Assembly (NCBI GenBank): GCA_964550345.1
Contig: CAZJYZ010000009.1
Location: 16,424-80,423, forward strand
Length of the DNA: 64,000 nucleotides
Source of the DNA: an uncultured Aliiroseovarius sp.
GTDB taxonomy: Bacteria; Pseudomonadota; Alphaproteobacteria; Rhodobacterales; Rhodobacteraceae
Direction of reading: 5' to 3'
This document shows, one piece after another, positions 1 to 64,000 of the stretch (position 1 is the stretch's first letter; each line of letters opens with the position of its first letter). The position numbers and the translations under genes are program-made. The notes below the pieces were generated by a model. The model saw only the letters and a list, made by a program, of their open reading frames with translations. It was not told the origin of the DNA and ran no database searches.

Positions 1-2181
1 GAAACCGGCCTGGCCTGCGACTGGAAGCAAACTGGCTCATTGCGTCTGGCAGCGTCACATGACCGTCTACTGGAGGCCAAACGGCTGACCACCATGGCGC
101 GTTCCTTTGGGTTGGAAATGCAAGTGATCACCCCAGCCGAAGCACAGGCGCTGTTCCCTTATATTTCAACCGAGGACCTGCACGGTGCAGCCTTTATTCC
201 GTCTGATGGTCATGTAGACCCCGGCGGATTGTGCATGTCCATCGCCGCCGGTGCGCGCCTGCACGGCGCCGACCTGCGGCAAGGGGTGGAGGTGCTGGAT
301 TTTCACGTCTCTGACGGGCGTATCACCGGCGTGGAAACCACCGAAGGTCTGTGGCAGGGCGAAAGCGTCACCCTTGCCAGTGGCATGTGGAGCCGTGAGT
401 TGGCTGCAAAGCTAGGACTGGTGGTCCCCGCCTGCGCCGTGGAACATCAATACATCGTCACCGAACCAATCCCGGATTTCCCCGACGGGCTCCCCACACT
501 GCGTGACCCGGACAGGCTGGTCTATTACAAACCCGATGCGGGTGGGCGGTTGGTTATTGGTGGTTATGAAGATGACACTGTGCCATTTGGCGAAAGTGGC
601 ATTCCCGGTCGATTTGTACGCCAGTTACTACCCGACAATCTGGAACGCTTTGCCCCCTTGGCCGAGATGGCCGCCATTACCACACCTGTGGTCAATGAGG
701 TTGGCATCAGGCAGGTGATCAACGGTCCGATCCCCTATTCCGCCGATGGGGATTTTGTCATGGGACCTGTGCCGGGTTTTGACAATCTGATGCTGGCGAC
801 CGGGTTCCTCTATGGGATTGCCGCGGGCGGCGGCGCCGGTGAAATGATCGCCGAATGGCTGATCGAAGGCCGCCCCAGCCTTGACCTGTGGCCGCTGGAT
901 AATCGCCGGTTCGGTCCTCATCACGGCAGCCGCGCTTTCATGTATCCCCGCGCAGTGGAACATTACGCCCACCATTACAAAATGCGCTATCCTGGTGCCG
1001 AAGCGGAAACCGCGCGCGAATTACGCCTTTCCCCCCTTTATGAACGTCTGAAAGACAAAGGTGCTGTCTATGGCTCAAAAAATGGCTGGGAGCGACCTTT
1101 GTGGTTTGCCCCTGAAGGGGTCGATCCTGTTGATCAACTTGATTTCCTGAACCCCGGCTGGAAAACTTATGTGGCTGAAGAACACAAAGCGGTACGCGAG
1201 AGCGTGGCTTTGTGTGATCAATCGAGTTTTGCCAAATTTGAGCTGGTTGGCCCCGGTGCTCTGGCTGCCATTCAGAACCTTGCCGTATCGAATATGGACA
1301 AGCCCGTTGGCGCTGTGATCTACACCCAGCTTTGCAATGATACCGGTGGGATCGAGGCCGATGTGACCATCACCCGGCTGGGGAAAAACCATTTTTACAT
1401 CGTCACCGGTGCCGGATTTGGCGTGCATGACAGCGATTGGATCCGCAAGCATTTGCCGGATGATGCCGTGCTCAGCGAAGTAATCTCGGCGCGCGCAGTC
1501 ATCAATATTATGGGGCCAAAGGCACGCGGCGTACTGGACGCCGCCTCGGAAAGCGACATTTCAAACGCCGCTTTCCCATTCGCCACCATGCGCGATATTT
1601 TCATCGGCGCCGCCCCGGTGCGCGCCATCCGCATTGGCTATGTCGGTGAGCTGGGGTGGGAGCTGCACGTACCCACGGAATTTGCCGCCCATGTCTATGA
1701 TCTGCTCTGCCACCATGGTGCGGAACACGGCATCCGCGACATCGGCTACCGTGCCATAGAAAGCTTGCGTCTAGAAAAGGGTTATCTTTACTGGAGCGCC
1801 GACATCACACCCGATTATACGCCCATTGAGGCGGGCCTGTCAGCGCGCGTCCACCTGAAATCCAAGGGTTATTTTTTGGGCCGCGACGTGCTGGAAGCTC
1901 AGAAAACCAATGGCGTTTCGCGCAAACTTTGCTGCTTTACCTCGGACAAATCCCTGCCGCTTTATGGCGGCGAGACCATTCTGTCAGGTAGCAAGGTCGT
2001 TTCTCTGGCAACCAGCGCTGGCTTTGGCTTCACCACCGAAAAAACCATCCTTTACGGATACCTCGAAAAGGACCAGTGGGAACGGGAAGAATTTGAACTG
2101 GAAGCCTTTGGTGAAAGGTACAGGATTCACCGTGTCGAGGCGCCGCTGTATGACCCGCAAAACGCACGTTTAAAAGCATAG
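1..2181 (+). CDS. FAD-dependent oxidoreductase fused to a GcvT-type aminomethyltransferase domain (dimethylglycine/sarcosine dehydrogenase family); 5' end cut by the window
   Basis: Frame 1 is open from base 1 (ETGLACDWKQTGSLRLAASHD...), so the listed Met at 40 is internal. The N-terminal half looks like a DAO-type FAD domain. The C-terminal half looks GcvT-like (GYRAIESLRLEKGYLYW, GGETILSGSKVVSLATSAGFG). Stop TAG at 2179-2181. Confidence 0.85.
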   Translation, partial: ETGLACDWKQTGSLRLAASHDRLLEAKRLTTMARSFGLEMQVITPAEAQALFPYISTEDLHGAAFIPSDGHVDPGGLCMSIAAGARLHGADLRQGVEVLDFHVSDGRITGVETTEGLWQGESVTLASGMWSRELAAKLGLVVPACAVEHQYIVTEPIPDFPDGLPTLRDPDRLVYYKPDAGGRLVIGGYEDDTVPFGESGIPGRFVRQLLPDNLERFAPLAEMAAITTPVVNEVGIRQVINGPIPYSADGDFVMGPVPGFDNLMLATGFLYGIAAGGGAGEMIAEWLIEGRPSLDLWPLDNRRFGPHHGSRAFMYPRAVEHYAHHYKMRYPGAEAETARELRLSPLYERLKDKGAVYGSKNGWERPLWFAPEGVDPVDQLDFLNPGWKTYVAEEHKAVRESVALCDQSSFAKFELVGPGALAAIQNLAVSNMDKPVGAVIYTQLCNDTGGIEADVTITRLGKNHFYIVTGAGFGVHDSDWIRKHLPDDAVLSEVISARAVINIMGPKARGVLDAASESDISNAAFPFATMRDIFIGAAPVRAIRIGYVGELGWELHVPTEFAAHVYDLLCHHGAEHGIRDIGYRAIESLRLEKGYLYWSADITPDYTPIEAGLSARVHLKSKGYFLGRDVLEAQKTNGVSRKLCCFTSDKSLPLYGGETILSGSKVVSLATSAGFGFTTEKTILYGYLEKDQWEREEFELEAFGERYRIHRVEAPLYDPQNARLKA

Positions 2182-2281
2182 GAGAAGGACAATTCCGGAA
2201 AATCAAAAAGTCGTTCACGCCGCCATTCTGAACCTCCCGCAATTTGCCGGGTCCAGTCCGGATGACTATAAAACCACACGG

Positions 2282-3112
2282 TTGGGCGGGCTGACAAATC
2301 TGGTTTACCGCGTTGAAACTGCTGGTGAAACTGTGGTTGTGCGCATCCCCGGCGCAGGAACCGAGGAATATATTGACCGTGCCGTGGAGCTGCATAACGC
2401 ACATGTGGCTGCAAGAGCCGGAGTTTCTGCCGAAGTGCTGTGGGCGGACGCAAAATCCGGCGTGATGATCGCGCAAAGCCTGGACCCGATCACAACTATG
2501 ACGCCTGACTTGTTCACCTCGATAGAGGGCGCCCCCGCACGCGCGGGCATCGCCTTTGCCAAACTCCACAATTGCGGCGAAGCGTTCGAGTTTCGGTTTG
2601 AACTCTTCGCCATGATCGATGAATATTTGGGGATACTTTCCGGCAAGGAAACAAACCTGCCTGATGGGTATCATGACATTGTTAAAGCAGCCGAACCGGT
2701 GAAAAAGGCACTGGCAGACAATCCGACACCACTGGCCCCCTGCCACAATGACCCGCTTTGCGAAAACTTTCTGGATGATGGCAGCCGGATGTGGATTGTC
2801 GACTGGGAATATAGCGGCATGAATGACCCGCTATGGGACCTTGGCGACCTGTCGGTCGAGGGCGGGTTTTCTGATGAACATGACATGGAAATGCTGCGTG
2901 CTTATTTCGGCCGCGATCCGTCCGGGGCCGAGCTTGGGCGCATGGTGATTTACAAGGCGATGTGCGACTTGCTGTGGACCCTTTGGGGTCTGATCCAACA
3001 TGCCGATGGCAACCCGGCCGAGGATTTCTGGGCCTATTCTGTCGAGCGGTTTGAACGCTGCAAAGCGCTGATGCAAAGCCCGCAATTTGAAAGCCACCTG
3101 AAGGCGATCTGA
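2282..3112 (+). CDS. Choline/ethanolamine-kinase-like phosphotransferase (APH fold)
   Basis: Catalytic loop HNDPLCENF (HxDxxxxN) and kinase motif IVDWEYSGMNDPLWDLGDL. The listed start is a TTG. The same frame stays open and coding-like back to 2183 with no ATG/GTG, so the true start is uncertain. Confidence 0.75.
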   Translation: MGGLTNLVYRVETAGETVVVRIPGAGTEEYIDRAVELHNAHVAARAGVSAEVLWADAKSGVMIAQSLDPITTMTPDLFTSIEGAPARAGIAFAKLHNCGEAFEFRFELFAMIDEYLGILSGKETNLPDGYHDIVKAAEPVKKALADNPTPLAPCHNDPLCENFLDDGSRMWIVDWEYSGMNDPLWDLGDLSVEGGFSDEHDMEMLRAYFGRDPSGAELGRMVIYKAMCDLLWTLWGLIQHADGNPAEDFWAYSVERFERCKALMQSPQFESHLKAI

Positions 3113-3157
3113 ACGTGCAAAGGGAGACATTGACGCCGCCGCCCCAGCACCGTGGCT

Positions 3158-4564
3158 CTACAACCCTGCGACGTAGCCCATTGCATCATCCAGCGTCCGT
3201 TCCATGGCGTCGAACATGTCGTTCACCTGCGCTTCGTTGATGATCAGCGGCGGGCAGAACGCGATGCTGTCATTCAGCAATGGGCGTACGATCAGACCGT
3301 GTTCGGTGGCGCGCTCGGCCACCCAAGCGCCGACCTTGTGGGCAGGGTCAAAGTTTTGGCGCGCGTCTTTGTCTGCCACCAGTTCCAACGCGCCGATCAA
3401 ACCCAGCCCACGTGCTTCTCCCACCAATGGGTGATCCGCAAAAGCCTTCAGGCGTTTTTGGAAGGGCACAGCCACGTCCTTTACATGCGCGCCGATCTGA
3501 CGTTCCTGATAAATCCGCTGGGTTTCCAGCGCCACCGCCGCCGGAACCGGGTGGCCGGAATATGTAAAGCCGGTACCGAAAAGGCCGTATTTGCGGCTGC
3601 CTTCGACCAGAACGTCATAGATTTTCTCGTTCATCATCACCGCGCCAATGGGCTGGTAGGCCGCTGAAAGCTGTTTGGCCATGGTGATCAGATCAGGTTT
3701 CAGCCCGTAAGTCTCAGTTGCGAACATATTGCCGGTACGAAAAAAGCCCGAGATAACCTCATCAACGATAAAGAGGATGTCATATTCGTCCAGAATGGAT
3801 TGGATTTTCTCGAAGTATCCCTTGGGCGGCTCAATGACGCCGCCAGCACCAAGGAACGGTTCAGCGATAAAGGCGGCAATGGTTTCGGGGCCTTCGCGCT
3901 GGATTAAATCCTCAAGATTTGCGGCCAGACGGCTTGCGTAAGCCTCTTCACTCTCGCCATCTTCGCCAAAGTGATAATAGTGCGGGCTGTCCGTGTGCAT
4001 GATGTTATTAATCGGCACGTCAAAGGCGTTTTGCGCATATTGCAGCCCGGTCAGGCTGGCCGCGGCAACGGTGATACCGTGATATGCGCCACGCCTTGCG
4101 ATGATCTTTTTCTTTTCAGGGCGTCCAAGGATGTTGTTGTAATACCAGACCAGTTTGACCTGGGTGTCATTCGCCTCGGACCCGGAATTGGTGAAGAACA
4201 CCTTGGACATGGGCACCGGTGCATGCTCCACCAGAAAATCCGCCAGTTCAATCGCAGGCTCCACAGCTTTATGGGCGAAGTTATGATAGAACGGCAGGGT
4301 TTCCATCTGCTTTGTGGCAGCTTCGACCAGCCGTTTTTCGCTGAACCCAAGCGAGGCACACCACAGCCCGGAAAGTCCCTCGATATACTTCTTACCGTCA
4401 TCGTCAAAAACGTAAATTCCTTCGCCGCGCTGAAAAATGTGCGGGCCGCGATCTGCATGCGCCGCGAGGTTGGTGTAAGGGTGTAGATGCGAGGCAATAT
4501 CGCGGGCATGCGGGGAGTTGGGAGAGTGGTTCATGTGATTCTCGCTATATAGAGGGCAAGCCAT
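3158..4564 (-). CDS. Class III (omega-type) PLP aminotransferase, SpuC/beta-alanine-pyruvate transaminase-like
   Basis: N-terminal HLHPYTNL motif, GSEANDT, DEVISGF and the PLP-lysine region DLITMAKQLSAAYQPIG. An alternative ATG at 4534 (MNHSPN...) is at least as plausible as 4564. Confidence 0.9.
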   Translation of the reverse strand: MACPLYSENHMNHSPNSPHARDIASHLHPYTNLAAHADRGPHIFQRGEGIYVFDDDGKKYIEGLSGLWCASLGFSEKRLVEAATKQMETLPFYHNFAHKAVEPAIELADFLVEHAPVPMSKVFFTNSGSEANDTQVKLVWYYNNILGRPEKKKIIARRGAYHGITVAAASLTGLQYAQNAFDVPINNIMHTDSPHYYHFGEDGESEEAYASRLAANLEDLIQREGPETIAAFIAEPFLGAGGVIEPPKGYFEKIQSILDEYDILFIVDEVISGFFRTGNMFATETYGLKPDLITMAKQLSAAYQPIGAVMMNEKIYDVLVEGSRKYGLFGTGFTYSGHPVPAAVALETQRIYQERQIGAHVKDVAVPFQKRLKAFADHPLVGEARGLGLIGALELVADKDARQNFDPAHKVGAWVAERATEHGLIVRPLLNDSIAFCPPLIINEAQVNDMFDAMERTLDDAMGYVAGL

Positions 4565-4597
4565 TGGTGCTCGCCAAAAGTCACTCCGTCAAGCGGT

Positions 4598-4999
4598 TCA
4601 AACTGCTAATTGCGCTAACATCTTTGCACGAACTTCATCCGGCCAGGGCATTGGGCGTTGGTCAAGGCCGATGCGCACCAGAGCTGAGCGCGCGGTGAAG
4701 CGCACCTCCGCGCCGCTCGACGCTTCATAAGTCAGGCCAAGCGATGTGCGCCCGACCTTGGAGCAGGCCAGGGTTATTTCCAGAAGTTCGCCAAGGCGAC
4801 CGGGGCTCTTGAACTGGGTTGATATATCAACCGTCGGCACCGCACCGTCTTTGTGCAATTCGACAAACGAAAACCCTAAAGCCTCATCAAAAAACGCTTC
4901 GTTACAATCATTTATCATCTCAAAATAGCGAGGAAAGAAGACGATACCGGCCATATCGCAATGCTTGAATTGGATTTTTTGCCGAAAGACAAAAGCCAA
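4598..4999 (-). CDS. 4HBT/YbgC-type hotdog acyl-CoA thioesterase
   Basis: FKHCDMAGIVFFPRYFEMINDCNEAFF is a typical 4-hydroxybenzoyl-CoA-thioesterase N-terminus. The track ORF start at 5092 would overlap the upstream ABC ATPase by 92 nt. An in-frame TTG at 4997-4999 lies 1 nt after that gene's TGA (5001-5003) and gives a family-typical 133 aa. Confidence 0.7.
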   Translation of the reverse strand: MAFVFRQKIQFKHCDMAGIVFFPRYFEMINDCNEAFFDEALGFSFVELHKDGAVPTVDISTQFKSPGRLGELLEITLACSKVGRTSLGLTYEASSGAEVRFTARSALVRIGLDQRPMPWPDEVRAKMLAQLAV

Positions 5000-5000
5000 A

Positions 5001-5690
5001 TCAGACCCCCAGGTAGCGGTCGGTGACGTCTGGGGTGAGTTCTGAAAATGCACCATTCCAGACCGAGCGACCTTTTTCCAAAATGACCGCACTGTCAGCT
5101 ATGGTAGAAAGCTCCTTGATGGATTTGTCCACAACGATAATGGCCAGCCCGGTTTCCGCCTTGAGTTTTGCGATTGCCGCCCAGATTTCCTGACGGACCA
5201 CCGGGGCCAGACCTTCGGTCGCTTCATCAAGGATCAAAAGCCGTGGGTTGGTCATCAGGGCGCGGCCAATCGCCAGCATTTGTTGTTCGCCCCCTGACAG
5301 GGAGGCCGCCATCTGCTCGCGCCGCTCTGCCAGACGGGGGAACAGCCCCGTCACTGATGCGAAATCCCACGCGCCCGGACGCGCCGCGGCTATCAGGTTT
5401 TCATAGACATTCAGGTTTGGAAAACAACGCCGCCCTTCAGGCACCAGCCCAATCCCGGCACGCGCGGCCTTGTATGAGGGCATCGGCCCCAGATCATGGC
5501 TGTCAAACACAACCGTGCCGCCGCGATGCTTAAGCAAGCGACAGATCACTTTGACGGTCGTGGATTTACCCATGCCATTGCGCCCCATCAGGGCCAGAAC
5601 TTCGCCCTCGGCAAGGGTCAGATGTACGTCACTCAGCGCCTGTGACGGCCCATAAAACGCCGCAACATTGGCCAGTTTCAGAAGGCTCAT
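5001..5690 (-). CDS. HAAT-family (Liv-type) ABC transporter ATP-binding protein, LivF-like
   Basis: Walker A GRNGMGKST, signature LSGGEQQM, Walker B LLILDE. Overlaps the upstream ATPase gene by 4 nt. Confidence 0.9.
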   Translation of the reverse strand: MSLLKLANVAAFYGPSQALSDVHLTLAEGEVLALMGRNGMGKSTTVKVICRLLKHRGGTVVFDSHDLGPMPSYKAARAGIGLVPEGRRCFPNLNVYENLIAAARPGAWDFASVTGLFPRLAERREQMAASLSGGEQQMLAIGRALMTNPRLLILDEATEGLAPVVRQEIWAAIAKLKAETGLAIIVVDKSIKELSTIADSAVILEKGRSVWNGAFSELTPDVTDRYLGV

Positions 5691-6448
5691 GCCTCGTCCT
5701 CCTGCCCCAGATAAGCGCTTTGCACTTCAGGATTGGTGCGGATTTCATCCGCCGTACCCGTGGCAATGACCGCACCGTAGACCAATACGCTGATCCGGTC
5801 AGCAAGGGCAAAAACCGCGTCCATGTCATGTTCCACCAGCAAAATCGGCGCCTGATGGCGCAGCCCGTCAAGAAAGCCCATCAGCCGTTTGGTGCCCGAG
5901 GCGCCCAGCCCCGCCATCGGTTCGTCCATCAAAAAGACCTTGGGCTGCAGTGTAAGGGCCACCGCCACCTCGACCTGACGCCTCTGCCCGTGGGAAAGGT
6001 CAGCGGTGCGCATGGAGGCCAGATCCTGCAGGCCAACCTGTTCAAGGGCGGCCATGCCTGCGTCCACAAGTTCCTTGTCTTTCATCACATTGCGGAAAAA
6101 GCGGTAAATATTGCCGCGTTGACCAAGACTGCCCAGCACCACGTTTTGCAGCACCGTGTATTCCATCGCCAGTGAGGAAATCTGAAAGGTACGCCCCAGC
6201 CCCAGCCGTGCGCGCATCACCGTGCCCAGACTGGTGACATCATTGCCATCGAACCAGACCGTTCCGCTGTCAGGTGCCTGATTGCCGGCAATCTGTCGGA
6301 TCAGCGTCGATTTACCCGCGCCATTCGGGCCGATCAGGGCGTGAATTTCACCGGGCTTCAAATCCAGCGTCACATTGTTCGAGGCGATCAGCGCGCCATA
6401 GGATTTGGTGATCCCGCGTATGTCCAGGATGGGCTTAGTCATGGGCAA
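5687..6448 (-). CDS. HAAT-family ABC transporter ATP-binding protein, LivG-like
   Basis: Walker A GPNGAGKST, signature LSHGQRRQ, Walker B VFLMDEP. Confidence 0.9.
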   Translation of the reverse strand: MPMTKPILDIRGITKSYGALIASNNVTLDLKPGEIHALIGPNGAGKSTLIRQIAGNQAPDSGTVWFDGNDVTSLGTVMRARLGLGRTFQISSLAMEYTVLQNVVLGSLGQRGNIYRFFRNVMKDKELVDAGMAALEQVGLQDLASMRTADLSHGQRRQVEVAVALTLQPKVFLMDEPMAGLGASGTKRLMGFLDGLRHQAPILLVEHDMDAVFALADRISVLVYGAVIATGTADEIRTNPEVQSAYLGQEDEA

Positions 6449-7418
6449 CTTCCCGACCTGCCAGCAGTCCGATCAGCCCACCGCGCGCAAAAAGAACCAC
6501 AACCAGCAACAGCCCGCCAAGATAGATGTGCCAATACTCACTCAACCCACCAAGGAAGTGTTCCAACATAATAAACAAGGCAGCCCCGGCAACCGGGCCA
6601 AACAAACGTGCAACCCCGCCCAGAATGACGAAAACCATGATCTCACCCGAGGTATGCCAGGAAAACATGGTGGGGCTGACGAAACGGTTGAGATCGGCAA
6701 ACAACGCACCGGCAAGACCGGTAATCGCGCCGGAAATGATAAATGCGACCAGACGCAGGCGATAAGGCTCAATGCCGACAGCCTGCACCCGTTTTTCGTT
6801 ATGCCGGGCCGCTGACAGGGCCAGACCGAACGAGGATTGCGCCAGCCGAGACATCAGGAACAAGACGACGGCAAGAATGCCAAAGCACAGCAGGAAAAAC
6901 TGCAGCGGCACCAGCGTGTTAAGCCCCGGGAAATTATTGCGCACATAGATTGAAAGCCCGTCTTCACCACCGTAAGCGGGCCACGAGATGGTGAAGTAGT
7001 AAAACATCTGCGCGAAGGCCAGCGTGATCATGATGAAATAGACGCCCGAAGTGCGCAGGGACAGCGCCCCAATCAATAGGGCCGCAAGGGCAGAGGCTAT
7101 GATGGCCACGAGCCAGATCACTGGCATTGATTTGGTGCCTTCCAGCACAAAGGGCCATTCCATCAGCGGTGTATAGCTTTGCGCGTGACTGGCAAGAATG
7201 CCCATCGCATAACCGCCAATGCCGAAAAACACCGCATGGCCAAAGCTGACAAGTCCCCCGAAACCTAAGGCGAGGTTAAGCCCCACACCTGCCAGCGCAA
7301 ATATGGCTACGCGGGTGGCAAGGGTGATGGTAAAGGGCTCGTCCGCCCAATATGCCCAAAGCGGCACGCCCAGAAGGGCGGCGAAAACGATTGCATTGAT
7401 CAGACCTTCACGCCGCAT
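6435..7418 (-). CDS. HAAT-family ABC transporter permease, LivM-like
   Basis: 327-aa polytopic membrane protein located between LivH-like and LivG-like genes. Confidence 0.85.
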   Translation of the reverse strand: MRREGLINAIVFAALLGVPLWAYWADEPFTITLATRVAIFALAGVGLNLALGFGGLVSFGHAVFFGIGGYAMGILASHAQSYTPLMEWPFVLEGTKSMPVIWLVAIIASALAALLIGALSLRTSGVYFIMITLAFAQMFYYFTISWPAYGGEDGLSIYVRNNFPGLNTLVPLQFFLLCFGILAVVLFLMSRLAQSSFGLALSAARHNEKRVQAVGIEPYRLRLVAFIISGAITGLAGALFADLNRFVSPTMFSWHTSGEIMVFVILGGVARLFGPVAGAALFIMLEHFLGGLSEYWHIYLGGLLLVVVLFARGGLIGLLAGREVAHD

Positions 7419-7419
7419 C

Positions 7420-8337
7420 TTATGTGTCCCCGTAAAGGCCGGTGGGCTTGAACAACAACACCCCCGCCATCAGAATATATATCGACATGGAGGCCAGTGA
7501 TGATCCGACTGAAGTAGCCGCCGAGGCATCCATGAAGGTGCCAAAAAAGGTCGGCAATAAGGTACGCCCCAGCGTATCGGTCAACCCCACCAGAATGGCC
7601 CCGACCAAAGCGCCTTTTATCGACCCAATACCGCCAATGACGATGACGACAAAGGCAAGGATCAAAACAGGCTCTCCCATCCCTACCTGCACCGATTGAA
7701 TGGCGCCGATCAGGGCGCCTGCAAACCCGGCAAGGGCAGCGCCCAGCGCGAAAACGATGGTATAAAGCCGTGAGATATTGACGCCAAGCGCGCCGATCAT
7801 TTCGCGGTCACTTTCGCCTGCACGGATCTGAATGCCGATGCGGGTTTTGGCGATCAGGGCGAAGAGGCCCACCGCCACGACCAGCCCTATCAGGATGATC
7901 GTCAACCGATAGAGCGGGTATTCAATGCCTCCGGGCAATGTGACCGGGCCGGACAAATAAGACGGCACATCCAAAAACAGCGGGAACGAGCCAAAGACCC
8001 AACGCGTGCCTTCCGAAAACACCAGTATCAGCGCAAAGGTCGCCAGCACCTGATCAAGGTGGTCGCGGTTATAAAGGCGGCGAATGATCGTTAGCTCAAC
8101 CAATGATCCGGCGATTGCAGCTGCCGCAAGGCTGGCAATCAAGGCCAGCAGGAATGAACCTGTAGCCCCGGCCACTGCAGCCGCCGCGAAGGCGCCGATC
8201 ATATAAAGCGAGCCATGCGCCAGATTGATCAGCCCCATGACGCCAAAGATCAGCGTCAGGCCAGCTGCCATCAAAAACAGCATCACACCCGATTGCAACC
8301 CGTTCAGGACCTGTTCGATGAAAAGTATGAGGGACAT
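7420..8337 (-). CDS. HAAT-family ABC transporter permease, LivH-like
   Basis: 305-aa polytopic membrane protein with a typical LivH N-terminus (FIEQVLNGLQSGVMLFLMAAGLTLIFGVMGLINLAHG). Confidence 0.85.
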   Translation of the reverse strand: MSLILFIEQVLNGLQSGVMLFLMAAGLTLIFGVMGLINLAHGSLYMIGAFAAAAVAGATGSFLLALIASLAAAAIAGSLVELTIIRRLYNRDHLDQVLATFALILVFSEGTRWVFGSFPLFLDVPSYLSGPVTLPGGIEYPLYRLTIILIGLVVAVGLFALIAKTRIGIQIRAGESDREMIGALGVNISRLYTIVFALGAALAGFAGALIGAIQSVQVGMGEPVLILAFVVIVIGGIGSIKGALVGAILVGLTDTLGRTLLPTFFGTFMDASAATSVGSSLASMSIYILMAGVLLFKPTGLYGDT

Positions 8338-8388
8338 TTACTGTGTTCCAGATTGCCGGGCTGCTATGACACAGCCCGGCAAGTTATC

Positions 8389-9525
8389 TTACATGCTGCA
8401 ATCTGCTGCATAGACGTCCGTGTGATTTTCACTGGCAACGCCGATCAGCTGGTTGGTCACGATGTCACCTTCCTTGACCACTTCACGCATATAGATGGTC
8501 TGGATCGGGTGATTGTTCGGGCCAAAGGCAAAGTCGCCGCGCGGGGAGACAAAATCCGCCGCTTTCAGCGCTGCACGGAATGCATCCGCATCCGCGACAT
8601 CGGCCGTGGCCATTGCCGAAGCGATCAGCAGCCCGGTGTCAAAACCCTGCTCAGCATAAAGCGACGGCAGGCGGCCATATTCAGCCTGGAAGCTTTCAAC
8701 AAAGGCCGCGTTGGCTGCGTTGTCTAGATCTTTGGACCAGTGCGAAGTGTTCTTCACGCCCAAAGCCGCATCACCAATCGCACCAAGGATACCCTGGTCA
8801 AAGCTGAACGCAGGCCCCATCACCGGTGTATCGGCACCAGAACCGGCATATTGCTTCATAAATGAAATCCCCATGCCGCCAGGCAGGAAGTAATAGATCA
8901 TGTCAGCATCCGAGGCGCGCATCTGCGCGATCTCGGCGGCATAATCTGTCTGGCCAAGCTTGGTATAGACTTCCTCGGTGACTTCACCATTAAACGTGCG
9001 TTTGAAGCCCGCGATCATGTCTTTGCCCGCCGGATAGTTTGGTGCCAGTAAGAAGACTTTGCCAATCCCCTGATCCGAGGCATATGCACCAGCGGCTTCG
9101 TTGAACGCGTCATTCTGCCAGGAAACGTTGAAATAGTTTTCATGACAGCCTTTGCCAGCAAGACCGGAAGGACCGGCATTTGGCGACAGGTAGAATTTGC
9201 CCTGCGCGGTAACCGATGGCACCACAGCCATGGCAAGGTTGGACCAGATTATACCCGTCAACAGGTCGACACGGTCAGACTGGATCATTCTGTCGGCCAG
9301 TTGCACGGCCACGTCCGGCTTGCGCTGGTCGTCTTCGATAATCACTTCGATATCGCTGCGCCCCGATTGCGCGACCGCCAGCATGAAGCCATCACGCACG
9401 TCGATACCCAGCCCTGCACCGCCGCCAGAAAGCGTCGTGATCATACCGACTTTAATGCCCTCAGCCGTCGCACCACTGGCCAACGCCGCCATACCGGCCG
9501 CAAGTAGCAATGATTTCAATTTCAT
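8389..9525 (-). CDS. Periplasmic substrate-binding protein of the Liv-type ABC transporter (type I PBP)
   Basis: Signal peptide MKLKSLLLAAGMAALASGATA, then IKVGMITTLSGGGAGLG. RBS GGGAGA lies upstream of the ATG at 9525. First gene of the minus-strand operon. Confidence 0.85.
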   Translation of the reverse strand: MKLKSLLLAAGMAALASGATAEGIKVGMITTLSGGGAGLGIDVRDGFMLAVAQSGRSDIEVIIEDDQRKPDVAVQLADRMIQSDRVDLLTGIIWSNLAMAVVPSVTAQGKFYLSPNAGPSGLAGKGCHENYFNVSWQNDAFNEAAGAYASDQGIGKVFLLAPNYPAGKDMIAGFKRTFNGEVTEEVYTKLGQTDYAAEIAQMRASDADMIYYFLPGGMGISFMKQYAGSGADTPVMGPAFSFDQGILGAIGDAALGVKNTSHWSKDLDNAANAAFVESFQAEYGRLPSLYAEQGFDTGLLIASAMATADVADADAFRAALKAADFVSPRGDFAFGPNNHPIQTIYMREVVKEGDIVTNQLIGVASENHTDVYAADCSM

Positions 9526-9963
9526 CTCGTATCTCCCATGTTGTTTGATTTTTTGCGCGCCTTTGAACCATAGCTGGCACCAATTTGGTGTGAAATCCTT
9601 TCAGATCAGCACTTGGAATTCGCAGCCCCCCGGTTCTCCCGCTCCTGCTTGTTGCAGGTAACAACGACAGGTTAGCGCAACACATCCTTCAGGTCGAGAC
9701 CAGTTTAAACTTAAAGAAAAGAATGCCACCCAATGCGAAAACCACCACGACATCAAAGCCGCTATCCAAACCTTGACACAGGCATGAAACCGGAAAAAAT
9801 CGGCGTGGCAAAAAACACTAAAATGACCCATTGATTGATCTGCCTCATAGCCCTAAGGGGGGCTTGGGCGGTATACTTCATCGCTGGGTGTTTTTGGCGC
9901 CCTGACGGGTGGGGTATGCGCTGCATGCACTGAAAATAGGATTTCTGGGACGGGGATACCGGC

Positions 9964-11535
9964 ATGAAAGTTAAGGACTATCTGAAGATTGAGAACGCGA
10001 CGAACGTTAGTCGCACAGAGGTTGGGCGGCTTGGAACCGCCGTAATATTTATCGTCGGTGTCATGGTATATACCGGCGCGACATTCTCCCATGTTGATCA
10101 ACTTTTTCTGCTGGTCGCGGCAGCCGTGATCGGTGCCTATATGGCCATAAATATTGGCGCCAATGACGTTGCCAACAATGTTGGGCCAGCGGTTGGATCA
10201 CTTGCGTTGTCCATGACCGGGGCAATCATAATTGCGATGATATTTGAGGCCGGAGGCGCGATTGTTGCCGGTGGTGACGTGGTAAAAACCGTCAAAAAGG
10301 GCATTATTGACCCGGCCGATGTGGCAGATCCCCAGACTTTTGTCTGGGTCATGATGGGGGCACTGACTGGCGCCGCTATCTGGCTGAATGCCGCGACCTG
10401 GCTGGGCGCACCGGTATCAACCACCCACTCGATTGTTGGTGGGGTAATGGGCGCGGGCATTGCTGCTGCCGGCTGGGACGTTGTGAACTGGGATGCGATG
10501 GGCAAAATCGCTATGAGCTGGGTGATCTCACCGGTTACCGGCGGCATTATCGCTGCATTGTTGCTTTATACCCTGAAACGCACGGTTTTCTTCAGGCCTG
10601 ACCCGATCGAGGCCGCCCGAAAGGTGGTACCGCTCATGATCTCGCTTATGATCTGGGCCTTTACCACCTATATCGCTCTGAAAGGTATCAAGAAACTTAT
10701 TAAGATCGACTTTACAACAGCCCTGCTGGCTGGATTGGTTGTGGCCTTGATAGGATACATCATCGTCAAGCCGATGATTGCCAGGGCCATCCCGAAACTT
10801 GAAAACAACCGCAACGGGGTAAACCGGTTGTTCACCATTCCGCTGATTTTTTCTGCAGCACTCCTGAGTTTTGCGCACGGTGCCAACGACGTCGCCAACG
10901 CCGTTGGCCCGCTTGCCGGCGTGGTTGACGTGCTGAGCGAAGGTGATGGCGGGGGTAAAGTCGCCATCCCGCTATGGGTTATGATCATTGGCGCCTTAGG
11001 TATCGCCATCGGGCTGGCTTTGTTTGGCCCCAAACTGATCCGTACGGTTGGCTCGGAGATTACCGAGCTTGACCGTTCCCGTGCGTTTTGTATTGCACTG
11101 GCTGCTGCCATTACGGTCATTATCGCCAGCCAGATGGGCATGCCGATCAGTTCAACACACGTAGCACTTGGCGCGGTCTTTGGCGTTGGGTTCCTACGTG
11201 AGTTTCTTGAAAAACGCATGGGTAAGGTGGTCGAAGACGTGCTACACCAGCATGAAGGTGAGCCTGACTTCTCGAAGGCTGAAAAGGTCCTGATGGAGTT
11301 TCGCAACGCCCCCCCGGAGGACAAGCAGCGGTTGTTGGAAGAAATGAAAAGAATGGGACCAGAGGCAGTGATCGACGCTGCTCAGCGCAAAGTGCTGCAA
11401 AAAGCCCTGAAACGGCAATTGGTTAAACGTTCCTCCCTGCTGAAAATCGTGTCAGCCTGGATCATCACCGTACCGGTTTCGGCCGTTATGGCAGCGATGT
11501 TCTACTTTGTGCTGCGCGGCATGCTTTTGCCATAG
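9964..11535 (+). CDS. Inorganic phosphate transporter, PiT (PHO4) family
   Basis: Two copies of the PiT signature (NIGANDVANNVGPAVGS and AHGANDVANAVGPLAG) in a polytopic membrane protein. Confidence 0.9.
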   Translation: MKVKDYLKIENATNVSRTEVGRLGTAVIFIVGVMVYTGATFSHVDQLFLLVAAAVIGAYMAINIGANDVANNVGPAVGSLALSMTGAIIIAMIFEAGGAIVAGGDVVKTVKKGIIDPADVADPQTFVWVMMGALTGAAIWLNAATWLGAPVSTTHSIVGGVMGAGIAAAGWDVVNWDAMGKIAMSWVISPVTGGIIAALLLYTLKRTVFFRPDPIEAARKVVPLMISLMIWAFTTYIALKGIKKLIKIDFTTALLAGLVVALIGYIIVKPMIARAIPKLENNRNGVNRLFTIPLIFSAALLSFAHGANDVANAVGPLAGVVDVLSEGDGGGKVAIPLWVMIIGALGIAIGLALFGPKLIRTVGSEITELDRSRAFCIALAAAITVIIASQMGMPISSTHVALGAVFGVGFLREFLEKRMGKVVEDVLHQHEGEPDFSKAEKVLMEFRNAPPEDKQRLLEEMKRMGPEAVIDAAQRKVLQKALKRQLVKRSSLLKIVSAWIITVPVSAVMAAMFYFVLRGMLLP

Positions 11536-11547
11536 GATCGCCTGACC

Positions 11548-13380
11548 ATGTTGAAAAAGTTCCTCCTGCCGGTTGTATTACTGAGCCTTAGCCTTGGCTT
11601 TTGGGCAAGTGCCGATTTTCAGGAAATCGCGGCAGGAGTAGCTATTTTCCTGTTTGGCATGCTGATGCTCGAGGACGGCTTCAAGTTGTTCTCGGGCGGA
11701 TTTCTGGAAAACATTCTGGAAAAGGCAACCGGAAGCATTCCCAAATCGCTGGGCTTTGGCATCCTCACGACAACGGTTATGCAGTCGAGCTCGCTGGTAT
11801 CTGTCATCACCATTTCGTTTCTAAGCGCCGGGTTAATTTCGCTTCTGGCTGGGGTGGGCATTATTTTCGGGGCCAATATAGGCACCACGACCGGGGCCTG
11901 GCTGGTGGCCGGTTTCGGGTTGAAGGTTAAAATCTCGGCCTATGCCCTGCCCATGCTGGCGCTGGCCATTGTGCTGGTTTTTCAGAAATCGAAATACCTG
12001 CGGGGGCTGGGGTTTGTTCTGGCCGGTCTGGGTTTTCTATTTCTTGGTATCCACCACATGAAAGAAGGCTTTGAGACCTTCAAAGATCAGTTTGACCTGA
12101 CCCGTTTTGCAATGACCGGTATCGCAGGCCTGATGGTCTATACCCTTGTCGGGGCAACAGCGACCGTCGTCATGCAATCAAGCCACGCCACGATGGTGCT
12201 GATCATCACCGGTCTGGCAGCCGGGCAAATTTCCTATGAGAACGCTCTGGCGCTGGCAATTGGTGCTAATATCGGCACCACGATTACCGCCATTATAGGC
12301 TCTCTGACGGCAAATTTTCAGGGCAAGCGACTGGCCCTGGCGCATTTGATTTTCAACCTGATCACGGCGGGTGTGGCGTTGGCCTTTATCACGCCGATAC
12401 GCATGTCGGTTGATTATATCAGCGCAGGTGTCGGCATTGCAGACAACGACTTTGCCCTGAAACTGGCCGTGTTTCATACCATTTTCAATGTACTTGGCGT
12501 CACGATCATGCTGCCTTTCCTGCACCGCCTGATCACCTTTCTGGAACATGCCATTGCGGAGCCGGAAGAAGATTTGAGCGAACCCAAATACCTGTCCGAG
12601 GCCGTTGACGAGTTTCCTCAGACCATCGAAATGGCCATGCGGCGCGAGGTTAAGCACCTTTATGACAATGCGGTTGAGCTGATCACACACGGTCTAAACC
12701 TGCACCGGCATGAGATTTTCGCTAGCAAAGACATTGCCGCAACTGTTGAGGCCAGCAAGACGCCGGTCAGCTTTGATATCGACGAGCGATATGAACAGCG
12801 CATAAAAACGCTCTATTCAGCCATAGTCGAGTTTGCCACCCGCATCGGTTCAAAAAATGTGCCCGAGGACATCATGGACGACATTTACGTGATGCGCGAT
12901 GTGTCCGGTCGCATTGTCAGGGCGGTGAAAGCGATCAAACACCTCAGACGCAATGCAACGCAATATACCGAAAGGCAGCAAGGGGTCGTAACAGAACTCT
13001 ACAATCAACTGCGGATTGAGATCGCGCGCATATTGGTGGAAATTCGCAAACTTGACGAGACTGACCCGGAGGATCGCTCCTCACTTTGGCTGGATCAGGA
13101 ACGAATTCAGGTGGAAAGTGATTCACAAAACACCAACAAACAAATCGAAACCCTGATCCGTGAACAAAAGCTGGACCCGGCCTCGGCCACATCGTTTCTG
13201 AACGACAGCGACTATGCCTATTCGGCGATGCGTGACCTTCTGGGGGCAGCGCGCGCCTATTACATCGAAACCGAAGACGCGATGGCTGAGGTTGAGCGTA
13301 TTCTGGCGCTTGAGGATGAGGAACTGCCCGAGATCATATCTGGCCAAAATGAAACCACCACAGAACAGGGGGCGCCATGA
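11548..13380 (+). CDS. Na+/phosphate cotransporter family protein (NptA/YjbB-like) with a C-terminal PhoU-like helical region
   Basis: N-terminal membrane half with duplicated Na/Pi-cotransporter repeats (MQSSSLVSVITISF / MQSSHATMVLIITGL). Soluble helical C-terminal half of about 250 aa. Confidence 0.8.
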   Translation: MLKKFLLPVVLLSLSLGFWASADFQEIAAGVAIFLFGMLMLEDGFKLFSGGFLENILEKATGSIPKSLGFGILTTTVMQSSSLVSVITISFLSAGLISLLAGVGIIFGANIGTTTGAWLVAGFGLKVKISAYALPMLALAIVLVFQKSKYLRGLGFVLAGLGFLFLGIHHMKEGFETFKDQFDLTRFAMTGIAGLMVYTLVGATATVVMQSSHATMVLIITGLAAGQISYENALALAIGANIGTTITAIIGSLTANFQGKRLALAHLIFNLITAGVALAFITPIRMSVDYISAGVGIADNDFALKLAVFHTIFNVLGVTIMLPFLHRLITFLEHAIAEPEEDLSEPKYLSEAVDEFPQTIEMAMRREVKHLYDNAVELITHGLNLHRHEIFASKDIAATVEASKTPVSFDIDERYEQRIKTLYSAIVEFATRIGSKNVPEDIMDDIYVMRDVSGRIVRAVKAIKHLRRNATQYTERQQGVVTELYNQLRIEIARILVEIRKLDETDPEDRSSLWLDQERIQVESDSQNTNKQIETLIREQKLDPASATSFLNDSDYAYSAMRDLLGAARAYYIETEDAMAEVERILALEDEELPEIISGQNETTTEQGAP

Positions 13381-13446
13381 CACCTGCTCTCCCACCAACA
13401 ATACCATCTTGTGCACCCGCACATATTGCCACCTGAGGAAGCTCTT

Positions 13447-13701
13447 ATGAAACTGGAAAAAAGCTCTGAAAAGCTCGACAAGTATTACGGCCGGCTCAAA
13501 AAGGGTAAGGCCCGCGAGATTAAGCCGTCACATGTTGAGAAAATCATCCGCAAGCTGAAAGATAAAAAGCTTTCATTGCTCGAAGACGTGGCCGAGACCG
13601 ACAAGGAAGAAAAGACAGCCCGGCTAGAACTCAAGCTTGATATTGTCAAGGAACAGATCGAGCGCGCTGAGTGGCTTCTGAGAGAGATTGACGGAAAATA
13701 G
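13447..13701 (+). CDS. Small, highly charged (K/E-rich) coiled-coil-like hypothetical protein
   Basis: ATG at 13447 preceded by GAGGAA. 84 aa (MKLEKSSEKLDKYYGRLKKGK...). No recognisable motif. Confidence 0.45.
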   Translation: MKLEKSSEKLDKYYGRLKKGKAREIKPSHVEKIIRKLKDKKLSLLEDVAETDKEEKTARLELKLDIVKEQIERAEWLLREIDGK

Positions 13702-13704
13702 GTG

Positions 13705-14025
13705 TCAGTTTTCTTCGATGGGAAGTTGCAGCGCGATCCCACCAAGTAACGCCGCCCATGACGCGCCGTGCAAGTCACGGTCGCGCACCGATCCCTGAAT
13801 TTCCGGGCGTGGGAAAGACAGTTTAATCACATTCAGCTCGGCGATCTCGAACCTTTTCACGTCTTGCATCCGCAACCCAAGGCGGCGCGCTACCAACCCC
13901 GTGGGCAAGCCATCGCAGATTTGCGAAAAGGCCGCATCGTTACCACAAAAAATATCGATGGTCAGCCAGAAGGGGCCGGCATTCTTGCTTCTGACTTTCT
14001 GCACTATCTGATCAAGTCTGACCAT
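13705..14025 (-). CDS. DUF4387-family protein (partner of AtuA-like proteins)
   Basis: VRSKNAGPFWLTIDIFC motif is typical of DUF4387. Overlaps the upstream DUF1446 gene by 14 nt. Confidence 0.7.
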   Translation of the reverse strand: MVRLDQIVQKVRSKNAGPFWLTIDIFCGNDAAFSQICDGLPTGLVARRLGLRMQDVKRFEIAELNVIKLSFPRPEIQGSVRDRDLHGASWAALLGGIALQLPIEEN

Positions 14026-15373
14026 GCTGGATCACCTCCAACTCAAACCCATCCATTGGGTCAGCCAACTCCATCACATGGTGCAGGCGAAAGGCATAGA
14101 CCGCCCCGCGCTCCATCTCGGGCGGTGAAAAGGGAAAAGCAAAGGTCGGCTGTTCCTCCTCTTTTGTCAGGGGGTGGTGCAACAGGTAGGGGTTCAGCAT
14201 TTTGGCAATTTCGGTCGCCGTAGCCTGATCCTGCGCCGTCGCGATTGCCAGCACACCGATTTCGATTGGGCAGCCAGTCTCAGTCTCCAGATCGCCGAAG
14301 CTGGCATTTTGCCCGATCAGGCGCAGCTCAATGCTGATTTCACCCTCCGTCAGCCCCATCCTTTCTTGCACTTTGGCACAGCACCTGGCTTCGATATCTG
14401 CAGCCCAAATAGCGGCATTTTCCACATAGGTCCTGTCGCGTAACAACACCATTAACACTGTTTGGAACCCGGAAATCCCGGCACCCTCCAGTTTCACCGA
14501 ATAATGTGAGGATGGCACCCATTTTGACCCAGTCACGCGAACCGATTTTTCGTCTATGGCCGTATAGGCCGCCCCGGTCACGTCCAGATGCCCGCCCGGT
14601 TCATAAAGGATAAAGGGGTCGCTGTTTTCGTAAAGCATATGCGCCGAAACCGTGTGCGGCGTGGCCATGGATCCTTCAGCCATGGGAGTAACCGTGAAGC
14701 CTTCGCGGTCAAAGTCGATGACGATCACCCCGGATTGCGGATTAGTGGCGCAGAGCGCCCCGCATTCCCCGACCTTCGCCCCATGCCATGCCCCACCGGC
14801 GTGACAGCCCTGCATAAGGGGCAGCGCTGCAATTATGCCTGCGTCCGAGGTGCGCCCGGCAATGACAATATCCGCGCCGGTCTCAAGCGCGGCACTGATC
14901 TGCTCGACCCCGGCAAGGGCAACAATATTGGCGCAGGCGTTGATGATCTCCACGCTGATTTCTGGCGCATTTGGCAGTGGATGAACGCGCCCCTGCCGCA
15001 ATGCCTCTATGACGCGCGCTGGCGGTTGCGAGGATTTGACCACAGCGACTTTCAGGCTCTGACCCAGTTCGTCAGCGATCTCACGGGTGATTTCCACCAG
15101 CCAGTCCACGGCATCATCTGCCCCGCAGGTGCCGGCTGTGCCGATCACCAACGGCACTCCGGCCTTTGCGCGCGCCAGCATCAGCCCGCGCCATTCGACT
15201 TTGGTAGAGGCGCGTGAATATTTCGACACACCACGACCCAGATAGGCGGGGCCTGAATCAGTCGAGCCTCCGTCGATAGCGATAATATCCGGCCTTAGCT
15301 TTAAGCCACGTTCCAGCGCTTCTTGGTCGTAGTTCAGACCAAGCGCACCTGAGGGGACCAGAACCCGCGTCAT
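14012..15373 (-). CDS. Acyclic-terpene-utilisation AtuA-family protein (DUF1446)
   Basis: N-terminus VLVPSGALGLNYDQEALERGLKLRPDIIAIDGGSTDSGPAYLG is typical of DUF1446. 453 aa. Confidence 0.75.
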   Translation of the reverse strand: MTRVLVPSGALGLNYDQEALERGLKLRPDIIAIDGGSTDSGPAYLGRGVSKYSRASTKVEWRGLMLARAKAGVPLVIGTAGTCGADDAVDWLVEITREIADELGQSLKVAVVKSSQPPARVIEALRQGRVHPLPNAPEISVEIINACANIVALAGVEQISAALETGADIVIAGRTSDAGIIAALPLMQGCHAGGAWHGAKVGECGALCATNPQSGVIVIDFDREGFTVTPMAEGSMATPHTVSAHMLYENSDPFILYEPGGHLDVTGAAYTAIDEKSVRVTGSKWVPSSHYSVKLEGAGISGFQTVLMVLLRDRTYVENAAIWAADIEARCCAKVQERMGLTEGEISIELRLIGQNASFGDLETETGCPIEIGVLAIATAQDQATATEIAKMLNPYLLHHPLTKEEEQPTFAFPFSPPEMERGAVYAFRLHHVMELADPMDGFELEVIQHGQT

Positions 15374-15374
15374 A

Positions 15375-16880
15375 TCAGTCGGTTATTCGCTGTGGCTTTT
15401 TAAGCAGTCCACGCAGGGACATCGGCGCGACGAACCCTGCAATTGCGGCAACCCACAGCCCGATCGAAATAGGTGATGACCAAAGATACAGCACCTCTCC
15501 GTCAGAAATCACCATCGCCCGGCGCAAGGCGTTCTCCATATGCCCGCCTAGAAGAATGCCCAATATGACCGGCACCGTAGGGATATCCAGCTTGCGCAGC
15601 ACATAGCCCAGCACACCGAACCCAATCATCAAAAGCAGGTCAAAATAACTGCCGGACAGGCTGTAAATACCTACGAACGAGATCATGGTTACACCGGGCA
15701 ACAATAGCCACGGCGGCACCATCAGAACTTTCACGAATATTTTCACCATGGGCACATTCATCAAGAGCAGCACCACGTTAGCGATTAGAAGCGAAGCAAT
15801 GAGGCCCCAGACCAGCTCGGGCCGTTCTGTGAACAGCGTTGGTCCCGGGGTGATATTCAGCGTCATCAGTAATGCCAGCAGCACCGCCGTCGTGCCTGAA
15901 CCCGGCACGCCAAGGGTCAGCATTGGCACCAAAGCTCCACCTGCGGCGGCGTTGTTGCCAGCCTCAGGGGCCGCAACGCCCTTGGGCACCCCAGTACCAA
16001 ACCCGCCCTTTTCGCCAACTACGGATTTTTCAGACATATAGGCAAGGAATGATCCCAGAGAGGCCCCCGCACCGGGCAGGATGCCGGCGATGAACCCAAC
16101 CACGGAAGCGCGCAGCATTGTCCAGCGCGTGCTGATGATATCTGCCCAAGGGATGCGCACCTTGTCGAGCTTCACGCCAATGGACGAGCTTTTACCGTGG
16201 CTTTCAATGAAGAAAAACACCTCGGCCACCGCAAAAAGGCCGACGATGGCAACCAGAAAATCAACCCCGTCATAAAGATGTAACGAGCCACCGGTCAGCC
16301 GCGGCAGACCGCTGGAATTGTCCACACCGATCATGGCAATCCCCAGCCCAATACAAGCCGCCAGCGCCGACTTGGCCTGATTGTTCGAGGCCATACCGCC
16401 AAGGGTGGTAAAGGCCAGCAGGTACAAGGCAAAATACTCAGCCGGGCCAAATACATAGGCCACACGCGCCAATATCGGCGCCAGAAACATCAGCCCGATC
16501 GTGGCAAACATCGCGCCGTAAAAGGACGCGACACCGGACAATACCAGCGCGTCACCTGCCCGCCCGGCCTTGGCCATAGGGTAGCCGTCCAGCGTGGTCA
16601 TCAACGCCGGTTCATCCCCAGGTATATTCAGCAGGATGGAGCTTATGCGCCCACCGTACATTGCCCCATAGTAAACGGCGGTCATCAAGACCAGCGCCGA
16701 GGTGGCATCAAGCCCCAAAGAAAACGTGATAGGGATCAGGATGGCGACCCCGTTTGACGGCCCAAGGCCGGGTAATGCCCCGATAATGGTGCCGATAAAA
16801 CAGCCAACAACCGCCAACATAAGCGTATAGGGCGATAGGGCGACGGAAAAACCCAGGGCGAGATTACTTAGAACATCCAT
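15375..16880 (-). CDS. tctA: Tripartite tricarboxylate transporter large permease TctA
   Basis: 501-aa polytopic protein. The GALPGLGPSNGVAILIPITF and GILPGAGASLGSF motifs are typical of TctA. Confidence 0.9.
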   Translation of the reverse strand: MDVLSNLALGFSVALSPYTLMLAVVGCFIGTIIGALPGLGPSNGVAILIPITFSLGLDATSALVLMTAVYYGAMYGGRISSILLNIPGDEPALMTTLDGYPMAKAGRAGDALVLSGVASFYGAMFATIGLMFLAPILARVAYVFGPAEYFALYLLAFTTLGGMASNNQAKSALAACIGLGIAMIGVDNSSGLPRLTGGSLHLYDGVDFLVAIVGLFAVAEVFFFIESHGKSSSIGVKLDKVRIPWADIISTRWTMLRASVVGFIAGILPGAGASLGSFLAYMSEKSVVGEKGGFGTGVPKGVAAPEAGNNAAAGGALVPMLTLGVPGSGTTAVLLALLMTLNITPGPTLFTERPELVWGLIASLLIANVVLLLMNVPMVKIFVKVLMVPPWLLLPGVTMISFVGIYSLSGSYFDLLLMIGFGVLGYVLRKLDIPTVPVILGILLGGHMENALRRAMVISDGEVLYLWSSPISIGLWVAAIAGFVAPMSLRGLLKKPQRITD

Positions 16881-16889
16881 TTCTTGACC

Positions 16890-17330
16890 CTACCCCATCA
16901 TGCCTTTGGGAAAGGGTACCAACCCCAGATCCAACGCATATTTAAACAGAAGGAACAGACCAACCGACAGGCAGATACCGGCCAAGCCAGCATTTCGCAC
17001 ATTGGGGCTGATTTGATAACTTAGAATGGCCGCGGCAATGGCTGTTGGCACTAAAAACCCCAGAGGTTTCAAGGCATAAGCGTAGCCCACCAAAACGATT
17101 ACCGAGACTAAAAGCGCGCCGAAAGTGCGCAGGCCCGGCCATTCGGGTTCAGGATCCGGGCGCAGCACCATGAACATGGCGCAGATCGCTGCCACGCTGC
17201 CAATCAGGATCGGAAAGGTTTTTGGCCCAACCGGATCCGACAAAAAACTGGTCTGAATTTGCGTGGCGCTCGCGATATATGCGAGCGCCACAAGTGTCAC
17301 GACCAGACCAAAAATCCGGTCAGAAGCCAT
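16890..17330 (-). CDS. tctB: Tripartite tricarboxylate transporter small subunit TctB
   Basis: 146-aa protein with 4 transmembrane segments, lying between tctC and tctA. Confidence 0.8.
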   Translation of the reverse strand: MASDRIFGLVVTLVALAYIASATQIQTSFLSDPVGPKTFPILIGSVAAICAMFMVLRPDPEPEWPGLRTFGALLVSVIVLVGYAYALKPLGFLVPTAIAAAILSYQISPNVRNAGLAGICLSVGLFLLFKYALDLGLVPFPKGMMG

Positions 17331-18298
17331 TATTGGATAACCCCGATATCTTTCGACATCTGGCGAATTTCGACAATCAGATTGTCGATATAGCCCTGGA
17401 AGTCATCCCCAACCATGGTGAACGGTGCCAGCCCGTTGGCGGCCATTGCTTCGGCCCATTCAGCACTGTCAGCCACCTGTTGCAAACGGCCTGCCCACAT
17501 CTGGAACGTCTCATCAGAAACGCCGCGCGGAATGTAAAGACCGCGCCAGTTACCTGCAACCACGTCATAGCCTTGCTCAATCGCAGTTGGAATGTCCTCA
17601 AAACCGGGCACCCGCTCTTCTGTCAACACGGCCAAAGCCCGCACTTCGCCCGCCGCCAGGAAGCCCACGATTTCCGACATGTCGCCCGTCATCGCCTGGG
17701 TAAAGCCACCGATCGTCTGGGTGATCGCGTCAGCACCACCATCAACCCCGATATATTTCACGGTTGTGATATCGGTCAGACCCGCACGCTGCAGCAGCAT
17801 CAGGGGTTTCATATGGTCAAAACCACCCACGGCCGAACCACCGGCAAAGGTCACGGATTTCGGATCGGCAACTGTCGCGTTCAGAAGATCGGCAAGTGTC
17901 TGGTGCGGGCTGTCCGCCGCCACCACGATCACGCCCGGGTCAATCCCGATGGCGCCAACAAAACGCACCTGATCAGCTGTCATCCCCGCATAGGCGTTTT
18001 GTGCCAGACGGGTCGAGGTTGCAGACGATGCGGCCACCATCAGGTCGGCGTCTTCATTGCGGTCCGAGACCACGTGGGTGAATGCAAGCCCACCACCGCC
18101 GCCTGCCATGTTGGTAACTTGTACCGGTGCGTCGACCGCGCCGATGTCAAACATGATTTTACCAATCTGGCGACAGGTAAAATCCCATCCGCCACCAGGG
18201 TTCGCCGGCGCGATACACTCGGCAGCAGAGGCGCTACTGGTCGCTCCGACACCTAGTACCAGACTTGTAGCAATAGCCTTTATAAGACGTGAATTCAT
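17330..18298 (-). CDS. tctC: Tripartite tricarboxylate transporter substrate-binding protein TctC (Bug family)
   Basis: Signal peptide MNSRLIKAIATSLVLGVGATSSASA. About 320 aa. Operon position ahead of tctB and tctA. Confidence 0.85.
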   Translation of the reverse strand: MNSRLIKAIATSLVLGVGATSSASAAECIAPANPGGGWDFTCRQIGKIMFDIGAVDAPVQVTNMAGGGGGLAFTHVVSDRNEDADLMVAASSATSTRLAQNAYAGMTADQVRFVGAIGIDPGVIVVAADSPHQTLADLLNATVADPKSVTFAGGSAVGGFDHMKPLMLLQRAGLTDITTVKYIGVDGGADAITQTIGGFTQAMTGDMSEIVGFLAAGEVRALAVLTEERVPGFEDIPTAIEQGYDVVAGNWRGLYIPRGVSDETFQMWAGRLQQVADSAEWAEAMAANGLAPFTMVGDDFQGYIDNLIVEIRQMSKDIGVIQ

Positions 18299-18436
18299 AA
18301 AATTCTCCCAAGTTTTTTTATGTTTTATGCGCGTCGTTGGACTTGCACATCCGACTAATCAGAGACGCAAAGAGCTGTGAGTCAATATTTTTTTGTTATC
18401 GTTATCGCTTTAAGCGGGTGCTGGCACGGATTATTC

Positions 18437-20194
18437 TTACAAGCAAAGCTCAAGGATCAGCCCGTTGGCGCCCACCAGCAAAAGGCCTTCATGGCCCTGT
18501 TTCTGCGGCGCGGACAAGGACAGAACGTCTTTGATCGCCGCCTGTGTTGCCTTGGGAAACGGGCGCCAGTTTTCACCCTGATCGGCAGAAACCAACAAAT
18601 AGGCATCGTCGCCTGCGATCCACCCCATACCGGCCGTGGAAAAGCGGATTTTGTTCAGGTCCGCCTTTCCGGGAAATTTTTGCGCTTCCCAACTGGCACC
18701 ACCATCCCGGGTTCTGAGCAACGTACTCTGCGCGCCGACCGCCCAACCGTTCTTGTGATCGCTGAAGTAAAGGCCGTGCAAACTGGATTGTGTGCCCGAA
18801 GCCCCCTGCCCCCAGCTTTTGCCGCCATCGCGCGTCAGCAGGATCACGCCCTCTTCCCCCGCGGCCCAGCCGGTGTTTTCATCGATGAAAAAGACCGCAT
18901 GCAGGGCACCCGGGACAGCGAGCTTGCTGAGCTGCCAGCTTGCGCCGGCATCTTTGGTTGACACGATGGCCCCGCCCTCACCGGCTGCCCAACCATTGTG
19001 GGGATCGGTGAAGGACAGGGAATAAAGCGTGGTGGTTTCGGGTAGCCTTGCCTGCTGCCACCTACGCCCGAGATCTTCCGAGTAAAGCAATGCCCCCCCG
19101 GCACCTACCGCCCAGCCCCGATCTGTTTCGGGAAATACCACGTCATACAGCTTGGCACTCGTGGGGGTTTCACTGACTTCCCAATTCTCTGCCCCATCTT
19201 CACGGCGCAGCACCAGGCCATCCTCGCCAACAGCAACAATCGCACCGCCAGCACCGGCGACGCCCCAAAGCTGGTTGAGGCGCCCGGACGAGGCCTGCTC
19301 CCACTCGTCAGAAGTCTCTGTCTGCCTGATCAGTGTGCCCATCTCGCCAACCAGCCAATTGCCGCCTTCAAGCGCTACCAGCCGGTTAATATTGACGGAA
19401 GAAGGTAGCTTGACCGGAACCCAATTTGCACCACCATCCATTGTGCGCAACAAAGTACCCCCAAAGCCTGACAACAGGCCGTCGTGGTCCGATTGCCAAT
19501 GCATGTCGGTAAGGTTTCGCCCGGTTGGAAGTTGCACCTGCTGCCAATCTTTGCCGAGTTCTTCGCAGACAAAATACTGCCCCCGCTCCCCCAGGATCCA
19601 ACCCTTTTGGCCACGCCATATCAGTCGGTTGAGCGCTAACGGTGTGTCCAGCCTCTGCCCCGCCCAGTTCTCACCATCATCCGCGCTTTGCCATAGCCGC
19701 CCCGCATCACCGACTGCCATGATGTGACCATCACCGAAGTCATGTATATCGCGAATCCAGCCGCGGGTTTCAGGGCCTGTAGCATGCCAGATCTCGCCAC
19801 CATCCATTGTACGCAGACATAGCCCAAATGATCCTACAGCCCAGCCATTCTGATCGTTTTGAAAATGAAACCTGTGAATTGTCTCGTCGGTTTCAAGCCG
19901 CGCGCGTTGCCAGCTTTGCCCCGCATCGATGCTGCGAAACAACAAGCCCTGAGCTCCACCGATTAGTACACTTCCGTCGGGCAAAACCTGCAAGGCGCGC
20001 AGCTCATGCGGTGTTTCCAGCCAGCGGCGCGACCAGGTTGCGCCATTGTCATGGCTTTCCAGCAAAGTTCCCGCCTGCCCCACAGCCAACATCACCCCGC
20101 CAGGCAAGCGGCACATATCAAAAAGGTGGTTGGCTGTGGGATAGGGGTTGTGTTCAACCCAGCTGAGTTTCGCCATGTGCCTTACCCTTTGCAT
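18437..20194 (-). CDS. Ycf48-like BNR/Asp-box repeat beta-propeller protein with no signal peptide
   Basis: At least ten Asp-box-like repeats (DNGATW, DAGQSW, DGGEIW, DDGENW, DGGANW, DLGRRW, DAGASW, DGGKSW, DGGASW, DQGENW) over 585 aa. The N-terminus MQRVRHMAKLSWVEHNPYP is not hydrophobic. Confidence 0.75.
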   Translation of the reverse strand: MQRVRHMAKLSWVEHNPYPTANHLFDMCRLPGGVMLAVGQAGTLLESHDNGATWSRRWLETPHELRALQVLPDGSVLIGGAQGLLFRSIDAGQSWQRARLETDETIHRFHFQNDQNGWAVGSFGLCLRTMDGGEIWHATGPETRGWIRDIHDFGDGHIMAVGDAGRLWQSADDGENWAGQRLDTPLALNRLIWRGQKGWILGERGQYFVCEELGKDWQQVQLPTGRNLTDMHWQSDHDGLLSGFGGTLLRTMDGGANWVPVKLPSSVNINRLVALEGGNWLVGEMGTLIRQTETSDEWEQASSGRLNQLWGVAGAGGAIVAVGEDGLVLRREDGAENWEVSETPTSAKLYDVVFPETDRGWAVGAGGALLYSEDLGRRWQQARLPETTTLYSLSFTDPHNGWAAGEGGAIVSTKDAGASWQLSKLAVPGALHAVFFIDENTGWAAGEEGVILLTRDGGKSWGQGASGTQSSLHGLYFSDHKNGWAVGAQSTLLRTRDGGASWEAQKFPGKADLNKIRFSTAGMGWIAGDDAYLLVSADQGENWRPFPKATQAAIKDVLSLSAPQKQGHEGLLLVGANGLILELCL

Positions 20195-20252
20195 CCCCTG
20201 TTCAGATCATCAGCCCAGTGCGGCAGGATCAGGAATTTTGCTGCGGATGCTC

Positions 20253-21464
20253 TTAATACTCAATCGGCATGACCGTTACCATGTCGCCCTCATGCACCTC
20301 ACAAGGCTCAACCGGTAGCACGATAAAGGCGTTGGCCTTAGACATTGATGTCAGAATACCCGAGTTCTGCGACCCGGTGCTGCTGATCGCCGTCTGGGCG
20401 CCGTCATAGGCAATGACGCCGCGGGCAAACTCGGCCCGGCCATGGGTTTTCAGGATCGGTTCGCCCTTGAAGGGCAGCACCATTTCCTTCAACGGTGCCG
20501 GTTTGCACCCCATCATCACCAACATTGCCGGACGTACCAGCAGCAGGAAAGTCGCCAGCACCGAAACCGGGTTTCCGGGTAGGCCAAAGAATACCGCATC
20601 GCCAATGCGACCATGGGCCTGCGGCTTGCCGGGCTTCATGCGCACCTTCCAGAAGTCGATTACACCCACCTCGGTGATCACGTCCTTGACCAGATCATAG
20701 TCGCCAACGGACACACCACCCGAGGTCAGCACCACGTCGGCCTCATTCGCGCCCTTCAGCAAGGCCGCTTTGATGCTTTCGCGGTCATCACGAATAATAC
20801 CGAGATCAAGAATATCCACGCCGAGTGCTTGCAGCACAGCCATCATCGAATGGCGGTTACTGTCATAGACCTGCCCGGCTTCTAGAGGTTGCCCGGGTGC
20901 CACGACCTCGTTTCCGGTTGAGACAACTGCAACCTTCAATTTGCGGACCACTTCGACCTCGCGCCGCCCTAAAGATGCCAGCATGCCGACGTCCGGCGGA
21001 GTCACCTGATGACCCGCGGCAAACACTTCTGACCCCTCAGAAATGTCCTGCCCGGCGCGACGTATCCATTTGCCCTGTACCTGCCCCTCAGGCACGGTTA
21101 AGGCGTCACCGTCACGCGTGACATCTTCCTGAATGACAATACAATCGCATCCATCCGGAACAGGGGCACCAGTCATGATCCGCACGGCTTCGCCAGCTCC
21201 CACAACACGCTCCAGCCGTGACCCGGCGGGCACTTCGTCCACCACATTCAGAACCGTGTCACCCTTTGCTGCCAGATCCTGAAATCGAACCGCATAGCCA
21301 TCCATGGCAGTGTTGTCATGGTTTGGAACATTTTCTGGTGCCATGACAGGTTCGGCCAACACCCGGCCAAGGGCGTTAATAACCGAGATCGTCTCTGTTT
21401 CACCAATCGGTTCAACCCGCGCCAGCGCTCTCTCATAGGCCTCGGCAAAAGGCATCATGTCCAT
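20253..21464 (-). CDS. moeA: Molybdopterin molybdotransferase MoeA
   Basis: HDNTAMDGYAV motif. 403 aa. C-terminal MoeA domains (GGVSVGDYD, GLPGNPVS). Confidence 0.9.
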   Translation of the reverse strand: MDMMPFAEAYERALARVEPIGETETISVINALGRVLAEPVMAPENVPNHDNTAMDGYAVRFQDLAAKGDTVLNVVDEVPAGSRLERVVGAGEAVRIMTGAPVPDGCDCIVIQEDVTRDGDALTVPEGQVQGKWIRRAGQDISEGSEVFAAGHQVTPPDVGMLASLGRREVEVVRKLKVAVVSTGNEVVAPGQPLEAGQVYDSNRHSMMAVLQALGVDILDLGIIRDDRESIKAALLKGANEADVVLTSGGVSVGDYDLVKDVITEVGVIDFWKVRMKPGKPQAHGRIGDAVFFGLPGNPVSVLATFLLLVRPAMLVMMGCKPAPLKEMVLPFKGEPILKTHGRAEFARGVIAYDGAQTAISSTGSQNSGILTSMSKANAFIVLPVEPCEVHEGDMVTVMPIEY

Positions 21465-21497
21465 GGTTCACTCCTCGTTCCTCTGCCCGCAAAGGGC

Positions 21498-22676
21498 TTA
21501 CTTGTCGTCCGCTTCTGGTAGCATCATTTGCTTTACTTTAATGATACCGTGTAAGCCAAGCCCAACCAGCACACCGATGCCCATATTCCCGGTGGCAATA
21601 GAAACACCGGCAATCGTCAGCGCGGTCAGAAGCTCCCACCGCTCATTAACGTCAGCGATCATCCGTGCCAATTCCAGCCCGGCAAAAAACAAAAGCACAC
21701 CTAGAACACCTTGCGGGATCAGGGTCAGGATAAAAAGCGCCTGTTCGGTAAACAAGATCGCCAGCACGATAAAAAAGACACCAATTATCAAGTTAGAGCC
21801 ACCGGTGCGTGCACCAAAGCGATACGCCGCAGCCAGCCCGCCAGCGCCGTGACAAACCGGCATGGCACCGATTGAACCTGAGACAAGCCCGGTCAGCCCC
21901 ATCGTGGTCAGCAGCGCCTTCAGAGAAACCCGCGCGCTTTTCGCCTCGCCGTATTTGGTAATGGCCACGTCGCGAGTTGAGATGATGGCATTGCCGATCG
22001 TCAGCGGGAATTGCGGCAGGACCAACAGGAAAAACGCATCCCAGTAATGGCTGAAATCCGGCGGGATCAGGACCAGTCCGGCGGTCGCTTCCTGTCCAGG
22101 CGCGCGCTCGCCCAAAGCCAGGCTGATCAGAACGCCGAAGGCCAGCAGCATGAGGGCGGCAGGAAAGCGTTTGTTTGTCAGGAAGATAAGCACAATGACA
22201 GCGCCGATAATGCCCACAAGCGGGTTCAGCCACGGCGCTGAGACCGGGCCGTTTAACAGCAACTCAGGTGCACTGATAAATTCCACCCCCTTGATCATCA
22301 GGATCAGGCCCAGGCCGAGCTGGATGCCGCGCACGATAGGTTTGGTAAACACTTTGGCGACCAGATCAATCGCCCCGGTCACAGCCAGCAAAAGTAGGAT
22401 TGCCCCTAAGATTATGCCCGAAGCGGCAATGGTTTCCACCGGCAATTGCGAGGCTATGGCTACGGCCGAAACCACTTTGAGCGGCTGCACAGGTATCGGC
22501 AAGTGATAATAAAGCCCGCCGACAACATAAAGCCCGCCGACAACCAGAAGCGTCGTGGCAAGGGGAACCGAATTAACAAGGACCAGCGCAATAGTCAGTG
22601 GCAGGAGCGTGCCCAGATCGCTGAGCGAGCCAGCCAATTCGTTGCGGTCAAAACGATGTGGTGACAATCCACTCAT
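21498..22676 (-). CDS. MOT1/MOT2-family molybdate transporter (sulfate-permease-related)
   Basis: Both motifs I recall as MOT1 signatures are present: LPIPVQPLKVVSAVAIA and GAMPVCHGAGGLAAAYRFGARTGGS. Polytopic, 392 aa. Confidence 0.8.
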   Translation of the reverse strand: MSGLSPHRFDRNELAGSLSDLGTLLPLTIALVLVNSVPLATTLLVVGGLYVVGGLYYHLPIPVQPLKVVSAVAIASQLPVETIAASGIILGAILLLLAVTGAIDLVAKVFTKPIVRGIQLGLGLILMIKGVEFISAPELLLNGPVSAPWLNPLVGIIGAVIVLIFLTNKRFPAALMLLAFGVLISLALGERAPGQEATAGLVLIPPDFSHYWDAFFLLVLPQFPLTIGNAIISTRDVAITKYGEAKSARVSLKALLTTMGLTGLVSGSIGAMPVCHGAGGLAAAYRFGARTGGSNLIIGVFFIVLAILFTEQALFILTLIPQGVLGVLLFFAGLELARMIADVNERWELLTALTIAGVSIATGNMGIGVLVGLGLHGIIKVKQMMLPEADDK

Positions 22677-22830
22677 GGGTATAACTCCTCATTTGGGAGC
22701 AAAACCCCCTCAGGCATTACTTTACCAGTTCAAACTGGTGCGAACAATTCTGCTCGGCGCGGCACTCTGTCCCATGACCCAAAGTGCGCAAAGGCACGGT
22801 AGAGCTTCCTGATCCTGGTTCCGCTCCCGC

Positions 22831-23766
22831 TCAGACCGAGATGCCCAACTCTTTCATAATCTTGTCAGCAAGTTCGTTGATGGCAATGGCAGCTTCGCTT
22901 TCGGGATTTTCGACGATGATCGACTTGCCTTCATCCGCTAGCTTTATGATCCGGCGTTCCAACGGAATGTTACCCAGGTAAGGCACATTGAGTTCATCCG
23001 CCGAGTTTTTTACCTGATTGGCACCAAACAGGTCTTCATCGGTCATGTTCTCAACCATGCCAAAGACCGGAACGTCCAGATGCCGCGCCATCGAAATTGA
23101 TTTGCGCGCATCAAGCAGCGCTACTTTCTGCGGCGTCGAGACAACGACCGCGCCGTCGATACGGTCGACAATCTCTGTCACCATCATGGGTTCGTCCCCA
23201 GTACCCGGTGGCAGGTCGAACAGCAGTATATCGCGCTCCCCCCAGTTTACCGAGGCGATCAATTGCCGGATCAGGTCCTTTTTCAAAGGTCCTTTCCACA
23301 TCACCGCATCGTCCGAGCTTTCGATGAAATAATCCATCGAGATCAGACCAAGGCCGGGGGCCTCTTCGGGCATCGGCACGACCGGTACGATACCAATCTC
23401 GTCCAGTTGCAGGCCCTTGCCCTGACGCGCAGCTTCGCTGTGCTCAGCCACCAGCATCTGTGGAATATTGGGTCCGTGAATGTCCGCATCGATTAGCGCG
23501 ACTTTCAGCCCTTTCCGCGCCAGCGCAACCGCAACGCCGGCAGTCAGGGTCGATTTTCCAACCCCGCCCTTGCCTGAGGTGATGAACAGCCGGTGACGAA
23601 TATCCTTCATACGTTCGCCAACCAACCATGTCTCGTGGTTTTCCCGGCGTGTATTCAGGCATTCCGCATAATCCGGGCAGATATCGCACCCGTTCAGACG
23701 CTCGCAGGCGGCCTCGGCAAAATCGGTCTGGCCGACATTGGTCAGGATTGGGGGCAAATCGCTCAT
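22831..23766 (-). CDS. Mrp/NBP35-family P-loop ATPase (Fe-S cluster carrier type) with an atypical cysteine layout
   Basis: Deviant Walker A SGKGGVGKST, and LPPGTGDE. All four cysteines are N-terminal (C21-x5-C27-x2-C30-x5-C36). No C-terminal CxxC. 4-nt overlap with the upstream flavoprotein gene. Confidence 0.85.
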   Translation of the reverse strand: MSDLPPILTNVGQTDFAEAACERLNGCDICPDYAECLNTRRENHETWLVGERMKDIRHRLFITSGKGGVGKSTLTAGVAVALARKGLKVALIDADIHGPNIPQMLVAEHSEAARQGKGLQLDEIGIVPVVPMPEEAPGLGLISMDYFIESSDDAVMWKGPLKKDLIRQLIASVNWGERDILLFDLPPGTGDEPMMVTEIVDRIDGAVVVSTPQKVALLDARKSISMARHLDVPVFGMVENMTDEDLFGANQVKNSADELNVPYLGNIPLERRIIKLADEGKSIIVENPESEAAIAINELADKIMKELGISV

Positions 23767-25283
23767 GACGAATAAATCTCCTGCCCACGCACGCCAACCC
23801 GTTCGGGCAGGCGCACGAAGTCATGCTGATCAAGGGCAAACAGAGCGCGGAAGGACCCAGTGCGGAAATCGCCCAGCCGGATCATCTCTTTCATTTCCTC
23901 GCTCAGCTCCTGTTTACGACGCAGAAGCGTATAGAAGATGCCATTGCCTTCCAGCCCGGCGCCTTCACGGTCCTGCGAGCGGGCAAAGGCGCTTTTGATT
24001 TCCTCAACCTGATCGTCCGGCAGGTTATAGGCGTCCAGGTTCATCTCTTCTTCGCGAATGGTGCCGATGGCAGTGAAGCCTACGGGGACATTCTTCAACA
24101 GATACATCTTCACCCAGGTGTCAGCGTTGCTCCCGATCAGGGTCTCGTCATGTTCGGCCTTGGGCGAGCCCCCGGCTGCAATCGGCAGTTCAAACACGTT
24201 CACAGCGTTGGCATCGATGCCACCTTTGTTGACAACGGGTTTGCCCGCCATGTTGAAACCGGCGATACGCCCGCCGACCACGGCGTTTGGCCAGAGCGGG
24301 ATCATACGCTGTACGCCAACAACATCGTAATGTTGCGAAAGGTCGCCGGCGGCGAAAACATCGGGGTTAGAGGTGCGCATGTTGCGGTCGACAAGAATGC
24401 CGCCACGTTCGGCCACCTCGATGTCGGTGCCGTCACACAGCCAGGTATTCGGGCGCTGGCCTGCCGAGTTGATGATCAGGTCGCATTCGATCAACCCCAG
24501 ATCGCCAACTTCAACACCCTTGAGCGAACCATCGTCATTAAATACGACTTCTTTGGCACCCTGCCCGGTGATCACCCGCATTCCACCGTGGGTTTCCATG
24601 TGCTCTTTCAGGATGGCTGAGCTGTCGTCATCGGTCATAACTGGCAGCACGTTGTCCACCAACTCGACCATTGTCACATCCACACCCCAGCCACGCAGGG
24701 TTTCGGAGGCTTCGATGCCGATCGGACCCGACCCCATAACCAGCGCCTTTTTCGAGGCACGATTCGGGTCACGCAGCTGCGCCACCACATCATCCGCGTC
24801 ACTGATGGTTTTGAAGGCATGGGCAAGACCTGCATCACGGGCATCCGCAAGACCGGGGATCGGCACCCAGAAGGTGGTTGCCCCGGCCGCAATCAACAGC
24901 TTATCCCATTCAAATTCTTCGCCATTTTCGGCGATGACTACTTTGCGTTCTGTATCAATGCTTTTGGCGGGCGTGGACAGGCGTAGATCAACATTGTTGC
25001 GCTCATAAAACTCCATCCCGCCTTTCCAGTAGAGCCCTTCGCGCGGCACACCCAGCATCTGCGGCACGCGCTCCTCAGGGTGCTTTTCCCCCCATTCCTT
25101 GCGCGCCTCGACATATTCGGGAGACTCGTTCCAACCATAAAGCGCCAGTGGGCAAGGCGAATAAGCTGGCCATTCCTCCTTATTGAGGACCGTTATGGTG
25201 CTTTCTTCGTCAAATTTACGGATCGCTTCAATAGCTTCGGCAGTTGCCGGGCCGTTGCCAATGATTACCATTTTGCTGGTCAT
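23763..25283 (-). CDS. FAD-dependent pyridine nucleotide-disulfide oxidoreductase (NADH oxidase/CoA-disulfide reductase class) with a C-terminal extension
   Basis: Two Rossmann motifs (VIIGNGPATAEA and LVMGSGPIGIEA), FAAGD, and a single N-terminal Cys in AYSPCPLALY where Nox/CoADR carry their redox Cys. About 100 extra C-terminal residues. Confidence 0.8.
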   Translation of the reverse strand: MTSKMVIIGNGPATAEAIEAIRKFDEESTITVLNKEEWPAYSPCPLALYGWNESPEYVEARKEWGEKHPEERVPQMLGVPREGLYWKGGMEFYERNNVDLRLSTPAKSIDTERKVVIAENGEEFEWDKLLIAAGATTFWVPIPGLADARDAGLAHAFKTISDADDVVAQLRDPNRASKKALVMGSGPIGIEASETLRGWGVDVTMVELVDNVLPVMTDDDSSAILKEHMETHGGMRVITGQGAKEVVFNDDGSLKGVEVGDLGLIECDLIINSAGQRPNTWLCDGTDIEVAERGGILVDRNMRTSNPDVFAAGDLSQHYDVVGVQRMIPLWPNAVVGGRIAGFNMAGKPVVNKGGIDANAVNVFELPIAAGGSPKAEHDETLIGSNADTWVKMYLLKNVPVGFTAIGTIREEEMNLDAYNLPDDQVEEIKSAFARSQDREGAGLEGNGIFYTLLRRKQELSEEMKEMIRLGDFRTGSFRALFALDQHDFVRLPERVGVRGQEIYSS

Positions 25284-25334
25284 TCAATCATCTCCCTAGT
25301 CCCTGACCCCCGAAATCCGCGGGTCAAACCAATG

Positions 25335-26276
25335 TCATTTCTTGCCCTTACCCCATGTCGAAGGGTCACCACCGACGCGAATGTCAGCAGAATCCATCAT
25401 CTGGCTGACCCATTCCTTAAAGGCTGCGCGGGCTTTCACATCACGTAACTCATCGCGAATTTCCTCGCGCACTTCGTCCAGAGGTAGCTCTGAAAGTTCT
25501 TTGTTGATTACCTGCAGCATCAGATAGCCGTCCGGCAGTTCGATGGCGCTGGTTAGCCCACCCGCCTCAAGCGAACACGCCGCGTTGAAAGCGTCGTCAT
25601 TCACTTCACCACGGCGCATCCAGCCCAGATACCCGCCATTTTCCTTGGTCGCAACACGCTCGGATTGAGCACGCGCAAGATCGGCGAAGCTTTCGCCATT
25701 CTCATGACGTTCTTTAAAGGATTTCAGCGCCCTTATCAGCCCTGAACGTCCGACCGGGCACAGCGTTTTTTCCGCCTCAAGGAAAATCTCGGCCAGTTCC
25801 AGCTTACCATCACGCACGAAACGGCCCAGACCGGGTTCGCCCGTGTGGCCGTCATAGAACTGTTCTATTTCGGTGTCCGAGACCTCTGCCTCACCCAGAA
25901 AAAGGTCGATCACATGATGGATAATCAGCTCACGCCGCATGCTTTCTTCCAGCCGCGTCTGAAAGCTCTCATCTTCGACAATATCGTCGCCACCCTGCAC
26001 CAGGATCGTTGTCTGGGCTTCGGCAACGCCCTTTTTGAGTTCGTCGTCCGAGGGCTCGACCAGTCCTGCAAGATCACTTTCAAGAATAAGTTCTTCGCGG
26101 ATCAGCTTGGTGATGGCGTTTTTCTTGAGCTCGGCCCGTTGGGATGGCACCAGATTGTCAAAAACCTGCCCGTGAACGGTAGCCGCCAGCAATTCAACTT
26201 CGCGCGTGAAAGCGCCGGCGTAAATCACATGACCATTGACGGTGGCAAGTGGCTGGCTGTCGACTTTCTCTGACAT
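25335..26276 (-). CDS. Parvulin-type peptidyl-prolyl isomerase (SurA/PpiC-like) lacking a signal peptide
   Basis: PpiC domain (ENGGYLGWMRRGEVNDDAFNAACSLEAGGLTSAIELPDGYLMLQV). The N-terminus MSEKVDSQPLATVNG is not hydrophobic. Confidence 0.75.
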   Translation of the reverse strand: MSEKVDSQPLATVNGHVIYAGAFTREVELLAATVHGQVFDNLVPSQRAELKKNAITKLIREELILESDLAGLVEPSDDELKKGVAEAQTTILVQGGDDIVEDESFQTRLEESMRRELIIHHVIDLFLGEAEVSDTEIEQFYDGHTGEPGLGRFVRDGKLELAEIFLEAEKTLCPVGRSGLIRALKSFKERHENGESFADLARAQSERVATKENGGYLGWMRRGEVNDDAFNAACSLEAGGLTSAIELPDGYLMLQVINKELSELPLDEVREEIRDELRDVKARAAFKEWVSQMMDSADIRVGGDPSTWGKGKK

Positions 26277-27307
26277 CAGTCTTTTTCACCCTCTGGCTTT
26301 TCAGTCGTAAAAAGTACTTTACGTTCATCCAGCGGCCTCGATGAATTGAAGCGGTTCGCCTCGATGGTAAAGAAACCGACCACGAGCTTGCCGATGCCGG
26401 TAACATAGCTTTGCGCCGGGCGCTTACGGCTATTTTCCTCGACCATTTCACCTACACGCAAAAAGTCATGGCCAAACCGTGTGGCCCAGGTCAACAGGTG
26501 GTTGGACAGGAACGCATCATGGCGCCGCTGGGCCATTTCTGCCGCTTCGTTGTCCCCTGTCGCGTCCGCGGCCAGCTTTCGGCCGATCAATTCGGCAATA
26601 AAGGCACATTCATGCATGATATGGTCCGCAAATTCGCCTTCTGCCTTTAGGTCGGCGGCAACGTAATCGCGGTAAACCTGCCCGGTAATATCGCCCTGCA
26701 CCTGCCGGTCGCCCATATAGATGGATTCGTAAGGTGCGACATAGGGAAAGAAGCTGTCGTAAATAATACGCGCGTATTCCTGTCGGATTTCATTGACCAG
26801 ATCATTAGGGTCCATGCCCTCAAGCCGCTCAAGATCAGCCAGACCTTCGTCGATTGCGTTGTGACCGGAAAGTGCCATTGATGCGTCGCGCAGACCTTTG
26901 ACCACAGCGCCAGTGGAAAGGCGGCCAGCCAAATCTTTAGTTGGGTTTTCAAGCAGTTCTGCCAGAGCTTCATAGATAGATTTTCGTTGCCTGTTCAACT
27001 CGGCGGCGTCATCAGCCACTGGCGTAACAACGGGATCAATCCGCACCGGTTCAATCTGGCGATGGATCATCGCGCGCACCCAGAACAGGTACGAGTAACG
27101 CTGACCTTCTGTTTTCCAGAAATCAATCACCTGCGGATCAGAATACAAGAGGTCAATCTCAGACTGTTCACGCGATGCCTGTTTTGAGGCCTCTTTCGAG
27201 ATTTCCCGCTCGCCCACCCGGTCGCTGACGCGCGTGGCTTCCGCGTCGAGACGTTCAAACTCGTCAAGCAGATCGTTTAACGTCTGACTGAGATCATTTT
27301 CTTTCAT
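26276..27307 (-). CDS. TorD/DmsD-family redox-enzyme maturation chaperone with an N-terminal extension of about 100 aa
   Basis: Core region EYARIIYDSFFPYVAPYESIYMG...ADHIMHECAFIAELI matches the TorD-family pattern (Y..lF....P.YES.Y...PDH...EL.F...L). 343 aa versus about 200 aa typical. 1-nt overlap with the PPIase gene. Confidence 0.65.
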   Translation of the reverse strand: MKENDLSQTLNDLLDEFERLDAEATRVSDRVGEREISKEASKQASREQSEIDLLYSDPQVIDFWKTEGQRYSYLFWVRAMIHRQIEPVRIDPVVTPVADDAAELNRQRKSIYEALAELLENPTKDLAGRLSTGAVVKGLRDASMALSGHNAIDEGLADLERLEGMDPNDLVNEIRQEYARIIYDSFFPYVAPYESIYMGDRQVQGDITGQVYRDYVAADLKAEGEFADHIMHECAFIAELIGRKLAADATGDNEAAEMAQRRHDAFLSNHLLTWATRFGHDFLRVGEMVEENSRKRPAQSYVTGIGKLVVGFFTIEANRFNSSRPLDERKVLFTTEKPEGEKD

Positions 27308-27374
27308 GGTTCACCCAATTGACGATGTGTGAGATAGTTTGCGGAGAAGCAGACCTCCGGTGTGATAGTCATGA

Positions 27375-27399
27375 AGACCGGGCGTTCCCGTCCCGGTCT
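27375..27399 (-). promoter_or_regulatory. Intra-operon stem-loop between the structural genes and the maturation genes
   Basis: AGACCGGG (27375-27382) pairs with CCCGGTCT (27392-27399) around a 9-nt loop. It lies 40 nt downstream of the 113-aa gene stop and has no U-tract on the minus-strand transcript. Confidence 0.3.
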
Positions 27400-27439
27400 C
27401 CAAAGTTTTCATATACTCCTGAACCAATAGGCTCAGAGC

Positions 27440-27781
27440 TTAGAAGTATGCCTTCATCTCGAAGACTTCGACACCAGTTTCCGCCACGGCAGCGCGGGCT
27501 TTCGGGCCATCTTCTTCCGCCACCCAGATGGTGCCGTGATAGGGCTCAACTGACGAAACAGCTTTGTAGATCACCTTGGCGCCAGATGCAGCAATGGCTT
27601 TATCGGCCTTCTCATAGTCACCGCTCTGGAAATCAACACGGATCGGGTCACCCCAGATAGTGCCCACATTGGCTTTGGCAAGGACTTCGTCAGGGTCCGG
27701 GATATACTGACCGCCATAAGACGCCACGCGCTCGGTCGAGGTTTTGCTTTCGTCGTAGTAAATGCTTGCTTTACCAGTCAT
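27440..27781 (-). CDS. Hypothetical 113-aa protein, candidate third (gamma) subunit of the Mo enzyme
   Basis: ORF begins 9 nt after the beta gene stop. No Cys and no hydrophobic segment. No motif I recognise. Confidence 0.55.
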   Translation of the reverse strand: MTGKASIYYDESKTSTERVASYGGQYIPDPDEVLAKANVGTIWGDPIRVDFQSGDYEKADKAIAASGAKVIYKAVSSVEPYHGTIWVAEEDGPKARAAVAETGVEVFEMKAYF

Positions 27782-27790
27782 TTTTCTCTC

Positions 27791-28441
27791 CTAGCGGGTC
27801 ACGGGCATGCCGGTCGGCAGGTGAGCCACTTCAGCATTGTGTTGTTTCGAGTAACGCTCACGGATGATCGTCGAGATCTCGTTGATATTACCAAAATAGA
27901 GGCAATGCGTGGTGCACTTAGTGGCACAGGACGGCCACAGGCCGCGGTCCACCCGGTGTACACAGTAAGAACACTTGATCACCGTTTTGGTCTGCGGATT
28001 GTATTGTGGCGCACCGAAGGGGCAACCGCCAATACAGGCCTTACAACCGATGCAGATGTCCTGATTAACGTCCACCAGACCATCAGCACGCTGGTTCATC
28101 GCACCTGTCGGGCAAACCGCCACACAGGGCGCATCCTGACAATGGAAGCACGACATCGCAACAAAAGCAGTCTTGAGCTTGCCGGCCGAAACCTTGGGCC
28201 CGATCTGCACGATCCGCATCAGACGCGGGCCTACGGGTACATCGTTTTCAAGTTTACAATGCACTTCGCAGGAATAGCAGCCAATGCAGCGATCCGCGTC
28301 GTGAAACAAGGTGTAATGCGCCGAAGGTGTCGGACCTACCGCTGGTAAAGTCCGCGCCGCATCGTGGCCAGCCACCTGAGAATACTCATTTTTGTGGCCG
28401 ATTGTGTTGGACATGAAGTCCTTGCTTGATTGCTCTCCCAT
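27791..28441 (-). CDS. 4x[4Fe-4S] ferredoxin-type electron-transfer (beta) subunit, DmsB/PsrB-like
   Basis: Four cysteine groups: CIGCYSCEVHC, CFHCQDAPCVAVCP, CIGCKACIGGCP and CSYCVHR...CATKCTTHC. 216 aa. 4 nt downstream of alpha. Confidence 0.85.
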   Translation of the reverse strand: MGEQSSKDFMSNTIGHKNEYSQVAGHDAARTLPAVGPTPSAHYTLFHDADRCIGCYSCEVHCKLENDVPVGPRLMRIVQIGPKVSAGKLKTAFVAMSCFHCQDAPCVAVCPTGAMNQRADGLVDVNQDICIGCKACIGGCPFGAPQYNPQTKTVIKCSYCVHRVDRGLWPSCATKCTTHCLYFGNINEISTIIRERYSKQHNAEVAHLPTGMPVTR

Positions 28442-28445
28442 GATC

Positions 28446-30992
28446 CTACGCAGCTCCTTTCGCAGCCTGGCGCTTGGCCAGAACTTTTTCGATCAGATTG
28501 CCGGTCTCGTATTCCTGACCGTCATAGATGACTTTGCCTTTTTCCTTGTCCCAGGTCGGCGCGCCACCTTGGGCGACACCATCCTGATACTGGCCAAATT
28601 CATAGTCTTTGACCGGGTAATCAGACATCGGGTCAACGATCGAGTGGATCATTTTGACCGCTTTTTCCTTGTCATCACCCTTCTTACGGATCGAGATCAG
28701 CTGCGCCTTGAATTCCGGCTGGTTGTAGACCGGATCCTTGACGATATCGTCGATCAGGTAACTGACGTTCCGGTTGGTGATACCAGGCACGAAGGGCTGA
28801 TATTCATCGGTTGACGCTGGCACCCAGATTTCGCGCGGGTCAGTCTCTTCGGTGACCCAGGCAAAGCTTTCGATCTCGGCGCGTTTGCTTTCCAGCACCA
28901 CGACGTCACCGTCCCGGATGCCAAGCGCATTAGCCAGACGCGGGTGGATTTGTGCAAACTTCTCGGGCTCGAGTTCGTCCGTCCATGGCCACCAGTGGCC
29001 CATTTCGTGGAACGAAGACACCAGACGACCGGTACACAGAACCAGCGGGTAATCCTTGAACTCTTCCGGAGCCGAAACGGCTGTGTGCGCCCCTTCGCGG
29101 TGTTGCGGCAGACGGTCCCAACCCAGCTCTTCAAGTGGGCGCGAGGCACATTCGATTTTGCCGGTTTCTGTCGGGAAACGCTTGTCCGAACCCGGATAGG
29201 TTTCGCCTTCTTTGTACATGATCCACTTACCGCGAATTTTGGCATCGTCCGTTTCGAACGTCATCGCCTCTTTTTCGGTCTGTGCGGGCCACATAACACC
29301 GCCCGGAGGCGTTGTTTCCGGGTCCATCGTCTCTTTGGTGATCCCGGCTGTCATCGGCTCTTGCTTGTTGAAGAATGTCACCCATGCCGGAAGGTCGGCG
29401 CGGCCGCGGCTGTCGCGGAACGGGAAGTATTCACCCAGACCAACACGGTCAGCAATGCCACAAACAACGTCCACGTCGTTACGGCATTCCCAGTTCTCAT
29501 CGATGGCTTTGTTATACCATTGGTTCAGACGGTTGTTACCGTGGTGAACCTGCCCTTCACGCTCAACCCAGGAAGTGATCGGGAAGGCAACGTGAGCGTG
29601 GTGGTATGTGAAGTTCGGGTGCCACGACATGTGGATCGCGATGTCGATATTGGCTTTCATCCCGGCCGAATACTTGTTGGTATTAGGCATCTGCGCCAGC
29701 ATGTTGCCGTTCCACCAAACCGCACGGATCGGGTAAGGCTTCTGGGTCAGGATTGCATTCGGGAAGCTTGACGCCGAAATATCCAGCCACGGCACCAGTT
29801 TATCAGTGATCGGCGGGCGTGCACCGCCACGGTTAGGCAGATCCAGCGCTTCTTCGTCGATACCGTAACCGGCAGCTGCCGCATCAATCTGGGCGTCCAG
29901 ATCTTCACGAGCGTAGCCAGCCAGATCAAGGCCGGGATTATCAGGCGGACGGCAATTGTGCAGCCAGTTCACGCCGCCACCCTCGATCCCGACATTGCCG
30001 GTGATCGCAGCCAGAAGCTGGTAGGTACGGTTGATGTTGTTGGAGTTATAGGTCTGTGCTGTCCCCAGACAGCCAGTCATCGAAGCGGGCTTGGCCATCG
30101 CAAAGGCGCGAGCGGCTTCAATGATGGTTTCTTTCGGAACCCAAGTGATACGCTCAGCGCGTTCCGGCGGCATGTCGTTGATGATCGGCATCCACTCGTC
30201 CAGACCGGCGACATTGGCCTTGATAAAGGCGTCGTCCTGCAGGCCTTCGGAAAGGATCACGTTGATCATCGCCAGAGCAAGGGCAGCGTCGGTGTTCGGA
30301 CGCAGGCGCATGGCGATATCCGCCTTGGCCATGGTCGAGTTGAAACGCGGGTCGATCACGATGATGGTCGCGCCGTTTTCCTTGGCGTTCAGCAGCCAGT
30401 TGGCTGTGGTCACCTCGGATGCGGCCATGTTTGAACCAGCAACCAGGATACATTTCGAGTTGACCCAGTCCATGGTCGGGTTGGTCAGGCGGAACAGCTC
30501 TTTCGCGCCCCATGTGTAGTTGCCGGCAATGCCCGGGCTCTCACAGCAGATCGGGCCCTGCCCCACAACGTTGGGTGTGCCCCAAAGCTTGGAAAAGCGC
30601 TTGGCGCCCATTTTCCAGTTATAGTCAGAACGGCCGGTACGGTGGATCATCAGTGCTTCGGGACCGTACTTTTCACGCACCTTCAAAAGCCGCTCGGCAG
30701 TGAAGTCCAGCGCGTCGTCCCATGATACCCGCTGGAAATCGTCATCCAGCGTTTTGCGGATCATCGGGTATTTCACCCGCAGAGGGTTATAGATGTGCTG
30801 GAATGAACCCGTACCCTTACAGCACAAGGCGCCGTAAGCGTTCGGGTTGCGTGTATCACCCATGATATCAACGACGCGGCCATCCTTGACATAAACAAGC
30901 ATACCACACGAAGATTCGCATTGGTTGTTACAGTTCGTAGCGACGACGCGGTCATAATCGCGCGTTGACTCGTCCAGTGGTCTTAACGACAT
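28446..30992 (-). CDS. Molybdopterin (Mo/W-bisPGD) oxidoreductase catalytic (alpha) subunit, DMSO-reductase superfamily; cytoplasmic, substrate unknown
   Basis: N-terminal FS0 motif NCNNQCESSCG...CCKG. Candidate Cys metal ligand in GQGPICCESPG. Molybdopterin and C-terminal dinucleotide-binding domains. The N-terminus MSLRPLDESTRDYDRVV has no twin-arginine leader. About 90 extra C-terminal residues. Confidence 0.85.
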   Translation of the reverse strand: MSLRPLDESTRDYDRVVATNCNNQCESSCGMLVYVKDGRVVDIMGDTRNPNAYGALCCKGTGSFQHIYNPLRVKYPMIRKTLDDDFQRVSWDDALDFTAERLLKVREKYGPEALMIHRTGRSDYNWKMGAKRFSKLWGTPNVVGQGPICCESPGIAGNYTWGAKELFRLTNPTMDWVNSKCILVAGSNMAASEVTTANWLLNAKENGATIIVIDPRFNSTMAKADIAMRLRPNTDAALALAMINVILSEGLQDDAFIKANVAGLDEWMPIINDMPPERAERITWVPKETIIEAARAFAMAKPASMTGCLGTAQTYNSNNINRTYQLLAAITGNVGIEGGGVNWLHNCRPPDNPGLDLAGYAREDLDAQIDAAAAGYGIDEEALDLPNRGGARPPITDKLVPWLDISASSFPNAILTQKPYPIRAVWWNGNMLAQMPNTNKYSAGMKANIDIAIHMSWHPNFTYHHAHVAFPITSWVEREGQVHHGNNRLNQWYNKAIDENWECRNDVDVVCGIADRVGLGEYFPFRDSRGRADLPAWVTFFNKQEPMTAGITKETMDPETTPPGGVMWPAQTEKEAMTFETDDAKIRGKWIMYKEGETYPGSDKRFPTETGKIECASRPLEELGWDRLPQHREGAHTAVSAPEEFKDYPLVLCTGRLVSSFHEMGHWWPWTDELEPEKFAQIHPRLANALGIRDGDVVVLESKRAEIESFAWVTEETDPREIWVPASTDEYQPFVPGITNRNVSYLIDDIVKDPVYNQPEFKAQLISIRKKGDDKEKAVKMIHSIVDPMSDYPVKDYEFGQYQDGVAQGGAPTWDKEKGKVIYDGQEYETGNLIEKVLAKRQAAKGAA

Positions 30993-31049
30993 CGGCGTTC
31001 TCCCATATTATTAGTTGCCACCGGTTTATCCGGAATTCCAAATATTGAA

Positions 31050-31083
31050 AAGTGTCAAATTCGATTTTTTGCAAGTGTCAAAT
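31050..31083 (-). promoter_or_regulatory. Direct repeat AAGTGTCAAAT x2 (23-bp register) just upstream of the alpha gene; candidate promoter or regulator site
   Basis: Identical 11-mers at 31050-31060 and 31073-31083. On the coding (minus) strand each reads ATTTGACACTT and contains TTGACA. They sit in the 102-bp gap between the 82-aa gene and alpha. Confidence 0.35.
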
Positions 31084-31094
31084 CGGCGCAGGCC

Positions 31095-31343
31095 CTATTT
31101 TTCCTGATCATTTCCATCAGGAATAGTCACCGGGTTAACCATCAGCACTAGGAAAGACTCGGCGCGCTTGATCCATTCTTCACGGTCCGGAACATAGCCA
31201 TCATTGCCTGAAAGCCGGATTAAATTGCGGTTCTCATTGACCCAATCTTTCCATTCTTCATCCGGCACGTCCCAGGCCTCGGCCTGCGCGCGGCGGATCA
31301 GCTCGACCTCTTCGGCCATGTCATCTTTAGTAAATGTGAACAT
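31095..31343 (-). CDS. Hypothetical acidic, Trp-rich 82-aa protein
   Basis: ORF lies 7 nt downstream of the MBL-fold gene on the same strand. No recognisable motif. Confidence 0.45.
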   Translation of the reverse strand: MFTFTKDDMAEEVELIRRAQAEAWDVPDEEWKDWVNENRNLIRLSGNDGYVPDREEWIKRAESFLVLMVNPVTIPDGNDQEK

Positions 31344-31350
31344 GTCTTTA

Positions 31351-32007
31351 CTAATATTTATGAGCCATGACCATCAAAGTGGTCGTTTCCGGCAGGTTAT
31401 CGGTGGTGAGTTCCAACGTGTCTGGACCCTCTTCCACCACCTCAAACAACTTAGAGAAGCTTTCTACCCCGTCAAGTGGGGCATCGATTCGGTCTGTTTT
31501 GTAGTGCATGGGAATAACGACCTTCGGCTTCAGCTGTTCGACAATTCGATACGCACCTTCGGCATCTACAGTCGAGCCACCACCGCATGGCACCAGCAGC
31601 ACATCAACCCTGCCAAGTTCGGCCAGTTGCTCATCCGTAAGCGCGTGCCCGATATCGCCCATATGCGCCACATCAAGACCATCAATACCGAAACTGAAGG
31701 CCGTGTTGTCACCACGCTCGGCCCCCTCAACCTCATCATGCCAGGTTTTGACACCGTTCACATGGATGTTTTGCACCCAGAACCTGCCATAACCGCGGAT
31801 AAATGCCGGATTGCCTGAGATGGTATTGAAACCAAAGTGCCCATCGTGCCTGTGCGACACGAAAATCGCATCACATTGCTCGCGGATTGGCAGGTAATTC
31901 AGCTCCCCGTTCCAGGCGCCCGGGATATATGGATCAAACAGCAAACGAACCAATCCGTCATTTGATTCCAAAAGAAAGGCTGAATGGCCACACCAGGTGA
32001 TTTTCAT
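31351..32007 (-). CDS. MBL-fold metallo-hydrolase (COG2220/UlaG-like)
   Basis: KITWCGHSAFLLE...LLFDPY...FVSHRHDGHF...IPMHY. The metal motif reads H-x-H-D-x-H rather than the canonical H-x-H-x-D-H. Confidence 0.7.
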   Translation of the reverse strand: MKITWCGHSAFLLESNDGLVRLLFDPYIPGAWNGELNYLPIREQCDAIFVSHRHDGHFGFNTISGNPAFIRGYGRFWVQNIHVNGVKTWHDEVEGAERGDNTAFSFGIDGLDVAHMGDIGHALTDEQLAELGRVDVLLVPCGGGSTVDAEGAYRIVEQLKPKVVIPMHYKTDRIDAPLDGVESFSKLFEVVEEGPDTLELTTDNLPETTTLMVMAHKY

Positions 32008-32176
32008 GTCTTACTCCAATTCCTTTCGCCATACCTATTTTGGATGGCCAGTTTGCGAGACTTATGAATTCGTATTTCGTAATTTGTCAACGTGACGAAG
32101 TTTCAAAGCTAATGCGACACATAAACCTCCGCCGCCCCCCTGCGCTGGCAAAATCGCTGACGCGTTCACATTTCAC

Positions 32177-32206
32177 TTGACTACTGGAACGTTCCAAAAG
32201 TATACA
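32177..32206 (+). promoter_or_regulatory. Candidate sigma70 promoter of the 32251 operon
   Basis: TTGACT (32177-32182), an 18-nt spacer, then TATACA (32201-32206). The spacer contains the first palindromic operator. Confidence 0.4.
32185..32196. promoter_or_regulatory. Perfect 12-bp palindrome TGGAACGTTCCA (operator 1, LacI-type with central CG)
   Basis: Read directly. Lies between the putative -35 and -10 elements. Confidence 0.55.
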
Positions 32207-32215
32207 CAACACAAC

Positions 32216-32227
32216 TGGAACGTTCCA
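32216..32227. promoter_or_regulatory. Perfect 12-bp palindrome TGGAACGTTCCA (operator 2)
   Basis: Identical second copy 31 bp centre-to-centre from the first and 24 nt upstream of the ATG at 32251. Confidence 0.55.
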
Positions 32228-32250
32228 ATATTCCAGATCAGGGGGAAAAT

Positions 32251-33252
32251 ATGAACTGGGGACTTATCGGAGCCAGCACTATTGCGGCTCAGCACATGAT
32301 CGCGGCAATCCGCAGTCAGCCCGGGCAGGAGGTGACAAACGTCCTTAGCTCCAACGCCAAGCGCGGTGCGGAGTTTGCCAAGAAGCACCGGATTGCAGGC
32401 TCGACCACGTCACTTGAAGAACTGCTGGCGGATGCCAGCGTCGAAGCGGTCTATATTTCAACAACCAACGATTTGCATTTTCCACAGGCGATGGCAGCCA
32501 TCGCTGCGGGCAAACATGTGCTTTGTGAAAAGCCATTAGCGATAAATGTCGCGGATGCCGTGACCATTGTCAGGGCGGCCGAAAATGCAGGTGTCACTTT
32601 TGCAACCAATCATCATCTGCGCAATGCTGGCTCTCACCTGAAAATCCGGGAGTTGATCCAGACAGGCCGGATTGGTGACGTACTAAGCATCCGAATTTTC
32701 CACGCTGTCATGTTGCCGGAAAATCTGCAGGGCTGGCGCATCAACAACGCCGCTGCCGGTGGTGGGGTCATCCCCGATATCACCGTGCATGACGCGGACA
32801 CGGTTCGCTTTTATCTGGGCGAAGATCCGGCCGAGGTTGTGGCAATCGACCATGCCGGAACCCTTGGTCAGGGGGTCGAAGACAGCGCCATGTCGGTCTG
32901 GTCCATGCCATCGGGTGTCATGGTTCAGTCACACGAAAGCTTCACCCATCCCCATGCAGGGACCGGTATTGAAGTTCACGGAACAGATGGTTCGATTTTT
33001 GGGCGGGGGGTGATGACCCAGCAGCCGACCGGGCAGCTTGAACTTCGAACATCGGATGGAACCGAACAGATTAGTTTCAGCGATCACGACCTTTATGCCC
33101 GCTCTGTGCGCTTGTTCGTCGGTGCGGTCGAGGGCAAAGGCAGCCCAGCTGCAGACGGAATTGATGGTGTGAAATCCCTAGCCGTCGCCGAGGCCGTCAA
33201 GCAAGCGGCCGAAACCGGTCGCCGCGTTGCTGTAGATTACGGAGGGGTCTGA
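32251..33252 (+). CDS. Gfo/Idh/MocA-family NAD(P)-dependent oxidoreductase
   Basis: N-terminal Rossmann MNWGLIGASTIAAQHMI, and the EKPLA motif (VLCEKPLAINV). Confidence 0.85.
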   Translation: MNWGLIGASTIAAQHMIAAIRSQPGQEVTNVLSSNAKRGAEFAKKHRIAGSTTSLEELLADASVEAVYISTTNDLHFPQAMAAIAAGKHVLCEKPLAINVADAVTIVRAAENAGVTFATNHHLRNAGSHLKIRELIQTGRIGDVLSIRIFHAVMLPENLQGWRINNAAAGGGVIPDITVHDADTVRFYLGEDPAEVVAIDHAGTLGQGVEDSAMSVWSMPSGVMVQSHESFTHPHAGTGIEVHGTDGSIFGRGVMTQQPTGQLELRTSDGTEQISFSDHDLYARSVRLFVGAVEGKGSPAADGIDGVKSLAVAEAVKQAAETGRRVAVDYGGV

Positions 33253-33254
33253 AC

Positions 33255-34826
33255 GTGTCCAAAGTGGTTTCTGCAGCGGATGCAAGTGCGCGGATCAAGG
33301 ATGGCGACGTTGTCACGGTATCCTCGTCCTCCGGGCTGGGTTGCCCGGACCTTGTTCTGAAGGAACTGGGCGCGCGGTTTGAGGCCGAAGGGCATCCACG
33401 CAACCTGACCACTCTACACCCGATCGCCGCCGGCGATATGTATGGCATCAAAGGCATGGACTACCTCGCGCAGGATGGCATGCTGGAATGTGTCATTGCG
33501 GGGTCTTACCCCTCAGGCCCATCTTCCAAACCCATGCCGGACATCTGGAAGATGATCGTCGAGAACCGGGTGAAAGCCTACAACGTGCCGTCCGGCATCC
33601 TTTTTGACATGCACCGCGACGTGGCGGCGCGCAAACCCGGCGTACTGACCAAAGTGGGGCTTAAAACCTTCGTCGACCCGATCCGCGAAGGCTGTGCCAT
33701 GAATGACAGCGCAGCAAGTACGCCCATCGTTCATCGCCACGAAATGCATGGCGAGACATGGCTGCATTTTCCCAACATCATCCCGAATGTGGCGATTATC
33801 CGGGGCACGACATCGGACGAGAATGGCAACCTGACTTATGAGCACGAAGGGGCCTATCTGGGCGGGCTGGATCAGGCAATCGCAGTGCGCAACCACGGCG
33901 GGCTGGTAATTGCGCAGGTCAAGCGGGTCACAAAAGCAGGCTCTCTGCGTCCGCATGATGTTCATGTACCGGGGCACCTCGTGGACTTGATCGTGGTCGA
34001 CCCGGATCAAAAACAAACGACCGAGACAGACTATGACCCGGCCATTTCCGGTGCGATCATGCGTGGGTGGGAAAGTTTCCATCTGGCTGAACACAACATG
34101 GAGAAAGTCATCGCCCGGCGCGCCGCGATGGAATTGCGCCGAGGCCAAACCGCCAATCTTGGCTTTGGCATCTCGGCCATCGTGCCACGTATCCTTTTGG
34201 AAGAAGGACACGCGCAAGCCGTAACCTGGGCCATTGAGCAGGGCGCGGTTGGCGGCATGCCCCTGACCGGCTTTGCCTTTGGCTGCGCCTCAAATGCCGA
34301 CGGTTTTGTCCCCTCCCCTAACCAGTTCACCTATTTTCAGGGCGGCGGCTTTGATGTTTCCTTCTTGTCATTCCTCGAGGTGGACATTGACGGCAATGTC
34401 AACGTTTCTAAGCTGGGCAAAAAACCCTACCTGACCGCCGGATGTGGTGGTTTTGTCGACATCACGGCCCACGCAAAGAAAATCGTCTTCTCCGGGTTTT
34501 TTGAGGCCGGTGCCGGTCTCGAAATCACAGATCAGGGGCTGAATGTCACCACGCCGGGTAAGTTCACTAAGATGGTCGCCGCGGTTGAACACGTGACCTT
34601 CGCCGGACAGCGCGCGCGCAGGCTGGGGCAGGATGTGATTTACATCACAGAACGCTGTGTCATGCGTCTTGGTGACAACGGACTTATCGCTGTTGAGATC
34701 ATGCCCGGTATCGACCCGGAGCGCGACATCGTTCAGGCCTCAGAAGGTCGGGTACAGGTGGCGGATGATGCGACCCTGATGCCCATTTCGCTTTTGCAGG
34801 AAGAACCGATGGGGTTGCTTCTATGA
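33255..34826 (+). CDS. Family I acyl-CoA:acetate/3-ketoacid CoA-transferase (YdiF/Pct-like, fused alpha-beta)
   Basis: 523 aa. N-terminus VSAADASARIKDGDVVTVSSSSG. Fused two-domain layout with the IEQGAVGGMP region where the catalytic Glu is expected. Confidence 0.8.
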   Translation: MSKVVSAADASARIKDGDVVTVSSSSGLGCPDLVLKELGARFEAEGHPRNLTTLHPIAAGDMYGIKGMDYLAQDGMLECVIAGSYPSGPSSKPMPDIWKMIVENRVKAYNVPSGILFDMHRDVAARKPGVLTKVGLKTFVDPIREGCAMNDSAASTPIVHRHEMHGETWLHFPNIIPNVAIIRGTTSDENGNLTYEHEGAYLGGLDQAIAVRNHGGLVIAQVKRVTKAGSLRPHDVHVPGHLVDLIVVDPDQKQTTETDYDPAISGAIMRGWESFHLAEHNMEKVIARRAAMELRRGQTANLGFGISAIVPRILLEEGHAQAVTWAIEQGAVGGMPLTGFAFGCASNADGFVPSPNQFTYFQGGGFDVSFLSFLEVDIDGNVNVSKLGKKPYLTAGCGGFVDITAHAKKIVFSGFFEAGAGLEITDQGLNVTTPGKFTKMVAAVEHVTFAGQRARRLGQDVIYITERCVMRLGDNGLIAVEIMPGIDPERDIVQASEGRVQVADDATLMPISLLQEEPMGLLL

Positions 34827-35590
34827 GTGCGGTGCATCTTCATATGGATGGCCCGGTGGCCGAATTGCGGCTGGACAATCCCGCAAAGATGAACGCGTTG
34901 GATGTCGGGATGTTGGAGGCGATCGAAACGCATTGCGCCACGTTAGAACGAAACGGTGAAATACGCGCGGTTTTGCTGACTGCCGAGGGCGACAGGGCTT
35001 TTTGCACCGGCGCGGATATCGGCGCATGGGCAGACCTTGAACCCGCAGATTTCGCCCGCAACTGGGTGCGCGAAGGGCACCGGATTTTTGACCGGCTTGC
35101 CCAGCTTTCCAAGCCAACAATCGCGGTTCTGAATGGGCACGCTTTCGGTGGCGGTCTGGAACTGGCTGCAACTTGTGACATCCGGGTGATGCATCCCGCG
35201 GCAACCCTTGCCTTGCCGGAAACCGGGGTTGGTATCGTGCCGGGCTGGTCGGGCACCCAACGATTGGCCCGACTTATGCCCGAACCCATTCTCAAGGAAA
35301 TGGCGATCTTCGGTCGTCGCCTGTCAGCCCAGCGCGCATTTGATCTGGGTTTTGTAGCCGAAATATCTGAAACGCCGCGCGAGGCCGCTTTGGAAATCGC
35401 AAACCACACAAGCAAAACCAGCCCGCGGGCATCCGAAGTGGCGAAATACATGATCCATGCAGGTCAGGGTGAAAACAGCGCGGCCCTGATCGAAGCATTG
35501 GGCGGCGGTATGATCGGCGCGAGCGAAGACAAGGTCGAAGGCGTGGCCGCATTCCGGCAAAAACGCAAACCAGAATTCAAAGGGCGCTGA
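34823..35590 (+). CDS. Enoyl-CoA hydratase/isomerase (crotonase) family protein
   Basis: NPAKMNAL...AFCTGADIGAW...NGHAFGGGLELA are crotonase oxyanion-hole motifs. 4-nt overlap with the CoA-transferase gene. Confidence 0.85.
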   Translation: MSAVHLHMDGPVAELRLDNPAKMNALDVGMLEAIETHCATLERNGEIRAVLLTAEGDRAFCTGADIGAWADLEPADFARNWVREGHRIFDRLAQLSKPTIAVLNGHAFGGGLELAATCDIRVMHPAATLALPETGVGIVPGWSGTQRLARLMPEPILKEMAIFGRRLSAQRAFDLGFVAEISETPREAALEIANHTSKTSPRASEVAKYMIHAGQGENSAALIEALGGGMIGASEDKVEGVAAFRQKRKPEFKGR

Positions 35591-35594
35591 AGCA

Positions 35595-37118
35595 ATGACC
35601 GAACAGGATATCACCCTTGTACCCGGCGGGCCTGATCCCGTTGATCCCGTGTTCCGTTCGCAGCTCCTGATTGATGGCGCGTGGCTGGACAGCCTTTCCG
35701 GCGAGACTTTTCAACGCCACGCCCCATCGCACCAAACCCTCGTTTCAGTCACGCCCAGGGGTGGGACCGAAGACACAGAAATGGCAATTTCTGCCACCCG
35801 TGCGGCTTTCGACGATGGCCGCTGGTCTGACCTTTCGGGCAAGGACAGAGCCACGATCCTGTTGAAAACGGCGGATCTGATCGACCAGAACCGCACACGC
35901 ATTGCCCGTCTGGAAGTATTGGAAAGCGGCAAGCCGATTTCTCAGGCAGAGGCTGAGATTGAGGGGGCAGCAGACCTTTGGCGGTATGCAGCATCGCTGG
36001 CACGCACCCAACATGGGGACAGCCACAACACGCTGGGCAAGGACATGTTGGGGTTGGTGTTGAAAGAACCTGTTGGCGTCGTATCCATCATCACTCCGTG
36101 GAATTTCCCGTTTCTGATCTTGTCACAAAAACTGCCTTTTGCCCTGGCGGCTGGCTGCACTGCGGTTGTAAAGCCCTCTGAACTGACCCCTTCCACTGCG
36201 GCGATCCTCTGCGAATTGCTGGTTCAGGCAGGTTTGCCTGCCGGTGTGGTCAATCTGGTGCAGGGATTTGGAGACCCTGTTGGCGCCTTGATGAGCACCC
36301 ACCGGGATGTGGATATGGTCAGCTTCACCGGCTCGACCATAGTCGGCAAGGCCATAGCCCGTGCCACCTCGGACACCTTAAAAAAGGTCTCGTCCGAACT
36401 TGGCGGCAAGAACCCTCAGGTTCTGTTTGCGGATGCGGATCTGGACAGCGCCATCGACGCCATTGTCTTTGGGGTCTACTTCAACGCCGGCGAATGCTGC
36501 AATTCAGGCTCACGCATCATCGTGCACGAAGACATTGCGGCAGAAGTCACCACCCGCGTGGTTGAATTGTCAAAAAAGGTTACGTTCGGAGACCCCCTTA
36601 ATCCCGACACCAAAGTTGGTGCCATTATTTCGCCTGAGCATCGGCAAAAGGTGGATAATTACGTCAAGGTCGCTGTGCAGATGGGGGCTGAAGTGGCTCT
36701 TGGTGGTGAACCCATCAAGGTCGAAGGCCTTGCGGGCGAGTTTTATGCCCCCACCGTGGTTACAAATATCACCCCGGACATGCCGATTGCCACGGAAGAG
36801 GTGTTTGGCCCGGTTTTATCCGTCCTGACATTCCGGACGATGGACGAAGCGATAACCTTGGTGAACGATGCCAACTACGGCCTTTCGGCAGGCGTATGGA
36901 GCGAAAATGTCCATATCTGCCTTGAATTTGCCCGCCGCGCAAAGGCCGGGACAATCTGGACCAATACCTGGATGGACGGCTTTCCCGAACTGCCCTTTGG
37001 AGGCTTCAAGGAAAGCGGTCAGGGGCGTGAGCTTGGACAATATGGATTAGAAGAATTTCTTGAGGTGAAAACCGTGCAGATGCGGATCGGCAAAACGCGG
37101 GAGGCCTGGGTGGCATGA
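35595..37118 (+). CDS. NAD(P)-dependent aldehyde dehydrogenase
   Basis: ELGGKNP and the catalytic-Cys region FNAGECCNSGSR. 507 aa. Confidence 0.9.
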   Translation: MTEQDITLVPGGPDPVDPVFRSQLLIDGAWLDSLSGETFQRHAPSHQTLVSVTPRGGTEDTEMAISATRAAFDDGRWSDLSGKDRATILLKTADLIDQNRTRIARLEVLESGKPISQAEAEIEGAADLWRYAASLARTQHGDSHNTLGKDMLGLVLKEPVGVVSIITPWNFPFLILSQKLPFALAAGCTAVVKPSELTPSTAAILCELLVQAGLPAGVVNLVQGFGDPVGALMSTHRDVDMVSFTGSTIVGKAIARATSDTLKKVSSELGGKNPQVLFADADLDSAIDAIVFGVYFNAGECCNSGSRIIVHEDIAAEVTTRVVELSKKVTFGDPLNPDTKVGAIISPEHRQKVDNYVKVAVQMGAEVALGGEPIKVEGLAGEFYAPTVVTNITPDMPIATEEVFGPVLSVLTFRTMDEAITLVNDANYGLSAGVWSENVHICLEFARRAKAGTIWTNTWMDGFPELPFGGFKESGQGRELGQYGLEEFLEVKTVQMRIGKTREAWVA

Positions 37119-37132
37119 TACTCGCCTTCGCG

Positions 37133-38161
37133 TCAGATCTTTGGCCCCGGAACCGGTGGCAGGATAACCTGCAGGTCTTTGGCAGGAGCGCCCTCTATTC
37201 GCGCCAGCAACAACCGACCCATTTCAAGACCGGTCTGCCGCAAATCCTCAAAAACCGTTTCGATCCGTGGGCGAAGCTGGTCAAAAATCGGCGACGCGTG
37301 TTTGGCCAGAACGTCCACATCTCGCCCCGGAACAATACCACTATCATTCAGCGCAGCCAATGTGGACAGGGCGACAACCTCGCCCACACAAATGAAGCCG
37401 TCTGGCGGATTTGGCTGGGACATGCGACTCCGCAAATATTCCGAGATTTCCTGCGGCGTGCTTTCCATATCCACCGCATCCGGGATTTCAAAATCGATGC
37501 CGTGACGGCGAACAGCCGACATGAAGCCGTAATGCAAGTGTTGCGCGAAGGTAAAATCGTTCTTGGGCATGATGATCAACACACGTTTACGCCCCTTTTC
37601 GACAAGGCGGTCCACAGCCCAGCGGGCAAAGGCCTCGTTATCGAAATCAACAAAAGGGTGCGGGGTCGAGAATTCTGTCCGCCCGTGAGAAACGAAAGGA
37701 AAATCATTCTCGGTCAGGTATCTGACGCGGGGATCGAAACATTCCGTTCGGGTAAATATAACTCCATCCGCCAACTTGTTCCGCAAGATATGCCGGACAA
37801 CTTCAAGCCGGTCCTCGGACACGAAATCGGGTGTGATAGTCACCGAATAACCCGTGCCGCTAAGGGCTTCGGTAAAGCCCGCCAAAATCTCGCTGGAGAA
37901 ACCCAGGTATTCATGGTTCGTGTTCAGCAGCAGGCTGATCACCTTGGTGCGTCCGGTGCGCAGCCTCTGCGCAGCCCGGTCTGGCACATAACCCAGCTTC
38001 TCGGCCGTTTTAGCTATTTTTTCGCGGGTGCTTTTCGCAATACGGGGATCATTGGCAAGGGCGCGGGAAACAGTCGTTACGGCAAACCCCGAAGCCTCGG
38101 CAACAGTTCGCAAAGTTGGCCGGCCATTCGGCCTCGAGGTTTGGCGTTTTGGTCTGTCCAT
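37133..38161 (-). CDS. LacI-family transcriptional regulator
   Basis: N-terminal HTH PTLRTVAEASGFAVTTVSRALAND followed by a periplasmic-binding-protein-like effector domain. Confidence 0.9.
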   Translation of the reverse strand: MDRPKRQTSRPNGRPTLRTVAEASGFAVTTVSRALANDPRIAKSTREKIAKTAEKLGYVPDRAAQRLRTGRTKVISLLLNTNHEYLGFSSEILAGFTEALSGTGYSVTITPDFVSEDRLEVVRHILRNKLADGVIFTRTECFDPRVRYLTENDFPFVSHGRTEFSTPHPFVDFDNEAFARWAVDRLVEKGRKRVLIIMPKNDFTFAQHLHYGFMSAVRRHGIDFEIPDAVDMESTPQEISEYLRSRMSQPNPPDGFICVGEVVALSTLAALNDSGIVPGRDVDVLAKHASPIFDQLRPRIETVFEDLRQTGLEMGRLLLARIEGAPAKDLQVILPPVPGPKI

Positions 38162-38330
38162 CGTGATTCTTCTGTTTCCTCGGATTCGCTGACAGAATAC
38201 GCAAAAACTTTAAAACGATGCAATAGAACAGGTGAATTACGAGATACTGAAAACCGAAAACACAAAAAAACACTTATTTTTCAACAAATATTGAGGCAGG
38301 AAAGAAACGGTGTATTGACAGGCTAACGAG

Positions 38331-38344
38331 TTGTAACGTTATAA
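38331..38344. promoter_or_regulatory. Near-palindromic LacI-type operator TTGTAACGTTATAA overlapping the candidate promoter of the sugar ABC operon
   Basis: TTGACA at 38315-38320. The operator and -10-like TTATAA/TATAAA start 18-19 nt later. Located in the divergent region between lacI (37133-38161) and the SBP gene (38392). Confidence 0.45.
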
Positions 38345-38391
38345 ATCTGAAGTTCCATCTGGGACGAATCGGTCAAAAGGGAGGTATACCA

Positions 38392-39639
38392 ATGACCATC
38401 TATAAAAATCTGAAAATGTCGGCCGCGGCTCTTGCCATGATGGCAGGCACTGCTTCTGCCGGAGATGTAGAGGTTCTGCACTGGTGGACATCCGGTGGGG
38501 AAGCTGCCGCGCTGAACGTGCTCAAGGGCGACCTTGAAGGCAAAGGCATCGGCTGGGCCGATATGCCGGTTGCAGGTGGTGGCGGTGAAAGCGCCATGAC
38601 CGTTCTGCGTGCCCGTGTTACTGCTGGCAACCCGCCAACAGCCGTACAGATGCTTGGTTTTGATATTCTTGACTGGGCTGAAGAAGGCGCACTGGCTGAC
38701 CTTAATGCGGTTGCTGCCGAAGAAGGCTGGGACGATGTTGTTCCTGCAGCACTCCAGTTCTTTGCCAAGCATGACGGTAAGTGGATTTCTGCACCAGTGA
38801 ACGTACACTCGACCAACTGGGTGTGGGCGAACAAGAAAATCCTGGATGATCTGGGCATCGCTCAGCCAACCACATGGGACGAGTTCGTTGCAGCCATGCA
38901 GGCGGTGCAGGATGCAGGCCTTGTGGCTCTGGCCCATGGTGGCCAAGCCTGGCAGGAAGCCACGGTATTTGACGGTGTGGCAATGTCGGCCGGTGGTGCT
39001 GACTTCTATCAGGCAGCCTTTATCGACCTTGATCCGGACGCTCTGTCCGGAGACGCAATGGCCGAAACATTCAACCGTATGGCAACCCTGCGTGGTTTTG
39101 TGGATGAAAACTTCTCGGGTCGTGACTGGAACCTGGCCTCGGCCATGGTCATCAACGGCGAAGCCGCTTTCCAGATCATGGGCGACTGGGCCAAGGGTGA
39201 ATTCCTGAATGCTGGCAAAGTACCGGGCGAAGACTTCCTGTGCTTCCGCGTGCCGGGATCAGGCGGTACCGTGACCTTCAACTCGGACCAGTTCGCAATG
39301 TTTGCGGGCGACGCCGGAGCGGCAGCGGATCAGGGTGAACTTGCCCGTTCGATCATGTCACCTTCGTTCCAGTCTGCGTTTAACGTGGTCAAAGGATCCG
39401 TTCCAGCCCGTACGGACGTTCCGAACGACGCCTTTGACGCTTGCGGCAAGCAGGGTATGGCTGATCTGGCGGCGGCTGCTTCCAGCGGCAACCTGTTTGG
39501 CTCCATGGCCCACGGCCACGCCAACCGTGCCTCGGTCAAGAATGCGATGTATGATGTCATCACAGCGCATTTCAACGGCGAGTATGACGCGGCAACTGCC
39601 GTAGACGAAATGGCTGACGCTGTTTCGATCGCTCAGTAA
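38392..39639 (+). CDS. CUT1-family carbohydrate ABC transporter substrate-binding protein (glucose/mannose GtsA-like)
   Basis: Signal peptide [23 protein letters not shown]. The [15 protein letters not shown] motif is characteristic of GtsA-type binding proteins as I recall them. Confidence 0.8.
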
Positions 39640-39709
39640 GTCACGGAAATCTAAAGTCGGGGGCGCACACCCGCCCCCGACACCACTTTGAAGAAAGAGA
39701 GGCAGCGCG

Positions 39710-40606
39710 ATGACACAGCGTGTCATGGAAACTGATTTCAGAACGCGATTGCAGCATTGGATCCCCAAACTGGTCCTGTCGCCATCCCTCGCGCTGATCC
39801 TTTTGTTTGTTTACGGATTTATCTTGTTCTCGGTTTACCTGTCTTTCACCGACAGCCGGATTTTACCAAGCTTCGGCTGGGTAGGTTTTGAAAACTACGA
39901 AAAACTATTCCGCCTGCGTCATTGGGACATTGCGGTAACAAACCTTGCCGTATTCGGCATATGCTACATTGCAATCTGCACAGTAATCGGCCTGTCTCTC
40001 GCAATCCTGCTGGACCAGAAAATCCGTGGCGAAGGGTTGCTGCGCCCTATTTACCTTTATCCAATGGCGCTGAGCTTCATTGTAACGGGCACGGCCTGGA
40101 AATGGTTCCTGGACCCCGGTATCGGGCTGGAACACACAATGCATCTTTGGGGCTGGGAAAGCTTCGACTTCGACTGGATCAAAAACCGGGATTTCGCGAT
40201 TTACACCGTGGTACTAGCCGCCGTTTGGCAGTCGAGCGGTTTCGTCATGGCGATGTTTCTGGCGGGTTTGCGCGGCATCGACAATGAGATTTTGAAAGCG
40301 GCGCAAATGGACGGGGCTTCAAACTTCAGCCTCTATCGCCGCATCATCATACCGCAGTTGCGCCCCGCTTTTCTGTCGGCCTTCGTCATCCTCAGCCATC
40401 TGGCAATCAAGTCCTATGACCTTGTGATTGCCCTGACAGGCGGCGGTCCCGGGCGCGCCACGGAAGTGCCCGCGACGTTCATGTATTCCTACACCTTCAC
40501 ACGCAACCAGATGGGGATTGGTGCGAGCTCAGCCGTGATCATGCTGATGACAATTGCCGCCATCATGGTGCCCTATCTTTATGCCGAATTGCGGGAGAAG
40601 AAATAA
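39710..40606 (+). CDS. Carbohydrate ABC transporter permease (MalF/UgpA-like)
   Basis: Six-TMS layout. EAA-loop region EILKAAQMDGASNFSLYRRIIIPQLRP. Confidence 0.85.
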   Translation: MTQRVMETDFRTRLQHWIPKLVLSPSLALILLFVYGFILFSVYLSFTDSRILPSFGWVGFENYEKLFRLRHWDIAVTNLAVFGICYIAICTVIGLSLAILLDQKIRGEGLLRPIYLYPMALSFIVTGTAWKWFLDPGIGLEHTMHLWGWESFDFDWIKNRDFAIYTVVLAAVWQSSGFVMAMFLAGLRGIDNEILKAAQMDGASNFSLYRRIIIPQLRPAFLSAFVILSHLAIKSYDLVIALTGGGPGRATEVPATFMYSYTFTRNQMGIGASSAVIMLMTIAAIMVPYLYAELREKK

Positions 40607-41487
40607 TGTCTGTCGCCTCTCAGGATACCGCCATTCGCACCGGACGCGTCACCCGGACGCTAATCTATCTTGTCCTTTTGCTGTTCGCATTGTTTTACCT
40701 GCTGCCTTTTGGCGTCATGGTCATCAACTCGGTCAAGCCGCTCGAAGAGATCACTGGTGGCAACATGATGTCGCTGCCGCAAGCCTGGACCATCGAGCCC
40801 TGGCTGAAAGCCTGGGCCACGGCCCAGATCGGTGTCGACCCGACCGGGTTGAAGCCTTACTTCTGGAACTCGATCAAGATGGTGGCCCCTGCCGTTGCCA
40901 TTTCAACCATCCTTGGCGCACTCAACGGCTATGTGCTAACCAAATGGCGTTTTCGCGGGGATACGATCCTGTTTGGGCTGATGCTGTTTGCCTGCTTCAT
41001 CCCGTTCCAGATCGTGCTGATCCCGATGGCGCGGGTGCTTGGGATCGCCGGGCTTGCCGGGTCAACCAGCGGGCTGGTTCTGGTGCATGTGGTCTATGGC
41101 CTCGGTTTCACCACGCTCTACTTCAAGAACTATTATCAGGTCTTCCCAACCGAGCTGATCCGCGCAGCGCAGATCGACGGAGCGGGCTTTTTCCGCATCT
41201 TCTGGCGTATCCTACTGCCAAGTTCAGGGCCGATCATAGTTGTCAGCGTAATCTGGCAGTTCACTAATATCTGGAATGACTTCCTGTTCGGCGCGTCTTT
41301 TGCCGACCTTGACAGCCAGCCAATGACCGTGGCGCTGAACAATCTGGTTCAGTCTTCAACCGGCGTCAAAGAATACAACGTTCACTTCGCGGGTGCCATT
41401 TTGGCCGCCCTCCCCACTCTCCTGGTTTACATCGTAGCCGGACGCTACTTCGTGCGCGGTCTTATGGCCGGCTCGGTGAAAGGATAA
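40606..41487 (+). CDS. Carbohydrate ABC transporter permease (MalG/UgpE-like)
   Basis: EAA loop [27 protein letters not shown]. 1-nt overlap with the preceding permease gene. Confidence 0.85.
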
Positions 41488-41491
41488 TCAC

Positions 41492-42607
41492 ATGAGTTTT
41501 CTTAAAATTGACAACGCAACAAAATCCTACGGTGCGGTCGAAGTGCTTCACAAGGTCGATATCGACGTCGAAGAAGGCGAGTTTCTGGTGCTGGTCGGCC
41601 CTTCGGGTTGCGGCAAATCCACCCTTCTGAACATGATCGCGGGGCTTGAGGATATCACCTCGGGCGAGGTTTCGATCCGTGATCGGATTGTTAACGGCGT
41701 GCACCCCTCCAAACGCAACATTGCGATGGTTTTCCAGTCCTACGCGCTCTACCCGAATATGAGTGTCGGTCAGAACATCACCTTCGGGCTGGAAATGCAC
41801 AAAGTGTCAAAACCCGAACGGGAAAAGGCTTTGCAGGATGTTGCGAAACTCTTGCAAATCGAAGACCTGTTGGGGCGCAAACCCGGCCAGCTTTCCGGGG
41901 GTCAGCGCCAGCGGGTGGCAATGGGCCGCGCTCTGGTCCGTAACCCCGATGTCTTCCTGTTTGACGAACCGCTCTCGAACCTCGACGCCAAGCTGAGGGT
42001 CGATATGCGCACCGAAATCAAGAAGCTGCACCAGAAACTGGGAACCACTATTGTTTACGTCACCCATGACCAAATCGAGGCACTGACGTTATCTACACGG
42101 ATTGCCGTAATGAACGGTGGCTATATCCAGCAATTGGGGACGGCCCGCGAAATCTATGACACGCCTGCAAATTTGTTCGTAGCCAGCTTCATGGGCTCGC
42201 CATCAATGAACCTGCTTCGCGTGCGGCTTAAGGTTGAAGGCGACGCAGCATTTGCCGAAACCACAACCGGAACAGGTGACAATATCCGGCTGGAGTTTCC
42301 AGAGCCCAGCGCTGAACTTAAATCCCATGACGGGCAGGAAATTATGTTGGGCATCCGGCCTGAGGCGATGACGGATCCTGACAGTTCCGACAGGCATTCA
42401 ACCCATATCGAGGTTATTGAAAATGTGGTTGAAGTTACCGAACCAGCCGGGTCGGACACGTTTGTTACCACAAAACTGGGCGGCAAGGAATGTATCGCCC
42501 GCATGCGTGCAGATGCAGATGTAATGGTTGGCCAGAATGTTAAATTTGCCATTAACATGGAGAAGGCTGTGCCATTTAACCCGAAAAGCGAAGAGCGCAT
42601 TGCCTGA
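41492..42607 (+). CDS. Carbohydrate ABC transporter ATP-binding protein (MalK/UgpC-like)
   Basis: Walker [10 protein letters not shown], signature [10 protein letters not shown], Walker B VFLFDEP, and a C-terminal regulatory (TOBE-like) domain. Confidence 0.9.
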
Positions 42608-42654
42608 AGCGCAACCGGGTCGTCAAAAATCAACAAGGGCAAAGCTACTGCGGG

Positions 42655-44157
42655 ATGTCAAATCAACCGGATATCGTAATCATTGGCTCAGGCATGGGCG
42701 GCGCCACTCTGGCGGCAGCGCTGGCGCCGTCAGGACACTCGATTCTCATCCTTGAAAAAGGTGAAGCGCTGCGGGACATCCCGCAGGCACGCGACGATAA
42801 CGCTATATTCCGGGACGGTTACTTCAGGCCTGATGAAGAATGGCTGGATGGATCCGACACGCCCTTTAACCCAGGCAATTATTACTGCGTGGGAGGAAAT
42901 TCAAAGTTCTATGGCGCTGTGCTTTTGCGTTATCGCAAGGAAGATTTTGCAGAGCTGGCGCATCTCGGTGGAATTTCCCCGGCCTGGCCTGTTTCTTACG
43001 ATGAATTTGAACCCTGGTATCAGGCCGCAGAAGAGTTATTTCAGGTCCGTGGCAACCTGTCCGAGGACCCCAGCGAACCACCGCATTCCGGCGCTTATCC
43101 ATATCCTCCCGTGCCGAATGAAGCGTCGATTGCACATGTACGCCAGTCGCTGATCAGGGCCGGGGTGACGCCGTCATCGCTACCTCTTGCGGTTGATATT
43201 GACGGCTGGCTGGAGCGTGGTCAGACACCATGGGACGCCTTCCCGGATACGACCGGTGCCAAAGGGGACGCACAGACAGCTCCCCTTGCCATGGCACTTG
43301 AGTACGCAAACGTAACCCTTGCCACCGGAGCCGAAGTAACGCGGCTTGAAACAGGTAAAGACAACCGGATTACTGCAATCAAATACAGGCAAGGCGATAC
43401 ATACCGCGAAGTGGCTCCAAAACTGGTTATTCTGGCTGCAGGCGCGGTAAACACAGCGGCTTTGCTGCTCAGTTCTGCCAACGAAGGGAACCCGACCGGA
43501 CTGGCCAACAGCTCAGACATGGTTGGTCGCAATTTCATGAACCACAATTGTTCGGCAGTCCTTGCCCTCAACCCACTGCGCCGCAACGACGCCATTTACC
43601 AAAAGACCCTGCAGTTCAACGATTTCTACCTTGGAGGCGGCCCCGAAAACATGCCGCTTGGAAATGTCCAATTACTGGGAAAAATCTCGGGGAACATTCT
43701 TGCGGCAACCTCCCCCCTGCCTGGGTTTCTGGCAAGGTGGATCGCACGTCATTCTGTGGATTGGTATGTGATGAGCGAAGACCTACCGGACCCCGACAGC
43801 CGGGTGACGCTTGTGGGCGATAAGGTAAAACTGGACTGGAAACGCTCAAACTGGGCAACACACAAGGCCCTGGTACGCCGGGCTAAGTCCGTGTTCCGAA
43901 AGGCGGGATGTCCGTTGGTGGTCTCACAGGCCTTTGACCGCAAAACCCCCTCACACCAATGTGGCACGGCGCGTTTTGGTGCGGATCCGCACGCAAATGT
44001 GCTCGATCTGTATTGCCGTGCCCATGATCACGAAAACCTATTTGTTGTCGATGCCAGCTTTCTGCCTTGTTCAGCGGCCGTGAACCCCGCTTTGACAATC
44101 GCTGCGCAAGCCTTGCGCGTCGGCAAACACATCACTGACAGGAGGCTGGCGGCATGA
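42655..44157 (+). CDS. GMC-family FAD-dependent oxidoreductase (500 aa)
   Basis: IVIIGSGMGGATLA dinucleotide fold and C-terminal active-site region PSHQCGTARFG...FVVDASFLP. Confidence 0.8.
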   Translation: MSNQPDIVIIGSGMGGATLAAALAPSGHSILILEKGEALRDIPQARDDNAIFRDGYFRPDEEWLDGSDTPFNPGNYYCVGGNSKFYGAVLLRYRKEDFAELAHLGGISPAWPVSYDEFEPWYQAAEELFQVRGNLSEDPSEPPHSGAYPYPPVPNEASIAHVRQSLIRAGVTPSSLPLAVDIDGWLERGQTPWDAFPDTTGAKGDAQTAPLAMALEYANVTLATGAEVTRLETGKDNRITAIKYRQGDTYREVAPKLVILAAGAVNTAALLLSSANEGNPTGLANSSDMVGRNFMNHNCSAVLALNPLRRNDAIYQKTLQFNDFYLGGGPENMPLGNVQLLGKISGNILAATSPLPGFLARWIARHSVDWYVMSEDLPDPDSRVTLVGDKVKLDWKRSNWATHKALVRRAKSVFRKAGCPLVVSQAFDRKTPSHQCGTARFGADPHANVLDLYCRAHDHENLFVVDASFLPCSAAVNPALTIAAQALRVGKHITDRRLAA

Positions 44158-44915
44158 CTAAACTGGCATTGATAACCGGTGGGCAGAAGGGCATCGGACT
44201 GGGCATTGCCCGCGCACTTGTGGCTGATGGCTGGGCGCTGGCCATTGCGTCGTCGTCGGACACCAAGCGCGAGGATGTTGGCGCAGCTCTAGACGAGCTA
44301 GGCTCAAAGGCGCGCTATTACCAACACGACCTGCGGCGCGTCGATGCCATCCCTGCCCTGCTGGACCAAATAGAAGCGGATCAGGGTCAAATCTCGAGCC
44401 TGATCAGCAATGCAGGTGTGCCTGCCAAAATACGCGGGGACATGTTGGAAATGTTGCCGGAAAACTATGATTTCACCATGGATATCAACCTGAAAGGAGC
44501 CTTCTTTCTGTCACAGGCCGTGGCGCGCAGGATGGTTGAGGCCAAGGCTCCACCCCACTATCGCTCAATCACTTTCGTCACTTCTGTCAGCGCCGCAATG
44601 GTTTCGGTCGAGCGCGCCGAATACTGTATTTCAAAGGCAGGTGCCGGCATGATGGCGCAGCTATTTGCGGCGCGTCTGGCCGGGGACGGCATCGGTGTGT
44701 TTGAACTACGCCCGGGCATCATCGAAACCGGCATGACCGAAGGTGTCAAAGACAAATACACTCCCAGAATCGAAGGCGGGCTGGTTCCCGCGGCGCGCTG
44801 GGGACAACCCGCCGATATCGGGGCCACAATCGTGCCGCTTGTATCCGGGCAATTCTCATTTGCGAACGGCGCTGTCATCCCCGTGGATGGCGGCCTGTCC
44901 ATCCACAGACTTTAG
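44154..44915 (+). CDS. Short-chain dehydrogenase/reductase (SDR)
   Basis: TGGQKGIGLGIA cofactor motif and the catalytic YxxxK (EYCISKAG). 4-nt overlap with the upstream GMC gene. Confidence 0.9.
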   Translation: MTKLALITGGQKGIGLGIARALVADGWALAIASSSDTKREDVGAALDELGSKARYYQHDLRRVDAIPALLDQIEADQGQISSLISNAGVPAKIRGDMLEMLPENYDFTMDINLKGAFFLSQAVARRMVEAKAPPHYRSITFVTSVSAAMVSVERAEYCISKAGAGMMAQLFAARLAGDGIGVFELRPGIIETGMTEGVKDKYTPRIEGGLVPAARWGQPADIGATIVPLVSGQFSFANGAVIPVDGGLSIHRL

Positions 44916-44924
44916 GGGGATAAA

Positions 44925-46520
44925 ATGGCAAAAGGCTATGATTTCATCATTGTTGGAGGCGGCTCGGCAGGCAGTGTTCTGGCCGCGCGCCTGAGTGAAG
45001 ACCCCGAGGCCCAGGTGCTGTTGCTTGAGGCCGGCGGCACTGACTGGCACCCATTTTACAAGATGCCCGCAGGTTTTGCCAAAATGACCAAAGGCATAGG
45101 ATCATGGGGTTGGCACACGGTCCCGCAAAAACACATGAACGACATGGTGATCCGCTTCACCCAGGCCAAAGTCCTTGGCGGTGGCTCCACCGTGAACGCC
45201 CAGATTTATACCCGTGGCAACCGGCTGGACTATGACGAATGGCGCCAGATGGGCTGTGACGGCTGGAGCTATGACGACGTTTTGCCCTACTTCCGGAAGT
45301 CCGAAGACAACGACAGTTTCGATAACGAGTTTCATGCCAAGGGTGGCCCCATGGGGGTCAGCCAGCCGCGCGCGCCTTTACCGATATGCGAGGCGTATTT
45401 TGAGGCCGCTGGTCAACTCGGCATGCCGCGCAACGCGGACATGACCGGCGCCAGTCAGGACGGGGTCGGCTATTACCAGCTAACCCAGCGTAATGCCTTG
45501 CGGTCTTCCGCCTCGGTAGCCTTTCTGAAATCCGCCCGAAAGCGCCCCAACCTGACAATCCGCACCGGGATTCAGGTGTTGCGCATTCTGGTTGAAAACG
45601 GCGTGGCTCGTGGGGTCGAGCTTGCCCAAGGCAGCGGTGTGGAAACCGTTGTTGCGGATAGCGAGGTTATCTTGTCCTCCGGCGCCATCGGTTCACCCCG
45701 ATTGCTGCAACTTTCCGGCATTGGCCCGGCGGATCACCTGCAAAGCATTGGCATAGACGTAGTGCTGGATCAGCCGGAAGTGGGTACCAATCTACAAGAT
45801 CATCTGGACCTGTTCACCATCTCTGAATGCACCGGCGATCACACCTATGACAAATATGCCAAGCTGCATTGGTCGGCCGTGGCGGGACTGCAATATCTGT
45901 TGACCAAGAGGGGTCCCGTTGCCTCGAGCCTGTTTGAAACCGGAGGTTTTTGGTATCTTGAAGAAGGCGCGCGCTCACCCGATGTGCAGTTCCACCTTGG
46001 GCTTGGTTCGGGCATCGAAGCGGGGGTCGATAAAATGCGCCATTCCGGCGTAACGCTGAATTCGGCATATCTGCGCCCACGCTCGCGCGGAACGGTACGC
46101 CTTGCCAGCAATGACCCGAACACGCCGCCTCTTTTAGATCCGAATTACTGGGCGGACCCCCATGACCGGGAAATGTCCATACGCGGCCTTAAACTGGTGC
46201 AGGAGATAATGCGTCAGGATGCGCTCAAACCATATGTGTTGCGGGAAATTCTGCCGGGACCAGACGTGCAGACGGATGATGACTATTTCAACTATGCCTG
46301 TGCCAATTCCAAAACCGACCACCACCCCGCCGGCACCTGCCGGATGGGGGCCGATGATGGCTCGGTCGTGGACCCACGTTTAAATTTCCGTGGGATAAAC
46401 AATTTGCGGGTGGTCGATGCCTCGATCATGCCGCGGCTTATATCCTCAAACACCAATGCGCCGACCATCATGATTGCCGAGAAAGCGGCGGACATGATCA
46501 AGGCCGATCATGCAATGTGA
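44925..46520 (+). CDS. GMC-family oxidoreductase, choline-dehydrogenase-like (531 aa)
   Basis: YDFIIVGGGSAGSVLAARLSEDP...LLLEAGG and C-terminal HPAGTCRMG...RVVDASIMP. Confidence 0.85.
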   Translation: MAKGYDFIIVGGGSAGSVLAARLSEDPEAQVLLLEAGGTDWHPFYKMPAGFAKMTKGIGSWGWHTVPQKHMNDMVIRFTQAKVLGGGSTVNAQIYTRGNRLDYDEWRQMGCDGWSYDDVLPYFRKSEDNDSFDNEFHAKGGPMGVSQPRAPLPICEAYFEAAGQLGMPRNADMTGASQDGVGYYQLTQRNALRSSASVAFLKSARKRPNLTIRTGIQVLRILVENGVARGVELAQGSGVETVVADSEVILSSGAIGSPRLLQLSGIGPADHLQSIGIDVVLDQPEVGTNLQDHLDLFTISECTGDHTYDKYAKLHWSAVAGLQYLLTKRGPVASSLFETGGFWYLEEGARSPDVQFHLGLGSGIEAGVDKMRHSGVTLNSAYLRPRSRGTVRLASNDPNTPPLLDPNYWADPHDREMSIRGLKLVQEIMRQDALKPYVLREILPGPDVQTDDDYFNYACANSKTDHHPAGTCRMGADDGSVVDPRLNFRGINNLRVVDASIMPRLISSNTNAPTIMIAEKAADMIKADHAM

Positions 46521-47689
46521 GAACCGCTATGTTGCTACCCACCTACGAAGGTGCTTTAGAAGAATATGCGTTGTCCGGCACGCCGCTGATACCGCACGCG
46601 CCTAAAACTGCTTTCACCCGCACCGCCTTTGCCGCCGCGCATGTTGTGTCAGACCCGATGGCCGAACGCACACCGTGGCAGGGACGCCCGGCGGTGGACT
46701 GGGAAGCCACCCTGAAGTTTCGCCATATGTTGTGGGATCAGGGGCTGGGGCTGGCCGAGGCAATGGATACCGCCCAGCGCGGCATGGGTGTCGACTGGTT
46801 GACCGCGAAAGAATTGATCGAACGCACGATGAGTGCGGCCCGCGCGCACCCCTTGAAGCCACGCGTAGCCTGCGGTGCAGGCACTGATCAGGCTGATCCT
46901 ACCAGCCTGATCAGTGAAGAGGCCATCATCGCCGCCTATAGCGAACAGATGGAAGCGATCGAGGCTGCTGGCGGGCAGATCATCATCATGGCCAGCCGGG
47001 CGATGGCGACCCTTGGTGGTGGACCTGACCTATATGCGCGCGTCTACGGCAAACTTATTGAACAGGCTTCCCAACCGATTATCCTGCACTGGCTGGGCGA
47101 CATGTTTGACCCTGCCCTAAAGGGCTATTGGGGCGACGATGATCTGGATAAGGCGGCGGACAATGTGCTGGAGATTATCCAGACCCATGCAGCTAAGATC
47201 GACGGCATCAAAATCTCGCTTCTCGAACAATCGCGCGAAGAAGTCTTTCGCGCTCGTCTGCCGGAGAATGTGCGCCTTTATACCGGGGATGATTTTAACT
47301 ACGCCGCGCTGATCGAGGGGGATGGCACGCACTTTTCCCATGCTTTGCTGGGCATTTTTGCAGCGATTGCCCCGGCCGCAGCACAAGCGCTTGAGGCGCT
47401 GGCCATGGGAGATAGTAAAACCTATCACAACCTGCTTGCCCCCACTGTTCCTCTGTCGCGCGAAATTTTCAAAGCGCCGACGCTATATTACAAGGCTGGT
47501 ATTGCCTTTCTGTCCTGGCTGAACGGCACCCAGAAACACTTCATCATGCCCGCTGGTTTTCAGTCTTCGCGTGAGATCACACATTACGCCGAGATCTTTC
47601 GTCTGGCAGACGCGGCAGGCCTGTTATCCAACCCGGATCTGGCTCAGGAAAGAATGAGGCTGTTGCTTCGCCTTCATGGATTTGATTAG
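46517..47689 (+). CDS. Conserved hypothetical protein resembling the DUF993 family found in sugar/polyol catabolic clusters
   Basis: AAAHVVSDP...VDWEATLKFRHMLWDQGLGLAEAMDTAQRGMGVDW matches my recollection of DUF993. Not verified. 4-nt overlap with the GMC gene. Confidence 0.5.
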   Translation: MRTAMLLPTYEGALEEYALSGTPLIPHAPKTAFTRTAFAAAHVVSDPMAERTPWQGRPAVDWEATLKFRHMLWDQGLGLAEAMDTAQRGMGVDWLTAKELIERTMSAARAHPLKPRVACGAGTDQADPTSLISEEAIIAAYSEQMEAIEAAGGQIIIMASRAMATLGGGPDLYARVYGKLIEQASQPIILHWLGDMFDPALKGYWGDDDLDKAADNVLEIIQTHAAKIDGIKISLLEQSREEVFRARLPENVRLYTGDDFNYAALIEGDGTHFSHALLGIFAAIAPAAAQALEALAMGDSKTYHNLLAPTVPLSREIFKAPTLYYKAGIAFLSWLNGTQKHFIMPAGFQSSREITHYAEIFRLADAAGLLSNPDLAQERMRLLLRLHGFD

Positions 47690-47697
47690 AGAGGCCC

Positions 47698-48696
47698 ATG
47701 GTTAGACGTCCTACGATCATAGATGTGGCAAACAAGGCCGGGGTATCCAAATCCACCGTGTCCCTGGTGTTGCAAAACAGCCCGTCGGTGAAACTGGAAA
47801 CCCGTGAAAAAGTGCAGGAGGCCATCCGTGAAACCGGCTACGTCTATAACCGGGGTGCTGCCAATCTGCGTGGTGGGCCTGCCGGGCTTATTGGTCTGGT
47901 TATCAATGATCTGCGCAACCCGTACTATACTGAGCTGGCCGTAAGTACCCAGATGACTTTTTCAACACGTGGATACACAACGGTCGTTGCAAACTCGAAT
48001 GAAGACCCGAAAATTCAGGAAGAAGTCATCAGCTCTATGCTGGAACATGGCATCGATGCTTTGTTGATTGCCCCTTGCTACGGTGGCACAGGTGGGGATT
48101 TCGATCAGATCATCCGTACTGGCATCCCCGCGATTCAGGTGTTGAGACGTGGGGATAAACGCACTGAACAATTACCTTTTTGTTCGATGGACTACGAACG
48201 TGGCTCCTACCTGGCGGCTGAGCATCTTGTAGGGCAAGGCGCTAAAAAAATAGCCTTTGTCGGTGGTATCGAATCCTTTGACATCACGTCCGAACGAAAA
48301 AGCGGCTATCTGGAAAAGATGAGCGAGACCAAAAATAAACCACGCCTTTTCCATGGTGCTTCAAGCCGGGCCTTTGGCTATGAAATGGCGCTGGAAATAA
48401 CGAGCAAGCACCCGGAAATTGACGCAGTTATGGCGTTCAACGATCTGGTCGCCCTCGGTATGGTAGCAGGCTTTGCCGAAGCCGGTGTGAAACTGGGCCA
48501 AGATATGCGTCTTGTTGGGTTTGATGACATCGAAGAAGCGGCACAATCCTATCCCGGTCTGAGCACAGTCCATTGTGACGTGAACAGTTTTGGTTGCTGG
48601 ACTGCCGGACTCTTATTGAACTGGCTTGAAAATGGCGTGCATCCGGGTGTGCCCAAGCATATGCCGGTTGAACTTGTGGTCAGGGCGACAAGCTGA
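47698..48696 (+). CDS. LacI-family transcriptional regulator (second copy in the window)
   Basis: HTH PTIIDVANKAGVSKSTVSLVLQNS followed by a sugar-binding-type effector domain. Confidence 0.9.
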   Translation: MVRRPTIIDVANKAGVSKSTVSLVLQNSPSVKLETREKVQEAIRETGYVYNRGAANLRGGPAGLIGLVINDLRNPYYTELAVSTQMTFSTRGYTTVVANSNEDPKIQEEVISSMLEHGIDALLIAPCYGGTGGDFDQIIRTGIPAIQVLRRGDKRTEQLPFCSMDYERGSYLAAEHLVGQGAKKIAFVGGIESFDITSERKSGYLEKMSETKNKPRLFHGASSRAFGYEMALEITSKHPEIDAVMAFNDLVALGMVAGFAEAGVKLGQDMRLVGFDDIEEAAQSYPGLSTVHCDVNSFGCWTAGLLLNWLENGVHPGVPKHMPVELVVRATS

Positions 48697-48697
48697 G

Positions 48698-49975
48698 ATG
48701 GCTTTTGAAAACGAAACACCGGATGCTTTCTTGCGACGCCTGTTTGATGTGGCAGTCACCGTTGCTGACCCGATGCGGGTCATTCCCCAGATTTTACCCC
48801 CTAAACCCGCTGGGCGCGTTGTTGTCATAGGCGCCGGTAAGGCCTCGGCGCGCATGGCCGAGGCGGTGGAGAGTGTTTGGGGGCCATGTGACGGGCTGGT
48901 GATCACCAGATACGGGTATGCCCGACCCTGTGAGGGAATTGAAATCGTTGAAGCCGCACACCCGGTACCGGACGAGGCGGGCATGCATGCCACTACCCGG
49001 ATGCTTGAAATGCTGACTGGCCTTGGCGCGGATGATTACGTGCTGGCGCTGATCTCTGGCGGCGGGTCGGCATTGCTGAGCGCTCCGGCTGCCGGAATGT
49101 CATTGGCTGACAAGCAGGATGTGCACCGTGCGTTACTGAAATCCGGCGCTCCGATTGGTAAGATGAATGTTTTGCGCAAGCATTTGTCTCGGGTGAAAGG
49201 CGGGCAGCTGGCAGCAGCGGCCTACCCCGCCCGCATGCTGGCACTGTCAATCTCGGACGTCCCGGGCGACAAGTTGGGTGATATTGCGTCAGGTGCGACT
49301 GTCGGCGAAGAAACAAGCGTGCAGGACGCGCTTTCAATCGTCGATGAACACGCCATCCCTCTGCCTGCACGGGCCAAAGCTGCGCTGGCGGGCGGTTCAA
49401 CAACGATACCGCCCGGAGACCGCCGCCTGTCCACCACCGAAAACAAGATCATATCCGCCCCCTCGCAATCCTTGTCCGCCGCTGCCGGCATCGCTGAAAA
49501 CAATGGTCTGAAATTCACAATGCTGGGCGATGACATCGAAGGGGAAGCACGCGATGAAGGGACCCGGCAAGCACAGCTCGCCCTCAAAATTCAACGGGAA
49601 ATGCGCCCAGGTGACAAACCGGTGCTTGTGCTGTCAGGGGGCGAATGCACAGTAACGGGGCGCGGGGACGGAATTGGTGGCCCCAACGCCGAATTCGCCC
49701 TGGCTGCGGCGATCAGCCTGAATGGCCAGCCCGGCATTCACCTGATTGCCTGTGACACGGATGGGGTAGACGGCGCGGCTGAAATCGCCGGAGCCATAGT
49801 TCGGCCCGAGACACTGGCCAGTGCCAGTCAAAAAGGTCTCGATCCGCAAGAAGCTTTAGCACGAAATGATAGTCACAGCTTCTTCGCAGGGGTTGACGGG
49901 CAGGTTGTAACCGGCCCTACCCTGACAAATGTCAATGATTTCCGTGCCTTCCTGATTTATCCAACGGGAGAATAA
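48698..49975 (+). CDS. Glycerate 2-kinase / hydroxypyruvate-reductase-like protein (TtuD, MOFRL family)
   Basis: ATG at 48698 lies 1 nt after the lacI TGA. The track start at 48626 would overlap lacI. VVVIGAGKASARMAEAVE...VEAAHPVPDEAG and a C-terminal MOFRL-type region (SGGECTVT...GGPNAEF). Confidence 0.8.
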   Translation: MAFENETPDAFLRRLFDVAVTVADPMRVIPQILPPKPAGRVVVIGAGKASARMAEAVESVWGPCDGLVITRYGYARPCEGIEIVEAAHPVPDEAGMHATTRMLEMLTGLGADDYVLALISGGGSALLSAPAAGMSLADKQDVHRALLKSGAPIGKMNVLRKHLSRVKGGQLAAAAYPARMLALSISDVPGDKLGDIASGATVGEETSVQDALSIVDEHAIPLPARAKAALAGGSTTIPPGDRRLSTTENKIISAPSQSLSAAAGIAENNGLKFTMLGDDIEGEARDEGTRQAQLALKIQREMRPGDKPVLVLSGGECTVTGRGDGIGGPNAEFALAAAISLNGQPGIHLIACDTDGVDGAAEIAGAIVRPETLASASQKGLDPQEALARNDSHSFFAGVDGQVVTGPTLTNVNDFRAFLIYPTGE

Positions 49976-49976
49976 C

Positions 49977-50288
49977 ATGCTCAAACACTGCGTTTTTGTA
50001 AAATTCCGCGATGACACAGACCTGAAAAGCCGTGCAAGAGTTCTGGCAGGCTTTGGCGAGCTTGTGGACAAAGTTGATGGCATGCTTGCCTATGATTTTG
50101 GGCCAAATTTGGATTTTGAAAATAAATCACAGGACTACAGCGATGGCTTCATCGTTACTTTTCGCGATCGTGCGGCACATCTGGAATACGAAAACCACCC
50201 AAGGCACCAGGAGCTTGGGAAGGAACTGGTCAGCATGTGCAAGGGTGGGTATGCGGGCATCCTCGTGTTTGACCTGACGGTTACATGA
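49977..50288 (+). CDS. Dabb (stress-responsive alpha/beta-barrel) domain protein
   Basis: MLKHCVFVKFRDD...GFIVTFRDRAAHLEYENHPRHQE is a typical Dabb pattern. 103 aa. Confidence 0.75.
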   Translation: MLKHCVFVKFRDDTDLKSRARVLAGFGELVDKVDGMLAYDFGPNLDFENKSQDYSDGFIVTFRDRAAHLEYENHPRHQELGKELVSMCKGGYAGILVFDLTVT

Positions 50289-50761
50289 ATTGACGAAAAC
50301 GCTGCCATTTAGAAGTGCGAACCCGGTCGAACCAATGAGGCGATCAAGGCCAGTCGGAGACATTCGATCCGCATCAGCTTCAATAGCATGGCGAAAACTC
50401 CTAGTGAAAACTCACTACGTTATCAGCTCGGCCAATCATTTTTACTGGCGGCATCGATCCTTTTATGGTTGTTTGTAGTGGCAAGTAGTTCTACTTGGGG
50501 TGTGTGTGTTAGGTTTTGGGCATTCAAAGGCATCCATTGATAGGAAGTTTGCCGCTGTCAAACACCAGATTGGGTTAACCAATTCGCGCAAAGACAAGAC
50601 AAAGTCTCAATTGAGCCAAATGGACATTATCGGGATGCGGTTTTCAGCGGTGGGAAATGAATACGTATCCTCAAGACGCCGTTGGGTTGACAGAAGGTTG
50701 GCACTCGTTAGCTTGAAAGGAATTGAGGAAGATATTCACGAGCTAGCCAATCCCAGCAGCT

Positions 50762-51349
50762 TTAAGCCGTAATCTCCCATGGAAATGGGCCTGAATAGGT
50801 GAAAGGGCTATCAAACTCATTCAAATACGGTGGTATCATGTCTTTTTCTGACAAGATGGCGGGCCCTTCCAAACCCCAGTCAATGCCGATCCCCGGGTCA
50901 TCCCAACGGACGGCACCTTCGCATTCCGGGGCATATTGATCCGTGCATTTATAGACAACTTCCGTGTCCGGTTCTCGGGTAACATAGCCGTGCAAAAACC
51001 CTGCCGGGACAAGGAGCTGCCGTCCGTTCTCGAAACTCAACTCAACCCCTACCCAATGCCCGTAATTGGGACTGCCCTTGCGTATATCCACAGCCACATC
51101 AAGTATCCGGCCTCGTCCGCAACGCACTAGTTTGTCCTGTGCGTGGGGAGGGGCCTGGAAATGCAGGCCTCGCAATGTCCCGACTTCACTGGAAAGCGCC
51201 TGATTATCTTGAACAAAATCCAATGCGATACCATGTTCTTGCCAACGGGTGGAATTCCAGGTTTCACCAAAAAATCCCCTGTGGTCCCCAAAACGCTTTG
51301 GGGTGGCGATTACCACCCCCGGCAGGGTGGTTTGTGTAATTTTCAGCAT
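50762..51349 (-). CDS. rmlC: dTDP-4-dehydrorhamnose 3,5-epimerase (RmlC cupin)
   Basis: FGDHRGFFGETW, RGLHFQ and QDKLVRCGRGRILDVAVDIRKGSPNYG motifs. No rmlA/B/D genes nearby. Confidence 0.85.
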   Translation of the reverse strand: MLKITQTTLPGVVIATPKRFGDHRGFFGETWNSTRWQEHGIALDFVQDNQALSSEVGTLRGLHFQAPPHAQDKLVRCGRGRILDVAVDIRKGSPNYGHWVGVELSFENGRQLLVPAGFLHGYVTREPDTEVVYKCTDQYAPECEGAVRWDDPGIGIDWGLEGPAILSEKDMIPPYLNEFDSPFTYSGPFPWEITA

Positions 51350-51426
51350 GCCTGCCCTTTTCCTTTATTGTCCCTCTTCTTTTCCACACATTGTTGCAAG
51401 AAGGCAAGATATGGACCAAACGGGAT

Positions 51427-52134
51427 TCACTGAAAAGATCGGGGTCCCTTGAGCAACAACCATAATGCAAATGCCAGCTCGCCGATGGTTACGATGATTA
51501 GCAAACCAATGATCACAATTGAAAGCACGGTATTTTCAACATTCAGGATTTTGAAAACACCCTGCAAGCTATAACCGAAAGCACCTATCAGCATCGCCCA
51601 TCCCAAAAGGTGCGGGAAAATATTCGATTTGATAACCATGTAACCAATAGCCACGAGATGCATGCCAAAAAACAATTGCCAAACATAAATCCCAAACTCG
51701 TGCGCCGTTAAGAAAAGCATAATTGCAGCCTGTAATTGCGCTGGTTCAAGCGTGTTTTGATTATCAGCACTACCCAAAAGGGTGAGTGGCATGATGTTAA
51801 TCAGCAGGTTCACTGCCATCACCAAAACCATGGCAAACCTCGAATAGGCAGCGATTGTTGTCAGGGTTTTACTGATCGGTTTAAACATTACGTACAGCAA
51901 GGCGGTCAGGACGACTTCGACCAGCAAAACCACAATATCGGCAAATATGCCTGCCTTAAACAAAGTTAGATTTGCCGCGAGGTTGCTGGCTGAAACGCTT
52001 GCGTTGCCACTCTCAATTATGACCGAGGGTACATAGCCAATGGCGAAGGCGCCGAAAACTGCAATGACCAAGTACAACGTACCGGCAATTCGTGCGTATG
52101 ATTTGGGACTAATTTCAAAATGTTGACTGGTCAT
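51427..52134 (-). CDS. DUF4386-family membrane protein
   Basis: Start moved to the ATG at 52134, which has AGGAAA 7 nt upstream. SPKSYARIAGTLYLVIAVFGAFA is a typical N-terminus. Polytopic. Confidence 0.65.
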   Translation of the reverse strand: MTSQHFEISPKSYARIAGTLYLVIAVFGAFAIGYVPSVIIESGNASVSASNLAANLTLFKAGIFADIVVLLVEVVLTALLYVMFKPISKTLTTIAAYSRFAMVLVMAVNLLINIMPLTLLGSADNQNTLEPAQLQAAIMLFLTAHEFGIYVWQLFFGMHLVAIGYMVIKSNIFPHLLGWAMLIGAFGYSLQGVFKILNVENTVLSIVIIGLLIIVTIGELAFALWLLLKGPRSFQ

Positions 52135-52282
52135 GCCAATTTTCCTGTTGTTGCGCGCTGTTACTTGGGCGGTGTGTGAAGTTGCTTCGGATTTCAAAGG
52201 ATGAAGGTTGGTGTTCAACTCCTTGACAAAGAGGTAGCCTGGCCAAATCTACAAATAAATTGACCAATTATGCTGGTTTGAT

Positions 52283-53194
52283 ATGCGTATCTGCATGGAT
52301 TGGCGTGCCGTAAAATTTGACTGGAACAGAGCCCGGGCTTTCCTGGTGACCGCCGAGGAAGGATCACTGTCGGCAGCCGCCCGTGCATTGGGGCTGGCGC
52401 AACCCACGCTGGGGCGGCAGGTTGTTGCGTTGGAACAAGATTTGGGGATCGTTTTGTTTGAACGGGTGGGGCGTGGCCTGACGCTGACACCTGGCGGCTT
52501 GGAATTGTTGGAACATGTGCGGGCCATGGGGGATGCGGCAAACTTGGTTTCTCTGACAGCTGCCGGGCAATCACAATCCATCGAGGGCACAATATGCATT
52601 GCAGCAAGCGAGATTTATGCAACCAAGGTGCTGCCCCCGATCATAGCCGAACTGCGTAGGCTTGAACCCGGAATAAGTATTGAAATCGTCGCCTCGAACG
52701 CCCCCAGTGATTTGCGGCGACGCGAGGCGGACATCGCTATCCGCAATTTCCGCCCGGCTGAACCGGACCTGATCGCCAGAAAAATCGGCAACGTGCCGGC
52801 ACATCTTTATGCAACACCAGACTATATTCGTCACATCGGCAACCCGAGCCAAGTCGATGACCTTCACAAAGCTGAATTCATCAATATCGACCATCACGGC
52901 GGGATGATGAAGGGACTTGCAAGTATGGGGGTCAGCTTGACGAAAGCAAACTTTCCCGTGCTAACAGGAAGCTATCCGGTTATGTGGGAATTGGTGAAAC
53001 AGGGTGTAGGCATTGGCGTCCTTGACGGAAATATCGGGGATGCAGAACCATTGGTGGAACGGGTTCTACCCGATATGGAGCCGCTTATTTTTCCGATCTG
53101 GCTGGTGGCACATCGTGAATTGAATACATCACGCCGTATCAGAATGGTTTTTGATCTACTAGCTGATCGCCTGATCAAAATTTACTCAGCTTGA
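52283..53194 (+). CDS. LysR-family transcriptional regulator
   Basis: HTH FLVTAEEGSLSAAARALGLAQPTLGRQVVALE. An alternative ATG at 52295 is possible. Confidence 0.9.
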   Translation: MRICMDWRAVKFDWNRARAFLVTAEEGSLSAAARALGLAQPTLGRQVVALEQDLGIVLFERVGRGLTLTPGGLELLEHVRAMGDAANLVSLTAAGQSQSIEGTICIAASEIYATKVLPPIIAELRRLEPGISIEIVASNAPSDLRRREADIAIRNFRPAEPDLIARKIGNVPAHLYATPDYIRHIGNPSQVDDLHKAEFINIDHHGGMMKGLASMGVSLTKANFPVLTGSYPVMWELVKQGVGIGVLDGNIGDAEPLVERVLPDMEPLIFPIWLVAHRELNTSRRIRMVFDLLADRLIKIYSA

Positions 53195-53218
53195 AGCGTA
53201 AACCATGACTACTGCAAT

Positions 53219-54253
53219 TCACTCAAGCACTTCAGGGTAGCTAAACAGAGCGGGCAAACCACCAGTATGCAGCAACAGGATTTTTTGCCCTTTACTGATG
53301 ACTCCCCTTTTGAGGAGGTCAAGCAGACCTGCAAAGGTTTTGGCCGTGTAAACCGGGTCGAGGAGAACCCCTTCCTGACGGGCCATCAGGGTCAAAGCCT
53401 CGCGCGTGCTTTCGCCAACACGACCATAGCCAGGCGCAAGCACATTATCCCAGACATTTATGTCATCCATGGTGAGGGCAGGATCAATTTCCAGCATCCC
53501 GGCCAGCTTGCCAAGTACGGTTTCCATCCGCGCCTTTTGCTGGTCGCTGTCTCGGCGCACACAAATGCCGTGGACCGGAGCATTTTGACCTGCCAAACGC
53601 AGACCCGTCAAAAATCCGGCATGGGTAGCCCCACTACCCGAAGGTACAACGGCCATGTCGAAGTCATCCATTTGATGGTGTAACTCGGCAGCTCCGGCAA
53701 CATATCCCAGCGCGCCCAAGGGCGGATGGCCTAATCCCAGATGTATGACATAGGGTTTACGGCCTTCAGCCTGCAGTTGATCCGCACGGTCGTGAAGAGC
53801 ATTGTCGGCACCAGCCTCATCCTCGCCCTGAGGAAAACTCATATGCTCGGCCCCAAGAATACGGCCTAGAAAAACATTACCCGAGTTGTAATAAAGCGCG
53901 TCCATGTCCGGCACGCGTTCTTCCAGCTGCAAAACTGACTTCATCCCGAAACGCGTGGCCGCAGCGGCGGCAGAACGTACAAAATTAGACTGAACTGCGC
54001 CGGTTATCAGGATTGTATCGGCACCCTGTTCCAGAGCTTCTCCGAAATAGAATTCCAACTGACGTGTTTTGTTGCCACCAAAACTCAGACTGGTCAGATC
54101 ATCGCGTTTCATCCACAGGTCAATTCCCAACAGGTCAGACATACGCTCAAGCGGTTCAACCGGAGTTTCATGGGTCATTAGATCGGCGCGAGGAAAGCGT
54201 GCCAGCCTGTCGTTGATATTCATAATTCCGTCCATCCTCAGTATATGTGTCAT
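53219..54253 (-). CDS. PLP enzyme of the D-cysteine desulfhydrase/ACC deaminase family; candidate L-cysteate sulfo-lyase (CuyA-like)
   Basis: KRDDLTSLSFGGNKTRQLEF (PLP-Lys motif). ATGA start/stop overlap with the upstream TauE-family gene. Confidence 0.75.
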   Translation of the reverse strand: MTHILRMDGIMNINDRLARFPRADLMTHETPVEPLERMSDLLGIDLWMKRDDLTSLSFGGNKTRQLEFYFGEALEQGADTILITGAVQSNFVRSAAAAATRFGMKSVLQLEERVPDMDALYYNSGNVFLGRILGAEHMSFPQGEDEAGADNALHDRADQLQAEGRKPYVIHLGLGHPPLGALGYVAGAAELHHQMDDFDMAVVPSGSGATHAGFLTGLRLAGQNAPVHGICVRRDSDQQKARMETVLGKLAGMLEIDPALTMDDINVWDNVLAPGYGRVGESTREALTLMARQEGVLLDPVYTAKTFAGLLDLLKRGVISKGQKILLLHTGGLPALFSYPEVLE

Positions 54254-54978
54254 CCAATCTGCCAGGCGCGGCGGAAAAGGACGATGCAGGCAAGTAGTGA
54301 GATTACCAATATTGAATTAGTGATCGCCTTTTGTGGTAACATTGGCCCTATCCAGCGTCCCAAAACTGACCCGGCGAATGCTGCCAGTGTGAAATGTATT
54401 AGCCACGGGGCCCCTACAATCGCCCCCCAATCCGTCAGGCTGTGCAGCGCAAAGGCTGTACCGTAGGCGATCAGCGCAATCGGCTGCACCAGTTTGCGTG
54501 CTTCGCGCGCAGATCGCCCGATTGCCAGCAGGCCAAGCACCATCAAAGGCCCCGGTGTTGCCGCCCACACCGTCGCCAGACCGGACAAAGCCGACACCCC
54601 TTTGAACCCCGCCGGGCTAATATGGGAATCCCTTGGTAAAAAAGTGGAAATAACCCCTATCAGCAACAAGGAGGCCGTCAGGGCCAGAACAACCGGTTCA
54701 GATAAAAACGGATAGACCAGCAAACCCGCTGCGATCCCTGCAAGGCACCCCAGAATAGCGTTCCTAATCAACGTCTTATCCGCCTGCCAGACGCGTCTTT
54801 GGACCGCTAAGGCGGAAACCAGAGTATTCAGCATCAGCAAAACCGGAACGGCGGTTGACGTGCCAAGCAGCACCATCATCACAGGGGCCACCACAATGCT
54901 GAAACCGACGCCAACGCCGACCTGAATCAGAGCCCCTAAACCTATGGCAAGAAGCAAAATAATGAGGTCCGCGGGCAA
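54250..54978 (-). CDS. TauE/SafE-family (DUF81) anion exporter, putative sulfite exporter
   Basis: 242-aa polytopic protein with Gly-rich TMS typical of DUF81 (LGALIQVGVGVGFSIVVAPVMM). Confidence 0.7.
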   Translation of the reverse strand: MPADLIILLLAIGLGALIQVGVGVGFSIVVAPVMMVLLGTSTAVPVLLMLNTLVSALAVQRRVWQADKTLIRNAILGCLAGIAAGLLVYPFLSEPVVLALTASLLLIGVISTFLPRDSHISPAGFKGVSALSGLATVWAATPGPLMVLGLLAIGRSAREARKLVQPIALIAYGTAFALHSLTDWGAIVGAPWLIHFTLAAFAGSVLGRWIGPMLPQKAITNSILVISLLACIVLFRRAWQIG

Positions 54979-55080
54979 TCTGAAATCCTATCTGAATGTT
55001 TCCCGGGGACCCTAACACCACCAGTATTGAAACCAATTCTATTTGCGACATCGTATGTTTTTTAGTCAATTATCCGGGCC

Positions 55081-57075
55081 TTAATTGCTGCCCTCTAACA
55101 ATTGCTGCAAAGCGTTTGCCGCACCTTCTTGCAATTGCTCCTCCAGCGTCGGGGCTTGCGCGTCCTCGCCCGTCCCCCCTTCGGGTTGCGCGGCGTCCCC
55201 CTCGCTGTCTGGCTCTTCTGAGGTGCTTATACCCAATTGCTCTGAAATAACGTCAATGGCACGTTCTTCCAGCGCTTCAATCTCGTCACTCAATTCCTGT
55301 TCAGCCAGAGCTTCCACATCAAGGCTGTAGGCAAGATTGTCCCAAGGGCCATGTATGCGCAGGGGCACCCGCACGCCGTCCTCTGTCCCTTCAGAGGTCA
55401 AAACACCCGGCACAATTGTATAATCAAGCACCTGCTGGCCCACCCCAACTGTGCCTGAGCCGGTCATTTCCCCAAATGCCGCGCGCATTTCCAGATCATC
55501 ATTACTGACAATACCACCTTCCATGGCGAAGCTTGCCGTGATGCTGTCATAGACCGTGCGCTGCCCCTCGCCACGATAAGAAGTATCAAGGTTCAAGATC
55601 ATTCCACCAATATCCAGCCCAAGGATTGCGCCCTGCCCGAACTCCACAGCACCGGAACCCGAAAGGGAATTCATCAGCGTATGCATGTCATTGCCAACGG
55701 CCAGAAACTTGACCTGCCCGGTCCCGGTTCCTTCAAGCCGGTCAAATCCGGCAAATTCGGTTAAAAGCGGCTTCAAGCCCACATTTGAGGCCATAATATC
55801 CCCTCCGGTGGAAAGCCCGCCACGCCCGTTGAGTACGTATTGCCCTGCAATTGACCCGCCATAAGCCGCGACTTCAGCAAGGTCGAACACCAGCCGCCCT
55901 GCAGTCAGGGTCGCGGTCAGTCTGGTTGTCCCCAGCGTTATGATCCCGGCATCAAGACTGGCCAGCGCCAACGATACCTCGGCATCGACAGCATGAAGGG
56001 CGCTGACATCAATTGGGGCGCGCGACCAACCAGCTGGTGAAGGTTCGCTTTCCCCTTCCATCAGACCTGAAAGATCAAGTGGCCCGCCTTGCAAATTGGC
56101 GCGGATCAGCGGCCTTTCCCCCGATGGATCTAGCTCAACCGAGCCAATAAGCTGGTTCTCGTCAAAGGTCAGCTGTAAGTCGTGAAGGGAAACGCCACCA
56201 TCAGGTGCAAGCGTTATGGAACCAAGCGCTGCCAGCCGGTCGGGGCCCAACCCACGGGGCAGCGCAGGCGCCCCCTACCCTGCCAGAGCCAATAAGGGGG
56301 CAAGGTCTGTGGCGTCAAAGTTAACCGCCCCCGATACCGACAATGGCGTCAAACCCGTCTGCCCCTCAAAACCGGCGCTACCGCCATCCCAGGCCAGCTT
56401 CAGCCTTACAGGGCCTTGTGCACCGTCCATTAACTGCGCAAGGTCACTGGCCATGGCTTCGACGCTCACTACTGCGCCGTTCATCTCAGCGCTTCCCTCA
56501 AGGCTTGCGGGTTGGGCAAGCGAGGGTAGACGAAATGTAAGGTTCATGTCCTGCACAGTCATTTCAGTACCCGCGGCGAGGTCGCGGTAAACAAGTGACC
56601 CATTCGAAATCTGTGCTTCGTCGATATTCAGTTTTCCAAGCCCGCCACCTTGTCTGGCTGGCCCTCCGGTCTGATCCGAGACGTCCCCCGCCCCTGCCAT
56701 TTCCCAGTTAACCGCCCCGTCTGTGTTCTTTATCAGCACGACCTCGGGCTTCACTAATTCGAAGCGCTTTACGTGAATTTTTCCCGAAAATAGCGGCCCC
56801 AGTGCCACGCCGACATTAAGCCGCTCTGCATGCAACAAAGGTGCCTCACCGGCCCAATCCGGGTTGCCAATCTCGATCCCTTCAGCACTCACGCCAAGCG
56901 AAGGGTAGATCGATGGGCTTATACCGCCAGAAATCACAAGGCTGCGGCCTGTAAACCGTTCAAACTGTTCGCCAACCAGTGCGCCGATCCTTTCTGCCGG
57001 GATCAAAAACAGACTCCCAACAAGGACAAGCACCAACAACACCAGAACCAAAACAATTCGTATGATCCACCGCAT
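55081..57075 (-). pseudogene. asmA: AsmA-family outer-membrane biogenesis protein interrupted by a single in-frame TAG
   Basis: The N-terminal ORF (57075-56275; TM anchor MRWIIRIVLVLVLLVLVLVG plus AsmA N-domain) and the C-terminal ORF (56250-55081; AsmA-like C-terminal region) share one reading frame. They are separated only by TAG (56275-56277) plus 8 sense codons: ...LLALAG*GAPALPRGLGPDRLAALG... Confidence 0.7.
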
Positions 57076-57261
57076 GATAATCTCCTTGTTTAATCGCCCG
57101 CGCTTAATTCTGTGCGGATCTGACTTCTGCCTGTTTGGAGCATTTCAATTATTGGAATGTTATTTGAAACGCTGCCAAAACACTAGCCACTGCAATCTGA
57201 GGCGAACCATCCCCTTCTCTTTTTAGTGGGCAATCGGGCGCAAAGTTTTTAGGGCTTCAGA

Positions 57262-57300
57262 CAAAAGAAACCCCGGCCCATCAATTCGATGGGCCGGGGT
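57262..57300 (-). terminator. Rho-independent terminator of the TRAP operon (copy 1)
   Basis: Perfect 13-bp stem ACCCCGGCCCATC / GATGGGCCGGGGT with loop AATTC. On the minus strand it is followed by TTTCTTTTG. It lies 35 nt downstream of the large-permease stop. Confidence 0.8.
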
Positions 57301-57334
57301 AACATTAGCTTAAAGCCGGGAATTCTCAGCTTAT

Positions 57335-58783
57335 TTAGTTTTTATAAGCGACCGCCGGCAGCCAGGTTGTAAGTTCTGGCCAGAAGAACACGATCAGAAG
57401 CCCGATCAGCTGCAATATCACAAACGGGATGATACCCCGGTAAATGTGGCCAAGGCTGATACCCGGAGGACAGACGCCTTTGAGATAGAAGAGCGCAAAA
57501 CCCACCGGGGGCGTCAGGAACGACGTTTGCAGCGTTACCGCCACCAGGATCGCGAACCAGACAACCGACGGATTATCGACCACTCCGAAGCCTTCAACCG
57601 GAATATTCAGGCTTAGAATTACTGGCAGCATCAGCGGCATGATGATCAGAGTAATCTCGATCCAATCCAGCAGGAAACCCAGAAGGAAGATGATGAACAG
57701 GATGAAAGCAACCACCATGTAAGGATTATCGAAACTGCCCAAAACAAGGTTTTCAATAATTTCATCTCCACCGAACCGACGCAGGATATAAGAAAAGAAG
57801 TTGGCGGCGATAAAAATCCCGACAATGTACCCCGAGGTGTTCAGGGTTTGACGCATGACGTCCTTGAACACCTTGCCGTTTAGGTTGCGTGAGAACAATG
57901 CCAGCAATGTGGCCCCTAAAGCGCCAAGACCCGAAGCTTCAGTTGGCGTTGCCAGACCAAAGAAGATTGAACCAAGAACCAGGACAATCAGGCCAAACGG
58001 AGGCACAACCGACAGAGCCACTTCACCGACTATCTTAAGATTTATCGCTTCACGATCTTCCGGAACCGGCATGGATTTTGGTGAAATCAAGCCATAAATG
58101 ATGATGAAGGCGATATACAGAACACCCAATAGAAGGCCGGGAAACAAGGCGCCCATGAACAGATCGCCCAGCGATATTGCCAGCTGATCCGACATAATCA
58201 CCAGCATGATCGAGGGCGGTATGAGGATGCCCAATGTACCACTTGCGGCAATTGTGCCGGTGGCTATGGGCTTGGCGTAATTCTGTCCCATCATGGCGGG
58301 GATACCCATCACGCCCAACAGCACGACAGAGGCGCCAATCACCCCGGTCGAGGCCGCAAGGATAATACCGATCAGCATCACCGTAAGGGCAAGACCGCCC
58401 TTGAGCGCGCCAAACAACACCTGCATCGAGCGCATCATCTTTTGCGCCACGCCGGATTGATCCAGCATCAGCCCCATATAGATGAACATTGGCAGTGCCA
58501 CGAGCACCGGATTTTTGATGATCCCGCCGAAAAAGCGCCCGGCATTGGTGTGAAGTTTGATGTAGGAGACACCAGTTCGGTGAAACTCGATATATTCGTT
58601 GATCAGCTTTTTATTTGGATCAAGCACCAGCATCGCGAACATGGCAAAGATCAGGCTGACGCCAACAAGTGCATAAACAACCGGAATGCCGCGAAACAGC
58701 ATAATGACGAAAGTTGCGAACATGGCCAGGACTAGCCACTGGTTCATGTCCATCAACACGCCCATAGCAGAAAGGATTTGCAT
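57335..58783 (-). CDS. TRAP transporter large permease (DctM family; COG4664-like long form), copy 1
   Basis: 482-aa polytopic protein, operon-linked to the DctQ-type and DctP-type genes. Confidence 0.9.
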   Translation of the reverse strand: MQILSAMGVLMDMNQWLVLAMFATFVIMLFRGIPVVYALVGVSLIFAMFAMLVLDPNKKLINEYIEFHRTGVSYIKLHTNAGRFFGGIIKNPVLVALPMFIYMGLMLDQSGVAQKMMRSMQVLFGALKGGLALTVMLIGIILAASTGVIGASVVLLGVMGIPAMMGQNYAKPIATGTIAASGTLGILIPPSIMLVIMSDQLAISLGDLFMGALFPGLLLGVLYIAFIIIYGLISPKSMPVPEDREAINLKIVGEVALSVVPPFGLIVLVLGSIFFGLATPTEASGLGALGATLLALFSRNLNGKVFKDVMRQTLNTSGYIVGIFIAANFFSYILRRFGGDEIIENLVLGSFDNPYMVVAFILFIIFLLGFLLDWIEITLIIMPLMLPVILSLNIPVEGFGVVDNPSVVWFAILVAVTLQTSFLTPPVGFALFYLKGVCPPGISLGHIYRGIIPFVILQLIGLLIVFFWPELTTWLPAVAYKN

Positions 58784-58787
58784 GTGA

Positions 58788-59570
58788 TCAGGCCTCGGAA
58801 CTGGAGCGTCGGCTGATCATAAAGCTGACCCCCGCGATGATGAGAATTAGGCCCAGACCATACCAGACCGTGTAGTCGAAAACCGGCTCGCGCGATACCT
58901 TGCGCGTGCTCAGCTCGGGGTTGGAAAGATGCACGATCCACCACAATGCGTAATATGTCGCCCTCTCAGCCAGAAACCAGAAGCCAGGCAGCCCGGCGAT
59001 GATGATCCGCCAGACAGTTGGCTTGCCTAACTTTGCCAAGTTGCGAGTAAGCGTCGCGACTGCCGAGATGATCGCGGCTACAAAAAGGAGTGGCATCATG
59101 GTTTTCAAAAGAAAGAGACCATGTAGCCCGTTGGGGCTGTCAGAACCTTCCCGTGCCTGAATAGACGAAAACGCATAGTGCATCAGGACGTCCGTCATGA
59201 TTACCAGGAAAGGAAGCAACAACCAGCCAAGCCCAAAGACCTCAATCCGCGCCTGTTTGCGTAGGCTGTAATGGGCGTGGAAGATATCCACCCGTACATG
59301 GCTGTTCGTGGTAATCGCATAGCCGAATGCGGCGATCATCGCGATGCCATACATCCACCACTGCAAGTCATCGAGCCAGGCCTGATTGTGTCCCATTTTG
59401 CGGATCACGACCTGTGTGACAATTGCCACCATCAGGAGTGGAAACAACCAAGCCAGGACATTGCCAATATTGATGACCAGGCGATCACCCCAGAGATGCT
59501 CTTTGCGATTCATCTCGCCGGGATCGGAGATCTTGATCACCTCTTCGACGTCAATGTCGGTGCCGGACAT
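58788..59570 (-). CDS. TRAP transporter small permease (DctQ family, long 260-aa form), copy 1
   Basis: Membrane protein between the DctP-type and DctM-type genes. Confidence 0.8.
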   Translation of the reverse strand: MSGTDIDVEEVIKISDPGEMNRKEHLWGDRLVINIGNVLAWLFPLLMVAIVTQVVIRKMGHNQAWLDDLQWWMYGIAMIAAFGYAITTNSHVRVDIFHAHYSLRKQARIEVFGLGWLLLPFLVIMTDVLMHYAFSSIQAREGSDSPNGLHGLFLLKTMMPLLFVAAIISAVATLTRNLAKLGKPTVWRIIIAGLPGFWFLAERATYYALWWIVHLSNPELSTRKVSREPVFDYTVWYGLGLILIIAGVSFMISRRSSSEA

Positions 59571-59646
59571 TATTTCTACTCCCCTGTTTTAAATGAGGCG
59601 GCCACCCGAAGGCAGCCGCCAGCAAATCGCTTCACGTGACTGGTTA

Positions 59647-60684
<1,038 letters not shown>

Positions 60685-60752
60685 TTCGTTCCTCCCATGA
60701 AACGTAAGTTTTGGCTCGCAAGCCGTTTGAGGGCGAGTCACCCTCCCTGAAC

Positions 60753-60771
60753 TGGTAAAACAAACTTACCA
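60753..60771. promoter_or_regulatory. Inverted repeat TGGTAA-N7-TTACCA upstream of the TRAP binding-protein gene (candidate operator)
   Basis: Perfect 6-bp arms, read directly, about 70 nt upstream of the ATG at 60684. Confidence 0.3.
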
Positions 60772-60842
60772 ATATTTGTGACCAGACTTCAACCCTTCTC
60801 TTTTTAGTGGGCAATCGGGCGCAAAGTTTTTAGGGCTTCAGA

Positions 60843-60881
60843 CAAAAGAAACCCCGGCCCATCAATTCGATGGGCCGGGGT
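60843..60881 (-). terminator. Rho-independent terminator (copy 2)
   Basis: Same hairpin and T-tract as 57262-57300, at offset +3581. Confidence 0.8.
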
Positions 60882-60915
60882 AACATTAGCTTAAAGCCGG
60901 GAATTCTCAGCTTAT

Positions 60916-62364
60916 TTAGTTTTTATAAGCGACCGCCGGCAGCCAGGTTGTAAGTTCTGGCCAGAAGAACACGATCAGAAGCCCGATCAGCTGCAATATC
61001 ACAAACGGGATGATACCCCGGTAAATGTGGCCAAGGCTGATACCCGGAGGACAGACGCCTTTGAGATAGAAGAGCGCAAAACCCACCGGGGGCGTCAGGA
61101 ACGACGTTTGCAGCGTTACCGCCACCAGGATCGCGAACCAGACAACCGACGGATTATCGACCACTCCGAAGCCTTCAACCGGAATATTCAGGCTTAGAAT
61201 TACTGGCAGCATCAGCGGCATGATGATCAGAGTAATCTCGATCCAATCCAGCAGGAAACCCAGAAGGAAGATGATGAACAGGATGAAAGCAACCACCATG
61301 TAAGGATTATCGAAACTGCCCAAAACAAGGTTTTCAATAATTTCATCTCCACCGAACCGACGCAGGATATAAGAAAAGAAGTTGGCGGCGATAAAAATCC
61401 CGACAATGTACCCCGAGGTGTTCAGGGTTTGACGCATGACGTCCTTGAACACCTTGCCGTTTAGGTTGCGTGAGAACAATGCCAGCAATGTGGCCCCTAA
61501 AGCGCCAAGACCCGAAGCTTCAGTTGGCGTTGCCAGACCAAAGAAGATTGAACCAAGAACCAGGACAATCAGGCCAAACGGAGGCACAACCGACAGAGCC
61601 ACTTCACCGACTATCTTAAGATTTATCGCTTCACGATCTTCCGGAACCGGCATGGATTTTGGTGAAATCAAGCCATAAATGATGATGAAGGCGATATACA
61701 GAACACCCAATAGAAGGCCGGGAAACAAGGCGCCCATGAACAGATCGCCCAGCGATATTGCCAGCTGATCCGACATAATCACCAGCATGATCGAGGGCGG
61801 TATGAGGATGCCCAATGTACCACTTGCGGCAATTGTGCCGGTGGCTATGGGCTTGGCGTAATTCTGTCCCATCATGGCGGGGATACCCATCACGCCCAAC
61901 AGCACGACAGAGGCGCCAATCACCCCGGTCGAGGCCGCAAGGATAATACCGATCAGCATCACCGTAAGGGCAAGACCGCCCTTGAGCGCGCCAAACAACA
62001 CCTGCATCGAGCGCATCATCTTTTGCGCCACGCCGGATTGATCCAGCATCAGCCCCATATAGATGAACATTGGCAGTGCCACGAGCACCGGATTTTTGAT
62101 GATCCCGCCGAAAAAGCGCCCGGCATTGGTGTGAAGTTTGATGTAGGAGACACCAGTTCGGTGAAACTCGATATATTCGTTGATCAGCTTTTTATTTGGA
62201 TCAAGCACCAGCATCGCGAACATGGCAAAGATCAGGCTGACGCCAACAAGTGCATAAACAACCGGAATGCCGCGAAACAGCATAATGACGAAAGTTGCGA
62301 ACATGGCCAGGACTAGCCACTGGTTCATGTCCATCAACACGCCCATAGCAGAAAGGATTTGCAT
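60916..62364 (-). CDS. TRAP transporter large permease, copy 2 (identical)
   Basis: Translation is identical to 57335-58783. Confidence 0.9.
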   Translation of the reverse strand: MQILSAMGVLMDMNQWLVLAMFATFVIMLFRGIPVVYALVGVSLIFAMFAMLVLDPNKKLINEYIEFHRTGVSYIKLHTNAGRFFGGIIKNPVLVALPMFIYMGLMLDQSGVAQKMMRSMQVLFGALKGGLALTVMLIGIILAASTGVIGASVVLLGVMGIPAMMGQNYAKPIATGTIAASGTLGILIPPSIMLVIMSDQLAISLGDLFMGALFPGLLLGVLYIAFIIIYGLISPKSMPVPEDREAINLKIVGEVALSVVPPFGLIVLVLGSIFFGLATPTEASGLGALGATLLALFSRNLNGKVFKDVMRQTLNTSGYIVGIFIAANFFSYILRRFGGDEIIENLVLGSFDNPYMVVAFILFIIFLLGFLLDWIEITLIIMPLMLPVILSLNIPVEGFGVVDNPSVVWFAILVAVTLQTSFLTPPVGFALFYLKGVCPPGISLGHIYRGIIPFVILQLIGLLIVFFWPELTTWLPAVAYKN

Positions 62365-62368
62365 GTGA

Positions 62369-63151
62369 TCAGGCCTCGGAACTGGAGCGTCGGCTGATCA
62401 TAAAGCTGACCCCCGCGATGATGAGAATTAGGCCCAGACCATACCAGACCGTGTAGTCGAAAACCGGCTCGCGCGATACCTTGCGCGTGCTCAGCTCGGG
62501 GTTGGAAAGATGCACGATCCACCACAATGCGTAATATGTCGCCCTCTCAGCCAGAAACCAGAAGCCAGGCAGCCCGGCGATGATGATCCGCCAGACAGTT
62601 GGCTTGCCTAACTTTGCCAAGTTGCGAGTAAGCGTCGCGACTGCCGAGATGATCGCGGCTACAAAAAGGAGTGGCATCATGGTTTTCAAAAGAAAGAGAC
62701 CATGTAGCCCGTTGGGGCTGTCAGAACCTTCCCGTGCCTGAATAGACGAAAACGCATAGTGCATCAGGACGTCCGTCATGATTACCAGGAAAGGAAGCAA
62801 CAACCAGCCAAGCCCAAAGACCTCAATCCGCGCCTGTTTGCGTAGGCTGTAATGGGCGTGGAAGATATCCACCCGTACATGGCTGTTCGTGGTAATCGCA
62901 TAGCCGAATGCGGCGATCATCGCGATGCCATACATCCACCACTGCAAGTCATCGAGCCAGGCCTGATTGTGTCCCATTTTGCGGATCACGACCTGTGTGA
63001 CAATTGCCACCATCAGGAGTGGAAACAACCAAGCCAGGACATTGCCAATATTGATGACCAGGCGATCACCCCAGAGATGCTCTTTGCGATTCATCTCGCC
63101 GGGATCGGAGATCTTGATCACCTCTTCGACGTCAATGTCGGTGCCGGACAT
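62369..63151 (-). CDS. TRAP transporter small permease, copy 2 (identical)
   Basis: Translation is identical to 58788-59570. Confidence 0.8.
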   Translation of the reverse strand: MSGTDIDVEEVIKISDPGEMNRKEHLWGDRLVINIGNVLAWLFPLLMVAIVTQVVIRKMGHNQAWLDDLQWWMYGIAMIAAFGYAITTNSHVRVDIFHAHYSLRKQARIEVFGLGWLLLPFLVIMTDVLMHYAFSSIQAREGSDSPNGLHGLFLLKTMMPLLFVAAIISAVATLTRNLAKLGKPTVWRIIIAGLPGFWFLAERATYYALWWIVHLSNPELSTRKVSREPVFDYTVWYGLGLILIIAGVSFMISRRSSSEA

Positions 63152-63227
63152 TATTTCTACTCCCCTGTTTTAAATGAGGCGGCCACCCGAAGGCAGCCGC
63201 CAGCAAATCGCTTCACGTGACTGGTTA

Positions 63228-64000
<773 letters not shown>

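Follow-up and report, generated by a model that had tools for sequence, protein, structure and literature searches.

A conserved gene cassette from a Rhodobacteraceae genome, predicted to encode a soluble three-subunit molybdoenzyme with a possible role in NAD(P)-linked sulfur-oxyanion conversion

Introduction

NADH-dependent assimilatory nitrate reductases consist of a soluble, Cys-ligated MopB protein and a NirB-like NAD(P)H flavoprotein. SoeABC, as cited in PMC4378227 and in the reference list of PMC11094781, is a MopB enzyme that oxidizes sulfite on the cytoplasmic side. Here we describe a gene block that is predicted to encode a soluble cytoplasmic molybdoenzyme of three subunits, in which the alpha subunit would carry Mo-bisPGD and one [4Fe-4S] cluster. 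Full-text literature searches turned up no description of such a system, in agreement with the initial annotation, which could name no characterized counterpart.

Results

The window, meaning the whole stretch of 64,000 nucleotides that was analyzed, comes from a Rhodobacteraceae MAG. Open reading frames and profile searches placed a block of 12 co-directional minus-strand genes at 32007-18437, and all the genes listed in the initial annotation were found where it had put them, with their families confirmed. The features are the following.

31351-32007, minus strand: MBL-fold protein, 218 aa (PF13483 Lactamase_B_3, E 8e-48), first gene of the block
31095-31343, minus strand: acidic protein, 82 aa, without a Pfam or NCBIfam match
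31045-31058, no strand assigned: FNR/CRP-like box TTGACACTTTTCAA, about 55 nt 5' of the alpha start, a weak candidate regulatory site
28446-30992, minus strand: alpha, predicted catalytic subunit with Mo/W-bisPGD, 848 aa (PF04879, PF00384 and PF01568)
27791-28441, minus strand: beta, 216 aa (Fer4_11; 16 Cys in four groups)
27440-27781, minus strand: gamma, 113 aa, no Pfam match and no Cys
26276-27307, minus strand: TorD/NarJ-like assembly chaperone, 343 aa (PF02613 at residues 152-278, E 3.5e-17)
25335-26276, minus strand: parvulin PPIase with a SurA_N-like domain, 313 aa (PF00639 / PF13616 and SurA_N; weak NifM match)
23763-25283, minus strand: FAD/NAD(P)H flavoprotein, 506 aa (PF07992 and PF00070)
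22831-23766, minus strand: Mrp/NBP35-type P-loop Fe-S carrier ATPase, 311 aa (PF10609, E 1.7e-74; MrpORP model 245 bits)
21498-22676, minus strand: MOT1-family molybdate transporter, 392 aa (PF16983, E 3e-50)
20253-21464, minus strand: MoeA molybdenum insertase, 403 aa (MoeA_N, MoCF_biosynth and MoeA_C)
18437-20194, minus strand: Ycf48-like BNR propeller, 585 aa (PF14870, E 9e-59)

Intergenic spacing across the block ranges from -4 to 154 nt, with a stop codon overlapping the next start at 26276 and at 23763-23766, and every ORF is intact. Signal peptides are absent from all proteins of the cluster. Downstream, the same strand carries on with TctCBA, a TTT transporter, and an AtuA-like gene, and a CoA-transferase/crotonase/ALDH operon diverges upstream. 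The FNR/CRP-like box has one mismatch relative to TTGAY-N4-RTCAA; matches of this kind occur at chance level across the whole window (8 found, 7.6 expected), and a TGAC.CTATCAA-like box is partly kept in five orthologous Rhodobacteraceae loci.

The same block, with its gene order kept, was found in five further Rhodobacteraceae species and its core in about 70 more loci, so the arrangement is not due to chance. A search for neighborhood co-occurrence, which the initial annotation had proposed, showed that the set of alpha, beta, gamma, Fe-S, flavoprotein and cofactor genes recurs over about eight phyla, the parvulin being found in Rhodobacteraceae only. Many of the host lineages are of lithotroph type, such as acid-mine SZUA-79, Hydrothermarchaeota, Altiarchaeales and groundwater Nitrospirota. 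As judged from these comparisons, the block is one conserved cassette that a Rhodobacteraceae lineage evidently acquired horizontally.

We then consider the alpha subunit. Its clade was present in 79 of 185,579 species genomes, all of them uncultured, and at 50% identity the whole family falls into a single one of 1.84 billion clusters. Identity is 46-96% among the members and at most 33% to anything else; intermediate relatives are very few, and the family motifs are missing from most of those that were examined. With the NCBIfam models of the named Mo-bisPGD families, alpha always scored far under the cut-off, the best being Fdh-alpha (301 bits vs a cut-off of 666), followed by NasC (219 vs 1100) and PhsA (206 vs 694). 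The top match among solved structures by sequence reached 212 bits, with acetylene hydratase at 173 and PsrA at 172 bits. Foldseek returned the generic MopB fold only, at no more than 24% identity to solved structures; monomeric Nap was among the top structural matches, acetylene hydratase among the top matches by both sequence and structure. Of the 120 best matches listed, none was named as a SoeA. Alpha belongs to a rare clade in which no member has been studied.

The FS0 motif of alpha is C21-x3-C25-x3-C29-x27-C57, and the family is marked by the motifs WNWLHNCRPP, HHGNNR and FHEMGHWWPW; the C-terminal tail is 85 aa long. The Glu immediately after the second FS0 Cys is invariant, at the position of Asp13 in acetylene hydratase. 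A Cys ligand had been suggested within GPICCESPG, which holds the ligand loop C149-C150-E151. Residue 150 does align with the Sec/Cys ligand of FDH, but among the 73 orthologues in which the motif was found, 70 have Cys and 3 have Thr at this position, and it is C149 that is invariant. In the same alignment, the catalytic His of FDH is replaced by the invariant E151 and its catalytic Arg by the invariant H345, within WNWLHNCRPP; C347 is an extra, near-invariant Cys. The structure model of alpha was of low confidence (pLDDT 65.5), worst around the active site. As predicted from the alignments, the active site is unlike that of any named family.

The initial annotation had also seen neither a Tat signal nor a membrane anchor, and both observations held across the family. 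None of 76 alpha orthologues carries a Tat-like motif, and a hidden leader on the alpha of the window is ruled out by an in-frame TAA 7 codons 5' of its ATG. An NrfD protein was present in only 1 of the 76 loci, and no recurrent transmembrane protein adjoined alpha across the loci compared.

Beta scored 141 bits with the DmsB model (cut-off 214) and is predicted to be an electron-transfer subunit with four [4Fe-4S] clusters. Fer4_11 proteins were found in 67 loci with 126 members, about two per locus, beta being the one that follows alpha; the second is usual in the module elsewhere, whereas the Rhodobacteraceae version lacks it. Gamma lies directly 3' of beta in 38 loci and is about 80 aa long in other lineages; the 113-aa protein of the window matches the HMM of the same family (c3) with E 8e-35. 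Its motifs are PIRVDY / PYH.TI.V and a C-terminal PYF, and the AlphaFold2 model predicts a beta-alpha-beta-beta-alpha-beta fold with weak ACT-like matches in Foldseek. Gamma is predicted to be a new, conserved, small cofactor-less subunit. The 82-aa protein is unrelated to it.

The flavoprotein (cluster c5, 38 loci) scored below the cut-off of all models, with PadH at 187 bits (cut-off 475), NirB at 157 and CoADR at 155. The Cys of its YSPCPL motif, from which a Nox/CoADR class had been proposed, is real in the window (Cys44) but is confined to Rhodobacteraceae copies, and the class does not hold as a family trait: in the family alignment, orthologues carry AYGRPLISY, a ferredoxin-reductase/NirB-type motif without Cys. 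The copy in the window has two lineage-specific insertions. By model scores and the family alignment, this protein is of the ferredoxin-reductase/NirB/PadH type.

Linkage to a flavoprotein and to maturation genes, as first proposed, recurs beyond the window. Alpha is accompanied by MoeA in 47 loci, by a MobA-like gene in 40, by a MoaA-like gene in 31 and by a member of the MOT1 family in 13 (Chloroflexota, Bacillota and archaea). The TorD-like chaperone (c9, 22 loci) has an N-terminal extension of about 150 aa, and the Mrp/NBP35-type ATPase has a Cys-rich N-terminal motif. The leaderless parvulin (c19), which has no hydrophobic N-terminus, was found only in Rhodobacteraceae loci, the MBL-fold protein (c18) only in the window and its Rhodobacteraceae relatives, and the 82-aa protein, likewise Rhodobacteraceae-specific, in L013, L015 and L016. 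The Ycf48-like propeller (c28), the last gene of the Rhodobacteraceae-conserved block, follows MoeA in L013, L015, L016 and L017. The cassette is thus predicted to bring its own helpers, namely the TorD-like chaperone, the parvulin, the Mrp Fe-S carrier, the MOT1 importer and MoeA.

Sulfur genes adjoin the module in other phyla. In Nitrospirota, adenylate kinase-Sat-AprBA-QmoAB lies directly 5' of alpha in the same direction, with TusA downstream (L001). Qmo or Apr genes also adjoin alpha in L018, L020, L023, L024, L035 and L083. In Chloroflexota, sHdr genes of a type II-like set, together with EtfAB, LbpA, LplA and radical-SAM genes, run into alpha (L006/L032 and L034). An HdrB-like CCG protein is encoded immediately 5' of alpha in 34 loci and an HdrD-like protein within the operon in L030; L030 and L066 have a TauE/SafE permease gene within the operon, and L079 has one nearby. 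The hosts of the module (SZUA-79, Sulfobacillus-type Bacillota, Chloroflexota and Actinomycetota) overlap with the phyla for which PMC11094781 reports sHdr systems. The initial annotation had hinted at sulfur; these neighborhoods favor sulfur chemistry, but the CoADR-like Cys on which the hint was partly built does not. No sulfur gene was present within 10 kb in the window or its five Rhodobacteraceae relatives, and the archaeal loci (Hydrothermarchaeota) had only cofactor genes nearby.

Discussion

From this architecture, electrons would move between Mo, FS0, the beta clusters, the FAD of the flavoprotein and NAD(P)(H), so that a cytoplasmic two-electron oxo-transfer would exchange electrons with the pyridine-nucleotide pool itself rather than with quinone. 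The second Fer4_11 protein of most other lineages would be placed between the beta clusters and the FAD; since it is absent in Rhodobacteraceae, a contact of beta with the flavoprotein is assumed there. Gene neighborhood in other phyla is our guide to both substrate and catalytic direction, and it points to an inorganic sulfur oxyanion. Our preferred reading, tentative and at somewhat less than an even chance, is that the enzyme is a soluble oxidoreductase of sulfur oxyanions linked to NAD(P), and that it most probably acts as a sulfite dehydrogenase, which would convert sulfite to sulfate with reduction of NAD(P)+. With E0' values of about -516 mV for the sulfate/sulfite couple and -320 mV for NAD+/NADH, oxidation of sulfite by NAD+ is feasible.

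The same neighborhoods would also suit the same complex running reductively, as an NAD(P)H-dependent reductase of zero-valent sulfur or polysulfide, thiosulfate or tetrathionate, that is, a Psr/Phs/Sre/Ttr-like reaction without an anchor that might serve sulfur disproportionation, detoxification or the supply of sulfide or sulfite to Dsr or Apr pathways. We regard this as unlikely, though a serious alternative. The PhsA model ranks third for alpha and PsrA is among the matched structures, persulfide chemistry would be well served by the C149-C150 pair and C347, sulfate reduction is reported or suspected for several hosts (SZUA-79, Nitrospirota), and Aquifex SoeABC was reportedly first described as a sulfur/tetrathionate reductase. 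However, the PhsA score is far under its cut-off, thiosulfate reduction by NAD(P)H is uphill (about -402 mV vs -320 mV), tetrathionate and polysulfide are for the most part substrates outside the cytoplasm whereas this enzyme would be inside it, and the linkage to oxidative sHdr-LbpA and a TauE-type anion exporter fits sulfite removal better. If the neighboring sulfur genes were coincidental or merely regulatory, the enzyme might instead use NAD(P)H in the cytoplasm to reduce an oxyanion other than one of sulfur, such as nitrate in assimilation by the NasC/NasB design, chlorate, selenate, tellurate or arsenate. That is rather improbable: the layout matches that of NADH-dependent assimilatory nitrate reductases, NasC is the second-best model, monomeric Nap is among the top structural matches, and Rhodobacteraceae and archaeal loci lack sulfur genes nearby, but the NasC score is a fraction of its cut-off and assimilatory Nas enzymes, unlike this system, have no four-cluster beta, gamma or TorD-like chaperone. 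Moreover, the recurring gene families around the 76 loci, as distinct from rarer ones, do not cover nitrite reductase, nitrate transport or resistance to arsenic or selenium, and sulfur-gene linkage in three independent arrangements is unlikely by chance.

The genes flanking the block in the window, TctCBA with the AtuA-like gene on the same strand and the divergent CoA-transferase operon, would point to an organic substrate, brought in by TctCBA or processed by the divergent operon (for instance a CoA ester, organosulfonate or aromatic acid), for a hydroxylase/dehydrogenase or hydratase akin to acetylene hydratase, transhydroxylase or PadBCD. The invariant Glu after the second FS0 Cys, the acetylene hydratase matches and PadH as the best flavoprotein model agree with this. 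But the divergent operon is not kept by the cluster, even where alpha is 88-96% identical, and the CoA-ester substrate that had been left open earlier is therefore unsupported. In lithotroph-type hosts, the gene families that recur beside the module include none for organic catabolism, the acetylene hydratase and PadH scores are low, with PadH below its cut-off, and a hydratase needs no redox wire to NAD(P); the chance of an organic substrate seems slim. Finally, there is room for separate promoters in three internal gaps of 102-154 nt, as would be expected if the Mo enzyme, the flavoprotein and the maturation genes were unrelated neighbors or a decaying island, but the intact ORFs, the overlapping codons and the conservation of order and gene set described above make this hardly credible.

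If the sulfite dehydrogenase reading is true, the enzyme would be a soluble, SoeC-less functional analogue of SoeABC and could dispose of cytoplasmic sulfite from sHdr-LbpA, rDsr or desulfonation. Where Sat-AprBA is adjacent, a second route of sulfite oxidation would be partly redundant, or Sat-AprBA could instead run reductively. The CCG protein might offer electrons another way out, toward a disulfide or the membrane surface, and NAD(P) is perhaps not the sole partner.

Gene organization of the cassette

We analyzed the minus-strand genes at 32007-18437 by ORF listing and profile searches. The results show that the co-directional run reported in the initial annotation is real and consists of the twelve genes listed below, separated by gaps of -4 to 154 nt and with two overlapping junctions (26276 and 23763-23766).

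Genes of the cassette, in window positions
31351-32007, minus: MBL-fold protein
31095-31343, minus: 82-aa protein, no family
28446-30992, minus: alpha, 848-aa Mo-bisPGD catalytic subunit (PF04879, PF00384, PF01568)
27791-28441, minus: beta, 216-aa Fer4_11 protein with 16 Cys in four groups
27440-27781, minus: gamma, 113-aa protein, no family, no Cys
26276-27307, minus: TorD/NarJ-like protein (PF02613)
25335-26276, minus: parvulin with SurA_N-like domain (profile search)
23763-25283, minus: Pyr_redox_2 flavoprotein (profile search)
22831-23766, minus: Mrp/NBP35-type ATPase (profile search)
21498-22676, minus: MOT1 molybdate transporter (profile search)
20253-21464, minus: MoeA (profile search)
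18437-20194, minus: Ycf48-like BNR propeller (profile search)

The product of 26276-27307 is, by its domain, a putative chaperone of the TorD/NarJ/DmsD type (PF02613, E 3.5e-17, 63 bits against a cut-off of 22). Past the propeller gene, the same-strand run is prolonged by TctC, TctB and TctA, which make up a tripartite tricarboxylate-type transporter, and by an AtuA-like protein (14012-18298); related loci end at the propeller.

The parvulin (25335-26276) is leaderless, gives a weak match to NifM and lies two genes upstream of the Mrp/NBP35 ATPase (22831-23766). NifM is a PPIase required for the maturation of NifH, a P-loop Fe-S protein. The ATPase carries an N-terminal C-x5-C-x2-C-x5-C motif in place of the usual C-terminal CxxC.

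Between the 82-aa gene and alpha, a direct repeat, GATTTGACACTT, is present in two copies (31040-31075). Within it, about 55 nt ahead of the start of alpha, lies an FNR/CRP-like box, TTGACACTTTTCAA. Five orthologous Rhodobacteraceae loci partly keep a TGAC.CTATCAA-like box, and the pattern count over the whole window is at chance level; we regard the FNR-like box as a candidate regulatory site and a weak lead. Promoter and terminator scans gave counts at chance level, and no Moco riboswitch or other RNA family was detected with Rfam in the whole window or in a permissive scan of the cluster.

Distribution and conserved module

Scanning one genome per species in 185,579 species genomes, we found 79 distinct alpha loci, all of them in MAGs or uncultured candidates, and the exact alpha sequence of the window is present on ENA metagenome contigs. 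Alphas 88-96% identical are encoded in five Rhodobacteraceae/Rhodobacterales MAGs (loci L013-L017), in which the block is preserved all the way from the MBL gene to that for the Ycf48-like protein. The hosts further include groundwater Nitrospirota, Thermoleophilia/Gaiellales, Chloroflexota (Ardenticatenales, Anaerolineae), a large acid-mine group (Ca. Acidulodesulfobacterium/Acididesulfobacter, i.e. SZUA-79, and Bacillota including a Sulfobacillus benefaciens MAG), and archaea (Altiarchaeales, Hydrothermarchaeota and others). Compared with the versions from Nitrospirota, Thermoleophilia and Chloroflexota, the Rhodobacteraceae alpha shows 64-68% identity, and values of this order across phyla indicate that the cassette moved horizontally. 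A plasmid search found no member of the family (best match 29% identity); the two nearest matches lie in organic-catabolism contexts and have only the general MopB fold in common with alpha, and were hence not used.

To define the conserved module, ORFs were called and clustered in all loci, and families were counted at the 76 alpha-linked loci. Fer4_11 proteins occur at 67 of the 76 (126 members), representing beta and, in most lineages, a second Fe-S protein, which the Rhodobacteraceae loci do not have. A small protein of about 80 aa directly follows beta at 38 loci. Also linked to alpha are MoeA (47/76), MobA-like proteins (40), the flavoprotein (38) and an HdrB-like CCG protein (35), together with MoaA-like radical-SAM proteins (31), PTPS-like proteins (30), TorD-like proteins (22), MOT1 (13) and MobB (12), these last families with Pfam checks. 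Because the core and cofactor genes recur in this way, the self-contained kit noticed in the window is a general property of the family and not a local accident. The MBL protein, the 82-aa protein, the parvulin and the propeller are additions specific to Rhodobacteraceae, and an Mrp-type ATPase was found outside this group only at the archaeal locus L066.

Two lineage-specific features accompany the module. In the Nitrospirota, a VWA-domain protein of about 750-800 aa is encoded between gamma and the TorD-like gene (L001, 13718-16039), and it lies nearby in Hydrothermarchaeota (L001, L022, L025, L031, L033, L061 and L063 in all); it may be an assembly or metal-insertion factor. At the acid-mine loci L038-L090, the cofactor genes within the operon, about 3-6 kb downstream of alpha (e.g. 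L049, 14-17 kb), encode MoeA and a PTPS-like protein (PF01242), along with a short radical-SAM protein resembling MoaA and a long protein resembling MobA. The slot expected for MoaC is occupied by the PTPS-like gene, which may reflect an unusual route to cyclic pyranopterin monophosphate.

The catalytic subunit and its active site

With all domain tests positive (PF04879, E 1.7e-12; PF00384, 1.3e-39; PF01568, 2.5e-16) and the four FS0 Cys invariant, alpha is, by its domains, a member of the Mo/W-bisPGD (DMSO reductase/MopB) superfamily. We compared it with curated models of the named families, and every score fell far below the cut-off: 301 against 666 bits for Fdh-alpha (TIGR01591), 206 against 694 for PhsA, 182 against 778 for DmsA/YnfE, 113 against 1600 for ArrA, and 219 against 1100 and 91 against 1000 for NasC and NasA. 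Beta scored 141 bits with the DmsB model (cut-off 214). The solved structures nearest to alpha by sequence are HDCR FdhF (212 bits), acetylene hydratase (173) and PsrA (172). An AlphaFold model of alpha, used for fold ranking only (mean pLDDT 65.5, active-site loops below 50), matched FdhH, monomeric Nap and acetylene hydratase about equally in Foldseek (TM 0.62-0.65, identity at most 24%).

In residue-level alignments with three FDHs, alpha residue 150 stands opposite their Sec/Cys ligand, E151 opposite the catalytic His and H345 opposite the catalytic Arg. Residue 150 and its invariant neighbour C149 are the two candidate metal ligands, in a loop that reads GQGP[IL]-C149-[C70/T3]-E-S-P-G across the family. 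E151 and H345 are both invariant, and together with the Fdh-alpha score this led us to reject alpha as an FDH. Further family motifs are WNWLHN[C/T]RPP (Cys in 74/76), HHGNNR (75/76), FHE[MG]GHWWPW (71/76) and a Glu after the second FS0 Cys, seen in 70 of the 70 sequences in which that motif was located. The unusual C-terminal tail, put at about 90 aa in the initial annotation, is real; it measures 85 aa and is typical of the family. Judged by these residues, alpha is a Cys-ligated enzyme with an active site unlike that of FDH, and its scores with the Nas/Nap and Psr/Phs models are far below the cut-offs. Because the cut-offs were not reached, and because Fdh and Psr/Phs/Dms also differ in a defining feature (the catalytic residues, or a Tat leader with an anchor), model comparison places the cassette enzyme outside the Fdh, Nas, Nap, Psr/Phs, Dms and Arr families. 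No characterised clade with the same accessory genes was found to contain it.

The family is sharply bounded. In a search of 5.8 billion proteins, it formed a block of 23 clusters at 46-94% identity, followed by a fall to 33% or less. In an exhaustive search of 1.84 billion 50%-identity representatives it was a single representative (1492 bits), followed by a few intermediates at 500-775 bits and a plateau near 445 bits. Most of the intermediates that we read are without the family active-site motifs, and one, P0137, keeps a related ligand loop. The nearest outgroup consists of proteins of about 720-760 aa (P0136, P0138, P0139, P0141 and P0146) that have long stretches in common with the family, an FS0 motif of C-x2-C-x3-C, and no Cys ligand loop, HHGNNR or FHEMGHWW; this sister clade may be a divergent or non-canonical branch.

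Location of the cassette proteins

A GGGAGAA precedes the alpha start, and an in-frame TAA lies seven codons upstream, so a hidden Tat leader is excluded. No RRxF-like motif was found in any of the 76 alpha N-termini, and no signal peptide among the cluster proteins; TctC, just downstream, has one. No gene for NrfD, DmsC or cytochrome b is present in the window. When the neighbouring genes were scanned for hydrophobicity, the only recurrent membrane proteins near alpha were MOT1, a P-type ATPase and ATP-synthase subunits. The exceptions are an NrfD protein with its own Fe-S partner at L083 (1/76 loci), a NarI-like protein at L026, and TauE/SafE permeases. The absence of anchor and leader that had been noticed in the window is therefore typical of the orthologues too, and the cassette proteins are, from these features, cytoplasmic. 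Rieske/cytochrome b and ATP-synthase genes upstream in the acid-mine group were set aside as housekeeping neighbours on reading their sequences, with no profile search.

Gamma and the flavoprotein

The 113-aa protein of the window matches the HMM of the small-protein family (E 8e-35), which identifies it as the conserved gamma subunit. Gamma carries the motifs PIRVDY, PYH-TI-V and a C-terminal PYF. A word-based homologue search returned close relatives only; the predicted fold, beta-alpha-beta-beta-alpha-beta, comes from a model built on a shallow alignment of close relatives, and its ACT-like matches are weak and non-significant. Archaeal loci have an unrelated small protein (cluster c14) in the position following beta. 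In Ca. Hydrothermarchaeum profundi (L003/L091, 20267-20608), a true gamma homologue lies about 8 kb away on the other strand, and a split pyrrolysine-type dimethylamine methyltransferase gene adjoins the Mo operon.

The flavoprotein has a Pyr_redox_2 fold (PF07992 and PF00070), and its scores with PadH (187 bits), the NirB N-terminal region (157) and NorW (109) are all below cut-off; PadH, NirB and CoADR are its best models, in this order. Its orthologues carry a recorded Rubredoxin_C domain and the sequence AY[GA]RPLISY, which we take to be the PYxRPxLS motif of ferredoxin-/rubredoxin-reductase-type enzymes. The Rhodobacteraceae protein is longer, with two insertions. The initial annotation had assigned it to the CoADR/Nox class on the basis of a single Cys (YSPCPL). 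This assignment did not hold: the Cys occurs at the CoADR/Nox position only in the Rhodobacteraceae copies and cannot underlie a conserved function, and the CoADR model (TIGR03385) gave 155 bits against a cut-off of 579. A sensible reading of the sequence is that the flavoprotein acts as an NAD(P)(H):Fe-S oxidoreductase ending the cluster chain, the design principle of the NADH-dependent assimilatory nitrate reductases.

Sulfur genes beside alpha

In other phyla, sulfur genes are conspicuous among the neighbours of alpha. In the Nitrospirota locus L001, alpha follows genes for adenylate kinase, Sat, AprB, AprA, QmoA, QmoB and a soluble HdrC-like protein, and is itself followed by beta, gamma, the VWA protein, TorD, Fer4_11, the flavoprotein and a cytochrome c, with TusA next on the opposite strand. 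Qmo or Apr genes also flank alpha at L018, L020, L023, L024, L035 and L083. In Ardenticatenaceae/Anaerolineales (L006/L032, L034), a type II-like sHdr set leads on the same strand into alpha or MOT1-alpha; its members are CCG proteins, an HdrA-like protein, EtfAB, two or three LbpA, LplA-like ligases and radical-SAM lipoate enzymes. The acid-mine operon starts with an HdrB-like two-CCG protein at 34 loci. In an Ardenticatenales operon, beta and TorD are separated by genes for an HdrD-like protein and a TauE/SafE permease, and in an archaeal operon TauE adjoins MOT1. Because sulfur genes make up a tiny fraction of a genome, three independent arrangements beside alpha are unlikely to be due to chance, though related genomes do not count as independent samples. 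The host phyla also overlap with the sHdr carriers SZUA-79, Bacillota/Sulfobacillus, Chloroflexota and Actinomycetota, as reported in PMC11094781.

Proposed reaction and alternatives

Taken together, these comparisons show a conserved cassette whose predicted proteins are cytoplasmic, carry the redox-cofactor binding motifs described and have a distinct active site. We propose that two electrons would pass between Mo and NAD(P), in either direction, by way of FS0, the four clusters of beta, a second Fe-S protein where there is one, and FAD; this path is very probably correct in outline and agrees with the soluble NAD(P)H-coupled enzyme of the initial annotation. The HdrB-like CCG protein points to a possible additional or alternative electron partner, a disulfide or the membrane surface. 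From gene context, the substrate would be a sulfur oxyanion, and the reaction could be the oxidation of sulfite to sulfate with electrons going to NAD(P)+. This reaction fits because sHdr-LbpA, rDsr and desulfonation all release cytoplasmic sulfite, because TauE-type anion exporters are linked to the cassette, and because the sulfite/sulfate couple is low enough to reduce NAD(P)+. It fits also because SoeABC, a cytoplasm-oriented MopB enzyme, performs the same reaction with quinone. Sulfite as the specific substrate is a tentative choice, and for the electron path and sulfite reading stated as one we would put the chances somewhat short of even. We consider it doubtful that the family members, as alpha-beta-gamma with the flavoprotein, are soluble sulfite dehydrogenases reducing NAD(P)+, which would make them a third cytoplasmic route of sulfite oxidation, independent of quinone, beside SoeABC and AprBA/Sat. 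In heterotrophic Rhodobacteraceae, the likely role of the cassette would be the removal of sulfite arising from organosulfonate or persulfide metabolism.

The same sulfur-gene context would suit a reductive enzyme acting on polysulfide, thiosulfate or tetrathionate, but thermodynamics and substrate location fit this less well, and we think it unlikely. A non-sulfur oxyanion reductase of Nas design is less probable still. Bacillus NasBC and Klebsiella NasCA likewise combine a soluble cytoplasmic Cys-ligated MopB protein with a NirB-like FAD/NAD(P)H flavoprotein; against this, the NasC score is low, the context consists of sulfur genes, and the cassette adds a TorD-like chaperone, a four-cluster beta, gamma and, in most cases, a second Fe-S protein. 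The recurrent neighbour families at the 76 loci include no nitrite reductase, nitrate transporter or other nitrogen gene, the rarer neighbours being mostly unannotated. An organic-substrate hydroxylase or hydratase would have a parallel in acetylene hydratase of Pelobacter acetylenicus, which is cytoplasmic, Tat-less and Cys-ligated and has an acidic residue right after the second FS0 Cys (its Asp13, the invariant Glu26 of alpha). That enzyme, however, is monomeric and has neither a beta nor a redox partner (23% identity to alpha), organic-catabolism context is not conserved at the loci, and many hosts belong to lithotroph-type lineages; we judge this alternative improbable. That the cassette is not a functional unit at all is hardly credible given the recurrence of its core.

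Comparison with known enzymes

The sulfite oxidation proposed here has its closest counterpart in SoeABC, the cytoplasm-facing sulfite:quinone dehydrogenase of Allochromatium vinosum, Ruegeria pomeroyi and Aquifex aeolicus. Sulfite oxidation on the cytoplasmic side by this MopB enzyme is cited in PMC4378227 and appears in the reference list of PMC11094781. Both enzymes combine an FS0-containing Mo-bisPGD alpha with a four-cluster beta, are without a Tat signal and have a cytoplasmic active site, their hosts make sulfite via Dsr, sHdr or desulfonation, and the proposed reaction is identical. The cassette differs in being without the SoeC/NrfD membrane subunit, in having gamma, and in that its electrons would go to NAD(P) via the flavoprotein and not to quinone; alpha is not visibly closer to any named family, and no named SoeA is among the 120 best alpha matches listed. 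The cassette enzyme may work like SoeABC, though without the defining SoeC. FdhF/FdsA-type FDHs, the best sequence and structure matches, have the fold, FS0 and ligand-loop position in common with alpha, and cytoplasmic NAD-linked variants exist, but their catalytic His and Arg are replaced as described. PsrABC and PhsABC are similar in their Cys-ligated alpha, NrfC/DmsB-type beta and sulfur substrates, but are Tat-exported and anchored by PsrC/PhsC, and the cassette enzyme is neither. A full-text literature search found no description of the cassette enzyme; PMC4378227, on Sulfobacillus, treats three-subunit SoeABC-like and Ttr-like operons and not the cassette. We rate the cassette as a new clade and a new subunit architecture (alpha-beta-gamma with an NAD(P) module) within a well-known superfamily.

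Cytoplasmic sulfur oxidation by sHdr-LbpA, reverse Dsr or organosulfonate desulfonation often ends in toxic sulfite, and which enzyme disposes of it is unclear in many genomes. If the proposal is true, a soluble Mo enzyme that hands the electrons of sulfite directly to NAD(P)+ would close this gap and alter the energy bookkeeping of lithoautotrophic sulfur oxidisers, since those using sHdr-LbpA or rDsr would gain NAD(P)H directly, without reverse electron flow; a self-sufficient mobile cassette would also carry sulfite oxidation into heterotrophs such as Rhodobacteraceae. Whatever the substrate, the family represents a distinct, unstudied Mo-bisPGD clade with its own active-site signature (C-C-E, H-N-C-R, HHGNNR, FHEMGHWWPW), a new gamma subunit, and an unusually complete maturation kit that travels with it and has spread horizontally over bacteria and archaea. 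The interest of the cassette is real but hinges on biochemistry, and the Rhodobacteraceae version, from a host lineage with genetically tractable relatives, makes such experiments practicable.

Surroundings of the cassette in the window

The genes around the cassette in the window serve heterotrophic transport and sugar or acid catabolism. The initial annotation had taken the divergent CoA-transferase/crotonase/ALDH operon as a hint of a CoA-ester substrate. We dropped this link, because the operon is not beside the cluster in the relatives with 88-96% identical alpha and so says nothing about the substrate.

Farther along, a 344-aa PALP-family PLP enzyme (53219-54253) adjoins duplicated TRAP transporters. 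The PALP family includes sulfo-lyases such as CuyA, an activity that would give cytoplasmic sulfite. The TRAP set (DctM 482 aa, DctQ 260 aa, DctP 364 aa) occurs twice in tandem (57335-60741 and 60916-63998), with identical pattern matches 3581 bp apart (58610/62191 and 58743/62324); this suggests that some 3.6 kb were recently duplicated in tandem, the duplication extending beyond the window end.
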